This document shows, piece by piece, positions 1 to 56,246 of a DNA stretch of 56,246 nucleotides. Under the pieces are notes generated by a model. The model did not search any database. It was given only the letters and a program-made list of their open reading frames with translations, and was not told the origin of the DNA. A program made the translations under genes and the position numbers. Position 1 is the stretch's first letter, and each line of letters starts with the position of its first letter. Origin of the DNA: a virus (taxonomy: Duplodnaviria > Caudoviricetes); IMG/VR virus record IMGVR_UViG_3300029448_000047, positions 1 to 56,246 of that record. One strand, written 5' to 3'.

Positions 1-25
1 ATTAGATTATGGGAGGCTATGGACG

Positions 26-403
26 ATGGCGATTATTAGACCGGATCAATACGTTGAGTTGTACTCTGAGTTAGCAGAGTTAATGATGACGTACCTTAAT
101 GCTAACGCTCTGACACCTGAAGAACTTCTGATTTATCAGGAAGAAAACGGGGACATTCGTTACACTGAGTTAGGTCAGCAACAGTTTGAAGAATGCGTTG
201 ATGATGTTGAGGCTGTTTTGACGGCGAACAATATCATCAAGGTGTCTGATGTTGAGTACAACGTTTTGCAAGTTGCTCTTGATCACATGATTGAGCATCA
301 GGAAGGCATTCAGTCGGATGATGTGCCATGCGATGATGCTGAGTGGGATGACATTTGCAAGAGGTTGCAAGCCGCCAAGAAATTGAAGGCGTTGTTTTCA
401 TGA
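26..403 (+). CDS. Hypothetical acidic early protein
   Basis: 125-aa ORF, GGGAGG SD upstream, stop overlaps next ATG (ATGA at 400-403). Confidence 0.75.
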   Translation: MAIIRPDQYVELYSELAELMMTYLNANALTPEELLIYQEENGDIRYTELGQQQFEECVDDVEAVLTANNIIKVSDVEYNVLQVALDHMIEHQEGIQSDDVPCDDAEWDDICKRLQAAKKLKALFS

Positions 404-1431
404 GTGCGTATTACAATGAGATAGATCCGTTTGCCGCTGATTGGCTCCGCAACTTAATTGGTGCGGGGTTAATTGCGGATGGTGTAGTGGACGAGAGGAG
501 CATCAGTGATGTCAGACCAGAGGAACTTTTTGAATTTACTCAGTGCCACTTCTTCGCAGGAATTGGCGTCTGGAGCCACGCACTCAGGGGTGCGGGATGG
601 GACGATGACCGGCCGGTCTGGACGGGATCCTGTCCGTGCCAGCCTTTCAGCGGGGCAGGCAAGAGAGCGGGGATTGCTGACAAGCGGCACTTATTCCCAG
701 ACTGGTTCCACCTCATCCGCGAGTGCCGCCCTGCAACGGTCTTTGGAGAACAGGTTGCGAGTAAAGACGGCCTTGGTTGGATCGACCTTGTACAAGCTGA
801 CATGGAAGGAGAGGGCTACGCCTTTGCACCGTTCGATCTCTGTGCTGCGGGGTTCGGTGCGCCGCACATCAGGCAACGTTTATGGTTCGTGGCCCACTCC
901 GACCACACGGGATCACAAGGGCGGGTATCAGGGTGGACGCATTCGGAACGGCAAGATCAGCACGGACACATTGGATGTGACGGCACAGTTGACGGGATGG
1001 ACAACGCCGGCGGCATCGGACGGGACGCGGGGCGGCACGGGAATTACGGCGGGGATGTCCGGATCGAGTTTGACGCAACTGTCGAAGATGGTGGTTCGCG
1101 GATGGCCGACCCCGAATGCGACCAACAACGGTCGGGGCGAGGGACCGGACGCGAAGGTCAAGCGGGGGATGAATGCGGGGTTGAACCCAGCGGACGCGGC
1201 GAGGCTAGCGGGATGGGATCATTACGGGGCGAGGCTAACGGCATCTGGGGAGATGTTGATTGGCTCTTCTGCAAAGATGCCAAGTGGAGGCCAGTTGAAC
1301 CCAGCACATTCCCGCTGGCTAATGGGATTGCCGGCCGCGTGGGACGATGCCGCGCCTACGGGAACGCGATTGTCTCGGAAGTCGCGCAAGGATTAATCAG
1401 TAGTTTTATAGAAGGAGAGAGAGATGACTGA
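400..1431 (+). CDS. DNA (cytosine-5) methyltransferase, alpha polypeptide
   Basis: Motif I FFAGIG, motif [11 protein letters not shown], motif VI-like GEQV, motif [15 protein letters not shown], motif X RAYGNAIV; start taken at ATG 400, coupled to the upstream stop. Confidence 0.92.
509..1396 (+). CDS. Alternative-frame methyltransferase beta polypeptide (motif IX plus putative target-recognition modules)
   Basis: 295-aa ORF nested in the +1 frame of the MTase; AGGAG (496-500) 8 nt before ATG 509; three WPTP/WTTP modules; C-terminal [13 protein letters not shown] resembles motif IX, which the alpha frame lacks. Confidence 0.75.
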
Positions 1432-1654
1432 GTACAAGAAGAAGATGATTGAGTTGAACCATGCGGCCTATCAGGCCGTGGGTTCATGCCCTCACAAGCG
1501 GCCGCATCCTACGGCTGAGGCGTTGATAAGGATTGCACGGGAGATTGACGATTTAATCGATGATGAAACATGGGGCAGGGACAACATGCCGCCTGATGAG
1601 TGGACCGCTGCGGGTGGATTGAAGGCATTTTGTAAACAGCAAGGAGAGAAGTAA
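1424..1654 (+). CDS. Hypothetical protein
   Basis: AAGGAG SD, overlaps both neighbours. Confidence 0.7.
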   Translation: MTEYKKKMIELNHAAYQAVGSCPHKRPHPTAEALIRIAREIDDLIDDETWGRDNMPPDEWTAAGGLKAFCKQQGEK

Positions 1655-2106
1655 TGGGATTAGATGCATATTTAATTGCGGAGCGGAACAACACTACAAC
1701 GAGTGTTGTGAAGGGAAAGTATGAGGCTGTTGACCGGCCAACGGAAGCGGTCGGTCACGTAAAGACGGGGGACGCAGAGTTGCGTCCTTCTGAGGTTTGC
1801 TGGCCTATTGCCTTGGTCCGGTTGGAGATTCAGTACTGGCGCAAGCATTGGGATTTGCATGAGTTAATTAACCAGAGCTATGCAAGCCCTGATGAGTACA
1901 ACTGCAATCCGATGAAGGTGTATTTATCTCCGGAGAATTTGCGGGAGATTGCGGCTAAGATCCGCGATGATTTAACGGAGGACGCAGACCCTCGGTATCG
2001 TCACCATACAGAAAGGGAGGAGTACGCTAAGAAGTTTGATTTAGCGGCTGATTGGATTGAGTTCGATCAGTGGAACAGATCGGTTTATTATCGGGGAGAT
2101 TTCTGA
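1654..2106 (+). CDS. Phage hypothetical protein (MGLDAY...YWRKH type)
   Basis: AGGAG SD; MGLD start and YWRK motif recalled from a common phage early family. Confidence 0.75.
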   Translation: MGLDAYLIAERNNTTTSVVKGKYEAVDRPTEAVGHVKTGDAELRPSEVCWPIALVRLEIQYWRKHWDLHELINQSYASPDEYNCNPMKVYLSPENLREIAAKIRDDLTEDADPRYRHHTEREEYAKKFDLAADWIEFDQWNRSVYYRGDF

Positions 2107-2288
2107 TGCTTGATTACACTTGGGGCGCAAGCACCGTTGCTACTAAGTACGTGCATCAACGGTTGCATGAGGTTTTGGACATGAAGGATAATGACTCTAT
2201 GTGCATAGCGTTGTCTCAGTTTTATGCTGAGTTAGCGGAAAACTATTACAAGGACACGGGTCAAAGGATTGGTGATCCGCATGATTGA
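2106..2288 (+). CDS. Hypothetical protein
   Basis: TGATG coupling with upstream gene, GGGGAG SD. Confidence 0.6.
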   Translation: MLDYTWGASTVATKYVHQRLHEVLDMKDNDSMCIALSQFYAELAENYYKDTGQRIGDPHD

Positions 2289-2448
2289 GTGTCCGGAGTG
2301 CAGTTACACTGGTCACAAGGGCATGGTTGAGAAGACCTTGTACCAGAGGTTTGGCGAAACGTTAGAGCCGGTAGCTGAGTGGGTTGCTTGTGAGAATTGT
2401 GATGGTTCAGGAGAGATCGATGTTGATCAAGAAGAAGACGCTTGTTGA
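2281..2448 (+). CDS. Small zinc-finger protein (CPEC...CENCDGSG, DnaJ-type)
   Basis: Translated by hand: MIECPECSYTGHKG...VACENCDGSGEID; below the ORF-track cutoff. Confidence 0.75.
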   Translation: MIECPECSYTGHKGMVEKTLYQRFGETLEPVAEWVACENCDGSGEIDVDQEEDAC

Positions 2449-2562
2449 GAGTGAGAAAACAGACAAGAAGCTTGAAAGTCAAAAGAGAAAGGCCAAGCAA
2501 GCATCATCCTTGCGTTATCGCAAGGGTGTTAAGGTTAGTTTGTCAAAGGAGCCTTGGAAGAA

Positions 2563-2808
2563 ATGAGTACGCATAGCGTTAAATCGAAGTCGCGGCATCC
2601 AGGGGCGCCGAGAGAACAGTTTCAAGTTGATCACATTACGTTTGAATTATCTGACACGACTTATGCGTTGGTCGCGGGTGAGGCTGTTTTTGCCAAAGAC
2701 CGGAAGCCGTTGTTTACTGGTTTGATTACCAAGGGCATTGCGGTTCAACTGCGCCAGCTTGCAAATGAGTTTGATAAAAGGGAAGAGTCTTTGATCGACA
2801 GATTGTGA
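2563..2808 (+). CDS. Hypothetical protein
   Basis: ORF with AAGGAG upstream. Confidence 0.65.
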   Translation: MSTHSVKSKSRHPGAPREQFQVDHITFELSDTTYALVAGEAVFAKDRKPLFTGLITKGIAVQLRQLANEFDKREESLIDRL

Positions 2809-2811
2809 TGG

Positions 2812-2883
2812 TGAGAGGCGGCGGCGGAGTTATTCGAGCAAACTGAGCGCAGGTAAGGTTTCAGTTGAATAAGCCGCCTCTCA
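2812..2883 (-). ncRNA. Candidate hairpin small RNA / structured intergenic element
   Basis: Stems 2812-2822/2873-2883 (11 bp), 2830-2835/2867-2872, 2841-2846/2861-2866; minus-strand TG-n-TATACT at 2889-2897 just upstream. Confidence 0.45.
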
Positions 2884-2910
2884 TAAAAAGTATATCAAAG
2901 GACGCAGAGA

Positions 2911-3732
2911 ATGCCAGAGTATTTATTGCCCGAAGGCAATGTTTTAATAAGTTTTTCGGGGGGCAGGACCAGTGGGTATATGCTTCACAAGATCTTAGAA
3001 GAGAACGGCGGGTTGCCTGATCGGTGCAAGGTTGTTTTTGCCAACACTGGTCGCGAGATGCCTCAGACATTAGACTTTGTGCACGAGTGTGGTAATCGGT
3101 GGAACGTGCCGATCAAGTGGTTGGAGTACGACCGGATTGATAACAAGGTTACGTTTAAAGAGGTGAGTCACAACTCCGCTGCGCGAAACGGTGAGCCGTT
3201 CGAGACACTGTTATACAAACCTTATTTGCCCAACGCAGTGGCTAGATTTTGCACGGCAGAGTTAAAGGTACGGACGATCAAGCGTTACCTGGTGTCGCAA
3301 AAATGGAAGCATTGGAACTCTGGTATTGGCATTCGTGCTGACGAGCCCCGCAGAATTAATCGTGGGGACAGCAAAGATCGGTGGGTGTTTTGGTATCCGC
3401 TGGCTGATGCGGGAGCAACCAAGGCTACGGTCATGGATTTCTGGAAGCAACAGCCTTTTGATTTGAGATTGTTTGGTCCGAATGGTGTGACGGCGAAGGG
3501 CAACTGTGATGGTTGTTTCTTAAAGAGCGAGGCTACTTTGGCGATGATGTGGCGAGAGCATCCGGATCGTATGGAGTGGTGGTCGGCAATGGAGAAGAAG
3601 ATAGGGGGGACATTTCACAAGCGCAGAAGTTATGACGATGTTGGTAATTTTGTAAAACGGCAGGGCGATTGGATCTTTAATGAAGAGGTAGGCGCCCTTT
3701 GCCAAGAAGATGATGGAGAATGTACGGGATGA
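2911..3732 (+). CDS. PAPS reductase (PP-loop) family protein
   Basis: ISFSGGRTS PP-loop, FANTG, GIRADE, NCDGCF cysteine motif. Confidence 0.85.
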   Translation: MPEYLLPEGNVLISFSGGRTSGYMLHKILEENGGLPDRCKVVFANTGREMPQTLDFVHECGNRWNVPIKWLEYDRIDNKVTFKEVSHNSAARNGEPFETLLYKPYLPNAVARFCTAELKVRTIKRYLVSQKWKHWNSGIGIRADEPRRINRGDSKDRWVFWYPLADAGATKATVMDFWKQQPFDLRLFGPNGVTAKGNCDGCFLKSEATLAMMWREHPDRMEWWSAMEKKIGGTFHKRRSYDDVGNFVKRQGDWIFNEEVGALCQEDDGECTG

Positions 3733-3911
3733 CACTTTATCACCCAGCAAAAGAAGCAGAACTAAAATATTTGCGGCGCATGGTAGATGTTCTTGAGCCC
3801 GAAGCGTACAAGACGGACGCGACACAAGATGCAAAGAACAAACTGTACCACGCACGATTAGAATTAAAGCAGTATGTAAATAAACTAAGACAAGAAGGAT
3901 ATAGAATATGA
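3729..3911 (+). CDS. Hypothetical protein
   Basis: ATGA overlap with the upstream stop. Confidence 0.65.
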   Translation: MTLYHPAKEAELKYLRRMVDVLEPEAYKTDATQDAKNKLYHARLELKQYVNKLRQEGYRI

Positions 3912-4348
3912 TAGTAGATACCAAGCGGGTATTGGTTGAAGAGTTGACCTACTCGGGCAGTGCCTTTGGGGTACTGGCTAATGGCGAGGGGGTGTTTATT
4001 AACTCTCGCATTGTAGACAAGATGGAACTCAGCCCTGGCACTGCGGTTCACGCGCAGATTTTGCCTAACTTTTCTGATAAGCGGGAACAGATTCCATGGC
4101 GCGTGGTTAATATTCAGGCGGAAACGGCGGATCAATTGCAGCCAACTCAAAAGCCAGAGCCAGAGGTTAATGACCATGAGGATGATATAGACGTAAAGAT
4201 CTTTGATGTTTTGGAAGAGGCGGGAAGGCCATTGACCATGCGTGAGATTTTCGACGCTACTGATTTGCATTTACCTGACATACGCGCATCGCTGCACCGG
4301 CAACGTGAGTTGGTGTCCAAGGTAGAAGTTTTCTTTGTATCTAAATAG
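3908..4348 (+). CDS. Hypothetical protein, possible cold-shock/OB-like domain plus winged HTH
   Basis: FGVLANGEGVFI (RNP-like) N-terminus; LEEAGRPLTMREIFDAT helical C-terminus. Confidence 0.55.
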   Translation: MIVDTKRVLVEELTYSGSAFGVLANGEGVFINSRIVDKMELSPGTAVHAQILPNFSDKREQIPWRVVNIQAETADQLQPTQKPEPEVNDHEDDIDVKIFDVLEEAGRPLTMREIFDATDLHLPDIRASLHRQRELVSKVEVFFVSK

Positions 4349-4360
4349 AGAGGTGTTGAT

Positions 4361-4525
4361 ATGATTAACAGGGAAGAATACAGTGTATTAATTTCAGAGT
4401 TAAAGGCTGCTAACTCTGAAATAGAAAGGCTGCAAGCAGAGAACAAAGAGTTGCGGGAACAAAGCAAGACCGATGAGATTATTAAGTTACTAAAGGCATC
4501 AGGTTCGGGAGATGCCAAACAATGA
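4361..4525 (+). CDS. Small coiled-coil protein
   Basis: Translated by hand (MINREEYSVLISELKAANSEIERLQAENKEL...); GAGGT SD. Confidence 0.6.
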   Translation: MINREEYSVLISELKAANSEIERLQAENKELREQSKTDEIIKLLKASGSGDAKQ

Positions 4526-4713
4526 CTAGTGTGTGTCCTCATTACATTGTGGAAAGGTTGGATGATATATCCAAGAAGATTGAGGAGGACATTAAGTTAA
4601 ACCCTAATGCTGATATATTTTCTGACGTTATGGTCGAGGATTTACGGCATGAGATTATTTTTAAGATGGGCGTTGATGCCCACAATGCATGGAAGAAAAA
4701 TAAAAAAGGATAG
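4522..4713 (+). CDS. Hypothetical protein
   Basis: ATGA coupling; last + gene before the convergent operon. Confidence 0.6.
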   Translation: MTSVCPHYIVERLDDISKKIEEDIKLNPNADIFSDVMVEDLRHEIIFKMGVDAHNAWKKNKKG

Positions 4714-4718
4714 TAATT

Positions 4719-4862
4719 CTATCTGTCAATTGGTAACTTATCCGTCCGAAATATCTCAGCCTTTTGTTTCAGTATAAGTTCTCGTTGACGTTCAAGTTCC
4801 TCAAACTGCCGGTCGATTTCCGACAGCTTGGGGAACTCTACAATTTTACTTTCTTGGTTCAT
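4719..4862 (-). CDS. Small hypothetical protein
   Basis: Translated by hand: MNQESKIVEFPKLSEIDRQFEELERQRE..., 47 aa; fills the gap downstream of the SNF2 operon. Confidence 0.55.
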   Translation of the reverse strand: MNQESKIVEFPKLSEIDRQFEELERQRELILKQKAEIFRTDKLPIDR

Positions 4863-5121
4863 TGGACTTGCCAATCTTGGACTTTCTTAAATGCTCTGGT
4901 TCTTTTGAGTAGCCTCTGATCTGGGTAACGTTGTTACCGTTCATAGATTTAAGCAACGCCTTTGATACATCTAGGTCCAACCCTGTTTGCTTGGATATAA
5001 CTTGGGCTCCACTATCGATTGTTCGCAACTGGCGTTTCTTATCCACCATGGTTTCAACCATGGCATCTACCATTTCTTTAGCTACTTCTTTTGCCTGTAG
5101 TTCTAAGTAAGTTTTAGCCAT
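4846..5121 (-). CDS. Hypothetical protein
   Basis: AGGAG upstream; overlaps the helicase 3' end. Confidence 0.7.
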   Translation of the reverse strand: MAKTYLELQAKEVAKEMVDAMVETMVDKKRQLRTIDSGAQVISKQTGLDLDVSKALLKSMNGNNVTQIRGYSKEPEHLRKSKIGKSNEPRK

Positions 5122-6557
5122 TCTCTTGCTTTCTCTCCTAATACTAATGCGCCTATGTTGATCTTGTTTCTAAGTGCTTCAACGATACGTTCGTCTATTG
5201 TGCCTTCTGAGATCAGATCAATATAGGTCACGGGGTTTTTCTGCCCGATGCGGTGAGCCCGGTCTTCACTTTGGATCCGTGTTTCCAAGTTGAAGTCATT
5301 GGCATAGTATACCACAAGGTTGGCCTCGGTCAAAGTTAGGCCGTAACCAGCGGTAGCTGGGTTGCCCACAAAGTATTTCAGTGGGTGGTTGGGGTCTTGA
5401 AAGTTCTGCACGATAGCCAGACGCTCATTGTCCGGAGTGTCTCCAAAGTATGCCGCTGCGGACTCAGGTCCAAACTCTTTGTTCAGCATTGCAACGATAG
5501 ACTTGATGTCATGGCGGAACCGCGACCAGACAATTGCTTTGCCATCGTGTTCTGACATTATTTCTTTGAGTGCGTCTGTTCTTTTGGTTGGAAAGTACTC
5601 GATGTCTCCCTCATCTGTCTTGATATGGCCTGACAGGATCTGTTGTAGGCGCAAAAGCTGTGTAATAACTGCGGGTGCGCTGACCAATTCACCATTGTTT
5701 AGTAGAACCATGGCCTGTCGAGAGATATCGTTGTACATTTTGGTTTGTTCTGGCGTCAGTTGTACATACCTGACGGTGTATGTCTTGTCTGGCAGGTCTA
5801 GGCATTCCTTTTTAAGAACACGGTAGCTGAAGGAACTGATTCGTTCTGTTAGTTCATCCAGATATCGATAGCCTACGATCTGAGTAAACGATCTGGCGCC
5901 CATCTTCTGTTGTCTGGTTATCGCATACCGGCCTTGGAAAGCCCAATACGAATCACCTAGCATACCTCGTTTCAGAAACTCTGCTTGCGAGTAGATGTCG
6001 AGGGGAGACTTGGTGATTGGTGAGCCGGTCAGTAATCTTTTGTATGAGAACCCATCAGATATATCCATGAGTGCTTTGGTTCTTTTGGCCTTGGGGTTTT
6101 TGATGGTGGTGCTTTCATCAATGGCAATCATGCCGTGCTTGCCTAGATGTTTTGACATCCACTTTCCTACACGCTGCCCCTTCGTTGAGGAAAAAGCCTC
6201 CACGTTCATGACAAACACGGTGAGCCCAGCAAAACCTTTTTGTATGGATCGTATTTCTTCTGTTTGTTTTTTGTTTGGCGATGCTACCCAACGAATCATT
6301 CGCAGCGGTACATCATCCGACATGTGTTGAGGTATTTCCTTAGCTACCCAGTTTCGATACACGCCCTTTGGCGCTATCACCAAGGCGAAGTTGATCTTAC
6401 CTTCCAAGAACAACTGTCCCATGTTATCAATGAGAACTTTAGATTTGCCGGTGCCCATTTCCATAAAGAACCCAAAGAAATCTTTCTGTCCAGCAGCATT
6501 CAATGCGGTTCGTTGGTGGTCATACGGTTTCGTTTTGAATTTATAGTTGACTGTCAT
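5103..6557 (-). CDS. SNF2-family (SF2) helicase
   Basis: MEMGTGKS Walker A, DEST, LTGSP, GYGLTL, QSEDRAHRIGQ; start at ATG 6557 behind GGGAGG SD. Confidence 0.93.
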   Translation of the reverse strand: MTVNYKFKTKPYDHQRTALNAAGQKDFFGFFMEMGTGKSKVLIDNMGQLFLEGKINFALVIAPKGVYRNWVAKEIPQHMSDDVPLRMIRWVASPNKKQTEEIRSIQKGFAGLTVFVMNVEAFSSTKGQRVGKWMSKHLGKHGMIAIDESTTIKNPKAKRTKALMDISDGFSYKRLLTGSPITKSPLDIYSQAEFLKRGMLGDSYWAFQGRYAITRQQKMGARSFTQIVGYRYLDELTERISSFSYRVLKKECLDLPDKTYTVRYVQLTPEQTKMYNDISRQAMVLLNNGELVSAPAVITQLLRLQQILSGHIKTDEGDIEYFPTKRTDALKEIMSEHDGKAIVWSRFRHDIKSIVAMLNKEFGPESAAAYFGDTPDNERLAIVQNFQDPNHPLKYFVGNPATAGYGLTLTEANLVVYYANDFNLETRIQSEDRAHRIGQKNPVTYIDLISEGTIDERIVEALRNKINIGALVLGEKAREWLKLT

Positions 6558-6576
6558 AACGTTCCTCCCATATACT
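6547..6576 (+). promoter_or_regulatory. Sigma70-like promoter for the replication operon
   Basis: TTGACT (6547-6552), 18 nt, TATACT (6571-6576). Confidence 0.55.
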
Positions 6577-6578
6577 CC

Positions 6579-6607
6579 AAAATACGGCACAAAAATGGTT
6601 GTGTCAA
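6579..6607 (-). promoter_or_regulatory. Sigma70-like promoter for the SNF2 operon
   Basis: Minus-strand TTGACA (6607-6602), 17 nt, TATTTT (6584-6579). Confidence 0.6.
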
Positions 6608-6633
6608 CTTAACCCTGAAGAGGATGTACTTTA

Positions 6634-7194
6634 ATGGAAGATATATTTGATGACATATTCGACACTAGCCAAGCGTTGGCCGGTGTTGATGCAGAGGTAG
6701 GCAAGAGCCTGTCTCAACTGGTGAAACAGGTCACCCAGCTTGATAAAAAAATCGATGATTGGGAAGGACAGATTAAAATCCTAAAGGATCAGCGTAAGCG
6801 AATCACTCATGACCGCATACCTAGTTTGATGGATGAAATGGGTGTGGAAAAGATAGAAGTAGAGGGCGCCTCGGTTTCTTGTAAGCCTGTAGTACACGCA
6901 TCTATTCCTGTTCCACGCAAAGAAGAAGCATTTGCTTGGCTTAGAGAAAATGGTCTGGACGGTATTATTAAGAACGATGTCGTTGTGACGTTTGGTAAGG
7001 GCGAAGACAACATTGCCGGCAATCTTGTTGGGCAGTTGCAGGAAAAGGGTTTTGATCCGAAGACCAAGACACACATCCACGCTTCAACACTCAAGGCTTT
7101 TGTAAAAGAGCGGGTAACAGCAGGTAAGCACATCGATCTGGACATGTTCGGGGCGTTTGTTTCATCAGCAGCAGAAATTAAGAGGAAAGCATAA
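6634..7194 (+). CDS. Phage replication-operon protein (coiled-coil N-terminus)
   Basis: 186-aa ORF with GAGG SD; AFAWLRENG and IHASTLKAFVKE motifs recalled from phage replication clusters. Confidence 0.75.
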   Translation: MEDIFDDIFDTSQALAGVDAEVGKSLSQLVKQVTQLDKKIDDWEGQIKILKDQRKRITHDRIPSLMDEMGVEKIEVEGASVSCKPVVHASIPVPRKEEAFAWLRENGLDGIIKNDVVVTFGKGEDNIAGNLVGQLQEKGFDPKTKTHIHASTLKAFVKERVTAGKHIDLDMFGAFVSSAAEIKRKA

Positions 7195-7499
7195 TGGGTG
7201 CGTATAAGAATAAAATGTTGGAAGAAATGGATGATGAAGATCACACTGATGAGTATGGTGCTTCCATGGACAATGATGATCCGAAATCTCTATGGGACGA
7301 GGAGGATGAATTTGAAGACAACTTGATCGAAAAGCAGATTGAAGACGAACTTCAAACTCTCGTAGAACTTGAGGCTGATATGAACACGGTTCAGAAGGCT
7401 GCATACGCGCACCTGTCAGAGGGAAAGACGATGGTAAAGGAGCGTATTCTTCTGATCAAAAGTATCATGAGTAACTATAAATATGAGGGGGAAAAGTAA
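7194..7499 (+). CDS. Highly acidic hypothetical protein
   Basis: TAATG coupling on both sides; roughly 29 of 101 residues are D/E. Confidence 0.7.
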   Translation: MGAYKNKMLEEMDDEDHTDEYGASMDNDDPKSLWDEEDEFEDNLIEKQIEDELQTLVELEADMNTVQKAAYAHLSEGKTMVKERILLIKSIMSNYKYEGEK

Positions 7500-8311
7500 T
7501 GGGTAACGCAGTAGCTAATAAAAAAAATGCAGAGTTAAGCACAGATGTTCTTGACGATATCTTTGAAACCGCAGGTGAAGGCTCCTCGTACAGTAGTGAA
7601 GAGATGCAAATCCCTTTTGTTCGGTTGCTCCAGCCTATGAGCCCTCAGATTAACAAGAAAAAGCCTGAGTTTATTGCCGGCGCTGAACAGGGTGATGTTT
7701 TCAACACTGTTACTGGTCAGTATTGGCCCGGTGAAGAAGGTATAAAAGTTATTCCGTGTTATCAAAACACTGAGTACCTAGAGTTTGTACCCAGAGATTT
7801 AGGCGGTGGGTTTAAAGGTAGGGTTCCTCTTGGTGATCCGTTAATTAACCAGACCAAACGCGAGGGAATTAAGGAAATCCTACCCAACGGCAATGAACTG
7901 ATTAAGTCTGATCAACATTACTGTTTGGTTTTAGATGATGACGGTTCCTATCAGCCAGCTATTATTGACATGAAGTCTGCTAGCTTAAAGATCAGCCGAC
8001 AGTGGAAGTCTAAGATTTCTATGCAGAAGGTCCAGCATCCTAAGACAGGACAGGTTGTAAAACCTGCGGTGTTTGCCACAATCTGGCGGTTGCGTTCGGT
8101 TGAGGAAACCAACGATCAAGGTAGTTGGAACAACTGGGCCACGGATCATGTCAGTCTGGTTGAGGATCGTGACCTTCTGATGGCGGCAAAACAATTCCGA
8201 GACTCTATTGTTGCGGGAGAAGTTAAGGCCGCTGCGGATCCCACAGTTAATCCCGAAGGATCTGGCAACGCAACTGGAGCGCCATACAAGGACAATGAAA
8301 TCCCTTTCTAA
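7499..8311 (+). CDS. Putative single-stranded DNA-binding protein
   Basis: Position upstream of primase; acidic C-terminal tail ending DNEIPF, like SSB-Ct. Confidence 0.65.
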   Translation: MGNAVANKKNAELSTDVLDDIFETAGEGSSYSSEEMQIPFVRLLQPMSPQINKKKPEFIAGAEQGDVFNTVTGQYWPGEEGIKVIPCYQNTEYLEFVPRDLGGGFKGRVPLGDPLINQTKREGIKEILPNGNELIKSDQHYCLVLDDDGSYQPAIIDMKSASLKISRQWKSKISMQKVQHPKTGQVVKPAVFATIWRLRSVEETNDQGSWNNWATDHVSLVEDRDLLMAAKQFRDSIVAGEVKAAADPTVNPEGSGNATGAPYKDNEIPF

Positions 8312-8325
8312 AAAAGTGAATAAAG

Positions 8326-8357
8326 AATCGCGCTAGCCGGGTTAGCGCGATTTTTTT
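8326..8357 (+). terminator. Rho-independent terminator between SSB-like and primase genes
   Basis: AATCGCGCTA/TAGCGCGATT stem followed by a T-run. Confidence 0.8.
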
Positions 8358-8367
8358 AGGAGGGATT

Positions 8368-9900
8368 ATGTCTCAAGCAAAAAAGTTAATGGATGCGTTC
8401 TGCGGATCGATAGCGGCGCACGGTACAACCACTGTAGGCAGGGTTGGACGCAACGGCAAAGCCGAGGCGAAGAGTATGATTGTTCGCGGACCTTTGACCG
8501 CTGAGTTAGTACAGGATCACATTGAGGGCCGTCAGGGTGTGGGATCTATACCTATTACCCAAGATAATTTGTGCATGTTCGGGGCTCTGGACATTGATAC
8601 CTATGATCTCAACCTGGTGGAGTTAAATGCCAAGGTTCAAAAGCTAGGGTTGCCCTTGGTGTTGTGTCGTTCCAAGTCGGGCGGCGCCCACCTCTATTTG
8701 TTTCTCAAGCAGTGGGAGCAAGCGGCCATGGTTCGAGAGTACCTGACCGAGATGTCTGTTGCCTTGGGGTTCTCCGGTTGTGAGATCTTTCCAAAGCAGG
8801 ACACTATCTTGGCGGAGCGTGGCGATGTGGGCAACTTTATAAACATGCCGTACTTTGGTGGGGATGTAACCACACGCTATGCCTTGGATAAGAAGGGCGA
8901 AGCTATGGACATGGCGCAGTTCTTTGCTGCGGTTGATGCAGCAAGGATAGACATTCCAGAGTTAAATGAACTTCAGTTTGGTGGAGAGAGAACACACTTT
9001 ACTGACGGGCCGTACTGCTTGGAGATCATTACTGGGCAGGGCTCTGTTACTGAACACCGGAACACGTTTATGTTTAACGTTGGCGTGTACTGCCGGTTGA
9101 AGTGGCCTGACAATTGGAAGAAGCATCACGAAGAATACAACAGGACGTTATGCAGCCCTGCCCTTGAGGCAACTGAGATCGTTGCGTTGCAGAAATCGTT
9201 GATGAAGAAAGAGTACTTCCTGCAATGCAGTGTGTGTCCGTTGAAAGATCACTGTGATGTACAGATCTGCAAGTCGCGTCAGTTTGGTGTGGGCAACTCG
9301 GCCCCAGATCGGGCCAACCTTGGTGGTCTGACAGTCATGTTATCGGAGCCTCGGCATTACTTCATGGATGTAGATGGTCAGCGGCTTCAGCTAACTGTTG
9401 AGCAATTGCAGAACCAAGGTCTTTGGCAGCGGTCATGCATGGAGCAACTCAACTTCATGCCGCCTCAAGTTAAGCCACAAGATTGGCAGGTTGCAATCAA
9501 CACCCTGATGAAGAACTCGGTCACCATAGATGTGCCTCCGGAACTCACGATCAAGGGGCAGTTCCATGAGATGCTCAAGACGTTTTGCACAAGTCGGATT
9601 AGGGCTTTGTCTCCGGAAGAAATGGAGATGGGCAAGCCTTGGACCGAGGACGGCGTGACGTACTTTACGATGGCTGGCTTGGAACAGTTTCTCAAGAACA
9701 GGCAGTTCACACATTACAAAGCGGTTCACATACAGGAACAGTTAAAGGCTTTGAACGATGGAGGAGATTGCCACCAGCAAAAGTATATTAAAAGAGAGAA
9801 CGGAAAGTCTAAAAAGTTACGTGTCTGGCATGTGCCGGCATTTGAAGATGAAGAAATAGAACTGGAACCAAAGGAGTTTAGTGATGACATCCCCTTCTGA
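8368..9900 (+). CDS. AEP-superfamily DNA primase / primase-polymerase
   Basis: GALDID (DxD), SKSGGAHLY (sxH motif), EIFPKQ, downstream Cys cluster; AGGAGG SD. Confidence 0.8.
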   Translation: MSQAKKLMDAFCGSIAAHGTTTVGRVGRNGKAEAKSMIVRGPLTAELVQDHIEGRQGVGSIPITQDNLCMFGALDIDTYDLNLVELNAKVQKLGLPLVLCRSKSGGAHLYLFLKQWEQAAMVREYLTEMSVALGFSGCEIFPKQDTILAERGDVGNFINMPYFGGDVTTRYALDKKGEAMDMAQFFAAVDAARIDIPELNELQFGGERTHFTDGPYCLEIITGQGSVTEHRNTFMFNVGVYCRLKWPDNWKKHHEEYNRTLCSPALEATEIVALQKSLMKKEYFLQCSVCPLKDHCDVQICKSRQFGVGNSAPDRANLGGLTVMLSEPRHYFMDVDGQRLQLTVEQLQNQGLWQRSCMEQLNFMPPQVKPQDWQVAINTLMKNSVTIDVPPELTIKGQFHEMLKTFCTSRIRALSPEEMEMGKPWTEDGVTYFTMAGLEQFLKNRQFTHYKAVHIQEQLKALNDGGDCHQQKYIKRENGKSKKLRVWHVPAFEDEEIELEPKEFSDDIPF

Positions 9901-10102
9901 ACAACGAAAGCTGCTGAAGATTGCGGAAATAACCGAGTGGTTGGGGGTATCCCATTCCACCATTTACAAGTGGGTAAGCGAGGACATCTTTCCACAGCCC
10001 ATATATCTTGGACCGGGCAAGGGCGATAAGAACAGCGCCACCCGTTGGGTCGAGGAAGAAGTTCTGGAGTGGCTAGCTCAACGTCCACGCGGTAAAGAGT
10101 GA
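9881..10102 (+). CDS. AlpA/excisionase-like HTH DNA-binding protein
   Basis: LLKIAEITEWLGVSHSTIYKWV...FPQP...RWVEEEVLEWL matches the AlpA pattern. Confidence 0.85.
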   Translation: MMTSPSEQRKLLKIAEITEWLGVSHSTIYKWVSEDIFPQPIYLGPGKGDKNSATRWVEEEVLEWLAQRPRGKE

Positions 10103-11622
10103 TGTCCGAGGAGATGCTTTTAGGTCCGCCTGGGTGTGGTAAAACGTACAGCCTTATACAGCGCGTACAAGAAGCCCTTGAGGACGGTGTTGACCCTGAA
10201 CAGATAGGGTTTATGTCCTTTACAAAGAAGGCCGTACAAGAGGCCGTTGAGCGGTCGTGTGGCAAGTTTGGGTTTGACGAGAAACGTCTGCCTTACTTCC
10301 GCACCCTGCACTCGATTGGGTTCCGCGCTTTGGGGCTAGTATCTGGTGACATGCTAGCCAAGGACGATTGGCGCAAGCTGGGTCATGGTCTGGGTTTGTC
10401 GTTTGATAATGCAGAAGGCGCCGCACCTGATGACGGCATCCTGATCCCTGCCATTGGTGGTGACGGCGGCAAGTACATTCAGTTGATCGACCGGTCCAGG
10501 TACAGGTTGATTGCAATGGAGCAAGAGTTCAACGAGGCTGAGGATTGGGATCTATCGTTTCCAAAGATGAAGCAGATCGAGGTCAGTGTTGCTTTGTACA
10601 AAAGCAAGTTCGGTAAGATGGACTTCGTTGATTTGATTGAACAGTACCTGAACGTAGAACCACCGTACTTGAAGCTGCTGATTGTGGACGAGGCCCAAGA
10701 CCTTACTCCCTTGCAATGGGAGATGGTGGATCACATGAAGGCCAACGCGGAGAATGTGGTGTATGCAGGGGACGATGACCAAGCCATTCACCGATGGACC
10801 GGCGTTGATGTTAATCGTTTTATCAACGCGACAGACAACAAGACAATCCTATCACAGTCGTACCGGTTGCCTCGGGCCGTTTGGTCTTTGTCTCAGCAGG
10901 TTGTAAAGCGGATCGACAACCGGATTGAGAAAGAGTTTCTACCCATGGAGGAAGAAGGCTTGGTTGAATACCACCTAAGCCGGCACACAATTCCGTACCA
11001 CAAGGGTTCGTGGACAATCATGGCTAGAACCAACAGTTTTGTGCGTGAGTTTGCAGAGTCTTTAAGGGAAGACGGATACCTATACAGTGTTAAGGGTCGG
11101 CCTTCTATCAACCCAGATGCAGTAGATGTGATCATTGCTTGGCGTGATCTACAAGCAGGTAACCCTCTGTCGCTGCGCCGCGTTAAGAAGATGTATGCGT
11201 CTGTACCAAAGCAGGGGGACTATGCTGTTGTAAAGCGGGGCTCTGCTAGATTGCTAGACGCTGCGGATCCAGAAGCGATGTTGGATTACGAAACCTTGGT
11301 GCGTGATTATGGAATGATTGCTCCGTTATATACGGATGCAATGGATGTGGCACGGTTTGGTAGGGAACAGAAGCTATACGTTCGGTCAATTGAAAGGCGC
11401 GGGGAAGATCTCACCAAGACCCCGCGCCTTAAACTATCGACGTTCCACGCTATGAAGGGAGGAGAAGACGACAATTGCGTGGTGTATTTAGGTATACCAA
11501 GAGTATGTGCAGAAAGCAAGCACCCAGATGATGAGCATCGGGCATTCTATGTGGGCATAACACGCGCCCGAAAAGAATTGCACATACTAGATACAGATAA
11601 GAGGTATAAGTACCAGCTATGA
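10099..11622 (+). CDS. UvrD/Rep-like SF1 DNA helicase
   Basis: GPPGCGKT, DEAQD, GDDDQAI, QSYR, TFHAMKGGE, YVGITRA. Confidence 0.93.
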   Translation: MMSEEMLLGPPGCGKTYSLIQRVQEALEDGVDPEQIGFMSFTKKAVQEAVERSCGKFGFDEKRLPYFRTLHSIGFRALGLVSGDMLAKDDWRKLGHGLGLSFDNAEGAAPDDGILIPAIGGDGGKYIQLIDRSRYRLIAMEQEFNEAEDWDLSFPKMKQIEVSVALYKSKFGKMDFVDLIEQYLNVEPPYLKLLIVDEAQDLTPLQWEMVDHMKANAENVVYAGDDDQAIHRWTGVDVNRFINATDNKTILSQSYRLPRAVWSLSQQVVKRIDNRIEKEFLPMEEEGLVEYHLSRHTIPYHKGSWTIMARTNSFVREFAESLREDGYLYSVKGRPSINPDAVDVIIAWRDLQAGNPLSLRRVKKMYASVPKQGDYAVVKRGSARLLDAADPEAMLDYETLVRDYGMIAPLYTDAMDVARFGREQKLYVRSIERRGEDLTKTPRLKLSTFHAMKGGEDDNCVVYLGIPRVCAESKHPDDEHRAFYVGITRARKELHILDTDKRYKYQL

Positions 11623-12461
11623 ATAGAGAAGATTTACTAGACGATGCGTGGAGCAAGATCAACGGGGATCGAGAAGAAGAATACGGCGATGTATATAACA
11701 GTTTCACCACCATATCTTTGGGATGGGACATAATTACGAAGAACGCTCTCGCCACGCATGGGTGTGTAAGCCCAATGCATGTTGGTCTGATGATGGATTG
11801 GCTGAAGACGAGCCGGCTGTTGGTGAACATAAACCATGAAGATTCGTGGATCGATAAGATTGGGTATTCCGCCCTGTCTGCGGAGGTTGCAGATGAGTAT
11901 AACGATAGGGTTGAAGAGGTTGGAGAGGATGAAGACAAGTCATTAGAAGAGCTTCTTCAGGAGGTTCCACCAGAAGGAGTGGTGGTGGAGATAGAGATAG
12001 AGGAAGAGCCCCCTGTTTGGGATGGTACGATTCAAGATGTGGAAACAAAGAAATGGGTGAATGAAGCAACGAATTATGCCAAAGAGTTTGCCGAGCGAGA
12101 AAAGAAATACTTGGCTGAAAAAGGTGTTCTTGAAGTTTATAAAGAGCTTTTAAAGATTGCTACGTTGGACGAATTAGATGCCATGGCGAAGTATTCTCCT
12201 GAACCTAGGCCCATGACCCGCAAGCGTTTAGCCGCATACCTAGAGCCGGGTCTTAATGAATTGTTCGGCACTGAGTATGATCCATACGTTGAGCCAAAGA
12301 CATGTCAGAAGATTGATGGTCGCAACGGCAAGCCTTGTGGGCTCCCGTTAGTTGGTAGACAAAAGAAGTTTTGTAGTAAGCACGTTCCAAAGAGTACCAA
12401 AGCAGCAAGGAAAGCCTATGGCAAGAGATCGAAAAGACAAGTCAACGATCAACTATCTTGA
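11619..12461 (+). CDS. Multidomain protein: DUF6378-like N-terminus, acidic linker, capsid-N-terminus-like peptide, Cys/His zinc finger
   Basis: INGDREEEYGD...KTSR...DSWIDKIGY pattern; LEPGLNELFGTEYD; C-x10-C...FCSKH; basic tail. Confidence 0.75.
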   Translation: MNREDLLDDAWSKINGDREEEYGDVYNSFTTISLGWDIITKNALATHGCVSPMHVGLMMDWLKTSRLLVNINHEDSWIDKIGYSALSAEVADEYNDRVEEVGEDEDKSLEELLQEVPPEGVVVEIEIEEEPPVWDGTIQDVETKKWVNEATNYAKEFAEREKKYLAEKGVLEVYKELLKIATLDELDAMAKYSPEPRPMTRKRLAAYLEPGLNELFGTEYDPYVEPKTCQKIDGRNGKPCGLPLVGRQKKFCSKHVPKSTKAARKAYGKRSKRQVNDQLS

Positions 12462-14328
12462 TCGGATGGACATTGACCGGTTAGATCCTGATTGGAACAT
12501 ACCAACAGAGTACCCTGATCTAACAGGATACAAGTCTATCGCAGTTGATTTGGAAACAAGCGATCCAAACCTCAAGTCTCTCGGACCCGGTTGGGCCCGA
12601 GGGGATGGTTTCATCGTGGGCATTGCTGTAGCTGCAGGAGATTACAAAGGCTACTTTCCCATACGTCACCAGAACGGACACAACCTAGATCCCAAGATGA
12701 CCATGCGGTGGTTTGCAAAGCAGATGGATACTCCGCGGATCGACAAGATCATGCACAACGCCACGTATGATGCCGGTTGGTTGCAAGCGGAAGGCATCGA
12801 GGTAAAGGGTCGGATTATTGATACCATGATTACCGGAGCTATTGTGGATGAGAACCGGTTTTCCTACAGCCTTAATAATCTAGGCCGTGATTGGATCGAC
12901 ATGCGGAAGGACGAGAAGGCCCTTCGCGCAGCGGCCCGTGATTGGGGGTTTGATCCTAAGTCCGAGATGTGGCGCCTACCTCCGATGGACGTTGGACCCT
13001 ACGCGGAACAGGATGCTTTAATGACGCTCAAGCTATGGGAGCGGTTGAAGATAGAGGTGGAGAAGCAAGACCTCTGGGCCATATGGGAATTGGAAACAGG
13101 GCTCATTCCTCTCATGCTTAAAATGAAAACCAATGGCGTTAGAGTAAACATCGATCAAGCAGAGCAGGTTCGGAAAGAATTGAAGGGCCGAATCACCGGG
13201 CTAAAGAAATCCATTTGTGATGAGACAGGTGTGGACCTTGAACCATGGGCCGCGGCCTCTGTTCAGAAGGTCTTTGATTCACTGGGCTTGGAGTATGCAC
13301 AGACTGCGGCTGGCAATGCTACCTTTACCAAGCAGTTTTTAAACCTGCACCCTCACCCTGTAGCACAACAGATCGTTAAGCTGCGGGAGTTTGATAAGGC
13401 CGACAGCACGTTCATCGACACCATCCTGCGTCACTCACACAAAGGCAGGATCCACTGCGAGTTTCACCAACTCCGGAGCGATGACGGCGGTACAGTTACG
13501 GGTCGTTTCTCATCGTCCAACCCTAACCTTCAGCAAATTCCTGCACGGGACAAAGACATTAAGAAGATGATCCGCGGATTGTTTATCCCCGAAGACGGAT
13601 GCAAGTGGGGTTCGTTTGATTACTCTAGCCAAGAGCCACGGTTGTTGGTTCACTTTGCGGCTAGCTTGAATGACGATCACCGGCATCAGATGGTGGATGG
13701 TATTGTTGATGAGTGGCAAACCAAGGACATCGATCTGCACCAGATGGTTGCTGACATCGCTGGCATTGATCGGAAGTCTGCAAAGACTGTGAACCTAGGG
13801 ATTATGTACGGCATGGGTAAGGCCAAGCTAGCAGACCAGTTGGACATTAGCGTAGCCGAGGCCACCACACTGCTTCAGACGCACCAGAGCAAGGTGCCTT
13901 TCGTTAAGGGGCTAGCGGAGATTGCAAGCACTCGCGCCTCTCAGAAGGGCTCTATACGCACTCTGCTAGGCCGTAGGTGCCGGTTTGATCTGTGGGAGCC
14001 TAGAACGTTTGAATACAACAAGCCACTGGCTCTAAAGGACGCACAAGAAAAGTACGGGATGTACCTGCGTAGGGCGTTTACATACAAGGCGCTGAACAAG
14101 CTGATCCAAGGATCCGCTGCGGACCAAACCAAGAAGGCCATGGCTGATTGCTATGCCGAGGGATTAGTTCCTATGCTCACGGTCCATGATGAACTATGCT
14201 TTTCTGTAGAAAGCCAAAAGCAAGCCTCTAAGATAACCGAGATCATGGAGACAGGCTTATCACATATACTCAAGGTTCCGTCTAAGGTAGACGAGGAACT
14301 CAAGGACAACTGGGGAGAGATAGAATGA
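12418..14328 (+). CDS. polA: DNA polymerase family A (3'-5' exonuclease plus polymerase)
   Basis: Exo DLET/HNATYD/YAEQD; TGRFSSSNPNLQQIP; motif A DYSSQEPR; motif B KTVNLGIMYG; motif C VHDE. Confidence 0.96.
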   Translation: MARDRKDKSTINYLDRMDIDRLDPDWNIPTEYPDLTGYKSIAVDLETSDPNLKSLGPGWARGDGFIVGIAVAAGDYKGYFPIRHQNGHNLDPKMTMRWFAKQMDTPRIDKIMHNATYDAGWLQAEGIEVKGRIIDTMITGAIVDENRFSYSLNNLGRDWIDMRKDEKALRAAARDWGFDPKSEMWRLPPMDVGPYAEQDALMTLKLWERLKIEVEKQDLWAIWELETGLIPLMLKMKTNGVRVNIDQAEQVRKELKGRITGLKKSICDETGVDLEPWAAASVQKVFDSLGLEYAQTAAGNATFTKQFLNLHPHPVAQQIVKLREFDKADSTFIDTILRHSHKGRIHCEFHQLRSDDGGTVTGRFSSSNPNLQQIPARDKDIKKMIRGLFIPEDGCKWGSFDYSSQEPRLLVHFAASLNDDHRHQMVDGIVDEWQTKDIDLHQMVADIAGIDRKSAKTVNLGIMYGMGKAKLADQLDISVAEATTLLQTHQSKVPFVKGLAEIASTRASQKGSIRTLLGRRCRFDLWEPRTFEYNKPLALKDAQEKYGMYLRRAFTYKALNKLIQGSAADQTKKAMADCYAEGLVPMLTVHDELCFSVESQKQASKITEIMETGLSHILKVPSKVDEELKDNWGEIE

Positions 14329-14528
14329 TGGAAGATAAGATTGATACCGTAGGGCTTAAAGAGATGCATCCCATGCAGGTTCAAGCCCTGTTGAAAGTGG
14401 TAGATATAACTATGCGCCTTGCTGTCTGTTCAAACGATGACGCTATCATCGAGGATGTGACAGAACACGTTAACGATATGATCCAGTTGTTCGGTGGTCT
14501 TGGTGTGAAGGTCGATGTTATGGATTAA
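14325..14528 (+). CDS. Hypothetical protein
   Basis: ATGA coupling with polA; converges on the late operon. Confidence 0.6.
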   Translation: MMEDKIDTVGLKEMHPMQVQALLKVVDITMRLAVCSNDDAIIEDVTEHVNDMIQLFGGLGVKVDVMD

Positions 14529-17500
14529 GCCGGCGCTGTATCTCTTGGTCCTGCGGGTTAGGCAATACCGTAGGGCCTGGGGGCAGGGTGGGTAGTGCGG
14601 GGATTGGAACGCCACCAAATCTATTACCTGTAGGAGCCGTGACGGGAACGCCACCAAATCTATTACCTGTAGGAGCCGCAGGCACAGGCGCTGCTTCTAA
14701 CTGAGTATCAAGGTTAGGAGCCCGGACATCTGGGTTGTCATCGGGCGCAAGAGAAGCGCCACGCATTAACTTTCTAATCTCATTTATTCTTTTGTTTACA
14801 AGCCTAAACTCGTCTTGAGTTCCTGCCTTACGCATTTCTTTGCGGTTCTTGGAGCTAACTTTAAACGGATCAAACTGTCCACGCATAACCTTACGGGCGC
14901 TAGAACCAATATTGCTATCCTTTAATACTCTACGCATTTCGCTGTCGGACAAACCCATGGCCCGGAGATCCTCAAACATCTGGTAGTATCTCTTGTCGTT
15001 CCGCAGCTTTGCCTCATTACCTTTAATGAACGCATCCACAAACTCCGATGCAGTGGTTCCAGAGTCATCGGCCACCCTGTTAAACATCTGCTTTGCTTCG
15101 GTTTGACCGCGTTGAAAACGGTAGCCCCCAAACTCTAATCCTTTCTTAGGGTCAAACTCTAGAGTGCTTACGCCAGATCCAGCCCTGATTAATTCAGTTA
15201 GTAGTGTTCTTTCGCGGCCAAACTTATCTTCAGACTTAATTCCAAAGAAAGTTCCTTCCTCTGTTCCTACCAGCCCACGGGAGAACCTGCCTGCCACGGG
15301 AGCGCCACCTTTAAAGTCCATTGGTAAAAAACCAGGCATCATGGTGTTTGCCACATGCATAAAGGATTTAAAGCCCTTGGTCAGGTTAGAATCAAGAGAG
15401 TTAAATATTTGAGCGCCAGACTTTGTTCTTCCGTTGTTCCGACTAGCCGCATTGTATACGTCAATCGCCGCTTCAGTTATGATAGCCTCATCCATAAACG
15501 GAGCAAAGAACTCACCCATCGTGGAGAACATAACGTTAGTTACTGCATCCGCGGGATCTTGGCCTTCCTTAATAGCCTTATCACCCTCGTTCATAGCACG
15601 GTTCATAAACCGAGTTAGAGTATCATATGGGTTCAACGTACTGTAGTTGACGTACTGGATCTTACCGTCTTCATCTTTTCCAACAGGCACTAGGACCGCG
15701 CCCTTTTCCCACTGTGGAGCAAAGGATCTTTTGTATGCTTTCATCTCTTCTCGGTCTACACCTGAGAACTGGTACGCCGCCTCTACCGCAGCGACAGGTG
15801 CAGCTATGGTCGTTGCACCAAAGCTCATCAGCCTGTTACGTCCTCTAGCCTCTATTGCGGGGATGCCTGAGTACATATCATCCAAACCCTGTTGAACAAT
15901 GTTAAACCCAGTACGCAGTATCTCAGCAGGGAAGGTAATGAAGTTACCAAACGGCAACCGGCGCCCAAACTTAACTAGCTCCGAAGCACCCTTGGTATAG
16001 TTTGGTAGTGTATCTCTGACGATCTGGGCAGCGCGGTGCTTTAACAACTCTTTGTAGGCATCTTTGCTAGGGGTCATGCTTAAATCAAGAGGTACATCAG
16101 TTCCGTTTTTGGTCAGATACTTTATCGCAGTTTTTTCATCTACTGTGTCTAACGCCTTAGCTAGCTTCATCTCCTCAGCGGCATAGCTCATAAACTTCAT
16201 GACATCATCGCCGCCTTGGTATAGCCCTTCAGCGTAATACCCTGCTTTACCAAATGCCTTTGCTACCTTTGATTTTGCGGCAAGACCCGCTGCTTTTTTA
16301 CCAAGCAACCCTTCTATTGCAGTGCTTGGAGCATCGCTTGCTCGATCAATACCCTTACGCAGGGCGTCTTGTATTTCTCTTAACTCTGCATTCGTGCCAA
16401 TGACCCCACGGTTTTGAGCGTCCATAAGAAGTTCAAGAACCCGGTCATCGCCGCCCTTAAATATGTTGGCAGCAACTAATTTAAAAGCATCTGCGGAACT
16501 GGCGCCACGGCCCAAAGGTGCGTAAGGAAGGTTGCCATTAGCAAGCATAAAGGCATGACCAGTTGTAAAGTTACGCACCATCGTAACAGGAGATAGAATT
16601 GTTTTAGAGTATTGAGATAAGGCTTTGCCTCGAACAAACGTGTTTAAAGCGCCTTGAAATAGTTGTGTTGCGGCATCTGCCTCAGACCACACCTTGTTTG
16701 TCAGGCTGTTATAGATATCCTCGGGAACGTAATACCCATCAAGAGATCCCCACCCAGAGCGGCTGATCATCTCATCCAGTTTCTTTACATCTTGTATTGC
16801 TGCGGGGCCAGCCATGGATCCAATGCCACCTTCGCCGCCAAGCTGGACGTAACCCTTGTTCTTTAATGCTGTTTTTGCTGCTTCAGATGTGACCTTTTCA
16901 GGGCCAATAAACAAGCGGCCAATACCGTCATTGTTTTTAGCCATGTTTGCAACCGATGTTTGCATACTATCAACGGCCGTAAACTGCGCTAGGTCCGCTA
17001 TTGTTTTTAGGTAAGCCTCTCTGGGATCCGTTACCTCTCCCATTAATCTGCGTAACTCGGGAGCTATCTTCTTCCGTTGGATAAACATACCAGTATCCAA
17101 GCGGTCCTTAGCTACACGCCCTGCGCCCTTCTTGGCAGTGGATCTGTTAAGTACTCTGTATTGGTCGAGAAAAGCATCTCTTGCTTTTTTTGCTACTTCG
17201 TCAGTAACTTTTCCGCCAACAGTAACTTTAAGATCGTCACCTCCGCCAGACACCGTTAAGCCATTTCGTTTTATAAAGTCATCAGTAAACAGGGTATTGT
17301 TGATGTCTGCTTTTTTAATTTCTGACAACATCTTTTCTGTGAGTTTATCGTTTCGTTTAAAATACATCCTTGCAACATCAAGTGTTTCGTCATCTGGAAT
17401 ATACTTAGAGTCTTGAAATACTTTAAAGTCTCTCCGCAAGTATTCCTCGGAACCTTCGTTTAAAACTTCGTTAAACGTTTTGCCTAGGTCTGGGATTTCA

Positions 17501-18672
17501 GTCTCTCCAAGACCGCCTTTAACAAAGCCAGACTCGGGAACTAATTTAGCTAAACTATTGCGATGATCCGCCATCTTCTTTGCGGGGTTCCGCAGTTCTT
17601 TTGGAAGAGCCGATAGTGCCTTCGCTGCCTTGTCTCCTGAATTAGTTAAGTAAGCATAAAGATTGTTTGTTATGTTAACTTCTTCTAACTTTGATTTGTC
17701 TTTGGGCATTTTACTGAAGAATGCCTTACTAGCCTTGTCCAAATCATTTAGGTTTCTTTCGCCTTGTGAAACAGCAGTGCGAACTTGAGCCTCTACACCA
17801 AGTTGTTTTTCGGCCACGGCCCTAGGTAAAAATCCACCGTAACGAGAGGCTGCAATTAAATCTATCGCCTTGTTTTTAAATGTCCCAAACTCTTGTCCGG
17901 GTTCCGCGGTCATCTTTTTAACAAGGGTGTCTTCTATTTTTGTCCCAAGGTTAGACAGACCCTGTTGTAACTCTCTGCCAGTGCCTGTTTTCTTTAATTG
18001 ACCAAGGGTCTTGCCCAACCCAGCAAAGGCACCGGTTACTGCACCGCCAATCAACCCACCTTCAAGACCTATTTGTGTGCGTTTTGCCAAACGCAACAAA
18101 GCCTTGTTAGTTCCTGTCTCACCTACTAGATCGGAAGCATCTTGAGGCAGGCTATCAAACACATCAGCAATAACTGTGTTGTTATCATTGGACACCACAA
18201 AGTCTACGCCGCCCATAGCTGCGGCTTCTTGAGCCCCAAGAACTAGCTTTTCTTTTCCGGTCAATGCTCTCTTGGCTTTGGTTGCGGCTTGAACAGCTTT
18301 AGAACCTTTAGCCACGGCTCCTGCTACACCAAGCCCTGGTATTACAAACTGCCCTGTGACCTCGCCTATTGTTCCAGCAAAACCCTCCGGATCAATACCC
18401 ATGTCATCTTTAAATTCTTGAAAACTTTGGTTGAGTTTGGTTGTGGTGTCTGTCCCTGCTACAGCGTCTTTAAGTGTTGTTCCTAAACCGATTACGCCCT
18501 CAACTGCTCCAAGCCCTCCGGACAATAATCCTTCGCCCAGTTCTTTTGCTATTGAACCTTCAAGGAACGGACGATCTTCTTCTTCCACATCAACAGGGAC
18601 ACCTCCAAAACGATTTGTTGTTTCAACTTTTTGGGATACCGGTATTCCACCGAAACGATTTGTTTCTGCCAT
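14518..18672 (-). CDS. Large internal virion / DNA ejection protein (putative)
   Basis: 1384 aa, last gene of the late operon after tail and pilot genes; Ala/Gly-rich hydrophobic segments; NRFGG repeats at both termini. Confidence 0.65.
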   Translation of the reverse strand: MAETNRFGGIPVSQKVETTNRFGGVPVDVEEEDRPFLEGSIAKELGEGLLSGGLGAVEGVIGLGTTLKDAVAGTDTTTKLNQSFQEFKDDMGIDPEGFAGTIGEVTGQFVIPGLGVAGAVAKGSKAVQAATKAKRALTGKEKLVLGAQEAAAMGGVDFVVSNDNNTVIADVFDSLPQDASDLVGETGTNKALLRLAKRTQIGLEGGLIGGAVTGAFAGLGKTLGQLKKTGTGRELQQGLSNLGTKIEDTLVKKMTAEPGQEFGTFKNKAIDLIAASRYGGFLPRAVAEKQLGVEAQVRTAVSQGERNLNDLDKASKAFFSKMPKDKSKLEEVNITNNLYAYLTNSGDKAAKALSALPKELRNPAKKMADHRNSLAKLVPESGFVKGGLGETEIPDLGKTFNEVLNEGSEEYLRRDFKVFQDSKYIPDDETLDVARMYFKRNDKLTEKMLSEIKKADINNTLFTDDFIKRNGLTVSGGGDDLKVTVGGKVTDEVAKKARDAFLDQYRVLNRSTAKKGAGRVAKDRLDTGMFIQRKKIAPELRRLMGEVTDPREAYLKTIADLAQFTAVDSMQTSVANMAKNNDGIGRLFIGPEKVTSEAAKTALKNKGYVQLGGEGGIGSMAGPAAIQDVKKLDEMISRSGWGSLDGYYVPEDIYNSLTNKVWSEADAATQLFQGALNTFVRGKALSQYSKTILSPVTMVRNFTTGHAFMLANGNLPYAPLGRGASSADAFKLVAANIFKGGDDRVLELLMDAQNRGVIGTNAELREIQDALRKGIDRASDAPSTAIEGLLGKKAAGLAAKSKVAKAFGKAGYYAEGLYQGGDDVMKFMSYAAEEMKLAKALDTVDEKTAIKYLTKNGTDVPLDLSMTPSKDAYKELLKHRAAQIVRDTLPNYTKGASELVKFGRRLPFGNFITFPAEILRTGFNIVQQGLDDMYSGIPAIEARGRNRLMSFGATTIAAPVAAVEAAYQFSGVDREEMKAYKRSFAPQWEKGAVLVPVGKDEDGKIQYVNYSTLNPYDTLTRFMNRAMNEGDKAIKEGQDPADAVTNVMFSTMGEFFAPFMDEAIITEAAIDVYNAASRNNGRTKSGAQIFNSLDSNLTKGFKSFMHVANTMMPGFLPMDFKGGAPVAGRFSRGLVGTEEGTFFGIKSEDKFGRERTLLTELIRAGSGVSTLEFDPKKGLEFGGYRFQRGQTEAKQMFNRVADDSGTTASEFVDAFIKGNEAKLRNDKRYYQMFEDLRAMGLSDSEMRRVLKDSNIGSSARKVMRGQFDPFKVSSKNRKEMRKAGTQDEFRLVNKRINEIRKLMRGASLAPDDNPDVRAPNLDTQLEAAPVPAAPTGNRFGGVPVTAPTGNRFGGVPIPALPTLPPGPTVLPNPQDQEIQRRLNP

Positions 18673-18682
18673 GGTCTTGCCT

Positions 18683-19846
18683 TTATGGTTTTTTCAACAA
18701 GGTATCGCCGTCATAGTACTCTGAGCCGCTAGGAAGAGCGTCAAATTCTTCTTGAGTATTTATTGAAGGAGGGGTTCCCGCGCCGCCACCACTCGCAGGA
18801 GCCGCTGCCCCACCGCCTTGATTTGCAAACAAGTCATTAGCCATAGATAGTCCTTGCGTATATGCTTCTTCAGCATCAAGACCTTGTTTAATTAACTCTG
18901 CGGTAAACCTTGCGGCAACATCCGAAAATGGTTCTGCTTTAGAAAAAGCTCCTCCTGCCCCTGTCCGAGGCGTCAACGCTGCCTTCAGTCTCAACAGGCG
19001 CTCTGCTTCAGCGTTAGCCAACGCAGTCTTCTGAGCATCAGCCTCAAGAGCCATCTGAGTACCTTGCGCTTTGCCCATGGCTCTACCAAAGGCAGACGCG
19101 GCTCTGGGATCTTTGTCCGCGGCCATGCCAAAGAATGCCTCAGACTCCGCCATCTTGCCAAGATCACCCCTGACCTGTTTAAGTATTTTAGGAAGAGAGT
19201 TCTTAGGATTTATTTTAGGAAGTCCTAACTTAGAACTCACTTTATCCATTTCTGCTTTTAAAGGTTTGTCAGGGTCACCACCCCCCATGACAATTAAAGA
19301 TTTCGCTTTGCCAGTATCATCCACATCCGGATCATCAATGACCCCAATAGCTTGAACCACGGTCCCTGCAAGCTGGGTAATGTCTATTTGACCAAAGGGA
19401 GTTTCTTCCTCATAGACAGCATTCATTGGCCCCATAGGAGTAGTCTCTCCACCTTCCTGCATAGTCTTAACACCAGGGCGCATAGGATTAAGGTTAGGTT
19501 GCGGCTGTGGCTGTGGCTGTGGTGCTTGGGCCATCTGTTGTGGAGGAGGGGCCATGGGCATTGGTGCAGGAGGTGGTGCCATAGGCATAGGCATAGGCAT
19601 AGGCATAGGCATTGGTGCGGGGGCCATGGGCATACCATCGGCTCTTCCCGCGCTCATACCCTTAGCGACATCCATAGGTATGGCTGAGGTTTCCGGTCTG
19701 CGAACCGACTTCATCGCCTCATCAATCAAGGGTTGGCTGGATGCAAGTATGCCCGAAGGCTGATCGGCCCTAGCCAGTTGGTTAAGCCGCGTCCGAGCGC
19801 CATCCTTGCGTTGAAACAACCTCCGATTAAAGACCTCATTCTGCAT
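18683..19846 (-). CDS. Putative internal virion/ejection protein with Pro/Met-rich linker
   Basis: Position; MPMPMP and PQPQP low-complexity segment. Confidence 0.6.
   Translation of the reverse strand: MQNEVFNRRLFQRKDGARTRLNQLARADQPSGILASSQPLIDEAMKSVRRPETSAIPMDVAKGMSAGRADGMPMAPAPMPMPMPMPMPMAPPPAPMPMAPPPQQMAQAPQPQPQPQPNLNPMRPGVKTMQEGGETTPMGPMNAVYEEETPFGQIDITQLAGTVVQAIGVIDDPDVDDTGKAKSLIVMGGGDPDKPLKAEMDKVSSKLGLPKINPKNSLPKILKQVRGDLGKMAESEAFFGMAADKDPRAASAFGRAMGKAQGTQMALEADAQKTALANAEAERLLRLKAALTPRTGAGGAFSKAEPFSDVAARFTAELIKQGLDAEEAYTQGLSMANDLFANQGGGAAAPASGGGAGTPPSINTQEEFDALPSGSEYYDGDTLLKKP
19580..19612. repeat. In-frame hexanucleotide microsatellite (CATAGG)x5
   Basis: Encodes the MPMPMPMPMPM tract. 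Confidence 0.85.
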
Positions 19847-19858
19847 AACGTTGATCCT

Positions 19859-20944
19859 TTAACTATAACCGGAGAAGTTTTGATAGGCCCCAAGCCCCAT
19901 TGTATTACCTAAAACAGCGTTAAGTGGGCTGGGTGATGGCACAGTGGTTTGCGATAAAGTGCTGCTAGTAGACGGAACGCCACGGAAGATGTCAGACATG
20001 TAGCTAAATCTTCTAAAAGGCTCGTAAGCCTGTTCCATTTGTCCTTGCCGCTGCACATCAAATTCACGTTGCTGCTGCTGTTGCTCCAACGACCCGATGT
20101 TATAGAGCGCATTGACATCACTCTGTGCGGATGTCTGTGCTAGATTTCCTAATGCCGCTTCCCTAGCCCCCAAGCTAGCGATACCTTGGCCCAGTTGCCC
20201 AAAGATCTGGCTGGCCTGTTGGCCGCGGTTCATCTGGTTTTCAAAAGCAGACATGCCCTTGTTTGCCAAATCACTGCCCATGTTTACGATGCCCGTAGCA
20301 GCCCGACCTTCTCGAGCTAATTGATTTTCAAAAGCTTGGCGTCCACTTTCATAACCACTTCGACGCAGTTGCCCTGCTGTCCTGGCAGATTGTTCTAAAA
20401 TATCCCTGTTAAGCAAAGCGTTTTCTACAGCAAAACGAGATCCACCAAAAGCTCCCGCTCCAGCTGCGGCTCCACCAATTTGAGTGGCACGTTCTTGTCC
20501 CGCCTTTTGAATGTCAGCCAACGCCTGTTGAACAACGGCATCTTCATATGGGTTCATGTACTGATCGGCGCTATCTGCAAAGGTACGGGTTGTTCCGCGC
20601 AGTCCTTCTTGCCCCTCGGTCACATCACCAGCATAGCCGCTTAGATCAAAACCACCCATGGTTCCGCCTAATGCAGAAACACCAGAGCCATATGCTGTTC
20701 CCGCTGTATCGAAACTAGCCTCTGCCTCCCGCATCATGGGCTCGTAGGCGCCAATCCCTGCCCGACCAAGGCGGATTGCCTCTAGCTGGTTTGGAGTAAA
20801 CTGCATGACATCAGGTGCCGCTACATCTCCTAAAGGGGAAGTTTTACTTATATCTGTAACGTTAGCCAGCAGGTCTTTCAGATACTTCTCTTGGTACTCC
20901 GGAAGAAATATCCCACTTAACTGAGTTTGTGTCTGATCAGCCAT
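19859..20944 (-). CDS. Putative DNA pilot/ejection protein
   Basis: Gln/Ala/Gly-rich helical protein with YMNPY and GAFGGSR motifs typical of podovirus ejection proteins. Confidence 0.7.
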   Translation of the reverse strand: MADQTQTQLSGIFLPEYQEKYLKDLLANVTDISKTSPLGDVAAPDVMQFTPNQLEAIRLGRAGIGAYEPMMREAEASFDTAGTAYGSGVSALGGTMGGFDLSGYAGDVTEGQEGLRGTTRTFADSADQYMNPYEDAVVQQALADIQKAGQERATQIGGAAAGAGAFGGSRFAVENALLNRDILEQSARTAGQLRRSGYESGRQAFENQLAREGRAATGIVNMGSDLANKGMSAFENQMNRGQQASQIFGQLGQGIASLGAREAALGNLAQTSAQSDVNALYNIGSLEQQQQQREFDVQRQGQMEQAYEPFRRFSYMSDIFRGVPSTSSTLSQTTVPSPSPLNAVLGNTMGLGAYQNFSGYS

Positions 20945-20948
20945 GGCC

Positions 20949-21692
20949 CTATCCTATATTCCGTTGCATCGCGTACAATCGAGCGGCGCCTTTTTCTCTG
21001 TCCCCATCACCAACAGCCAGAACATCCTTCTCACGAAGAACAAACTCACCGTCAGACAACCGTGCTTCTTGTACCGGCTCTCCGTTTTGGTAGATCGTTG
21101 CGGGGATATCATCACTGGTGCCGGTCCCTGGTCCTTCGATCATGCCACCCTGCGCTGCGTAACGCATTGGAGTATAAACCTCACCTTTGTAATCGGGCAG
21201 TCTTTCTCCAGTAGCTAATTGTCTTTCTTGCAGGGGAGTGCTGGTTTTAACACCGTCTGGATATTGCTGTTCATCAAAAGCCTGTAACGCTAGGGACGTT
21301 AGCAACGGGTTGTCTCTCATTAAACCCAGCAAACCTGAGCTGCTGCTACTACCGCCGGCAGGTCCACCAGCAAATATGTTTCGACCCAGAGATGCAATCC
21401 CACCACCGCTGCCGCCACCCGCCATTCCGCTGAAAGGCATTGCTTTACCCGCCGCACCTCCCGCTTGAGCCAAGGCCGCGGGGCTTGCAGTGTTCATCAA
21501 GCCGGCACCTTGGAGGGCGCCTATACCAGAGGTAATTGCCGTACCGCCAAAGAACCCTTTTAAACCACTGCCCAAGATGTCTTTAAAGTCTCCACCCTGC
21601 GCGGCTTCAGTAGCACCTACAGCTAAAGCTGCGCCCAGTGGTCCGCCAACCGCAAGGCCGGCTAACCCAGCTAATGATTTTATAAGACCCAT
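20949..21692 (-). CDS. Putative internal virion protein
   Basis: Hydrophobic Gly-rich N-terminus; GPGTGTSDDIPA...LSDGEFV motif. Confidence 0.65.
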   Translation of the reverse strand: MGLIKSLAGLAGLAVGGPLGAALAVGATEAAQGGDFKDILGSGLKGFFGGTAITSGIGALQGAGLMNTASPAALAQAGGAAGKAMPFSGMAGGGSGGGIASLGRNIFAGGPAGGSSSSSGLLGLMRDNPLLTSLALQAFDEQQYPDGVKTSTPLQERQLATGERLPDYKGEVYTPMRYAAQGGMIEGPGTGTSDDIPATIYQNGEPVQEARLSDGEFVLREKDVLAVGDGDREKGAARLYAMQRNIG

Positions 21693-21719
21693 GGCTTAAA
21701 TCCTTTTGACATCATCTTA

Positions 21720-22040
21720 TCAGGTAATCTCCAAAATACTAGCTACAACGTGTAACCTGTCCGCCGTTCCAGCCGTGACTTTTAAGATTTCATCTGCTTG
21801 AACCACAAGTGGGGACGTTAGTAATTCAACCGTACCCTTGGCCCCAACAGCCTTGTCCTTATATAAACTAAACACGCTTGCTCCGCTAGTCAGCGTCAGT
21901 GTTAGAGTGTCGCCGCTGCCACTATCATCGGACACAAGAATAGATTTTACAATCGCAGTTGTAAACTGACCACATGTATACAACGTAGTTATGTCTGTGG
22001 TCGTAAGATCAACCTTTGCGTTTACATATGCGTTAGCCAT
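21720..22040 (-). CDS. Conserved tail-region structural protein
   Basis: Beta-rich 106-aa ORF in the tail operon. Confidence 0.7.
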   Translation of the reverse strand: MANAYVNAKVDLTTTDITTLYTCGQFTTAIVKSILVSDDSGSGDTLTLTLTSGASVFSLYKDKAVGAKGTVELLTSPLVVQADEILKVTAGTADRLHVVASILEIT

Positions 22041-22207
22041 CAGCCCATAAACCAGCTTAGGGCAGTCGTGTCATCATCTGCCACTTGTTGAGTGTTGTTA
22101 AACTGATTTAAAAAAACAGAAAAGGAACGAACTACCTCATTTAAATACTCTTGGCTGTACTCTTGAGGTGGTATCGGAAAGAACGGTGCTGGGGTGCTAG
22201 TAGCCAT
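22040..22207 (-). CDS. Small tail-region protein
   Basis: Translated by hand: MATSTPAPFFPIPPQEYSQEYLNEVVRSF..., coupled to both neighbours. Confidence 0.65.
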   Translation of the reverse strand: MATSTPAPFFPIPPQEYSQEYLNEVVRSFSVFLNQFNNTQQVADDDTTALSWFMG

Positions 22208-24411
22208 TATCTTCTCCCGTCTGGTCTAATATCTACACGAGGCACACCCAATCTCCAAAGGACATTTGCATCTGTAGATTGTAGCTTGAGTGTAAAGCTA
22301 CGGCCCCGTAACCTTGTAAAGTACTGGTTCGTGTACTGATCTACAGGCGTACTAGATGTTTTGGACACAGTGTTTGTTGAGGAGTTTTGATCAGCTTGGC
22401 CCGGAAAACTTTTGGTCTCCATAATAAAATCCATAGAGGACGTATCAACAGTTTCCCTAAAGTTAATGTCCGGTATTACTCTACTGATAAAGGAGAACTG
22501 ATTACCTTCCGTAATCGACATATCTCCAGACTCAATGAACGAGGTCATAGCCGCGCCGTCATCTTGTGCGCCCACTTCTTGGTTGTACAAGAAGTTGTTA
22601 GTTCCCGCTGCAAGAGGCAACGAAGAAATACCACGATCCAACCACGCCGTTCTAGCTAGGTTTCCTATAAACCAAAGCTTCTCAAGGTAATTGTAAACCA
22701 CATACCTGTCGTTCTCGGTTGAGTCCGCAGACGGATAAAACCACCACACCTCTGAGAACGACACGTTGGCTCCCGCAACGATCTTATCAGACTGAGCCGT
22801 GTTTATATCGTTAAACACATAGTCACGCACAGTGCAGGGTATTCTTTGAACCGCACCAGTAAACGCATAGAACTCTGCCGATCCCATCCAAAATACCGCA
22901 TCGTCCACCGCAACCGCAGCCTTGGGACTAGCGATGGTAATGTTTTCAGAAAGTAAAGTTATACCAAATGTGAACGGCGGTCCAAGGAATTGCATCGCGT
23001 GGATAGAAACATCCGTAAACACCAAGATCTGTTGTCGTGTTTCTACTGCCTGAATAATTTTAGAACCAGAACTTATACGCAAGTCACCCGCTGTATTGGT
23101 AGAGGTAGGATACCAATCTACAGGATCTTCTTGACTACTAAACCGGATCAACAAAGGGTCTTGGACCCCATTGCCGTCTGTCGCAGAAGAAGTCAGACCA
23201 AGACTGTCAGCGCCAAACGCAATTACATGCCTATCTCTGTCAGATAAAAGAACCTGCGTGGCTATGGTAGGAACCGAGGTTCGTGTGCCAAGGCTCAAGG
23301 CGCTATCTGTTAGGAACTTGGCTCGTGTACCTACACCATTTGTTTTGTCCCAGTAATAAATTCTGCCGTTTCTTTCATTTAACAACAGGTCTTCGCCAAA
23401 GTTGTCTTGTGTCCAAATACGTAGGTTTGCAGAAGGCGTGATTGTTCCTGAAACAAGGGCCAATCCCCAGCCAGAAAAATCGTCCGCTGTCTCCGCGTTA
23501 CCTGTTGCAAGTCTAACGGCAGAAACATCCGCATGAGTAGCGGCAGTGGTGCCTTTATGTCCTCTGGTGCAGCCTGTTAAATCGTTGGAACTTATGCCGC
23601 CCACCAGAATAAGTTCGTCATCTATAAGAACAATGTCACTGGCTACAATACCCGTAGTGTTAGCCACAGTGATAGTGGTGTCACTAGCAGAAAGTGTACC
23701 GCCTTCATTTACCGTTGTAGTAAGAGCGCCCGTAGTTGTTCCACCCCAAACTCCTGCGCCCCAACCCGTGCCAAACACTGAGCTATTAAGACCCGTACCA
23801 ATTTGATAGGTTCCTACAACACTACTACCACCGTTACCCGTATCACTAGCGTTAGCAGTGACGGCAGTGACGCTTATACCACCAGAAACAGTAACACTGT
23901 CTATGGTACTAACGGTCCTTGCAGATATTTTGTAGGTGTTGCCATCTACAACTTCTGTGACTTGATACTCTTGGTTAAGGACGTTCGCTGTAATGTTGCC
24001 GCCCAAAGAAGCCGCACCAGAGAATGTAACAAAGTCATTCGCTACACAACCATGATTGGGGTCGGCTACTGTAATTACGGACGAGCCGTTTGTAGCAGAA
24101 AAGGTAACGTCCCCCGCAGATGTTGTTTGCCTAACCGGAGTAACGTCTTTAAAATCAGTACCCTCTTTAATGTAGAACTTTAATTCTGTCCCAAGGCCCA
24201 AAAACTTTTCACCGCTCAATGCCACAAACTCGTGCATCCCACGGCATATTCCCAAGAAAGCGTTGTTGGTATTTTTTTCCCAGCCGTTTAACTTCTCAGG
24301 ATACCCAAACCGAAACCGTACTTTGTCACAATCTACCCAGCCGTTTTCTTCAGAATACGGAGTAGTTTCTTTGTTAATTCCGGGCTTAAATTTTAAGTTG
24401 GCTAATGGCAT
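22207..24411 (-). CDS. Tail hub/nozzle (stabilisation) protein, putative
   Basis: 734 aa; KPGINKE...DKVRFR start, IRFSSQED, ARTAW and final DIRPDGRR patterns of podovirus nozzle-like proteins. Confidence 0.7.
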   Translation of the reverse strand: MPLANLKFKPGINKETTPYSEENGWVDCDKVRFRFGYPEKLNGWEKNTNNAFLGICRGMHEFVALSGEKFLGLGTELKFYIKEGTDFKDVTPVRQTTSAGDVTFSATNGSSVITVADPNHGCVANDFVTFSGAASLGGNITANVLNQEYQVTEVVDGNTYKISARTVSTIDSVTVSGGISVTAVTANASDTGNGGSSVVGTYQIGTGLNSSVFGTGWGAGVWGGTTTGALTTTVNEGGTLSASDTTITVANTTGIVASDIVLIDDELILVGGISSNDLTGCTRGHKGTTAATHADVSAVRLATGNAETADDFSGWGLALVSGTITPSANLRIWTQDNFGEDLLLNERNGRIYYWDKTNGVGTRAKFLTDSALSLGTRTSVPTIATQVLLSDRDRHVIAFGADSLGLTSSATDGNGVQDPLLIRFSSQEDPVDWYPTSTNTAGDLRISSGSKIIQAVETRQQILVFTDVSIHAMQFLGPPFTFGITLLSENITIASPKAAVAVDDAVFWMGSAEFYAFTGAVQRIPCTVRDYVFNDINTAQSDKIVAGANVSFSEVWWFYPSADSTENDRYVVYNYLEKLWFIGNLARTAWLDRGISSLPLAAGTNNFLYNQEVGAQDDGAAMTSFIESGDMSITEGNQFSFISRVIPDINFRETVDTSSMDFIMETKSFPGQADQNSSTNTVSKTSSTPVDQYTNQYFTRLRGRSFTLKLQSTDANVLWRLGVPRVDIRPDGRR

Positions 24412-24420
24412 ATTAAACCC

Positions 24421-25164
24421 CTAGTAAAATTCTATTATTAACACAGAACCCGTGTAGCCCGAACTACTCGTCCAGCCCGGAACACCTGTATTAACACCAC
24501 CAACAGCGGCAGTTTCACAATTAGCGGCTAACGTATCTTCTTCGGGTTTTCCTGTGGAGCTAAAAACAGGCACCCCACTCCCAGCACCATAACTATCTGT
24601 TCTAGTGTACGCAAAATTAATTCCATACGGCGACAAATCAAAGACGCCAGCCACTTCATTACCGCTGTTACCTATTGCCCCTGAAGCACCGGGAGTAGTG
24701 CCACCTGAAGTTCCGCCGTTGCCACCTGTGCCGCATCTGCTACCACCCGCCGCTGATCCTCCCCGTGCATTGGTGTTGTACAAACTGCCAGAGGCCCCGT
24801 ACCCACCATTAGCAAGAAAATCTCCAGCGTAGCCATAACCGGGAATCATGTTAGAATTCCCACTGCTGATGACACTTGCACCACCCGCACTGGTAGTTCC
24901 CCCAGAAGTTATAGTTACAGGGTAACTGCTAGATAAAGATGACACATACTTTTCAGCATACCCTCCCCCACCACCCGAATTGGCGACATCATTTCCCACG
25001 CTTGGTTGAGTACCAACCGCACCAAACACCATGAACAGGGCTGATTTTACATCGCTACTGGGTGTATACGGCGATACCCCCACAGAAAATGAAAATACTT
25101 GGCTTGTGTAACGTGACCCACCACCCGCGCCAAATCCCAGTACGTTATATCCAAAAGAAGTCAT
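24421..25164 (-). CDS. Glycine-rich tail-associated protein
   Basis: MTSFGYNVLGFG start; Gly-rich domain ending GSVLIIEFY. Confidence 0.65.
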   Translation of the reverse strand: MTSFGYNVLGFGAGGGSRYTSQVFSFSVGVSPYTPSSDVKSALFMVFGAVGTQPSVGNDVANSGGGGGYAEKYVSSLSSSYPVTITSGGTTSAGGASVISSGNSNMIPGYGYAGDFLANGGYGASGSLYNTNARGGSAAGGSRCGTGGNGGTSGGTTPGASGAIGNSGNEVAGVFDLSPYGINFAYTRTDSYGAGSGVPVFSSTGKPEEDTLAANCETAAVGGVNTGVPGWTSSSGYTGSVLIIEFY

Positions 25165-26564
25165 TAAGCATCATTCTTTGCGTCTGTCGTAAAGAACAGT
25201 TTTATTCCCAACAACCGTGCGTCTCCCGTCTGTGAATCAGCCGATACATCTCGCATAATTTGAAAGTACGTTTGCGTATCTACCGCAGCACTAGCAATAG
25301 TAACTGCACCGCTTGTGTCAGAAACCATTAGGTCATTAGATGTGCCACTAAACGCCTTGGCAGTGGTTACAACATTGGTTCCAAACGCCGTGTTAATAGA
25401 ACCATCGTTTGCTATAGAAACCCCCGACAAGCCCCAAGCCACTGTGCCTGTATCTGTTCCTGTAACAGTCCAAAAAGGTTGAAACGTAATCGTGCCTTCG
25501 TTCCAAGATTTAGGAAAGCACACGGTAAACTGAGCATTTTCATCAGAGCTTGGATCAAAGTCTAACACTTTTATTTCTGGGCCATTTGATAACTCAACTT
25601 GAGTAGCAAAGGCACAACCATTTGTAGTGTTTGGATACATAGCGTTTGATGGAACATAAATAGTTTCCAGACCCGCAACTTTAGCTGCTGCGCCATCAAC
25701 TGTTAAAACGTCTGCTTCTAACGTACCATCAATGTCTGCATTACCCGATATATCTAATGTTGCGGCATCTAGCTCACCTGACAAGGTAATGTCAGTGGCC
25801 CCTGTAATTGCGCCATTTAAAACCACTGCACCATCAATGTCTATCGTTGTTGCCGCGATTTGAATTTCGGTGTCTGCAACGATATCAAGCTGACCATCCG
25901 CACTGGAATTAATGTACAGGCCCGTATCTCTAAACTGTATTTTATTATCGGTTGCTATAGTTGTAGCTGCAGCAATATTTACCGCTCCATCAATATCTAC
26001 GATATCTAAATTAGTGGTGCCATCAATATCAACATCGCCCGTAGCTGTAATATTTCTAAAGCCCGTAATGTCTTTGTTGGCATCAACAACAACCGCCTTA
26101 CTAGCGGTCACCGTACCCGCAGTAACACCGTCCAACTCTGAGATACTAACAAGTGAGGTGAAATCAGTAACAGCCGCCCCCGATCCTGCACCATCAGCTA
26201 AAATAATAGCCGACTTTCCAGCAAGTATAGTGACGTTCGATCCGGAGCCTTGCGTAATAGACAGGCTTTGGTTTGTGCTGTTGAGGATCATATACATTCG
26301 AGCTTTGTCGTTTTGCTCTAATGTAACCGTGCAAGTTCCGCCCGGAGTTCCAGTAAAGTTTATTGCCTTGTAATGTCCGTTGGACAAAACAGCCGTAGTT
26401 GATAACGCCAGAGTGTAAGAAGTACTGGACAGAGAGATAGAAACAAAGCCGTTCGCAGCACGATCTATAATGTCGAAGTTGTTGTTGGTGCTATTGCCCC
26501 ACGAACCCGATTCATCCCCCGTGGTTATTTTCTTAATAGCGTTAGATGCGGTGTATGTAGCCAT
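25164..26564 (-). CDS. Tail fibre/spike protein
   Basis: TGDESGSWG..TNNN N-terminus; DIDG-type internal repeats. Confidence 0.7.
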   Translation of the reverse strand: MATYTASNAIKKITTGDESGSWGNSTNNNFDIIDRAANGFVSISLSSTSYTLALSTTAVLSNGHYKAINFTGTPGGTCTVTLEQNDKARMYMILNSTNQSLSITQGSGSNVTILAGKSAIILADGAGSGAAVTDFTSLVSISELDGVTAGTVTASKAVVVDANKDITGFRNITATGDVDIDGTTNLDIVDIDGAVNIAAATTIATDNKIQFRDTGLYINSSADGQLDIVADTEIQIAATTIDIDGAVVLNGAITGATDITLSGELDAATLDISGNADIDGTLEADVLTVDGAAAKVAGLETIYVPSNAMYPNTTNGCAFATQVELSNGPEIKVLDFDPSSDENAQFTVCFPKSWNEGTITFQPFWTVTGTDTGTVAWGLSGVSIANDGSINTAFGTNVVTTAKAFSGTSNDLMVSDTSGAVTIASAAVDTQTYFQIMRDVSADSQTGDARLLGIKLFFTTDAKNDA

Positions 26565-26622
26565 GACGGGACCTCAACTATAAATATGCTTGGATTATAC
26601 CCATGCCAAGTCATTTAATCAA

Positions 26623-28128
26623 CTACGCAGCGATATCTGTCCAAGACGGAGTTTGTGAGGGGGTTATACTAGAGAACCCCGAAGATTGCGAAGGAGTTAT
26701 ACTAGAGAAATTAGACGTTTGATCTGGTTCAATCTTTGACCAAACCAAAACATTTCCTACTTCCGCCGTACCAACAACGCCTGTGACAGAAACAGGGTTG
26801 TCAACGCTAGCGGTAGAAGAACCAACTGCTCCTGTAGCTGCTATGCCCGTGACGGGTACATCTACATCAATTTGAACTATGGGCGATCCTACCGCACCTG
26901 TACCAGAAACCCCTGTAACCGATAGAGTGCTGTCTGCAGTAATTGAAGTGGTTCCAATAATTCCTGTAGCTGCTACGCCTGTAACAGCAATATTCGCGGT
27001 AGATTTTGTCGTAGTGGAACCAACCGCACCCGTGCCTGCTACGCCTGTAACCGATATGTCTGCAGAAGAAGTAGTCGTAGTGGAACCAACCGCACCCGTG
27101 GCAGAAACTCCCGTGGCAGAAACATTTGCGTCACCACTAACACCGCCGCCGCCCACAAAAAGACCGTCAGTAAACGCTTGAAGCGCCTCACCCATTATAA
27201 CGGGAACATCGGAATCTATTGTTACAGAAACGCCTCCAACAGAACCCGTGGACGAAACTCCCGTGACAGAAATGTCTGCACCGCTAGTGGTAGAAACACT
27301 GCCCACGGAGCCTGTAGCAGCAACTCCCGTAACAGGAACTGTTGCTCCAAGAGTAGTTATCGCGGAACCTACAGAACCTGTAGATGCAATACCTGTAACG
27401 GACAAGACAGAGCTGCTTACGATGGATACAGAGCCCACAGAACCCGTGGCAGCAACACCTGTAACACCTATATCTAAATCTGTAGTAGTAGCCACGCCAC
27501 TTACAGCACTTGTACCAGCAACACCCGTAACGGATATGTCAGCAGTGCTGGTGGTAGTAACAGCACCAACGCCACCCGTGGCGGATACTCCTGTCGGAGT
27601 GACAGTTGCAAAACCTGTAACGGTAGGGGAACCAACCGCACCTGTACCAGAAACACCCGTGACATTATTGATTACAGCAGTAGTAGTAGTGGCTGAACCA
27701 ACAGCGCCTGTGGCAGAAACACCCGTGACGGAAATGTCCGCAGTGCTGGTTGTGGTGACAGAACCAACAGCGCCTGTACTAGAAACACCCGTAACAGATA
27801 TATCCGCCGCACTCGTGGTAGTCACACTACCAACAGAGGCCGTCCCAGAAACACCTGTGACAGTAACAGAAAGACCGCTTGTAGTTGTTACACTACCAAC
27901 AGAGGCCGTCCCAGAAACACCTGTGACAGAAATGTCCGCCGCACTTGTAGTCGTTACACTGCCAACAGAACCTGTACTAGAAACACCCGTAACAGATATA
28001 TCCGCTGCGCTTGTAGTCGTTACACTACCAACAGAACCTGTTGCAGAAACACCTGTAACAGATACTTCTGTGGAAAACGTAGCTGAACTAGCTAGTGGCG
28101 CAGCGCCAAGAGGAGAAAAGCCCAGCAT
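26623..28128 (-). CDS. Repetitive structural protein (22-aa SVTGVSxTGxVGSVTTT repeats)
   Basis: About 20 tandem 66-bp units; Thr/Ser/Gly/Val-rich. Confidence 0.8.
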   Translation of the reverse strand: MLGFSPLGAAPLASSATFSTEVSVTGVSATGSVGSVTTTSAADISVTGVSSTGSVGSVTTTSAADISVTGVSGTASVGSVTTTSGLSVTVTGVSGTASVGSVTTTSAADISVTGVSSTGAVGSVTTTSTADISVTGVSATGAVGSATTTTAVINNVTGVSGTGAVGSPTVTGFATVTPTGVSATGGVGAVTTTSTADISVTGVAGTSAVSGVATTTDLDIGVTGVAATGSVGSVSIVSSSVLSVTGIASTGSVGSAITTLGATVPVTGVAATGSVGSVSTTSGADISVTGVSSTGSVGGVSVTIDSDVPVIMGEALQAFTDGLFVGGGGVSGDANVSATGVSATGAVGSTTTTSSADISVTGVAGTGAVGSTTTKSTANIAVTGVAATGIIGTTSITADSTLSVTGVSGTGAVGSPIVQIDVDVPVTGIAATGAVGSSTASVDNPVSVTGVVGTAEVGNVLVWSKIEPDQTSNFSSITPSQSSGFSSITPSQTPSWTDIAA

Positions 28129-28139
28129 CGGTTAAACCC

Positions 28140-28436
28140 TTAACTATCGAATGCGGTACACCATGCCGCAACATTATCCGTTACTTGCTGCGTGGTCATT
28201 GTTTTATTAGTTGTCCCATCCACCATGGGGTAACGCCTGTGAATATCTAATACCCGCGTAGTAAGCTGGTCTTTTGTAAGTTTAGTTACGCTATCCGGAA
28301 CCTTATACTCGCGTTTAGTGGGGCTAACGCCCACCATTGTAAAATTGTCTGGGTCTGGATAATAACCGCCATTATCTACCCAATAAGGACAGTGCATACC
28401 TTGCGGCCCCGCGTCTAACTTATACTCAAGTATCAT
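28140..28436 (-). CDS. Hypothetical tail-region protein
   Basis: Overlaps the upstream gene; same operon. Confidence 0.7.
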   Translation of the reverse strand: MILEYKLDAGPQGMHCPYWVDNGGYYPDPDNFTMVGVSPTKREYKVPDSVTKLTKDQLTTRVLDIHRRYPMVDGTTNKTMTTQQVTDNVAAWCTAFDS

Positions 28437-29241
28437 CTTTTTTCTCCAGTTTAAGCATGTAATCGGTGTTAGCTAACTTAGACTTACCAAATAAACGCTC
28501 AGAAGTCTTGTCTACATTGACCGTGTATTTATCCGCCATCTGATCTAAAAAATCTTCTAGCTCATTAGCGTGAGGCAGCTTTCCTTTGGCGATTGCTTCG
28601 CCCGTATATTTTACATACCCTGAAACTTCCGTCAAACAAACCTGCGGGTGAACGCCATATTGCTGGCAGTATTCAATCGTCGCTGTTTGAGCGCGGCCAC
28701 CATCCAAAAGATTTCGGTACATAAGCTCGAACCCGCGACGAACGTGGTGACGTTTTTCTTCGTTCTCAAAATCCTCTTCGCTCCAATCATCAATGCCGTT
28801 CACTTCTTTAATGTTTTCGTAAGCATCAATCAGTGTTGCAATGTCCTTGAACGAGCCGTTTATCTTGCTTTCCATAACGTCTAAGCCAACACTTTTCTGA
28901 CGAAACTCAGCTATAGAAACGGGGTCATCCTTTCCAGAAAGCTCCTCAAGTTCTTTAACCGATTTAGCGTGATTTACCTGCGCCTCGGCTAAAGCCATCT
29001 TTCTCTTTTCAACTTCCGACATAACTTGTCGCATCATTCGCATGGGCGACTGACCGTTTAGCATCGTCAACGTCATCAGAGACAACGTGTGCTGGCTGTT
29101 GTTGCGGTCAAACGCTCTTGTTTTTGCATCCAACTCTGGAAGCATTTCGTTTACTTTAGCAACTGCCGCCGCATTTATCTTATCCGCTGATATAGCTGGT
29201 AGACTAAAAGCAACGTCTATCTTCTTAGTTAAGCTGTTCAT
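28426..29241 (-). CDS. Coiled-coil hypothetical protein next to the propeller genes
   Basis: 271-aa helical ORF with GGGGA SD. Confidence 0.75.
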   Translation of the reverse strand: MNSLTKKIDVAFSLPAISADKINAAAVAKVNEMLPELDAKTRAFDRNNSQHTLSLMTLTMLNGQSPMRMMRQVMSEVEKRKMALAEAQVNHAKSVKELEELSGKDDPVSIAEFRQKSVGLDVMESKINGSFKDIATLIDAYENIKEVNGIDDWSEEDFENEEKRHHVRRGFELMYRNLLDGGRAQTATIEYCQQYGVHPQVCLTEVSGYVKYTGEAIAKGKLPHANELEDFLDQMADKYTVNVDKTSERLFGKSKLANTDYMLKLEKKDDT

Positions 29242-29250
29242 TTTTCCCCG

Positions 29251-30360
29251 TTATGTTCCTGAAAGACCCGCTAAATATCTTCTGGCAACAGTTAAATCGC
29301 CAAAATCAGTTGCGTTGCCTGTGGTTGATATAGTTATATATTGAATTACGTTGCTTCCGGTGTTTCCGGCACCTGAAGCATTTCCCCCACCAATCACGCC
29401 CTTCGTGCCGTCAGAAAGAACACCCATAGCGTCCAGCGTAGTAAGCAGGTCGCCAAAATCAGTCGCGTTGCCTGTGGTTGCTATAGTTATATATTCCATA
29501 CCGTTGCTGTGGGGAGCACCATTTCCCCCAACAAACACAGCCCTAACGCCATTACTACACCCAGACGCAGCGGTGTAAGTACTAGTAAGCAGGTCGCCAA
29601 AATCAGTCGCGTTGCCTGTGGTTGCAATCGTAACGTAGTCAATAACATTTAGGGAGGCACTACTACTGGAACCGCCAGCAAACACGGCACGAAACGCTGA
29701 TGCGGCCCCAGAAACAAAACCCCTAGCAACAGTTAAATCGCCAAAATCAGTCGCGTTTCCAGTGGTTGCAATCGTAATGTAGTCAATAGTATTTACATAG
29801 CCACCGGAACCTCCTCCGCCAGCAAATAATCCGCGTGTGCTACCAGACGTACCAGCCAGATTACTCCTACTAGAAGTTAAATCCCCAAAATCTGTAGCAT
29901 TTCCGGCAGAGGCTACTGTAATATACTGTATAACATTGTAATAATACGGAGAAGACGAATTATACCCACCGCCGAAAACACCACGAGTGCCATTAGAAGC
30001 CCCCGCCAGTTGTCTCATAACGGATGTAAGATCTCCAAAATCCGCAGCATTTCCGGGAGAGGCTACCGTAATGTAATCCATTGTATTAATATCTGCGGCA
30101 CTGTTGTTATACCCCCCGCCAAACACACCGCGAGAGCCTACACCAAACCCCGCCGCAGACGAAGTGATCGTAAACCAATCGTTGTTTACATATATTTTAA
30201 AGACTTCATTGCTGGTGTCATACCACACGTTTCCATTAGCCGGACTAGATGGGGCTGACGTTGAACTCGTCACGACACGTTTTAAATTAGCAACCCCGTC
30301 CACCAAAACATCTTGAGGGAAATCTACTGACCCTAGGGCGTCTGTTTTAAGTGTACTCAT
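29251..30360 (-). CDS. Six-repeat (kelch-like propeller) tail/receptor-binding protein, paralogue 3
   Basis: Six ~48-aa repeats ending GNATDFGDL. Confidence 0.75.
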   Translation of the reverse strand: MSTLKTDALGSVDFPQDVLVDGVANLKRVVTSSTSAPSSPANGNVWYDTSNEVFKIYVNNDWFTITSSAAGFGVGSRGVFGGGYNNSAADINTMDYITVASPGNAADFGDLTSVMRQLAGASNGTRGVFGGGYNSSSPYYYNVIQYITVASAGNATDFGDLTSSRSNLAGTSGSTRGLFAGGGGSGGYVNTIDYITIATTGNATDFGDLTVARGFVSGAASAFRAVFAGGSSSSASLNVIDYVTIATTGNATDFGDLLTSTYTAASGCSNGVRAVFVGGNGAPHSNGMEYITIATTGNATDFGDLLTTLDAMGVLSDGTKGVIGGGNASGAGNTGSNVIQYITISTTGNATDFGDLTVARRYLAGLSGT

Positions 30361-30363
30361 TTG

Positions 30364-31479
30364 TTAATCCCCTGAACATGCGCCGTTCATGCTGGTTTTA
30401 TAGTTAAGCATATCACCAAAATCAGTAGCGTTGCCTGTGGTAGCAATAGTGACGTAGGACATATCTTCAGTCGCTCCTCCGTTATCTCCTCCCGAAAATA
30501 CAGCCCGTGTAGAATTAGCAACAGCCGCCATCACGCTGTTGGCTGAAAGTAAATCACCGAAGTCAGTGGCGTTGCCTGTCGAGGCAACCGTGATGTACTG
30601 AATTACGTTACTGTGTGAACCGTCATAGAAACCCCCTGCAATCACTGCACGAGTATCATTAGAACAAGCAGAAGTATCTCTCAGGTCCGAAAGTAAGTCA
30701 CCGAAATCTGTGGCGTTTCCCGCAGTATCAATCGTAATATACTGCATGACATTGCTGGCATAATCAGAACCAACGCCATCATTTCCGCCGCAAAACACCC
30801 CACGAGAGCCGTTGCTACATCCATAAAATTGATTTAAAGCAACCGTTAAATCCCCAAAGTCCGTGGCGTTTCCCGTAGTCGCAATAGTCACATACTGAAT
30901 TACGTCTGACTTTTGTCCGCCGCTAGTCGTTCCACCCGCTGCAACGCCTCTAACAGTGCTTGCACATGCTGCGGGGCTAAAGATCGCTGCAAGCAAATCC
31001 CCAAAATCAGCCGCATTTCCAGCAGTCGCAATAGTCACATAATCAATGGATTGTATGGCTTGGTTACTAGAGTCTTCTCCACTTATAAACAAGCCCCGAG
31101 AGCCGCTTGAACACCCCCCAGCACGTTGCCTATTTATAGTAAGATCACCAAAATCAGTGGCGTTGCTGGCAGTAGGGATGGTAAATTGTCTAATATCAAC
31201 AGAACTATTGCTACCACCAGCAACCAAACCCCTATCACCAAAGGGCGCTGGGAAACTGCCGCTTAAAGTAATCCAACCCGCATTAACATACTGCTGAACA
31301 TTAGTACCATCCCACCAAATAGCTCCATTAGCAGCACTAGACGGCTGTGTGCCGCCCGTGTGATATTCTGTAACGGCAACCAAAGTTTTTATATCTACGC
31401 CGCCAACCGTTAAGCCTTGACTAAAAGAAGTTGCGCCACTGCTACGGCTTTCTATGTTGGCTACAGTTACAGTGCTCAT
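30364..31479 (-). CDS. Six-repeat (kelch-like propeller) tail/receptor-binding protein, paralogue 2
   Basis: Six ~48-aa repeats ending GNATDFGDL. Confidence 0.75.
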   Translation of the reverse strand: MSTVTVANIESRSSGATSFSQGLTVGGVDIKTLVAVTEYHTGGTQPSSAANGAIWWDGTNVQQYVNAGWITLSGSFPAPFGDRGLVAGGSNSSVDIRQFTIPTASNATDFGDLTINRQRAGGCSSGSRGLFISGEDSSNQAIQSIDYVTIATAGNAADFGDLLAAIFSPAACASTVRGVAAGGTTSGGQKSDVIQYVTIATTGNATDFGDLTVALNQFYGCSNGSRGVFCGGNDGVGSDYASNVMQYITIDTAGNATDFGDLLSDLRDTSACSNDTRAVIAGGFYDGSHSNVIQYITVASTGNATDFGDLLSANSVMAAVANSTRAVFSGGDNGGATEDMSYVTIATTGNATDFGDMLNYKTSMNGACSGD

Positions 31480-31482
31480 TGT

Positions 31483-32598
31483 TTAACCTCCTGCTAACCC
31501 ACCTAAGTCTTTTCGAGCAGCCGTTAAATCGCCAAAATCCGTAGCACTTCCTTGAGTGGATATTGTGAGGCGGCTTATAATATTGCTTTCATTAGGGGCA
31601 TTACCTAACGCAAATAAACCGTAGGTGTTGTCCCCACAATTCCCTGCTCCCAGATTGTTGCTTGCATTTAAGTTTCCAAAGGAGGCGGCGTTTGCTGCTG
31701 TTTGTATTGTTACAAAACAAAGATTGCTTGAGGGACTACCATAATTAAATGCAAATACCGCATGTGTAATATCTCCACCAGAAGGAAGACCGCTAGTGCC
31801 AGAAATAAGATCACCAAAATCGGTGGCGTTTGCTGCGGTGTCAATAGTAACGTAATCAATTACATTTTGCCCCCCGCCCCCCGCAAACAATCCTCTTGTG
31901 CTATCTTGTTGAGCAGCGGGTCTATACCTTGAAACCGTTAAGTCACCAAAATCTGTAGCGTTCCCCGCGTTAGCGATGGTAATGTAATCAATTATATTAC
32001 TTTGAGAATAGCCACTTTCATAGCCCCCACCGAACAATCCACGAGTGGTTCCGTGTACCCCTATTGTAAATCCTCTTACTGAAGTTAAGTCCCCAAAATC
32101 AGTTCCATTTCCCGGCGTAGAAATGGTTATATAATCTATGCCGTTCCTAAAACCAAATGATGTGTCCTGACCTAGCGTAATACAGCCACGAGTTCCGTTA
32201 GAAACTGCAGAAGTACCCGTACCAGAAGACGTTAAATCTCCAAAATCAGTAGCGTTGCCCGAAGATGCAATAGTCACATAATCAAGTACATTTGCAAAAA
32301 CAGTTGGAAAAGCAGATTGTTGCCCCGGAGTAAAGATACCGCGACTACCAAAGAAGGCTGGCGGCGGCGGCGTAAACGTAATCGTATTCCATTGTGTTCC
32401 ATCCCACATATAAAAGGCATCTGAAGTGGTGCTATACCAAAGCGAACCAACGGAAGGAGAGGTTGGCGCACTAGCCGAAGCAACATATTCCATTTGCGGA
32501 ATTGAAGAAAGCGCAACATTGTCTACCGTCACCGCAGTTGCATTAGGCGCTCCGCTACCTGCTACATTAGTAACCGTGTCTACCTTTAAAGTACCCAT
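31483..32598 (-). CDS. Six-repeat (kelch-like propeller) tail/receptor-binding protein, paralogue 1
   Basis: Six repeats of the same family, more diverged. Confidence 0.75.
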   Translation of the reverse strand: MGTLKVDTVTNVAGSGAPNATAVTVDNVALSSIPQMEYVASASAPTSPSVGSLWYSTTSDAFYMWDGTQWNTITFTPPPPAFFGSRGIFTPGQQSAFPTVFANVLDYVTIASSGNATDFGDLTSSGTGTSAVSNGTRGCITLGQDTSFGFRNGIDYITISTPGNGTDFGDLTSVRGFTIGVHGTTRGLFGGGYESGYSQSNIIDYITIANAGNATDFGDLTVSRYRPAAQQDSTRGLFAGGGGQNVIDYVTIDTAANATDFGDLISGTSGLPSGGDITHAVFAFNYGSPSSNLCFVTIQTAANAASFGNLNASNNLGAGNCGDNTYGLFALGNAPNESNIISRLTISTQGSATDFGDLTAARKDLGGLAGG

Positions 32599-33048
32599 TT
32601 ATACCACCGACCAAGCTGCGCCAGAAGGCACCGTGACCGTTACACCGCTGGCTATTGTAATCGGACCAGCGGCAACAGCGTTTTTTCCAGAAGTGAGCGT
32701 ATGATCTGCACTAACAGTTTGATCGTTTTCATAAAAAACCCCCTTTTGGGGCTGTATATCAGAATTAATGGCAGTAATAAAAACCTCTGCAGCACCGCCT
32801 AGAGTAATAGCGTTTCCACTATTACTGCTTTCAGAAGGCGTCCTAGAAAGGGTCGTACCTGACGAGGTGTATGTACCAGAACCAATTTCAAAATTAGTCC
32901 CTTCTTCTATCACATAACGCACAACGTTTGTGTTAGCGACCCCAGCAGTTGCGAAGGTTTGAAATCCCGCTACAGCGGAACCCAGAGTTATGGTCCCCGT
33001 CCCTGTAGTGGACGTAGACATCTTAGCCCTGTTTACAAGCACCACCAT
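32599..33048 (-). CDS. Tail fibre adaptor-like protein
   Basis: NRAKMSTSTTGTGTITL start and AGPITIASGVTVTVPSG end, both common in marine phage tail genes. Confidence 0.65.
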   Translation of the reverse strand: MVVLVNRAKMSTSTTGTGTITLGSAVAGFQTFATAGVANTNVVRYVIEEGTNFEIGSGTYTSSGTTLSRTPSESSNSGNAITLGGAAEVFITAINSDIQPQKGVFYENDQTVSADHTLTSGKNAVAAGPITIASGVTVTVPSGAAWSVV

Positions 33049-33073
33049 ATTTTATGCTCCGAAAGTAACTCGT

Positions 33074-33550
33074 TTAAGCTATCCTAATAATCGCGTTGCT
33101 TGCGTCAGCCGTAGGAAAAACAATCGTAAAATCGCCAGAACTAGCCGATTTATCACTGCCAAAATCCAGAACACAAACAGCGGGTGTTCCGCCACCCGAC
33201 ACTGGGTTTGAATTATAAATTAATGCGCCACGAACAGAAGAGATTGTTACGTTAGAAAACACTTCATCAGGCGAAAAATCTGTTAAGGCCGTTGTACCGC
33301 TAATGGTTGGCGTTACACTGGTTAATAGCTGGCCCCCAGCGGTGTAGTTAGTGCCACTAATTTCGTTATTAGTAGCATACGTTGTAACACTTCCATCCAT
33401 AGTGCTACCAGAGCCGCCCATGTCTGAGGGGACGGCACTATTAGTAAATAACGCCAGCTTAAAAACATTACTCGCAGCCGTGAAGTTATGAACACCTATC
33501 ATGAGTTCTTTTTTGAACGAGGTGCAAAGGGCGTTTCCAGAAAAAGCCAT
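33074..33550 (-). CDS. Conserved tail structural protein
   Basis: CTSFKKEL...FKLALFT...RGALIYN...FTIVFP pattern. Confidence 0.7.
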   Translation of the reverse strand: MAFSGNALCTSFKKELMIGVHNFTAASNVFKLALFTNSAVPSDMGGSGSTMDGSVTTYATNNEISGTNYTAGGQLLTSVTPTISGTTALTDFSPDEVFSNVTISSVRGALIYNSNPVSGGGTPAVCVLDFGSDKSASSGDFTIVFPTADASNAIIRIA

Positions 33551-33551
33551 A

Positions 33552-33848
33552 TTAAAGTTTCCTTATATGTTCAGCTAGTTCAGGATGACCAGCTTGTTTA
33601 ATTGCATTATATACCGTAGTACGGTCCCCTTGGATAGCCTGTTTCATATACAGCACTAAAAGCTTCTCTATGCTGCTTTTATATTCTATCGTTTGCTCCC
33701 GCAAAACAGGATGTGCTGTCGCGGAAACCTCCACCATTTTGTTTATGCAACGGTTAGCCACCTCTTCAGGAGTAGACCCCCTGTTGTTGGTTGTATGAAC
33801 CTCAACTTTAAAGTCACTTCCCATAGACGCCTGCACGGACATATTCAT
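33552..33848 (-). CDS. Conserved hypothetical protein
   Basis: TTNNRGSTPEE motif; operon position. Confidence 0.7.
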   Translation of the reverse strand: MNMSVQASMGSDFKVEVHTTNNRGSTPEEVANRCINKMVEVSATAHPVLREQTIEYKSSIEKLLVLYMKQAIQGDRTTVYNAIKQAGHPELAEHIRKL

Positions 33849-34492
33849 TGTTTCTCCCTCACAACTTGACCAACGCGATAGTTTTGCGTGGTTTCTTTAG
33901 CTTCACCCAGTAGTTTCAATCCAATCAAAGATTCTTGAAACCGCTTATCATACATTCCCATAACGTCTTGCTCCCCCTTCATAAAAATATACGCCTCTAT
34001 CAACGAAGCGTACAATAGGCTTAACTCTGCATTTTCGCTTAACCATGTTGTGCCACTATCTGACCCAGCAGTGATACTCGCAGGTCGGTACAAATAATGA
34101 AGCTCCGCAGTAAAGGACGCATTTGGGGTTGGAGCTAAGATAAAATTACTAACATCAAACGAGGCATAGTACTTTGGCAAACCCGTAACTGTTGAGTCTG
34201 GGTTGTACGTCTGTATAAAGCTAACGTCCTTAAACTCCACAAAAACCTCTTCCGAACTACTGGTGTAGCTCAAGGAATACGGCGCTAAAAAGTCATCTGG
34301 CACCCTAAGATACTTATTACCTTGAGACATAACTCCCGAAGCATTTCTTCTAAACAGGTTTAGTTGAACCGATTTTAAAATGCGTTCTTCTGCAGATCGT
34401 ATAAAAAGAGGCAGATTAGTTACAAACGAAGTCTCCGTATTTTCCGTGTAATCTTGGATGGCCTGCTTTAATGTTGCGTATGTATAGCTCAT
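33845..34492 (-). CDS. Head-tail adaptor-like protein
   Basis: YATLKQAIQDYTEN...G.PKYY...APTP...LLYASL pattern. Confidence 0.65.
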   Translation of the reverse strand: MSYTYATLKQAIQDYTENTETSFVTNLPLFIRSAEERILKSVQLNLFRRNASGVMSQGNKYLRVPDDFLAPYSLSYTSSSEEVFVEFKDVSFIQTYNPDSTVTGLPKYYASFDVSNFILAPTPNASFTAELHYLYRPASITAGSDSGTTWLSENAELSLLYASLIEAYIFMKGEQDVMGMYDKRFQESLIGLKLLGEAKETTQNYRVGQVVREKQ

Positions 34493-34500
34493 TTGTCCAC

Positions 34501-35298
34501 CTATGGTGTGTTCGCCGTTCCGCCCATACCACTATGGTTGGTGCAGTAGTAATAGAGGGTTGGGGCAGAATTTGCGACAGTTATTTGAACATACGCACCA
34601 GCCTGACCAGCCGTCCCTGACGTAGTAACCCCTGTGGTGTACTCACTTCCCCCAGCATGTGTTCCGTTTGGCGTACTAGAAAATCTGAGCGGATGGCTAC
34701 TATTAGATGAGTCTGACTGATCGAATCTGAACGTGCTGCCCTCTGCTAAACTGAGCGTTGGGCTCACAACGCCATCAATATAAAACTTATTACCCGTACC
34801 ATAGGAATTAGTGCCACTAGCCACAGTTACGATGTAAACATTGGTAGTAACCGTAACAGATCCAGGCGTTGCGGTTCCGGACACCCCAGTGACAGAAATA
34901 GAAGGCTCAGTTACCGTGACGGAGCCAGTTGCTGCTGTGCCTGATACCCCAGTAACGGAAATGCCACCACTAGCAGGGGTGGTGACAGTGACCTCTCCTA
35001 CAGAAGCCTTAGCAACCAAATTGTTTTCAGTGAAACCAAGCGCATCACCTCTATATCCAACCGGATTAAAGCCATACTGAATGGACCTTTCTTCCGTTAG
35101 ATTTGTTTCAGGCCTCGGATTGCGTAGAGCTTGAGGATCAGGGCCAACCTTGGGAGGAAACAACTGCGGATGTTTTGGCTCAAACTCATCTTTGCCTACC
35201 TTGGCGCCGGTCCACTCTACACGCATGTCTCTCAAACGGTAGCGAAATCCGGACCTGTCAGATATACCATAAGCATTTTTGTCTGAGGCATAAGCCAT
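34501..35298 (-). CDS. Structural protein with conserved N-terminus, SVTGVS repeats and C-terminal cupredoxin-like domain
   Basis: ISDRSGFRY and PDPQAL.NPRP N-terminus; FDQSDSSNSSHPL...YYYCTNHSGMG C-terminus. Confidence 0.7.
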   Translation of the reverse strand: MAYASDKNAYGISDRSGFRYRLRDMRVEWTGAKVGKDEFEPKHPQLFPPKVGPDPQALRNPRPETNLTEERSIQYGFNPVGYRGDALGFTENNLVAKASVGEVTVTTPASGGISVTGVSGTAATGSVTVTEPSISVTGVSGTATPGSVTVTTNVYIVTVASGTNSYGTGNKFYIDGVVSPTLSLAEGSTFRFDQSDSSNSSHPLRFSSTPNGTHAGGSEYTTGVTTSGTAGQAGAYVQITVANSAPTLYYYCTNHSGMGGTANTP

Positions 35299-35299
35299 A

Positions 35300-35965
35300 C
35301 TAAGCCCTTAGATATTGTATGCTTGGTTGAAGTTTAAGGGGAACACGATCCTCATCCTCATCAGACGCTCGTTGGAACTCTTCCTCATAGACAGTCTTTA
35401 GCATTTGAATACGATCTGGCGTTCTCTTCATTGCGATGTAATACGCCAAGCCAGCAACCATACATGGGTAAAACCTAAAAGGCATGTCCGTTGTATTAAC
35501 CAGCGTATCTGCATCATCAATGCGGCGAACGTAATGATAAACCAGTTGATCTGTAGAGTTTTCAGGTGTTGCCCAAAGATTTAAGATAGGCGTAATCTGA
35601 CGATCAAAATAAAACTGGCTGGGCCGACCCTGAGTAGTCTTGTCGGGAAGAGTGACATACTCTCCGCGGCTAATTCTTGTAATCTCAAAGTCTGTTCCAT
35701 CGCGGCGCAACACAATCTCCAAGACATCAACAACGTCCGCGGCCAACGTTATTGCGCTAGTCCCTTGCGTTAAAGTTACCGTTTCCGATTTGACCGTCCA
35801 CATGTTAATGCCCCTGTTCGCCCAATCAGCGAACATAAGGTTTAACGATCTACGAGCGGTACGAGCATCATACCCAGTGCGAACTTCTATTCCGCAGCGT
35901 TCATATGCCTCTTCGATAACCTCACCGACATCGAGGTTGAAGTCTCTGGATCCTGATACTGTCAT
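35300..35965 (-). CDS. Head-tail connector / tail adaptor protein
   Basis: EEAYERCG...ARRSLNL..WANRG...GRPSQ..GLAYY pattern; position after the capsid cluster. Confidence 0.65.
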   Translation of the reverse strand: MTVSGSRDFNLDVGEVIEEAYERCGIEVRTGYDARTARRSLNLMFADWANRGINMWTVKSETVTLTQGTSAITLAADVVDVLEIVLRRDGTDFEITRISRGEYVTLPDKTTQGRPSQFYFDRQITPILNLWATPENSTDQLVYHYVRRIDDADTLVNTTDMPFRFYPCMVAGLAYYIAMKRTPDRIQMLKTVYEEEFQRASDEDEDRVPLKLQPSIQYLRA

Positions 35966-35969
35966 GGCC

Positions 35970-36257
35970 TTAACTCATATGTGGTTTCTGGTTGGTCTTA
36001 ACCATCACTGCGCCACCATGTTTGAAGCCCTGAACCTTGCCGCCCATTGCCATACCCTTGGACTTTACCTTACCGCCCATTGCCATGCCCTTAGACTTAA
36101 CTCGGCCACCCATAGCGTAACCTTTGGACTTTACCTTACCGCCCATTGCCATACCCTTGGCTTTGACCTTGCCACCATTTTTCATGTAGCCCATTTTGTT
36201 GCGAACCGATTTAGGCAGTTTTTTCAAACCGGCTTGATCATCTGTAGGTTGTTTCAT
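35970..36257 (-). CDS. Small basic protein with tandem GMAMGGKVKSK repeats
   Basis: Six xxGGxV units; 33-bp DNA repeats. Confidence 0.75.
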   Translation of the reverse strand: MKQPTDDQAGLKKLPKSVRNKMGYMKNGGKVKAKGMAMGGKVKSKGYAMGGRVKSKGMAMGGKVKSKGMAMGGKVQGFKHGGAVMVKTNQKPHMS

Positions 36258-36269
36258 ATCCGTACTCCT

Positions 36270-36653
36270 TTAAAACTGCCGCACCACGCCCTTGGTGCTT
36301 TTGCGCCTGTCGGCCATTACCGCTCCGCAGCCTTTCGCGACCGCTTCGCCTTTTTTGTTTTTGCCTTGGTACGGCCTTTTTGCTCCGTTGATTTCAATGT
36401 CTCCACCGAGACTATATCCTTTGACCTTGGCTTTTTTGGTGTTGCTGACAACGGTTTTTCCTTTTCTGCCAGCCGACTTTTTTTTCTTTGCAGTCGCAGC
36501 TCTATCTTTTTTAGAAAGAGAACGTGCTTTAGCCAGCGGAAGGCATCGGTCAGGGTTCTTCTTGTCTTTTGAAGTACCGCACTTACCTTTAATCTTGCCA
36601 TCGGTTCCTATCCTTACCCACTTCTGATCACGCCATTTCTTTAGCTCACCCAT
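36270..36653 (-). CDS. Small basic protein (DUF5872-like)
   Basis: LKKWRDQKWV...CG...RCLP motif; start taken at MGELKKW. Confidence 0.65.
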   Translation of the reverse strand: MGELKKWRDQKWVRIGTDGKIKGKCGTSKDKKNPDRCLPLAKARSLSKKDRAATAKKKKSAGRKGKTVVSNTKKAKVKGYSLGGDIEINGAKRPYQGKNKKGEAVAKGCGAVMADRRKSTKGVVRQF

Positions 36654-36913
36654 TACGCTCTCTTCTTCTTTTTTCCCTTTGCGCCTTTTGCATAGTTTGG
36701 GTCTTTGCAATACTTAGATGCAGCCATGTTCGCATAAGCAGAGGGATATGTATCAAAGGTGCGCTGGGCCCACGCTTTTCCCGCAGGACATATCTTACTG
36801 CCTTTTGATTTAGCAGACGCTTTGCCACCCTTTTTAAAGTACATAACGCCTTTAGGGTTTTTACTCGGTGGTTTTGACACTTGCTGTTTCATCTGCCCTC
36901 GGGACATAGCCAT
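36653..36913 (-). CDS. Small basic protein
   Basis: KICPAGKAWA..FDTYPSAYAN motif; Lys-rich. Confidence 0.7.
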   Translation of the reverse strand: MAMSRGQMKQQVSKPPSKNPKGVMYFKKGGKASAKSKGSKICPAGKAWAQRTFDTYPSAYANMAASKYCKDPNYAKGAKGKKKKRA

Positions 36914-37085
36914 AATCACGCTCCATGTACAACTTTATGTACGATATCTCTGATGCAATAACCTCTGCTTTTTTATCTACAGAAATTAAAGTTTTAGTTG
37001 TCCAACTTGCCCAGCTATAGGTAACCGCGCCAACCCCGCCAATAAAGGCCGTAGCCACGATAACTATGAACTGCTTACCTAACAT
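36861..37085 (-). CDS. Small membrane protein
   Basis: One N-terminal hydrophobic helix. Confidence 0.55.
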   Translation of the reverse strand: MLGKQFIVIVATAFIGGVGAVTYSWASWTTKTLISVDKKAEVIASEISYIKLYMERDYGYVPRADETASVKTTE

Positions 37086-37354
37086 TTCCAACGCTTCCTT
37101 GCTTGACGAAGTCTACTGTTTGGATCCTTTGCAGCCTTCGGAAACTTCTTCATCTGTCCCGCAGAACGAGCGCAATAAGACTTGCGCCTCTTCGCGTCCT
37201 TACTGCCCTTCTTAACCTTGCCGGTAACCGCAGTCTTTAACTTAGAACCAGGGTTGGCTCTTCGATGGGCCTTTACACCCTTCTCAGTCATCCCCGCCCC
37301 AGACTTAGTGGGGCGGTAGTTTTTCTTGTTACGCTTTATAGGCTTATCAGCCAT
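37079..37354 (-). CDS. Small basic protein (DUF6321-like)
   Basis: GAGMTEKG...GSKLK...RRKSYCAR...RWKC pattern. Confidence 0.7.
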   Translation of the reverse strand: MADKPIKRNKKNYRPTKSGAGMTEKGVKAHRRANPGSKLKTAVTGKVKKGSKDAKRRKSYCARSAGQMKKFPKAAKDPNSRLRQARKRWKC

Positions 37355-37357
37355 GAT

Positions 37358-37960
37358 CTAGGCGTGAAACGCAGTAACCATGTGCGCTCCAGCTACGTCA
37401 TATGTTATGATTAAACCAACTTTAAACAAAACTCCTTCTTCAGGAATGTATACATCATCCGCGGCGTTGTTAACGCCGCTAGTTTTTGTAATAAAAGAAG
37501 AAGTTCCAGAGCCGGGCGCCAAACCATCAATAAAAGTTACTCTGTGAGAGGCACTGTTAGAGATGGTTGAGAATGCTTTTAATCGAGTTCTCTGGTCATA
37601 AAAGGACGCAGATGCCTCACTTAACATTCCCACCGAAACATTTGCTGCATACTGAGAACTACATGTAGCAGAAACGATGGTTTTAAAATACTCAGTACCT
37701 GACACGGTAGCCGCAGAACCCGTAGAAGTTATCACTTCTGTAAGAGATTCTCCGTCTAAGCCAGTACCAACTATAGTAACCGTTTTTCCGTTATCACCCG
37801 TTCCAGATGTTGTCACACTTAACTTACGAGCGTGACCCGCAGTAAAAGAAGAGTTGGCTATTGTAAAAGTCGTAGCTGGCCTATTTGCAGCGGCAACGTA
37901 TGTTGTAGACGCCGCTTGGGAGTCTACAATCGTTGTTGCTATAATATCTGAACCTGCCAT
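37358..37960 (-). CDS. Virion structural protein
   Basis: Beta-rich; TIVGT..GESLTE and IPEEGVLF motifs; follows the capsid gene. Confidence 0.65.
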   Translation of the reverse strand: MAGSDIIATTIVDSQAASTTYVAAANRPATTFTIANSSFTAGHARKLSVTTSGTGDNGKTVTIVGTGLDGESLTEVITSTGSAATVSGTEYFKTIVSATCSSQYAANVSVGMLSEASASFYDQRTRLKAFSTISNSASHRVTFIDGLAPGSGTSSFITKTSGVNNAADDVYIPEEGVLFKVGLIITYDVAGAHMVTAFHA

Positions 37961-37970
37961 CTATTTACCC

Positions 37971-38426
37971 CTAAGCGTTGTTGCTTTGTGCATAGACAAC
38001 AGTGACTGCGCCAACACCATTTCCTGTGTTTGCCGTGGTCACGATCAGCCTGTGATCTCCTGTGCCTGTGTTCAGCCACTTTCCTGTGCGCGTTGCATCA
38101 GTACCTGGACTTGCCGCCACAATACCTACTGCGTTGCCCTGAATGGCTCCAGCCGCAGTTAGAGAGGTTGCCGCACCAACACCACCAAGACCAAGAGTTG
38201 TGGCTCCGCCGCTCCACGCAGTGGTTACAGTCACATCAATTGAAATTAACTGACTGTTTGGAGGGATTATAATGTCTGTGGTTGTGGTTGTGGCCGTCTG
38301 GTCAATCGCTGCTGTCTGGGACATGACCACAAATCCAGTGTTTTTCATGTCCGAACCAACCGTTGTTCCGGTGGTGTTCTTGATTGTTCCAGCCTTAATA
38401 GGGCCTGAAAAAGTTGTTGTACCCAT
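37971..38426 (-). CDS. Capsid-associated (decoration-like) protein
   Basis: MGTTTFSGP start behind AGGAG SD; immediately downstream of MCP. Confidence 0.65.
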   Translation of the reverse strand: MGTTTFSGPIKAGTIKNTTGTTVGSDMKNTGFVVMSQTAAIDQTATTTTTDIIIPPNSQLISIDVTVTTAWSGGATTLGLGGVGAATSLTAAGAIQGNAVGIVAASPGTDATRTGKWLNTGTGDHRLIVTTANTGNGVGAVTVVYAQSNNA

Positions 38427-38501
38427 GTTATTCTCCTGTCTGGGTTTGTCAGTCGCATCATGCAACTGTCAGGGATGAAAACATGATACAATATGTTTTT
38501 T

Positions 38502-38533
38502 AAAAAAGAAAGGGGCCATCCGAAGACGGCCCC
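38502..38533 (-). terminator. Rho-independent terminator after the major capsid gene
   Basis: Minus strand GGGGCCGTC-TTCG-GATGGCCCC-TTTCTTTTTT. Confidence 0.88.
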
Positions 38534-38565
38534 AGTTTACAATACAGGGAGGTTGTATCGCAGTA

Positions 38566-39471
38566 TTATACGCCAGGAGATCCAAAAACGCAACGAGGAT
38601 CTGAGAACCCAAACGAGTAACGCTCACGGGCTTTAAACCGCATGTTACCAGTGTCGAAGTCCGCTTCCATGTTGGTTGAAAGAGGCGTCCGCTCAAAGTG
38701 GATAAATCCACGGGGAGCATCGGTCAGAACAAAAAACGCATCGGGGTCATTGAGAAAGTCGTTAACAGCATAACCGCTGGGCAACATTCCCATAGATCTC
38801 ATTGCATTTGTGTCATTGTCCGCAGTACCCGAACGAAGGTTGGAAGCGAGGATCCGCTCTGCAACAAACTGTAGTTGCCGTGGGATAATCATCTTCAAAC
38901 CACGAAGAGCAACCTTCAGACCACGCTCATCAACGAAACCAGCGATGTTGATAAGAGCGTCCTCAAGAGAGGTTTCGTTCAGATCAGCGGCTGACACGTT
39001 GTTAAGAGTTCCACCGTTAGTCAGTGGGTGGGCTGCGGAACAAAGTGCAACACCGTCACCTCCCGCTGAAGCACCCGCAGTAAACGCATTGTTAAGAACC
39101 GCAGCGGCTTTAACTTGCTTACTGTGAGCCATCGAACGAGCAAGGGCTTTGGTGTAGCGAGATCCAAGACGATCATAGAGATTGTCCTCGATTGCTTCTT
39201 CCGTAATCGAAAAGGCCAACGCCAGAGTTTCGTGATTGTAACGAGCGGTGTACGCTTCGTTGGCATCATCGTAACTTACATTGCTGCCCTCTGCCTTAGT
39301 GGGCGCAGCGCCAAATCCACTCAACATAACTTCCTCCTCGAACGCTCTGTCCGAAGATTCTGTTGTGTAGATTTCTGCGTGTTGACCTTCGTATCGGTCG
39401 TATTCCATTCCAAACAGTGCGTTCAGGCCGGGTTCTAGCTCTTTCGCTAGTTGTGCGCGAGAAATAGCCAT
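38566..39471 (-). CDS. Major capsid protein
   Basis: MAISRAQLAKELEPGLNALFG...SDRAFEEEV...RERYSFG..DPR; followed by a strong terminator. Confidence 0.88.
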   Translation of the reverse strand: MAISRAQLAKELEPGLNALFGMEYDRYEGQHAEIYTTESSDRAFEEEVMLSGFGAAPTKAEGSNVSYDDANEAYTARYNHETLALAFSITEEAIEDNLYDRLGSRYTKALARSMAHSKQVKAAAVLNNAFTAGASAGGDGVALCSAAHPLTNGGTLNNVSAADLNETSLEDALINIAGFVDERGLKVALRGLKMIIPRQLQFVAERILASNLRSGTADNDTNAMRSMGMLPSGYAVNDFLNDPDAFFVLTDAPRGFIHFERTPLSTNMEADFDTGNMRFKARERYSFGFSDPRCVFGSPGV

Positions 39472-39486
39472 TATCTATACCCTTCC

Positions 39487-40131
39487 TTATACGCCAGTTG
39501 TTGAAACAGTGCCAGCTGCAATGGAGCCTGTCGGCGCATTGAAGTGGTTGTTTAAACGAACGATTAACGGGATACCAGCAACAGTAAAGTCGTTATTTTC
39601 TGGGTCATCAAGAACACCCACAATACGACAGAACAATGTGTTGGTGGTTGCGATGGTATTTAAATCCACAGTTGCAGAAGAAATACCAGTGGTATTAGAA
39701 CCACTATTACCTGTAGCTAACGCAATGTTAGCGAAAACCGCAGCACGAATTTCTGCCTCAGTGTTAGCACCAGCAACAACGTTAGACGTTGCGATGGTAA
39801 ACAGTTGTGCAGGGTTGTCGTAAACAAACGCTTTTACAGGGAAGTTAGTGTCCGCGCCAGATCCAGGCCAGTTGTTGGAAAAGATCGTTTCACCAGTAGT
39901 TGAAGAAACGTATTCACATCCATTGAACACACCAATAGTAGAAACGTTACCGCCAGCCGCAGCTTGCAGATCGTCAATGACCCCCGCAGCAAGCGGAATA
40001 ACCGCCATACCTTGGTAGATCCTATTAGCGTTGCCAGCGGCAATACGATATTCAGTTGTACCAGTGGTGTTAGCGGCGGAACCTAAAACACCATACGGGC
40101 GGAACCCGAAAGCGACATTAGAATTTGCCAT
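39487..40131 (-). CDS. Capsid-associated protein upstream of MCP
   Basis: MAN...FGFRP start; AAGGAAGG SD region between it and MCP; operon position. Confidence 0.7.
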   Translation of the reverse strand: MANSNVAFGFRPYGVLGSAANTTGTTEYRIAAGNANRIYQGMAVIPLAAGVIDDLQAAAGGNVSTIGVFNGCEYVSSTTGETIFSNNWPGSGADTNFPVKAFVYDNPAQLFTIATSNVVAGANTEAEIRAAVFANIALATGNSGSNTTGISSATVDLNTIATTNTLFCRIVGVLDDPENNDFTVAGIPLIVRLNNHFNAPTGSIAAGTVSTTGV

Positions 40132-40147
40132 GATAGCACCTCAAATT

Positions 40148-40606
40148 TTATTCGGACCCGCTTCCGCGACCTCCGAAAGTTACACGGGATTGCCGGTTAT
40201 TACTAATCGGCATTGAAGGATGTTGCTCCTTCATTAAGTCAGAATCTACAGCGACCATTTGATCTCGGGTCCGTAACCCGTAGTAATCGGCTCGTTCTTT
40301 CGCTGTTTCTTCAGGCAGTCTGCAAAGCATTAGTCCACCGTTACCGATTATCCCTGAATACTGACCCTCATCTATTGTGGGGTACGCACGGTCGGGGTAC
40401 TCATCTGCGCGAACAGGTTCCCATCCTTCGCGAAGTTTGGCATAGACATTAGTCTTGTCTTCCTCACCACGCATGGATATTCGGATCCATCGTTGCACAT
40501 AACCCACCGGGGGGTCGGGAGCCTCTAATCGTTGGGGCGGAGCCCATGGTTTACGCCGCTCAGTATTTTCGCGAGTTGAGCTTTCTCGAGTTTTTCTTTC
40601 AGCCAT
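40148..40606 (-). CDS. Conserved head-region protein
   Basis: WAPP...RWIR...REGWEPV...GGLMLC pattern. Confidence 0.7.
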   Translation of the reverse strand: MAERKTRESSTRENTERRKPWAPPQRLEAPDPPVGYVQRWIRISMRGEEDKTNVYAKLREGWEPVRADEYPDRAYPTIDEGQYSGIIGNGGLMLCRLPEETAKERADYYGLRTRDQMVAVDSDLMKEQHPSMPISNNRQSRVTFGGRGSGSE

Positions 40607-40609
40607 GGT

Positions 40610-41509
40610 CTAATCCTTCACAAATTTTGCGTATTCAGCGAGAGGGACGTTAAGTTTCTTCGCCATAATAACTTGCCTCTGGGTCAGCCTGACCGACTTA
40701 GTACGCTTCTGGTTAGTGTTACGAGAGGCTGAGGATGCAGCAGAAGCGACCTGGGCACCCCCTCCCGATTTCTTAACAGCAAACTTGTTTGGAAACTCCG
40801 AACGCATTCGCCTATCTACCTCTGTATAGTAGTCATCGGACGTTGGGTCAAACCCTTCTTGAGTAACCATCCTATTGTGGATAGCAAACACAGACGCCGT
40901 CATTACGTCATCGTCACCAAACCAAGTGTTTTTCTTAGCCCAAGCATCTGCTTTAGGATCTACTTGTGGTGACTGTTGTTGTTGAGGAGCGGCCGGCTGT
41001 TGAACAGGTTGTTGCGCCTGTTGTTCTACCCGCTGTTTGGCAGCTTCAAAGCGGCTTTCATCGTACTGAGCCCTGTTTAAAGCCTTTTGCGCGGCCAACA
41101 TGGCTTCAGTATCGCCATCGTCCGCGGCTTGAAGATATGCTTTCTCCGCTGCGGATGTCTCAGACTGAACACGATTTCCGTATTCATTGAGATACCCAGT
41201 ATCTAGTTGTTGAACTCTTGCCTGAAGCTGCCTGTTTTGCTCTGCTAGCTTTTCCGCAATTTTAGTCGCTTCTTCTCGGCTAACCTGTTCATCACGATAC
41301 CGCTGGTTAAGTTGGCGTATGCGTTTCTGCACACCCTTACTATACTCATCCAGTTCTTCCGGATCTTCCGCTACAGGTTCAGGAACAATTTCAACCTCGG
41401 GTTCTGGCTCTGGTTCAGGAGAAGCCTTCGCTTCTTTAGGCTCCTCTTCTTGACCCTCAATCTCAACTTCAATTTCTTCTTCTACCTCGTTAGACATGTC
41501 TGACATCAT
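40610..41509 (-). CDS. Scaffolding-like protein
   Basis: Acidic N-terminus, YSKGVQKRI coiled coil, WAKKNTWFG, C-terminal LNVPLAEYAK. Confidence 0.7.
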   Translation of the reverse strand: MMSDMSNEVEEEIEVEIEGQEEEPKEAKASPEPEPEPEVEIVPEPVAEDPEELDEYSKGVQKRIRQLNQRYRDEQVSREEATKIAEKLAEQNRQLQARVQQLDTGYLNEYGNRVQSETSAAEKAYLQAADDGDTEAMLAAQKALNRAQYDESRFEAAKQRVEQQAQQPVQQPAAPQQQQSPQVDPKADAWAKKNTWFGDDDVMTASVFAIHNRMVTQEGFDPTSDDYYTEVDRRMRSEFPNKFAVKKSGGGAQVASAASSASRNTNQKRTKSVRLTQRQVIMAKKLNVPLAEYAKFVKD

Positions 41510-41957
41510 CTGGCTCCAACAATGTTGCGATTACTTCATCGTCATTAAGAATACGGACTTCTCCGCCATCGATCTTAAATCGAGATCCGGAGTATCTGCC
41601 GATACAAACCCATTGGCCTTCTTTGCACCAAGATGTGCCTTCAAACTTGTCTTGATCCTTATATGCCAAAGGGCCCAACTTGAGAACATATGCCACAACA
41701 GTAGCAATAGTTTCTCTTTCCCGAACCTCGTCCGGTATATGCAGGCCAGAAGCTGTTTTTGATTTTCCTTGATATGGCATGACCAAAACCCGCCATCCGG
41801 TAGGTTGTGGTAATCTTTCCATCAAGGTCTTGTCCAGAAGGGAAGGGTCTAACACCCGAGCTTCGGGGGGAACATACGCTGTTTCGGAAACGTCTTTAGA
41901 TCGATTGTCCTTAACTTTTTTAGCTACATGTTCAGGAAGAAATAATGTCTTCGACAT
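41490..41957 (-). CDS. groES: Co-chaperonin GroES-like protein
   Basis: PTGWRVLV, KTASGLHIP mobile loop, YSG, RILNDDEVIA. Confidence 0.88.
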   Translation of the reverse strand: MSKTLFLPEHVAKKVKDNRSKDVSETAYVPPEARVLDPSLLDKTLMERLPQPTGWRVLVMPYQGKSKTASGLHIPDEVRERETIATVVAYVLKLGPLAYKDQDKFEGTSWCKEGQWVCIGRYSGSRFKIDGGEVRILNDDEVIATLLEPDDVRHV

Positions 41958-42150
41958 CGTCTTGATTACTCTCCAACAGGGTCTTGATTTCTTCTTGTGC
42001 TAGGGAAAGGCCCCGAATTTCCCCGACAAGCATCTTGTAGTCTTCCCAAGTTTTAACGCTACCTTGGGACATAGCGAATGCAATGTCACTCTCCCTTGCA
42101 CGAAGAACTTTGTATAAGTACTTAGAAAAGTCTACTACATCCATAAGCAT
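41932..42150 (-). CDS. Conserved hypothetical protein
   Basis: G..K.WEDYK..VGEIRGL pattern upstream of GroES. Confidence 0.7.
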   Translation of the reverse strand: MLMDVVDFSKYLYKVLRARESDIAFAMSQGSVKTWEDYKMLVGEIRGLSLAQEEIKTLLESNQDDVEDIISS

Positions 42151-42176
42151 ATCCGTATGTCCGTCTTATGACGTTG

Positions 42177-42851
42177 TCAATCGTCGTTGTATATATTGTC
42201 GAAGATTTTAGTAACGTCTAACGTGTAATCTAAGTCAGACTTAGAGTAATGTATGTGTTGAGAGGGACGAAAGTCAGGAGCGCCCTCCCCCGTTTCAAAC
42301 CAAGCAGGGTGCGTTACCCGCACTCGATTGTTAGGCAAAGCTACAATATTACCTGTATACTCACCCGCATCCAACAACTCCAATACATGGCTCTGCTTAT
42401 GCTGGGCAGGATCATCAGCTATCTCGCTGTCTGTGTAATCCACTGTAAACAAATACTTTGCAGGATAGAACTCACTGTCTATCTTTGCCATCCAAGGACA
42501 AGGCGTTGCCCTGTCTAACTTGTAAACCGCATGAGTATGCGATGAACAATCCCAAGGTTGGGCCGAATGCACCGCCATGGGCATAGGCCACTCCTCGTAT
42601 GGAGTATCCGCTACTAACGCCGTGATTGGCATTCTTGCCCACATTGCGCCACCATGCACGTTAGGTGTGTCTTCTATGTCAGCCTCACAACCAGTGAAGA
42701 TAACTTGAAAGCTCAAGCACCTATTAGGCATGGTGGTGACGGCAATCGCCATCGCATGTAAGAACTCCCCGTGATACCCGTTATGATTATATGTATACTC
42801 TCTCCGTACCCAGCATTTAAAATGTGGGATATTACTTTGAAGGTATGGCAT
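42177..42851 (-). CDS. Conserved phage protein of unknown function
   Basis: AGGAG SD; GGAMWARMPI, QPWDC, QHKQSH, ALPNNR motifs. Confidence 0.75.
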   Translation of the reverse strand: MPYLQSNIPHFKCWVRREYTYNHNGYHGEFLHAMAIAVTTMPNRCLSFQVIFTGCEADIEDTPNVHGGAMWARMPITALVADTPYEEWPMPMAVHSAQPWDCSSHTHAVYKLDRATPCPWMAKIDSEFYPAKYLFTVDYTDSEIADDPAQHKQSHVLELLDAGEYTGNIVALPNNRVRVTHPAWFETGEGAPDFRPSQHIHYSKSDLDYTLDVTKIFDNIYNDD

Positions 42852-42859
42852 TTCTCTCC

Positions 42860-43075
42860 TTAATATATGGAATGTTTCGTTGGATCTTCTAACCGTGTCG
42901 GCACACAGTACGCTACAGCGCGATCTGATAACCCAATCCCATGAGTAGAGTACCTCTTAACCAATGACTCGGCTACCTTGTTGCAGTAGTTTACCTGTTT
43001 AAAGTACATGTCATCAATAACTAAAGTACGCTCGTCCCCATACCCTAGATACAGCATGAGGACGAACACATGCAT
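42860..43075 (-). CDS. Small hypothetical protein (hydrophobic N-terminus, two Cys)
   Basis: Coupled to the endolysin stop. Confidence 0.6.
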   Translation of the reverse strand: MHVFVLMLYLGYGDERTLVIDDMYFKQVNYCNKVAESLVKRYSTHGIGLSDRAVAYCVPTRLEDPTKHSIY

Positions 43076-43527
43076 TAGAACATGATCTCGAAATGTGGAG
43101 CATCAATAAAGGGCCTACGCCCCTGTGAACGCCTTATGTCTATGTAAGAGTTCATGGCATTCTCTGCGTTTCCTTCCCAAGCACCAAGATCATCAATAGT
43201 CCACGCAGCACCCCACCGTATCTTAACCCCTGCAGCCTCTGCTCCTTCTTTCATGGCATCAGCAATCTCATCATACAGGTTCAATTCCCACCGACCACCA
43301 TCAATGTAAGCCATCAGATCAACGGCATTGCCGTGAATGTGCTTTGACTTCATGGTTTGCGAGGCCCCTTTCGCGACCAACGCCTTTTGCTCCTCTATCG
43401 TTCTGACGCCACAAATCACGCTGAAGTCCTGCTTCGTAACGCCTATGGCGTACTTCACGACAGTTACCAGATTTTCGTTGACACCTTCTAGCCTTGATAG
43501 GCTTCGCTTTCCTAACTTGTATCCCAT
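43075..43527 (-). CDS. Endolysin, M15 (L-Ala-D-Glu peptidase-like) family
   Basis: RSLSRLEGV, GVRT.EEQ, SKH..GNAVD, WG..W, DAPHFE zinc motifs. Confidence 0.9.
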   Translation of the reverse strand: MGYKLGKRSLSRLEGVNENLVTVVKYAIGVTKQDFSVICGVRTIEEQKALVAKGASQTMKSKHIHGNAVDLMAYIDGGRWELNLYDEIADAMKEGAEAAGVKIRWGAAWTIDDLGAWEGNAENAMNSYIDIRRSQGRRPFIDAPHFEIMF

Positions 43528-43529
43528 AA

Positions 43530-43985
43530 TTATTTCCCCGCATATTTAGAGATTGCTCTATTTCCAAACCAAAAAGCCAACACTGCACTGAACAAACCAG
43601 AGGTTTCTCCATCCCACATCAAGTCAACAGCCTGCATCCAATCACCACCAGCCTCCGTAACTTTAATCATAATCACAACCTTCGTGGCTACGAACAATCC
43701 GAAAAAGGCATAAGTAACAATAGGACGAACACTACCCCGAAGAGCGTTGATAAATTTTCCAGCGTCGATAGCTCGATCATGCTCATACAACCCCCTTGTT
43801 TCTTCAATGTCTGCCTTCTTGTCTAGCTCAACAAGCTTCATCTCAGAGCGTCTTTGAGCAAGCTCCGTCTCTAACTGCATCATCTCCATGCGATGCTTCT
43901 GCGCTTGGTTTGCCTTAAAATATTCAAGAACAGAAGGCAGGAACGAACTGCCGAAACCAAGTAAACTTCCTAGTAATGCCATCAT
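43530..43985 (-). CDS. Holin-like membrane protein (3TM type)
   Basis: SVRPIVTY and FWFGNR motifs; adjacent to the endolysin. Confidence 0.7.
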   Translation of the reverse strand: MMALLGSLLGFGSSFLPSVLEYFKANQAQKHRMEMMQLETELAQRRSEMKLVELDKKADIEETRGLYEHDRAIDAGKFINALRGSVRPIVTYAFFGLFVATKVVIMIKVTEAGGDWMQAVDLMWDGETSGLFSAVLAFWFGNRAISKYAGK

Positions 43986-44182
43986 TTTTCTGATCCTAAC
44001 CATACGGCGAATGCGCCCGTCATGGCGCCCGTTACAGTTGCAGTCAGCGCAGTAGCTTGCGTACTAACAACATCCTGCGGCAACGACATAAACCACTCAA
44101 TCACACGAATATACATAACAGTCATCACCAACATCATAAATCTAGGCATAATCCTCCATGCCAAAAACTTCTCCATAGTCAT
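43982..44182 (-). CDS. Small two-TM membrane protein
   Basis: WRIMPR plus two hydrophobic helices. Confidence 0.65.
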   Translation of the reverse strand: MTMEKFLAWRIMPRFMMLVMTVMYIRVIEWFMSLPQDVVSTQATALTATVTGAMTGAFAVWLGSEK

Positions 44183-44448
44183 TAGAAACCTCCTTTCAGG
44201 CCATCTAATATCTCCGATAAACTAGGTCGCTTGTCCTTCTTCTCATAAAGACAACTAAAAACCTTCGGACATTCTGAAAAACTCTTCGTAGGGTAATGAT
44301 ACCCCAAACCTCCAAAACCCGCTGTAAATCTGTAGACACAAACCTTTTGACCGTTTCCGTCTGTAAACCGTTTCCATAAGTGACACTGAACATGAGTAGG
44401 GTTGGCTACTCCCGCAAGCGTTGCAGACAACATTAAAACTTTTATCAT
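44182..44448 (-). CDS. Secreted Cys-containing small protein
   Basis: Signal-peptide-like MIKVLMLSATLAG; four Cys; ATGA overlap. Confidence 0.55.
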   Translation of the reverse strand: MIKVLMLSATLAGVANPTHVQCHLWKRFTDGNGQKVCVYRFTAGFGGLGYHYPTKSFSECPKVFSCLYEKKDKRPSLSEILDGLKGGF

Positions 44449-44924
44449 TGCGTAACCAATACTATTAAATAAATCCCACCGCCCAAAGCACCAACTATGC
44501 CTAAACACAAACCACCAATAGCCATATTGTTCTGTATTTGGCGCTTGGCTTCCATAGCGCGATACACCGTTTCTTCGCGTTCTGCGCGTATCTTGCGCCG
44601 CATACCCAACATCTCATCGTAAGTCCCCAAGCCAAACCTGTAGTCCAGCATGAACTTAATTTCTTTCTCTTTCTCCATCAGGGTCTTCTTGCGGATCACG
44701 ATATCCATAGCTTCTTGCTCTATGTTATCAGTTCCGTGTGTTTTCTTATCCAACCACGTAGGGTTTTTACGTTGTGTTTCTGCCTTGGAAATATCTGCAA
44801 CAGCACAGTACCACTGCCCAAGCTGTTTGCTAACGTCCTGCATTTCACGGCCGGCGCCAACGAGCATTTTTACGCCCTTAAAGGCCGCGTTAGCTGCTGC
44901 AAAGGCTGTGACAGGATCTATCAT
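44445..44924 (-). CDS. Membrane-anchored hypothetical protein
   Basis: MIDPVTA start, coiled coil, C-terminal TM helix. Confidence 0.7.
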   Translation of the reverse strand: MIDPVTAFAAANAAFKGVKMLVGAGREMQDVSKQLGQWYCAVADISKAETQRKNPTWLDKKTHGTDNIEQEAMDIVIRKKTLMEKEKEIKFMLDYRFGLGTYDEMLGMRRKIRAEREETVYRAMEAKRQIQNNMAIGGLCLGIVGALGGGIYLIVLVTQ

Positions 44925-44945
44925 AACACATCTCTAACTAGGGAT

Positions 44946-47426
44946 TTACCCCCTACGAGCCATAGCTTGACGTTGAACGTCTATACGCTCCCGATTAACC
45001 TCGTTCCTGTTTTCTGCAATCTCTTCACTACTTTCGATCCGAGCGGCATCAGTAACAGCGCGTTGCTCCATCTTAGCAGACTCAAGCATAATCTGGGCCT
45101 CGTCCTCTTGTGCCTTACGCTGAAGCTCCTTGTCTTTGATCTCCACCTCTTTCATGCGGATCTGTACCAATGGATCCGACATAGGATCTTGACCCGGAGG
45201 CGTAATCTCATCCAGAGTGGCTTTCATAATCTCTAGCTCTTGCGCCGCAACAGCCTTCTCCATCTCAGCAGGGTTCTGCATTTGCTGCTGTACTTCTTGG
45301 ATTTGCATCTGCGCCACCATAGGATCGATTAAACCTTGTTGTACTTGTTGCTGTACCTTTTGAACCAACTCTTGGATCTCTTGAACGATACTCGCCCTCG
45401 CCTTCATTGAGATATGTTCTTGAAGGTGTGCGTAGAACGTACCCATAACTTGTGGAGAAGTCATAATTAAAGGCGTTCTCATAAACATAACGTGAATAGC
45501 TATGTGAGTATCGTGGTCCTGTTCTTCAAAGGCCACCAGTATTTCACCCATCAAACCACGGGCGTTCTCAATAGCAGGGTCCAACGGCTTGGGCTTTGGT
45601 GCCGGCGGTAATATCTCATCAATGTTCTGTACTTCCAACGCCTGATACATACGCCGGTATGCCGCGTGTAAGTTATGCATCTGAGGATTAGATTGCGCCA
45701 ACTGCAACTGCGTTTGAGCCAAAGTAACCCGCTGCGCCATCGAGAAGATGTTAGGATCCGACACCGGTATAACATCTACCCGACCGTCAAAGTCCTGCGC
45801 CTTAATGCTTCTCTCGCCACCAGCTACATCATACGGATATTCCTGATCCATATTCTCTGCACAGATACGAGCCAGAATACGGAACTCATTCTTCTGAGCA
45901 TAATGCAGGCGCTTGTGAATGGCCGACATCACCTTCATGCCACGCTCAAGCATAGCAACAGTCGTACCAACAGGTGTCTCTTGGTTCATATTACTGGTCT
46001 GTTCATCAGCCAGTGATACAAAGCGGCGTCCGCCCTCCACCAAAGCGCCTAGAAGCTGTGCTAGAGTGGCACTAGGCTCCTTGTACGGCAATGGTATAAT
46101 AGAGTCCCTAATGTTGCCCCCAGGGGCGTCTATATCACGCCACTCTCCGGGCTGTAATGGCTCGTCATCGTTGCGTAGACGCACACCCCGAGCCTTAAAT
46201 CCAGCCGGCAGGTTTGCCAAAGTACCCGCATCAATCAATTGGCGCAGAATACTGGTCGCAGCGCGGCCCAACCCGCCAATCATGTGGATCAAACCAAAGC
46301 CATAGAACCCAAGACCGGGCATAAACCGGTAGTGAACAAAGAACTGACGCTTCTTAGCGAAGTCTGTTTCAGCCTCAAAGTTCCTGCGTATTGCTAAAAC
46401 CTTGCCAGAAGCCTCGTCCAAAGTAACGATGTAAGGCAGATGAATACCCGTTGGCTCCCCATCAGGAGACATGTCCTCAAAGCCCTCAACGTCCAAATCG
46501 ACATGCATCTCCAACAACGTGTAGATTTCGTCCTGATAGGTGCGGGATGTACCCTGTATCTCATCAACCTTCTGCCGAACCTCGTCAGGCTCCGCGTCAG
46601 ACGCCTGTAACTCGATGTCCTTGAAGAACCCAGCAATCTGCATCTTGCGAACTTGGTTGTAATCCATACGCAAAACATGAGTAACCCTAGATGCCGACTG
46701 TAAGTCAGCCGCAGCGTAAGGAACAACTAAGTCTTGAGCCGGCACAAAGGTCGAAACAGCCCTTTGCTTGGACTCGTCAAAGTAAACCTTCTTGAACGTA
46801 GATCCGGACATAGGGAGATAAAACAACAACTGATCCATCTCAGGATCGTATTCTTCCATCACCTCAGTAATCTGGTAATTCAAGTAATCCTTAACGCGAT
46901 TAGCCTGCGCCTCTACATTCGCGTCCTGCTTGCCCAAAATCTGCGTTTGAACAGGGCCACCCGCCGGCAGCAACTCTTTGTATGCTTGCGCTTGAAACTG
47001 AGTTACAGACTCCACAATCAAAGGATGCGTAACGCCCGAGGCACCCTCAAAGGGTTGGGTGCGATCCTCTTGCTTAATACCTAACTGGTCTAAACCCTTG
47101 GTATATGTCTCTTCCCAATCAGATCGAGACTCCAAATCATCCTCGTAAGAAGCACGAAGCTCACTTGATAACTCGCCCAAGTACCCATCATCCAAGTATT
47201 CCGCTAAGTTAGCGTCATGTGGAATGTCCTCGGGTATCTCGTCCCCCATAGCCTCTCCCAGAAGCTCCTCAATGGTAACACTGCCATCCTCGTTAGGAAT
47301 AATCTCCGCACCCATGGCAAAATCCATCGGCTCTGGAACATCAACTTCCGTTTGCTCCCCAGTTACATCAAGGGGCATCAAAGATGGATCAACAAGAGAT
47401 CCCATGGGTCGAGGTGGCAGGGCCAT
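44946..47426 (-). CDS. Portal protein
   Basis: 826 aa directly after TerL; GASGVTHP, GSTFKKVY, PGLGFYG, RQLIDAGTL, PGEW; coiled-coil C-terminus. Confidence 0.9.
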   Translation of the reverse strand: MALPPRPMGSLVDPSLMPLDVTGEQTEVDVPEPMDFAMGAEIIPNEDGSVTIEELLGEAMGDEIPEDIPHDANLAEYLDDGYLGELSSELRASYEDDLESRSDWEETYTKGLDQLGIKQEDRTQPFEGASGVTHPLIVESVTQFQAQAYKELLPAGGPVQTQILGKQDANVEAQANRVKDYLNYQITEVMEEYDPEMDQLLFYLPMSGSTFKKVYFDESKQRAVSTFVPAQDLVVPYAAADLQSASRVTHVLRMDYNQVRKMQIAGFFKDIELQASDAEPDEVRQKVDEIQGTSRTYQDEIYTLLEMHVDLDVEGFEDMSPDGEPTGIHLPYIVTLDEASGKVLAIRRNFEAETDFAKKRQFFVHYRFMPGLGFYGFGLIHMIGGLGRAATSILRQLIDAGTLANLPAGFKARGVRLRNDDEPLQPGEWRDIDAPGGNIRDSIIPLPYKEPSATLAQLLGALVEGGRRFVSLADEQTSNMNQETPVGTTVAMLERGMKVMSAIHKRLHYAQKNEFRILARICAENMDQEYPYDVAGGERSIKAQDFDGRVDVIPVSDPNIFSMAQRVTLAQTQLQLAQSNPQMHNLHAAYRRMYQALEVQNIDEILPPAPKPKPLDPAIENARGLMGEILVAFEEQDHDTHIAIHVMFMRTPLIMTSPQVMGTFYAHLQEHISMKARASIVQEIQELVQKVQQQVQQGLIDPMVAQMQIQEVQQQMQNPAEMEKAVAAQELEIMKATLDEITPPGQDPMSDPLVQIRMKEVEIKDKELQRKAQEDEAQIMLESAKMEQRAVTDAARIESSEEIAENRNEVNRERIDVQRQAMARRG

Positions 47427-48892
47427 CAGTAATACTCCCGATTACGCGGTCTATATTCATCCTCATAAGTGTCATCTCCTTCCAAGGAAACAAACCCACC
47501 CTTACGAAAACGCATTAATGCTAAGGTCATACTATCACAAAAGTCATCGTTGTCACCATTGGGAAATGAAACAACCTCCTCAATGACCTCTTCGCTAAAT
47601 TTCTTGGTAGTCGGAGCCCAAACCTTGCCAGCCTCAAACAACGGAGCAATCATATGCATCCGAGTGATCTTGTCCTGACCCTTACCGGGCGAAAAACCCA
47701 AAGCAGGAATGCCATGCAACCGTAATTCGTCAATCAAAGGTTGTCCTGTTGCTTTTGCTTCAATCAGAACCATATCTGGCTCCCAATATTCGTGTTCCTC
47801 AAACGCAACTTCCTTTAACTCTGGGAAATTCCAGCGATCACGCCGCGCATCCATCAGAATTATGTTGTCTCCGGTCCCATCCTCGGGGTCAAAAATTCCC
47901 CAAGTCGTAATTGCGCTAAAATCCGCAGTCTCTTTCTTGGAAAACGCCGTATCATACGCCTGAATTATGTATTTAATCGTGGGAATCTTCTTTTTGTCCC
48001 ACTCGCGCCACCATTCGCGCTTAATTATGGCCGATTCGGACGCAGTTGGGTTCTGTTGCCACTGAGCGTTCCACTTTTGAATGGGCAAAGACGCCTTAAT
48101 CGAAAGCAAAGCGTCCTTATCCCAGAACTGAGGCCATAATGGGTTGTCACTGGGTAGTATTGCAGGAAATTCTACAACCTCCCATTGATCTGCCAGTATA
48201 TCCTTGCCCTGTTCCGCCAACAAACGGCCCGTCAAATCCTTCTTACCCCAGCGGGTCATAACAACAATGATAGTTCCGCCCGGTTGCAATCGCTGACGAG
48301 GCCCAGAAGTGTACCACTCATACGCATGATCAAACGCAGTCTCGCTTAATGCGTCCTGTTCCGAATGAGGGTCGTCAATGACAAGCAAGTCCGCCCCGCG
48401 GCCAGTAATCGCAGCCCCAACACCCGCCGCAAAGTACTCCGCGCCCTTGTCAGTGCCCCACTTACCCGCGCCCTTGTTGTCTTCCTTGAGGTTAGTTTCA
48501 GGGAATATCTCTTTATAGGCTGGGTCATCAATCAAATCCCTTACTTTACGGCCAAACCGAACGGCCAACTCCGTGTTGTGCGTAGCCTGAATAATCTTGA
48601 GCTTCGGGTTCCTACCCAAAAACCAAGCAGGCATTAAATAACTGGCAAACTCAGACTTGGAATGACGAGGCGGCATGTTAATAATCAAACGCTTTAACTC
48701 GCCCCGAGCCACACGCTCCAGCTTCTCCGCAATAATCCGGTGATGACGGCCCTCAATGAAGTTCTCATACACATGATGAGCAAACGGCATGAAGTAATTC
48801 TCCGCCTGTTCGCGGATGTCTAACTTCCGTTTGGCCTCAGTTAGCGCCAAAATCTCCTTCAGCGCGTCCTCTGGTAATGCTTGTAAATTCAC
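47426..48892 (-). CDS. terL: Terminase large subunit
   Basis: MPPRHSKS Walker A, ITGRGADLLVIDDP Walker B, MTRW, nuclease YDTA and DDFCDS. Confidence 0.95.
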   Translation of the reverse strand: MNLQALPEDALKEILALTEAKRKLDIREQAENYFMPFAHHVYENFIEGRHHRIIAEKLERVARGELKRLIINMPPRHSKSEFASYLMPAWFLGRNPKLKIIQATHNTELAVRFGRKVRDLIDDPAYKEIFPETNLKEDNKGAGKWGTDKGAEYFAAGVGAAITGRGADLLVIDDPHSEQDALSETAFDHAYEWYTSGPRQRLQPGGTIIVVMTRWGKKDLTGRLLAEQGKDILADQWEVVEFPAILPSDNPLWPQFWDKDALLSIKASLPIQKWNAQWQQNPTASESAIIKREWWREWDKKKIPTIKYIIQAYDTAFSKKETADFSAITTWGIFDPEDGTGDNIILMDARRDRWNFPELKEVAFEEHEYWEPDMVLIEAKATGQPLIDELRLHGIPALGFSPGKGQDKITRMHMIAPLFEAGKVWAPTTKKFSEEVIEEVVSFPNGDNDDFCDSMTLALMRFRKGGFVSLEGDDTYEDEYRPRNREYY

Positions 48893-48900
48893 TCTACAGC

Positions 48901-51900
48901 CTAATCTCTTACAGCCACATCTTTAAATATTCTTGCTCTACGCCCAGGAACGTATGGTGTGTAATTACTCTCAATCATCTCCGGTACATAGTACGGACTG
49001 ATCTTCGGACGCTCCGTTGCCGGTATGTCAATCACGACATCCTCATCCTCTGTCTCTTCGGCAGGAGCCGCAGGAACGCCGGCAGAACCTTCTTCAATCT
49101 TGAGACAAATGTATCGACCCGTGGCAGGATCCAAAACACGGCGATAACCGGGAGGACAACCTTGGGCATCATTACTATCATCTGTCATATCTACAGGGAC
49201 AACAGCAGGGCGGTCATCACTAGGGCCGCTAGGTCCACCTTCCCTCTCCTCGGGAGGAAAAACATCGTCCGTGGGTAACTCAGGGAAGTATGGTGTTCCC
49301 TCTTGATCCTGAAGCTCTGTAAAATCTTTGCGCTCAGTATCAATGCCAGTAACAACTCGTCTTGTTGGCGGAACCTTACGCCGTTTCGCCGCGTCTTCAG
49401 CCGCATCCAAAGAACCCACGCCCTTCTTTAACTCTGCTTCGGTGGGTGTTGGTCTTTGCGCCGCAGCTAACTCATTCTCTTGTTCCGCGAACCGCGCACG
49501 TTGACGCGCCAAACGGTTTTCAAGACTAAAGGGATCCGGACCTAAATCACTTTTTATTTTTTGATCCGTCAACACCAATGGTTCTAGACTAGTTGTATCT
49601 ACCGGCGGAGTTCCTTCTTGAGATTTTAGGGCAGACACAGTTGAACGGACCTTTGGCATTGGCACTTTAGCCACCGCTTCCTCAAAAGATATCTCTGGAT
49701 CAGTCACCGGTACTGCGGCGTCCATCGCCTCTGGCGCCTTTCCACCACGAATTATCCTTGAAGGCTTTAATGCTCCAATTCCTTTATCCTCAAGGTCCAA
49801 AAGCAACTGTTCCTCAAGAGATGGAAGAGGGCCAGTGAAATTAAAATCTCCTTGAACTGGGATGCTTGGTCCTTGCATTGGAGGTATAATATCCGGTTCA
49901 CCAACAGATTCAGGTGAGGCGGCTACAAGCGGAGCCATCGCTGGGGCTTCTACGGGAGTAGTAAGGGCCGCTAACTGCGCTTTTGTTTGAGGAGTAGTAA
50001 ACTCTGGGGTGGCTGGTAAGTTAACAGGCAACGGTGTTTTACCCGCCGCTATAACTTCGTTAACTGCCTGAAGCTGCTCCATTTGATTGGCTAATTGATT
50101 AGCTAACGCAACCTCGTTTTCCGCAGCCGAAACATTACTCTGACTGTTAAGTATCGCATTCTGAGCAGTCTCCAAAGGCCGCATCGCCTCTGCTTCTGCT
50201 TCACCCTTCAAACGATTGGCAATAGCCCTGCGCCGATCAGCTTGCGCGGCCGGTGAATCTGTTAAAGGAATGTTAGACGGGAAGTTTCTTAATGATCCAA
50301 TGCCAGCAGGATCTACAGGCAATGACGTATCAAACGCTTCCATATTAGCAACTGCTTCCGCCTCGGCCTGCGTCTTGGCACGTTGCGCCCTAGCACGTTC
50401 AATATTATCCTGTTGTCGCTTCAACTGACGTTGAGGCGTATCCATCGCAGTCGGAACGGTAGACCCATACGGTCTAAACCTACCCAAATCCTCAATTAAA
50501 AATCGGCTTAAATCCTCCTTGGTCTTGGGAACAGAAGCAGAATCTGCGTCAACAGCACCTAACTCAGGGTTGCCGGCAGCACGGTTAGCCTCGGCTTGCT
50601 CAAACGCTATGTCCTGAAGTCTAGTATCAAGATCACCCCGAGCATCCGCTAAAAACGCAGCGTCAAAAGGCAAGTAATTAGGATCTTTCCTCAGTATTGC
50701 TTCCGTTAAAAAATCTGTACCAGCCGCGGCGCCAACAGACTTTGGTGCGCCACCAGGAACAAGTAAATCAAACTCTGCTTGAGCCTCGGGAGTAATCGCA
50801 GCCGCTTGCGCCGCAGCCGTATCAACTTGAGAAGGATCAAAGCCCCGCTGGTTTTCTAAACCAACTGGACCAACAAAGTTAGGATCACCTGAAACAGGGG
50901 CAACTGGACCAACAAAGTTAGGATCACCAGCCACCGGAGCAAGCTGAAGAGGACCAATGAACTCCGAAGATCCTGGCCTAGGCACAGCAGGAAGAGGACC
51001 AACAAAGTCTGGGTCACCCGGAACAGGGATCGTGCCACTTAATACATCTGCCGCCGCCGCCACGGTAGGTTGTGTCGGGCCAATGAAGTTAGGATCACCC
51101 GCTTGAGGAATAGTCGGACCTTGAGAAGGTTGAAGCGGACCAACAAAACCTGGGTCACCCGGAACAGGGATATTCGGTCCTTGCGGGGAAGGAAGAGGGC
51201 CAACAAAATCTGGATCACCCGGCTTGGGAGCAGATTCAATAGTCGGACCAACTCTAGATTGAGGTCCAAGACCCAAACCTTGAGCCACCGAAACGCCACC
51301 TGCCGCGGTGCTGCCACCAAGAAAACCAAGAATGCCAGACTCTTTGCGCTGGGCCGCAGTCTGCTTTAATGCCTGAGCATCGTTATACCAAGAAGGAATC
51401 TCCGCCTCAGCAATCTCCTGCATTCCCTCAGTCAAACCCTCAATTGCCATCCTAGATGCAGCTTCTACAGTCGGACCCACAACACCACGGCGCCCAGTTT
51501 GTGTGGCACCCTGAACCGCAGCCTTCTGAGAAATAGCCTTAGCCAAAGGCTTAGTAACCGCGCCATTTAAAACAGCGTTGGATAACGATCCACCCGCAGC
51601 ACTAATAGAAGCAACAATCGGAGCCGCCTGCTTGGAAATACCGCCAGCATACGCCAGAACCGCCTCAGCGTCAGAAAGACCCGTAGCCTTTAAATCCTGA
51701 AAACCAGGGGTGTTCTGTAAGCGTCCCTCGTCAAACTCCTTTTGAATAGCCCCCTCAATCTGAGAGTCCATGCCACCCACACCAAGAGTAACACCAGCAA
51801 CAACAGCCGCCGGCAAACTAGCTACCGCTGCCGCAGTGCTAACCGCAATAGAAGGAGCCATGTTCGCCAACTTAGTGCCAACATTGTCAAAACTTAATTC

Positions 51901-53691
51901 ACCTTCTAACTTTGCTTTTGCCTCATCACTCAAACGATCATATGCCGCCTGAGATCTTGCAACAGCAGGATCAACAACCTTCTCTCTATAAGCCTTTTGT
52001 AGATCCGTTTGCGGAGCCATAGCCTGCGCCATGGTTACATCACTATCAACATCAGCGCGGCCAACCCCCGGTCCGCCTCCCCGGTAGCCAATAGTACGGA
52101 AAAAGTCAGTACCATAATCAAGAGCTACATCGCCAGCCCGTGCAATATCCTCACCTAAACCATAAATACCCTGCTCTAAAGCAGTAAGGTTCCTGTCCGG
52201 TGGATCACCCCTGTAAACTCGGCGCTGTAATCCAAACTGATCTGGGGCCGTTTCAAAAGCACGGTTGCCCCTAACTTCAGTCTGTAAAGCAGAATCCATC
52301 GGAGCCCCTATCAACTCGTCAGGAAGAACTGTATTATAAACATTCCCCTCAGTCTCAGAACCAGGGCCATCGCGCCGACCCGGAGGAACCGAAACAGCAG
52401 GAGAAGGCTGAGGTACAGGCAAACTCGCAACACCGCCACCAGAGGTAGTCTCCAACTGTGCGTTAGGGCCTAAAATGTTCTCGTTTAAAAACTTCCCAAA
52501 ACCAGTGTCCCCTAACCCCGCAGACTCATAAGACGCTTCGTCAATAAAACGATCAGAACCCTCTTGATCTCGACGCTGCTGTTGCTGAAACAATATGTCC
52601 CTAACAGACTCAGGCGCACTAGGCTGAACATCCAACATGTCAGGACGCCGAACAGGACGATCCGCTAACGCAGGATCACCACCACCTAACTCAGGACTAT
52701 AAGTACTAGGACGAGAACCAGGATCAAACGAACTTAAAAAAAGCTCTGGATCCCCTCCCGGCGCCTTGGGAGCAGGCAATCCAAACGGAGCCGCGCCAAT
52801 GCCCCCAGGACCATAAGCCGCGTCCTGATACAAACTGTCATAATCAACAATCGGAGCCGCAGCCGGCGACACAGTAGTAGGGCGTAACTGTGGACGTAAA
52901 CTGGTCTTAGGCGCCCGGTCTATGTTAGTCGTAAACTGCTTGCCGCCAAACGTGAACGTACCACCATCACCGCCAGCCTTCCGTCGAGCCTCAGCAAACG
53001 CATCCCCAAATGAACTAGCCTCACCACTCAATGAACCACTGTTCATAATCGCGTCAACCTCACGCGATCCAGAGAAATTTGAACCAGCTACAGTGCCACC
53101 ATTCTTCTTAACACTGCCACCCTTCGTAACCTCATACCCAGCATCCGTTAACGCCTTGCGCTGCGCCGAAGTCATACCCTTCGTACCAATGCGCTGCCGA
53201 GGAGGACGAGGAGCCGATGATCCGCCACCACCACTCAAAGCACGAGCCGCAGCGCCCACTATGCCGCCACTACGAACGTAATTGCCAACAGCAGAAAATA
53301 TATTCTGATCTAAGGGATTAGCCCTAGCCTCAGCAGCACTCACATAACCATCGTTGTTCGTGTCAGCCCTAGCACCACCGCCACTGCCCGATACAGCGCC
53401 AGACTTGCCAGGACCACCGCCGTCAAACATATCAGCCAAACTAGTGTAACCGCCTGACGAACCGCCAGTGGATGCTTTAGAACTAGCCGTGGACATCTTT
53501 TTGTCATAACTCTTGTCCGCAAACTCAACCTTCTGACGGCCCTTGCCCTTAATATTTACAGCCTTGCCATGCTGACCATCACGCGCAGCCTCAGACAAAC
53601 TGTTGTACGTCTTGTCAGAACCGCCGCCGCCGCTGCCGCCCTCGTCACCACCGCCCCAAACAATCTGTGGCCTCTGCCAAACACTGAACAT
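48901..53691 (-). CDS. Giant low-complexity late protein (putative virion/ejected protein)
   Basis: ~1596-aa ORF; Gly-rich N-terminus, EF-hand-like loop, hydrophobic segment, GDPxFxGP repeats; AGGGGA SD before ATG 53691. Confidence 0.8.
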   Translation of the reverse strand: MFSVWQRPQIVWGGGDEGGSGGGGSDKTYNSLSEAARDGQHGKAVNIKGKGRQKVEFADKSYDKKMSTASSKASTGGSSGGYTSLADMFDGGGPGKSGAVSGSGGGARADTNNDGYVSAAEARANPLDQNIFSAVGNYVRSGGIVGAAARALSGGGGSSAPRPPRQRIGTKGMTSAQRKALTDAGYEVTKGGSVKKNGGTVAGSNFSGSREVDAIMNSGSLSGEASSFGDAFAEARRKAGGDGGTFTFGGKQFTTNIDRAPKTSLRPQLRPTTVSPAAAPIVDYDSLYQDAAYGPGGIGAAPFGLPAPKAPGGDPELFLSSFDPGSRPSTYSPELGGGDPALADRPVRRPDMLDVQPSAPESVRDILFQQQQRRDQEGSDRFIDEASYESAGLGDTGFGKFLNENILGPNAQLETTSGGGVASLPVPQPSPAVSVPPGRRDGPGSETEGNVYNTVLPDELIGAPMDSALQTEVRGNRAFETAPDQFGLQRRVYRGDPPDRNLTALEQGIYGLGEDIARAGDVALDYGTDFFRTIGYRGGGPGVGRADVDSDVTMAQAMAPQTDLQKAYREKVVDPAVARSQAAYDRLSDEAKAKLEGELSFDNVGTKLANMAPSIAVSTAAAVASLPAAVVAGVTLGVGGMDSQIEGAIQKEFDEGRLQNTPGFQDLKATGLSDAEAVLAYAGGISKQAAPIVASISAAGGSLSNAVLNGAVTKPLAKAISQKAAVQGATQTGRRGVVGPTVEAASRMAIEGLTEGMQEIAEAEIPSWYNDAQALKQTAAQRKESGILGFLGGSTAAGGVSVAQGLGLGPQSRVGPTIESAPKPGDPDFVGPLPSPQGPNIPVPGDPGFVGPLQPSQGPTIPQAGDPNFIGPTQPTVAAAADVLSGTIPVPGDPDFVGPLPAVPRPGSSEFIGPLQLAPVAGDPNFVGPVAPVSGDPNFVGPVGLENQRGFDPSQVDTAAAQAAAITPEAQAEFDLLVPGGAPKSVGAAAGTDFLTEAILRKDPNYLPFDAAFLADARGDLDTRLQDIAFEQAEANRAAGNPELGAVDADSASVPKTKEDLSRFLIEDLGRFRPYGSTVPTAMDTPQRQLKRQQDNIERARAQRAKTQAEAEAVANMEAFDTSLPVDPAGIGSLRNFPSNIPLTDSPAAQADRRRAIANRLKGEAEAEAMRPLETAQNAILNSQSNVSAAENEVALANQLANQMEQLQAVNEVIAAGKTPLPVNLPATPEFTTPQTKAQLAALTTPVEAPAMAPLVAASPESVGEPDIIPPMQGPSIPVQGDFNFTGPLPSLEEQLLLDLEDKGIGALKPSRIIRGGKAPEAMDAAVPVTDPEISFEEAVAKVPMPKVRSTVSALKSQEGTPPVDTTSLEPLVLTDQKIKSDLGPDPFSLENRLARQRARFAEQENELAAAQRPTPTEAELKKGVGSLDAAEDAAKRRKVPPTRRVVTGIDTERKDFTELQDQEGTPYFPELPTDDVFPPEEREGGPSGPSDDRPAVVPVDMTDDSNDAQGCPPGYRRVLDPATGRYICLKIEEGSAGVPAAPAEETEDEDVVIDIPATERPKISPYYVPEMIESNYTPYVPGRRARIFKDVAVRD
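50866..51222 (-). repeat. Tandem (P/A/S)GDPxF(V/I)GP peptide repeats
   Basis: Seven copies here (one degenerate) and an eighth variant (QGDFNFTGP) near 49830-49856. Confidence 0.85.
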
Positions 53692-53694
53692 CAA

Positions 53695-54087
53695 TCAAAT
53701 TCCCCTGTTTAAAACCGAAGCTAACCTTGATCCGCGGTGCGAACGTATCCGAACAATCTCCGGAAACTCTCGATTGAAAAAATCCCGAACATCCCTTGAT
53801 ATAAACAATACATCAGAAAGACCCCCCTTGGCAATCATATCTATAACAACCAAACAATCACCGTAATCACGAGCAAATACCTCCAATCCACAATACTCAT
53901 TGGAAATGTACTCCGCATCCGTCAAAAATGCCCAACTCACAAAACCCATGTAACGATCACCGTCCCAATAATGACGTACCTTCCCAGAAGCCTCAGCAGG
54001 CAATAAGCGCCAACCAATCGTCGCTGACCGAAAACCGCAATACGGCTCCTCACTGCACCACAACTCAATCGCATTCAATAAACCCAT
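53695..54087 (-). CDS. HlyC/RtxC-like toxin-activating acyltransferase homologue
   Basis: LW.S, LLPA, GFVSWAFL, GD.L..IDMIA.GG motifs appear in HlyC order; catalytic His position appears to be Tyr. Confidence 0.7.
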   Translation of the reverse strand: MGLLNAIELWCSEEPYCGFRSATIGWRLLPAEASGKVRHYWDGDRYMGFVSWAFLTDAEYISNEYCGLEVFARDYGDCLVVIDMIAKGGLSDVLFISRDVRDFFNREFPEIVRIRSHRGSRLASVLNRGI

Positions 54088-54354
54088 ATGAAACTATATA
54101 CCGCATATTTTGAAGGCCAATCAAGGACCATGGCCCCAAATGGAAAAATACTGAAATGAATTTACCAGACCTACTTTTACAGCCTGCTACGTGCGACCGT
54201 AGCCCTGTTTAGGGGGGGATGGGGTCGGTCGATTGCTCTAGATTTCCATGGCATCGCGTCCAGTAACCCCCAGACCTGCGCCGTGTATCGTGTCGCTGCG
54301 TGGCTGATGCCTGTATTTTTTTATCTATATAGTCCGATATGGGCGATTATTGTA

Positions 54355-54417
54355 TTGACATGGTGAGTCGTTTGCTATCTAACTTTAGTTAGACGCACCG
54401 AAACGCGGTGAGTCGTT
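54355..54417 (+). promoter_or_regulatory. Candidate early promoter/operator region
   Basis: TTGACA at 54355-54360; 11-bp direct repeat GGTGAGTCGTT at 54362 and 54407; the -10 element is not clear. Confidence 0.45.
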
Positions 54418-54438
54418 CAATCAGAAAAGAGGTAAGAC

Positions 54439-54777
54439 ATGACACTTGCAAACCTAATCGAAGACATGACACGCGAAGCATCCCCTCATTGGGATGCGGA
54501 TGACCGTGCCCTACTCGCGGCACGTATTGACGCAATCAAAGCATTGCAGAAAAGCCTAGGCGCGATGCTTAAAGAGGATCAAGCAACGGCCGTCGCGAAC
54601 GGTTTCGCAGAACATAAAGTATCAAGCGTACGCACCGCACCGAAAGTATCAGACTTTGAAACACTAGCACAGAACGGACATAGCGACCTAAGCAAGTTAG
54701 AACTGCGCGGCATCGCTAAGATGTTTGCTCTATTCGCTAAGACCGGAACACGGAACACATTCCGCTGGATCGACTAG
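54439..54777 (+). CDS. Early hypothetical protein
   Basis: GAGGT SD; first gene after the strand switch. Confidence 0.75.
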   Translation: MTLANLIEDMTREASPHWDADDRALLAARIDAIKALQKSLGAMLKEDQATAVANGFAEHKVSSVRTAPKVSDFETLAQNGHSDLSKLELRGIAKMFALFAKTGTRNTFRWID

Positions 54778-54781
54778 GCAA

Positions 54782-54835
54782 TACATAGCCGGTACACTGG
54801 CAACAGTGTACCGCACTATGTAGATCCTCTACATA
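54782..54835 (+). other. Intergenic RNA hairpin with GNRA loop
   Basis: CGGTACACTG-GCAA-CAGTGTACCG (54790-54813), extendable by TACATAG/CTATGTA. Confidence 0.7.
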
Positions 54836-54881
54836 ACACCGGCCGGATCGCGGCCAACTCAGAAAAGAACGAGGTAAAACC

Positions 54882-55085
54882 ATGCGTATCAAGTTAGAAT
54901 ATATTGAGGTCCAGATGCTAATTGCAGGGCTCGATGCAATGCATCTGCCTACTATCATGCACGATGAAGTGAAAAAGAAATTGAAGCGGCGCCTAGAGCG
55001 CATGGAGTCTGACTTCACTGGATCCTATGCTGACACTGCTATCGGCAAAAAGATTTCCGCTGCGGTCGATAAGATCGACGCATAA
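54882..55085 (+). CDS. Early hypothetical protein
   Basis: GAGGT SD. Confidence 0.7.
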   Translation: MRIKLEYIEVQMLIAGLDAMHLPTIMHDEVKKKLKRRLERMESDFTGSYADTAIGKKISAAVDKIDA

Positions 55086-55094
55086 ACCTAGACC

Positions 55095-55121
55095 GGCTAG
55101 CCTATGTGATGTAGGCTAGCC
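55095..55121 (+). other. Intergenic hairpin
   Basis: GGCTAGCCTA/TAGGCTAGCC 10-bp stem, no U-tract. Confidence 0.65.

Positions 55122-56246: not shown

Follow-up and report, generated by a model that had tools for sequence, protein, structure and literature searches.

A DUF6378 protein in the replication operon

The window analyzed here, a stretch of 56,246 nucleotides, belongs to an HTVC023P-type marine podovirus and carries, between its helicase and PolA genes, the gene for a 280-aa protein, P0001 (11619..12461, + strand). Its neighbors are an AEP-type primase gene, the UvrD-type helicase gene upstream (10099..11622, +), and, downstream, the gene for a family A DNA polymerase (PolA) with a 3'-5' exonuclease domain (12466..14328, +); the helicase and PolA were assigned through Pfam and PHROGs. 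The start of P0001 overlaps the helicase stop, and 4 nt separate its own stop from the PolA ATG, as in a tight operon. This ATG, at 12466, was located by visual inspection and shares its frame with the open reading frame (ORF) listed at 12352-14328.

From its N terminus, P0001 consists of a DUF6378 domain (residues 6-91; 11634..11891, +; Pfam PF19905, 67.7 bits, cutoff 27.1), an acidic variable linker (residues 96-198; 11904..12212, +) with many indels in the homologue alignment, a copy of the N-terminal arm (N-arm) of the major capsid protein (MCP) (residues 199-223; 12213..12287, +), a CCCH zinc finger (C229-x10-C240-x11-C252-x2-H255; 12303..12383, +), and a Lys/Arg-rich C-terminal tail (residues 256-280; 12384..12458, +) that is nearly invariant in the homologue alignment. 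This is the context that the preliminary description of this DNA had given from sequence inspection: a DUF6378-like domain and acidic linker on one side and a Cys/His finger with a basic tail on the other. P0001 belongs to DUF6378, and all 30 of its atlas hits were DUF6378 clusters (best three, 0.94-0.95). In relatives, DUF6378 occurs as a stand-alone protein of 97-119 aa. PHROGs and GenBank records label DUF6378 a "phosphofructokinase," which we take as mere annotation. The four ligands of the zinc finger are invariant in the homologue alignment, and all 66 homologue clusters have them. We take the C-x10-C-x11-C-x2-H spacing to resemble that of Mcm10. The Pfam family zf-primase (PF09329) matched P0001 below threshold (18.9 bits against a cutoff of 28.8; E 0.0013), and we do not assign P0001 to it. 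A PDB sequence search with P0001 returned noise only, and its AF2 model was poor (pLDDT 43.9) and was used for secondary structure only.

The match to the capsid N-arm

The MCP of this phage (301 aa; 38566..39471, - strand) has an HK97 fold. It matches Pfam Phage_capsid_4 (PF25209; 45.2 bits, cutoff 27) and the PHROGs major head protein family phrog_371, and its AF2 model gave Foldseek hits to HK97-fold capsids, with encapsulins among the neighbors. A PDB sequence search with the MCP found nothing. It is 71% identical to the capsid protein of Pelagibacter phage HTVC023P. Pelagiphages of this type are reported to be widespread, and that report places the capsid of vSAG 37-F6 with them (PMC9599517).

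A gap-free alignment pairs P0001 residues 199-223, MTRKRLAAYLEPGLNELFGTEYDPY (encoded at nt 12213-12287), with residues 3-27 of the MCP, ISRAQLAKELEPGLNALFGMEYDRY (encoded on the minus strand at nt 39391-39465), the stretch of the N-arm that represents the source-type sequence of the motif. The two are identical at 16 of 25 positions, as had been noted from the sequence, and the match scored 37.0 bits (E 2e-7) in a pairwise BLASTP comparison and E 2.1e-5 when the window's own 56-kb record was searched. We also compared all 284 window ORFs of at least 50 aa (34,785 aa in total) with one another by BLASTP. The P0001/MCP pair ranked seventh among non-self pairs (E 2.3e-5, or roughly 6e-3 after correction for ~284 queries). 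Above it were three real paralogue pairs, one tail-fiber module in common, and two further pairs in which + strand ORFs, probably not genes, overlap - strand tail-fiber-like genes. Chance is further excluded because some homologues of P0001, which we call family 1, match the window MCP at 22-23 of 25 positions. P0001 as a whole is not a capsid paralogue: residues 199-223 alone match the MCP, and there was no Pfam capsid hit. AF2 predicted, with low confidence, a helix at P0001 residues 201-215 in the same register as a helix at MCP residues 5-19, itself of low confidence.

In the corresponding DNA, 46 of 75 bases are identical, and the same codon is used for 3 of the 16 identical residues, so that 13 use different codons, as previously pointed out. 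Identity at the first, second, and third codon positions is 19, 19, and 8 of 25, respectively, and with just 8 of 25 identical the third positions are saturated. Recent gene conversion from the MCP gene is ruled out by this low nucleotide identity and third-position saturation. Against 126 MCP N-terminal DNAs, the best nucleotide identity of any family-1 peptide DNA was 59 of 75, and the mean identity between MCPs over the same DNA was 54 of 75; the best identity to MPIT-type MCPs was 49 of 66. We also considered an internal start at M199, which would yield a free protein of N-arm and zinc finger. We rejected it as a general explanation, since most variants have I or L at this position.

Retention, selection, and loss of the motif

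The N-arm, formed by the first ~27 residues of the MCP, is strongly conserved among the capsids of this abundant marine phage group. Our sample comprised at least 118 distinct MCP N-termini (126 N-terminal DNAs), and across 118 distinct sequences R5, L12-N17, L19-G21, and Y24 were invariant, while E23 was present in 113 and Y27 in 117. The core of the arm is acidic and hydrophobic. We observed that the equivalents of all these residues, E23 and Y27 included, were invariant in 15 distinct family-1 peptides. Two other positions differ: 117 of the 118 MCPs have K10, where family 1 has A or T, and position 22, L or M in MCPs, is mostly T in family 1. Because of these differences, the copy is not a perfect mimic of the MCP N-arm.

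The core of the motif, LEPGLNxLFGxEYxxY (P0001 residues 208-223), was kept as LEPGLNxLFGxEY in 55 of 66 family-1 homologue clusters. In the remaining 11 the motif is missing through two independent types of clean deletion, and one of these motif-less clusters occurs on 11 contigs. Natural variants without the motif therefore exist, and the sequences thus indicate that it is dispensable and probably serves an accessory function.

We estimated dN/dS by the pooled Nei-Gojobori method in 23 distinct genes, from loci chosen through DUF6378 patterns and not through the motif. The value was 0.15 for the core (residues 208-223) and 0.32 for the whole motif, compared with 0.74 for the linker; it was 0.26 for DUF6378 and 0.23 for the zinc finger and tail. 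Judged by these ratios, the core is under purifying selection while its DNA has diverged to saturation. Thus, the proposal that the peptide itself is conserved, as opposed to a recent DNA duplication, holds, and the sequence comparisons confirm that the P0001 motif is a real protein-level copy of the MCP N-arm, old and kept by selection.

Co-variation of the motif with the cognate MCP could be read in two genomes: the window and, for a second family of carriers described below, G010. The IMG/VR contigs with a family-1 fusion gene are all at most 26.9 kb long and carry no MCP gene; the longest metagenome contig is 31.6 kb. The preliminary description had proposed testing whether the copy follows its cognate MCP, and we observed that it does not at positions 2-4, where the copies read P-x-T and the cognate MCP reads A-I-S in both the window and G010.

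A second carrier in a sister clade

The carrier in G010 is a 158-aa protein unrelated to P0001. It combines an AlpA-like helix-turn-helix (HTH), the motif, an acidic stretch, and a C-terminal membrane helix, with the motif at about residues 86-107. In pairwise comparisons, it matched its own MCP at 17 of 21 positions (E 4e-8), with 5 codons the same and third-position identity of 8 of 21, so that here too the codons are saturated, and it matched family 1 at 18 of 22 positions (E 3e-9). The protein falls within Pfam Phage_AlpA by a marginal score (21.2 bits; cutoff 21), and HTH_17 scored below its cutoff (24.3 bits; cutoff 27). We refer to this protein and its homologues as family 2. PF12728 or PF05930 was precomputed for 39 of 54 family-2 homologue clusters, and 53 of the 54 have a hydrophobic C-terminal tail. 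The motif is less uniform here, with a strict core in 22 of the 54 clusters, a degenerate one in 9, and none in 23. Some members vary at the core itself, for example, at M12 or P16.

The window has a counterpart of the family-2 HTH part, a small AlpA-like HTH ORF (9881..10102, +; 73 aa) that lacks the motif and the membrane tail and shares 33% identity with the G010 protein over residues 3-61 of the latter (E 4.4e-4). Each genome therefore has one copy: in the window, the motif is on the DUF6378 protein and the AlpA-like ORF lacks it; in G010, the motif is on the AlpA-like protein and the DUF6378 protein stands alone. Among 50 surveyed records, a motif outside the MCP was present in 4, all of one clade. 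These sequence comparisons show that a copy of the N-arm, beginning at MCP residue 2 or 3, was captured long ago by nonstructural genes and that it is now found, in each of two sister clades, within the flexible linker of a DNA-binding protein, the two proteins being unrelated. The claim of a conserved capsid-like peptide had been made open to failure in two ways, by homologues that lacked the peptide or let it decay and by the lack of any other copy outside MCP genes. We found that most family-1 clusters keep it and that family 2 provides another copy. By the same comparisons, the motif is a portable, optional protein motif and not a DNA repeat.

Searches for further carriers gave no third architecture. 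A pattern scan of IMG/VR for P-x-T...EPGLN returned 113 matches, comprising 74 MCPs, 20 family-1 proteins, 14 family-2 proteins, and 5 chance matches. A scan for LEPGLNxLFG gave at least 120 matches; all those listed were in an MCP context, and 108 among the matches listed gave full-length ORFs of 280-330 aa. A word-index search of proteins of 491-2000 aa found no third motif-bearing architecture, which is weak evidence. HMMER with P0001 residues 190-280 against 1.84 billion representatives returned only 3 family representatives and 8 weak hits; 5 of these 8 were checked, and 4 were WD40-repeat proteins and 1 a zinc-ribbon repeat protein. There was no fusion and no second copy among the cultured phages of the "phages" collection. 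Megablast of window positions 8000-20000 gave no match. We found no extra copy in three genomes of 98-100% completeness (G001, G002, and G051) or in the DNA examined of a close relative whose MCP is 90% identical to that of the window (G012).

Candidate partners of the N-arm

In two phages for which structures have been solved, the capsid N-arm is a binding site for the scaffold. A C-terminal "helix-and-hook" of the 80alpha scaffold is reported to contact the helix of the capsid N-arm (PMC5644958), and the SPP1 scaffold is described as binding the N-terminal helix of the MCP, with antiparallel contacts between N-arms at a later stage (PMC6813328). In the window, a gene upstream of the MCP gene encodes a scaffold-like protein, P0069 (40610..41509, -; 299 aa), which composition, position, and conservation make a candidate partner of the N-arm. 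P0069 has an acidic N terminus, a Gln/Ala-rich middle, and a basic C terminus. Its homologues adjoin MCP genes in 89 loci, and their best conserved part is the basic C-terminal ~30 residues. P0069 matched no Pfam family, and its PHROGs family (phrog_28737) has no assigned function, so that P0069 falls in no recognized scaffolding family; we infer from its sequence that it is probably the scaffold. A single co-fold of P0069 residues 180-299 with P0001 residues 190-232 scored 0.00, and we counted it neither for nor against binding. Immediately upstream of the P0069 gene, the phage encodes a GroES homologue (Cpn10, 40.8 bits; phrog_3188). Pfam and PHROGs scans of 20 window proteins found no protease family.

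Possible functions of the copied N-arm

Because the same residues are constrained in the capsid N-arm and in the copies, both probably bind the same partner. By analogy with 80alpha and SPP1, this partner would be the C-terminal helix of the scaffolding protein in the procapsid and the neighboring capsid subunits after maturation. We tentatively favor the reading, drawn from conservation and from this analogy, that the motif attaches DNA-bound early proteins to whatever the MCP N-arm binds, the likeliest candidates being the C terminus of the scaffold and the shell. The motif would then be a short docking tag that tethers a DNA-bound early protein, replisome associated in family 1 and membrane anchored in family 2, to scaffold/MCP assembly intermediates. 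One outcome could be that head assembly is placed beside the DNA to be packaged. Another, for the soluble family-1 protein only, could be loading into proheads. A tail-anchored membrane protein such as that of family 2 is an unlikely capsid cargo, and thus the loading variant cannot hold for both families. With slightly more doubt, we suggest that the N-arm might in this way be a portable short linear motif that docks DNA-bound early proteins and so either couples phage DNA to head assembly and packaging or loads a DNA-binding protein. To our knowledge, such coupling of replication or membrane-located DNA to head assembly has not been described for tailed phages.

The shared constraint and the N-arm/scaffold precedent would equally suit an assembly brake or timer, in which the motif competes with the true N-arm and, with no productive recruitment, holds scaffold or MCP back or sequesters them on DNA or at the membrane until MCP accumulates. 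The carriers belong to the replication arm and are encoded on the strand opposite to the structural genes, which agrees with this, and the departures from the MCP sequence at K10 and position 22 could tune affinity. However, a brake leaves the DNA-binding nature of the carriers without reason, and the motif is dispensable in many lineages; we consider this explanation unlikely. Dimerization modules are common next to DNA-binding domains, and the motif sits in a linker beside such a domain in both carriers. On this reading, the N-arm would be an amphipathic helix that pairs with itself and was co-opted only to dimerize or oligomerize DNA-binding proteins, with no functional link to the capsid. 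The conserved L8, L12, L16, L19, and F20 are, as read from the sequence, spaced like one face of a helix, and N-arms of adjacent SPP1 capsomers are reported to pair in antiparallel fashion (PMC6813328). However, a generic dimerization helix would not need the exact capsid residues E13-P14-G15, N17, and G21, which are kept at synonymous saturation, and a helix that pairs with itself would just as well pair with the N-arm of the MCP, which is very abundant late in infection. We give self-association a low probability as well.

The partner could instead be a host or phage factor that acts on nascent MCP, such as GroEL with the phage GroES, a chaperone, or a protease. The GroES homologue encoded just upstream of the scaffold-like gene fits this idea, as does the position of the motif at the extreme N terminus of the MCP, the first part to leave the ribosome. 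It is somewhat more doubtful still: the 20 scanned window proteins included no protease, we found nothing on chaperonins reading a linear motif, and the DNA-binding carriers are again left unexplained. The preliminary description had put first a decoy or sponge for a host defense that senses the capsid N terminus, where the early copy would saturate or mistrigger the sensor. Capsid-sensing defenses do exist, the copies lie in the nonstructural arm, and their patchy presence and absence resemble those of accessory counterdefense genes. However, a peptide that activates the sensor would, if made early, be more likely to set it off than to block it, and a decoy does not explain the placement on DNA-binding proteins in both families or the membrane anchor in one. 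Our data lend the decoy no support, and we regard it as improbable. The least probable explanation is a functionless relic or chance resemblance, for example, a leftover of illegitimate recombination with the 5' end of the MCP gene that rides in a tolerant linker. The plastic linker does tolerate large indels, the motif was cleanly deleted twice, and it decays in part of family 2. However, the core and linker differ sharply in dN/dS (0.15 and 0.74), capsid-invariant residues are kept despite saturated synonymous sites, and there are two unrelated carriers with pairwise E values of 2e-7, 4e-8, and 3e-9. The selection data therefore already disfavor this explanation. Among the three functions that had been offered, a tag joining a DNA-binding protein to the scaffold or prohead fits the sequences best.

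Relation to known systems

The docking tag that we favor has a parallel in the capsid targeting sequence of T4, described as a short peptide common to unrelated proteins that directs them to the scaffolding core, inside the prohead (PMC3012670). Both are short peptides on otherwise unrelated proteins. The T4 sequence is an N-terminal leader removed by the prohead protease and is not known to copy the capsid protein. The motif described here instead lies within its carriers (residues 199-223 of the 280-aa P0001 and about 86-107 of the 158-aa G010 protein), and its sequence derives from the N-arm of the capsid protein; one of its carriers is membrane anchored. Encapsulin cargo-loading peptides are likewise short linear peptides that dock cargo onto an HK97-fold shell. 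These are usually C-terminal and unrelated in sequence to the shell, whereas the peptide here is paralogous to part of the shell protein. In the account given of SaPI1 CpmB and 80alpha, one side of the scaffold/N-arm interface is also duplicated on another protein, and this protein then engages the machinery of assembly (PMC5644958). There, a satellite parasite copies the scaffold side, whereas here the phage's own presumed early genes copy the capsid side.

For family 2, the combination of a DNA-binding domain and a membrane anchor recalls small early phage proteins of the phi29 p16.7 type, which have a DNA-binding domain and a single membrane anchor and are thought to organize DNA at the membrane. 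We know of no capsid-derived motif in p16.7, and its topology and fold differ from those of family 2. In the Lit/Gol system, a capsid peptide is recognized by a defense. CapRel is reported to be activated by the major capsid protein (PMC9712102). In both systems, a capsid protein or peptide is the recognized element, as it would be for a decoy; however, both are host sensors of the real capsid protein. In the literature, we found no description of a phage-encoded extra copy of a defense-sensed capsid peptide.

The same residues on two unrelated DNA-binding proteins provide a handle on what the MCP N-arm binds. If the motif is a docking tag, it would be a natural, very small capsid-targeting peptide for HK97-fold shells and could be used to load cargo into phage-derived nanocontainers. 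As a regulator or a decoy, it would instead be self-mimicry of a new class, with copy and original in one phage genome. The capsid of the HTVC023P/vSAG 37-F6 type ranks with the most abundant marine viral proteins, and the motif hints that genome replication or localization may be connected with head assembly in phages that carry it. The copy on a different DNA-binding protein in a sister clade suggests, at the level of sequence, a portable docking tag that may link phage DNA to head assembly.

RESULTS

P0001, the 280-aa product of an ORF at 11619-12461 (+), carries at residues 199-223 (nt 12213-12287) a copy of the N-arm of the major capsid protein (MCP; 38566-39471, -). The gapless match to MCP residues 3-27 claimed in the preliminary description was borne out (16/25 identical, E 2e-7), as was the codon divergence, with the same codon used at just 3 of the 16 identical residues. 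When 284 ORFs of the window were compared with one another, this pair was the seventh best non-self match (E 2.3e-5). Third codon positions of the motif DNA were identical at 8/25; thus, synonymous sites are saturated. The layout described for P0001 also held: a DUF6378 domain (6-91), an acidic linker, the motif, a zinc finger (229-255; ligand spacing C-x10-C-x11-C-x2-H), and a Lys/Arg-rich tail. The MCP model had the HK97 fold (pLDDT 69.8), and Foldseek matched it to encapsulins and to the capsids of GTA, T5, and HK97; its N-terminal helix, spanning 5-19, was of low confidence. The P0001 model was poor (pLDDT 43.9), with a predicted helix at 201-215 in the register of the MCP helix.

The record is complete or nearly so (56,246 bp; CheckV completeness 95%), and its capsid protein groups it among the HTVC023P-type marine podoviruses. 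MCP identity was 71% to Pelagibacter phage HTVC023P and 57-68% to HTVC027P, DSL-LC04, Planktothrix phage Pag-Yong1, and Roseobacter phages CRP-901/902. PMC9599517 gives an account of the HTVC023P-type phages and links the vSAG 37-F6 capsid with them. Replication genes form the left arm on the plus strand: an AEP-type primase (8368-9900), a small AlpA-like HTH ORF of 73 aa (9881-10102), a UvrD-type helicase (10099-11622), the P0001 ORF, and PolA (ATG at 12466). The P0001 start overlaps the helicase stop, and 4 nt separate its own stop from the PolA ATG; therefore, the P0001 ORF is integral to the replication operon. A Pam3 gp34-like protein (213.6 bits) is encoded at 7499-8311 (+).

The structural genes, large terminase and portal among them, lie on the minus strand. 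A GroES (Cpn10) homologue (41490-41957, -), found at the same position in HTVC023P, is directly upstream of a gene for a scaffold-like protein (40610-41509, -), an inferential assignment. Between the scaffold-like and MCP genes are two conserved proteins with no Pfam match, one of 152 aa (40148-40606, -; phrog_36003) and one of 214 aa rich in Ala, Gly, and Thr (39487-40131, -; phrog_37556). The same strand encodes a ferredoxin-labelled PHROG member (42177-42851), a peptidase M15 endolysin (43075-43527), an SU10 adaptor-like protein (35300-35965), and a tandem trio of paralogues of ~370 aa each (29251-30360, 30364-31479, and 31483-32598; mutual identity 35-46%, E 1e-57 to 2e-64). Residues 1-100 of a 501-aa protein (26623-28128, -) resemble residues 74-167 of a 265-aa tail-fibre-like protein (34501-35298, -; 49% identity, E 4e-9), in what looks like a shared attachment module.

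We found no motif fusion in cultured phages: matches to P0001 there (297 records, none with at least 80% coverage) were restricted to the DUF6378 third, and its C-terminal third matched, noise aside, just six related MCP genes, at their N-termini. Metagenomes yielded 66 homologue clusters (family 1), all with the zinc finger and 55 with the motif core LEPGLNxLFGxEY. Several copies are far nearer to the capsid than the window's own, such as ISRAQLAAELEPGLNALFGMEYDPY, which matches the window MCP at 23/25. The motif is gone from the other 11 clusters through two clean deletion types, ...KKWIN/DPY... (7 clusters) and ...VAEY/DPY... (4 clusters, one of which, P0066, has a further change upstream); the latter excises the stretch that separates two Glu-Tyr pairs. 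HMMER, run exhaustively with P0001 residues 190-280 as the query, found the motif-plus-finger module in family 1 alone. In more distant relatives, the gene directly upstream of PolA encodes a stand-alone DUF6378 protein, 97-119 aa long (26 of 50 such loci translated), which makes the linker-motif-finger extension an innovation of the window's clade. The family-1 linker is indel-rich. In the window (11904-12212, +) it holds repeated GRVSPD... units and Glu/Val blocks, whose copy number varies among proteins that are nearly identical elsewhere, a pattern suggestive of slippage or recombination mediated by the repeats.

We then compared selection along 23 distinct family-1 gene sequences by pooled pairwise Nei-Gojobori dN/dS. 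Loci were picked by DUF6378 patterns and hence independently of the motif; one motif-less locus was kept, which could only raise motif dN. The ratios, which are descriptive and not tests since the pairs are not phylogenetically independent, were 0.26 for DUF6378, 0.74 for the linker, 0.32 for the whole motif (0.77 for its N-half, 199-207, and 0.15 for its core, 208-223), and 0.23 for the zinc finger and tail.

A scan of IMG/VR for LEPGLNxLFG returned at least 120 loci. Of the 120 listed, 108 gave full-length ORFs, 280-330 aa long, in which the motif occupies residues 12-21; the other 12 were cut at contig ends or filtered out, and none had a zinc-finger context. Among the matches listed, at least 118 distinct MCP N-termini were invariant at R5, L12, E13, P14, G15, L16, N17, L19, F20, G21, and Y24 and nearly so at E23 (113/118) and Y27 (117/118), and every one of these residues is invariant in 15 distinct family-1 peptides. 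The copy is constrained at the same residues as the capsids. Residue 10 is K in 117/118 of the listed MCPs and A or T in family 1; position 22 is L or M in the listed MCPs and T in 13/15 family-1 peptides. Among the matches listed, family-1 DNA was never closer to MCP DNA than 59/75 (MCP-to-MCP mean, 54/75); therefore, recent gene conversion from the MCP gene is excluded. At the protein level, the motif is an ancient copy of the capsid's N-arm.

A second scan, for P-x-T...EPGLN, gave 113 matches (74 MCPs, 20 family-1 proteins, 14 proteins of the second family described below, and 5 chance hits), with no third carrier architecture among them. Of the 74 MCPs, 62 are of a subtype that starts MPITRAQL... 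(loci L335, L343, L346, L354, L372, and others in IMG/VR) versus MAISRAQL... in the window. The scan also showed an MCP subtype that starts MPITRAQLAKELEPGLNALFGLE, with a 20/22 match in the family-1 variant KPITRAQLAAELEPGLNALFGTE; thus, the copied segment starts at MCP residue 2. The copies retain P-x-T, whereas A-I-S begins the cognate MCP in both the window and the related record G010. Co-variation with the cognate MCP is thus absent at these positions (n = 2 genomes).

G010 came from searching larger related records with the MCP (55.7 kb, terminal repeats, rated 100% complete; MCP 74% identical to the window's, DUF6378 gene stand-alone). It supplied the extra-MCP copy sought in related phages, within a 158-aa protein made up of an AlpA/HTH_17-like DNA-binding domain (residues 5-60), then APITSAELAKELEPGLNALFGKE, an acidic stretch, and a hydrophobic C-terminal helix. 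Against the G010 MCP, this protein is identical at 17/21 (E 4e-8; 5 shared codons, third-position identity 8/21); against one member of family 1, the match is 18/22 (E 3e-9). Extra copies occurred in 4 of 50 surveyed records, all of G010's clade (G010, G013, G015, and G018). A further 35 had the MCP copy only, and the remaining 11 had no match within the DNA available for them. Most relatives are short contigs, so that a second copy is securely absent just from the few near-complete records (G001, G002, and G051). In the protein database this second family comprises 54 clusters, 53 with the hydrophobic tail; the core is strict in 22, degenerate in 9 (e.g., LQPRITALF and LKPRLTTLF), and lacking in 23. 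In the window, the HTH part corresponds to the 73-aa ORF, which has neither motif nor tail. The two fully readable genomes, the window and G010, have exactly one extra copy each, on different carriers. The N-arm copy is modular and optional; its two carriers are unrelated DNA-binding proteins, and in each it is embedded in a flexible linker. The G010 terminal repeat (C1:3-98 and 55608-55703) includes the first 32 MCP codons, so the assembly's break point falls within the capsid gene.

DISCUSSION

We infer that the motif probably binds the partner of the capsid N-arm. The C-terminal helix-and-hook of the 80alpha scaffold packs against the N-arm helix (PMC5644958); the SPP1 scaffold binds the MCP N-terminal helix, and the N-arm, once released, pairs antiparallel with another N-arm (PMC6813328). 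The scaffold-like proteins of the window and 89 related loci are variable over most of their length (30-48% identity to the window's) and end in a near-constant basic segment, ...VxLTPSQVAIAKKLGVPLEEYAKYVKE; these basic C-terminal ~30 residues are their best conserved part. This C-terminus is complementary in charge to the acidic/hydrophobic N-arm core. Given these precedents and this charge pattern, the reading we favor, tentatively and at rather less than even confidence, is that the motif is a docking tag.

Other explanations compete with this reading. The motif might be a competitive assembly brake, a self-association helix and nothing more, a site common to a chaperone or protease, or a defence decoy. 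That the motif is a relic is disfavored, as the selection data count against it, with the core far more constrained than the linker.

Encapsulin cargo peptides are one of the nearest known concepts. The T4 capsid targeting sequence (PMC3012670) comes close as well, as does SaPI1 CpmB, which mimics the scaffold side (PMC5644958). Unlike the present motif, none of the three is known to copy the capsid's own N-arm onto non-structural proteins, and we found no account of such a copy in open-access full text. As a docking tag, the motif would join DNA-bound early proteins with assembling heads. Because the family-1 protein is soluble, a variant in which the motif loads cargo is possible for family 1 only.
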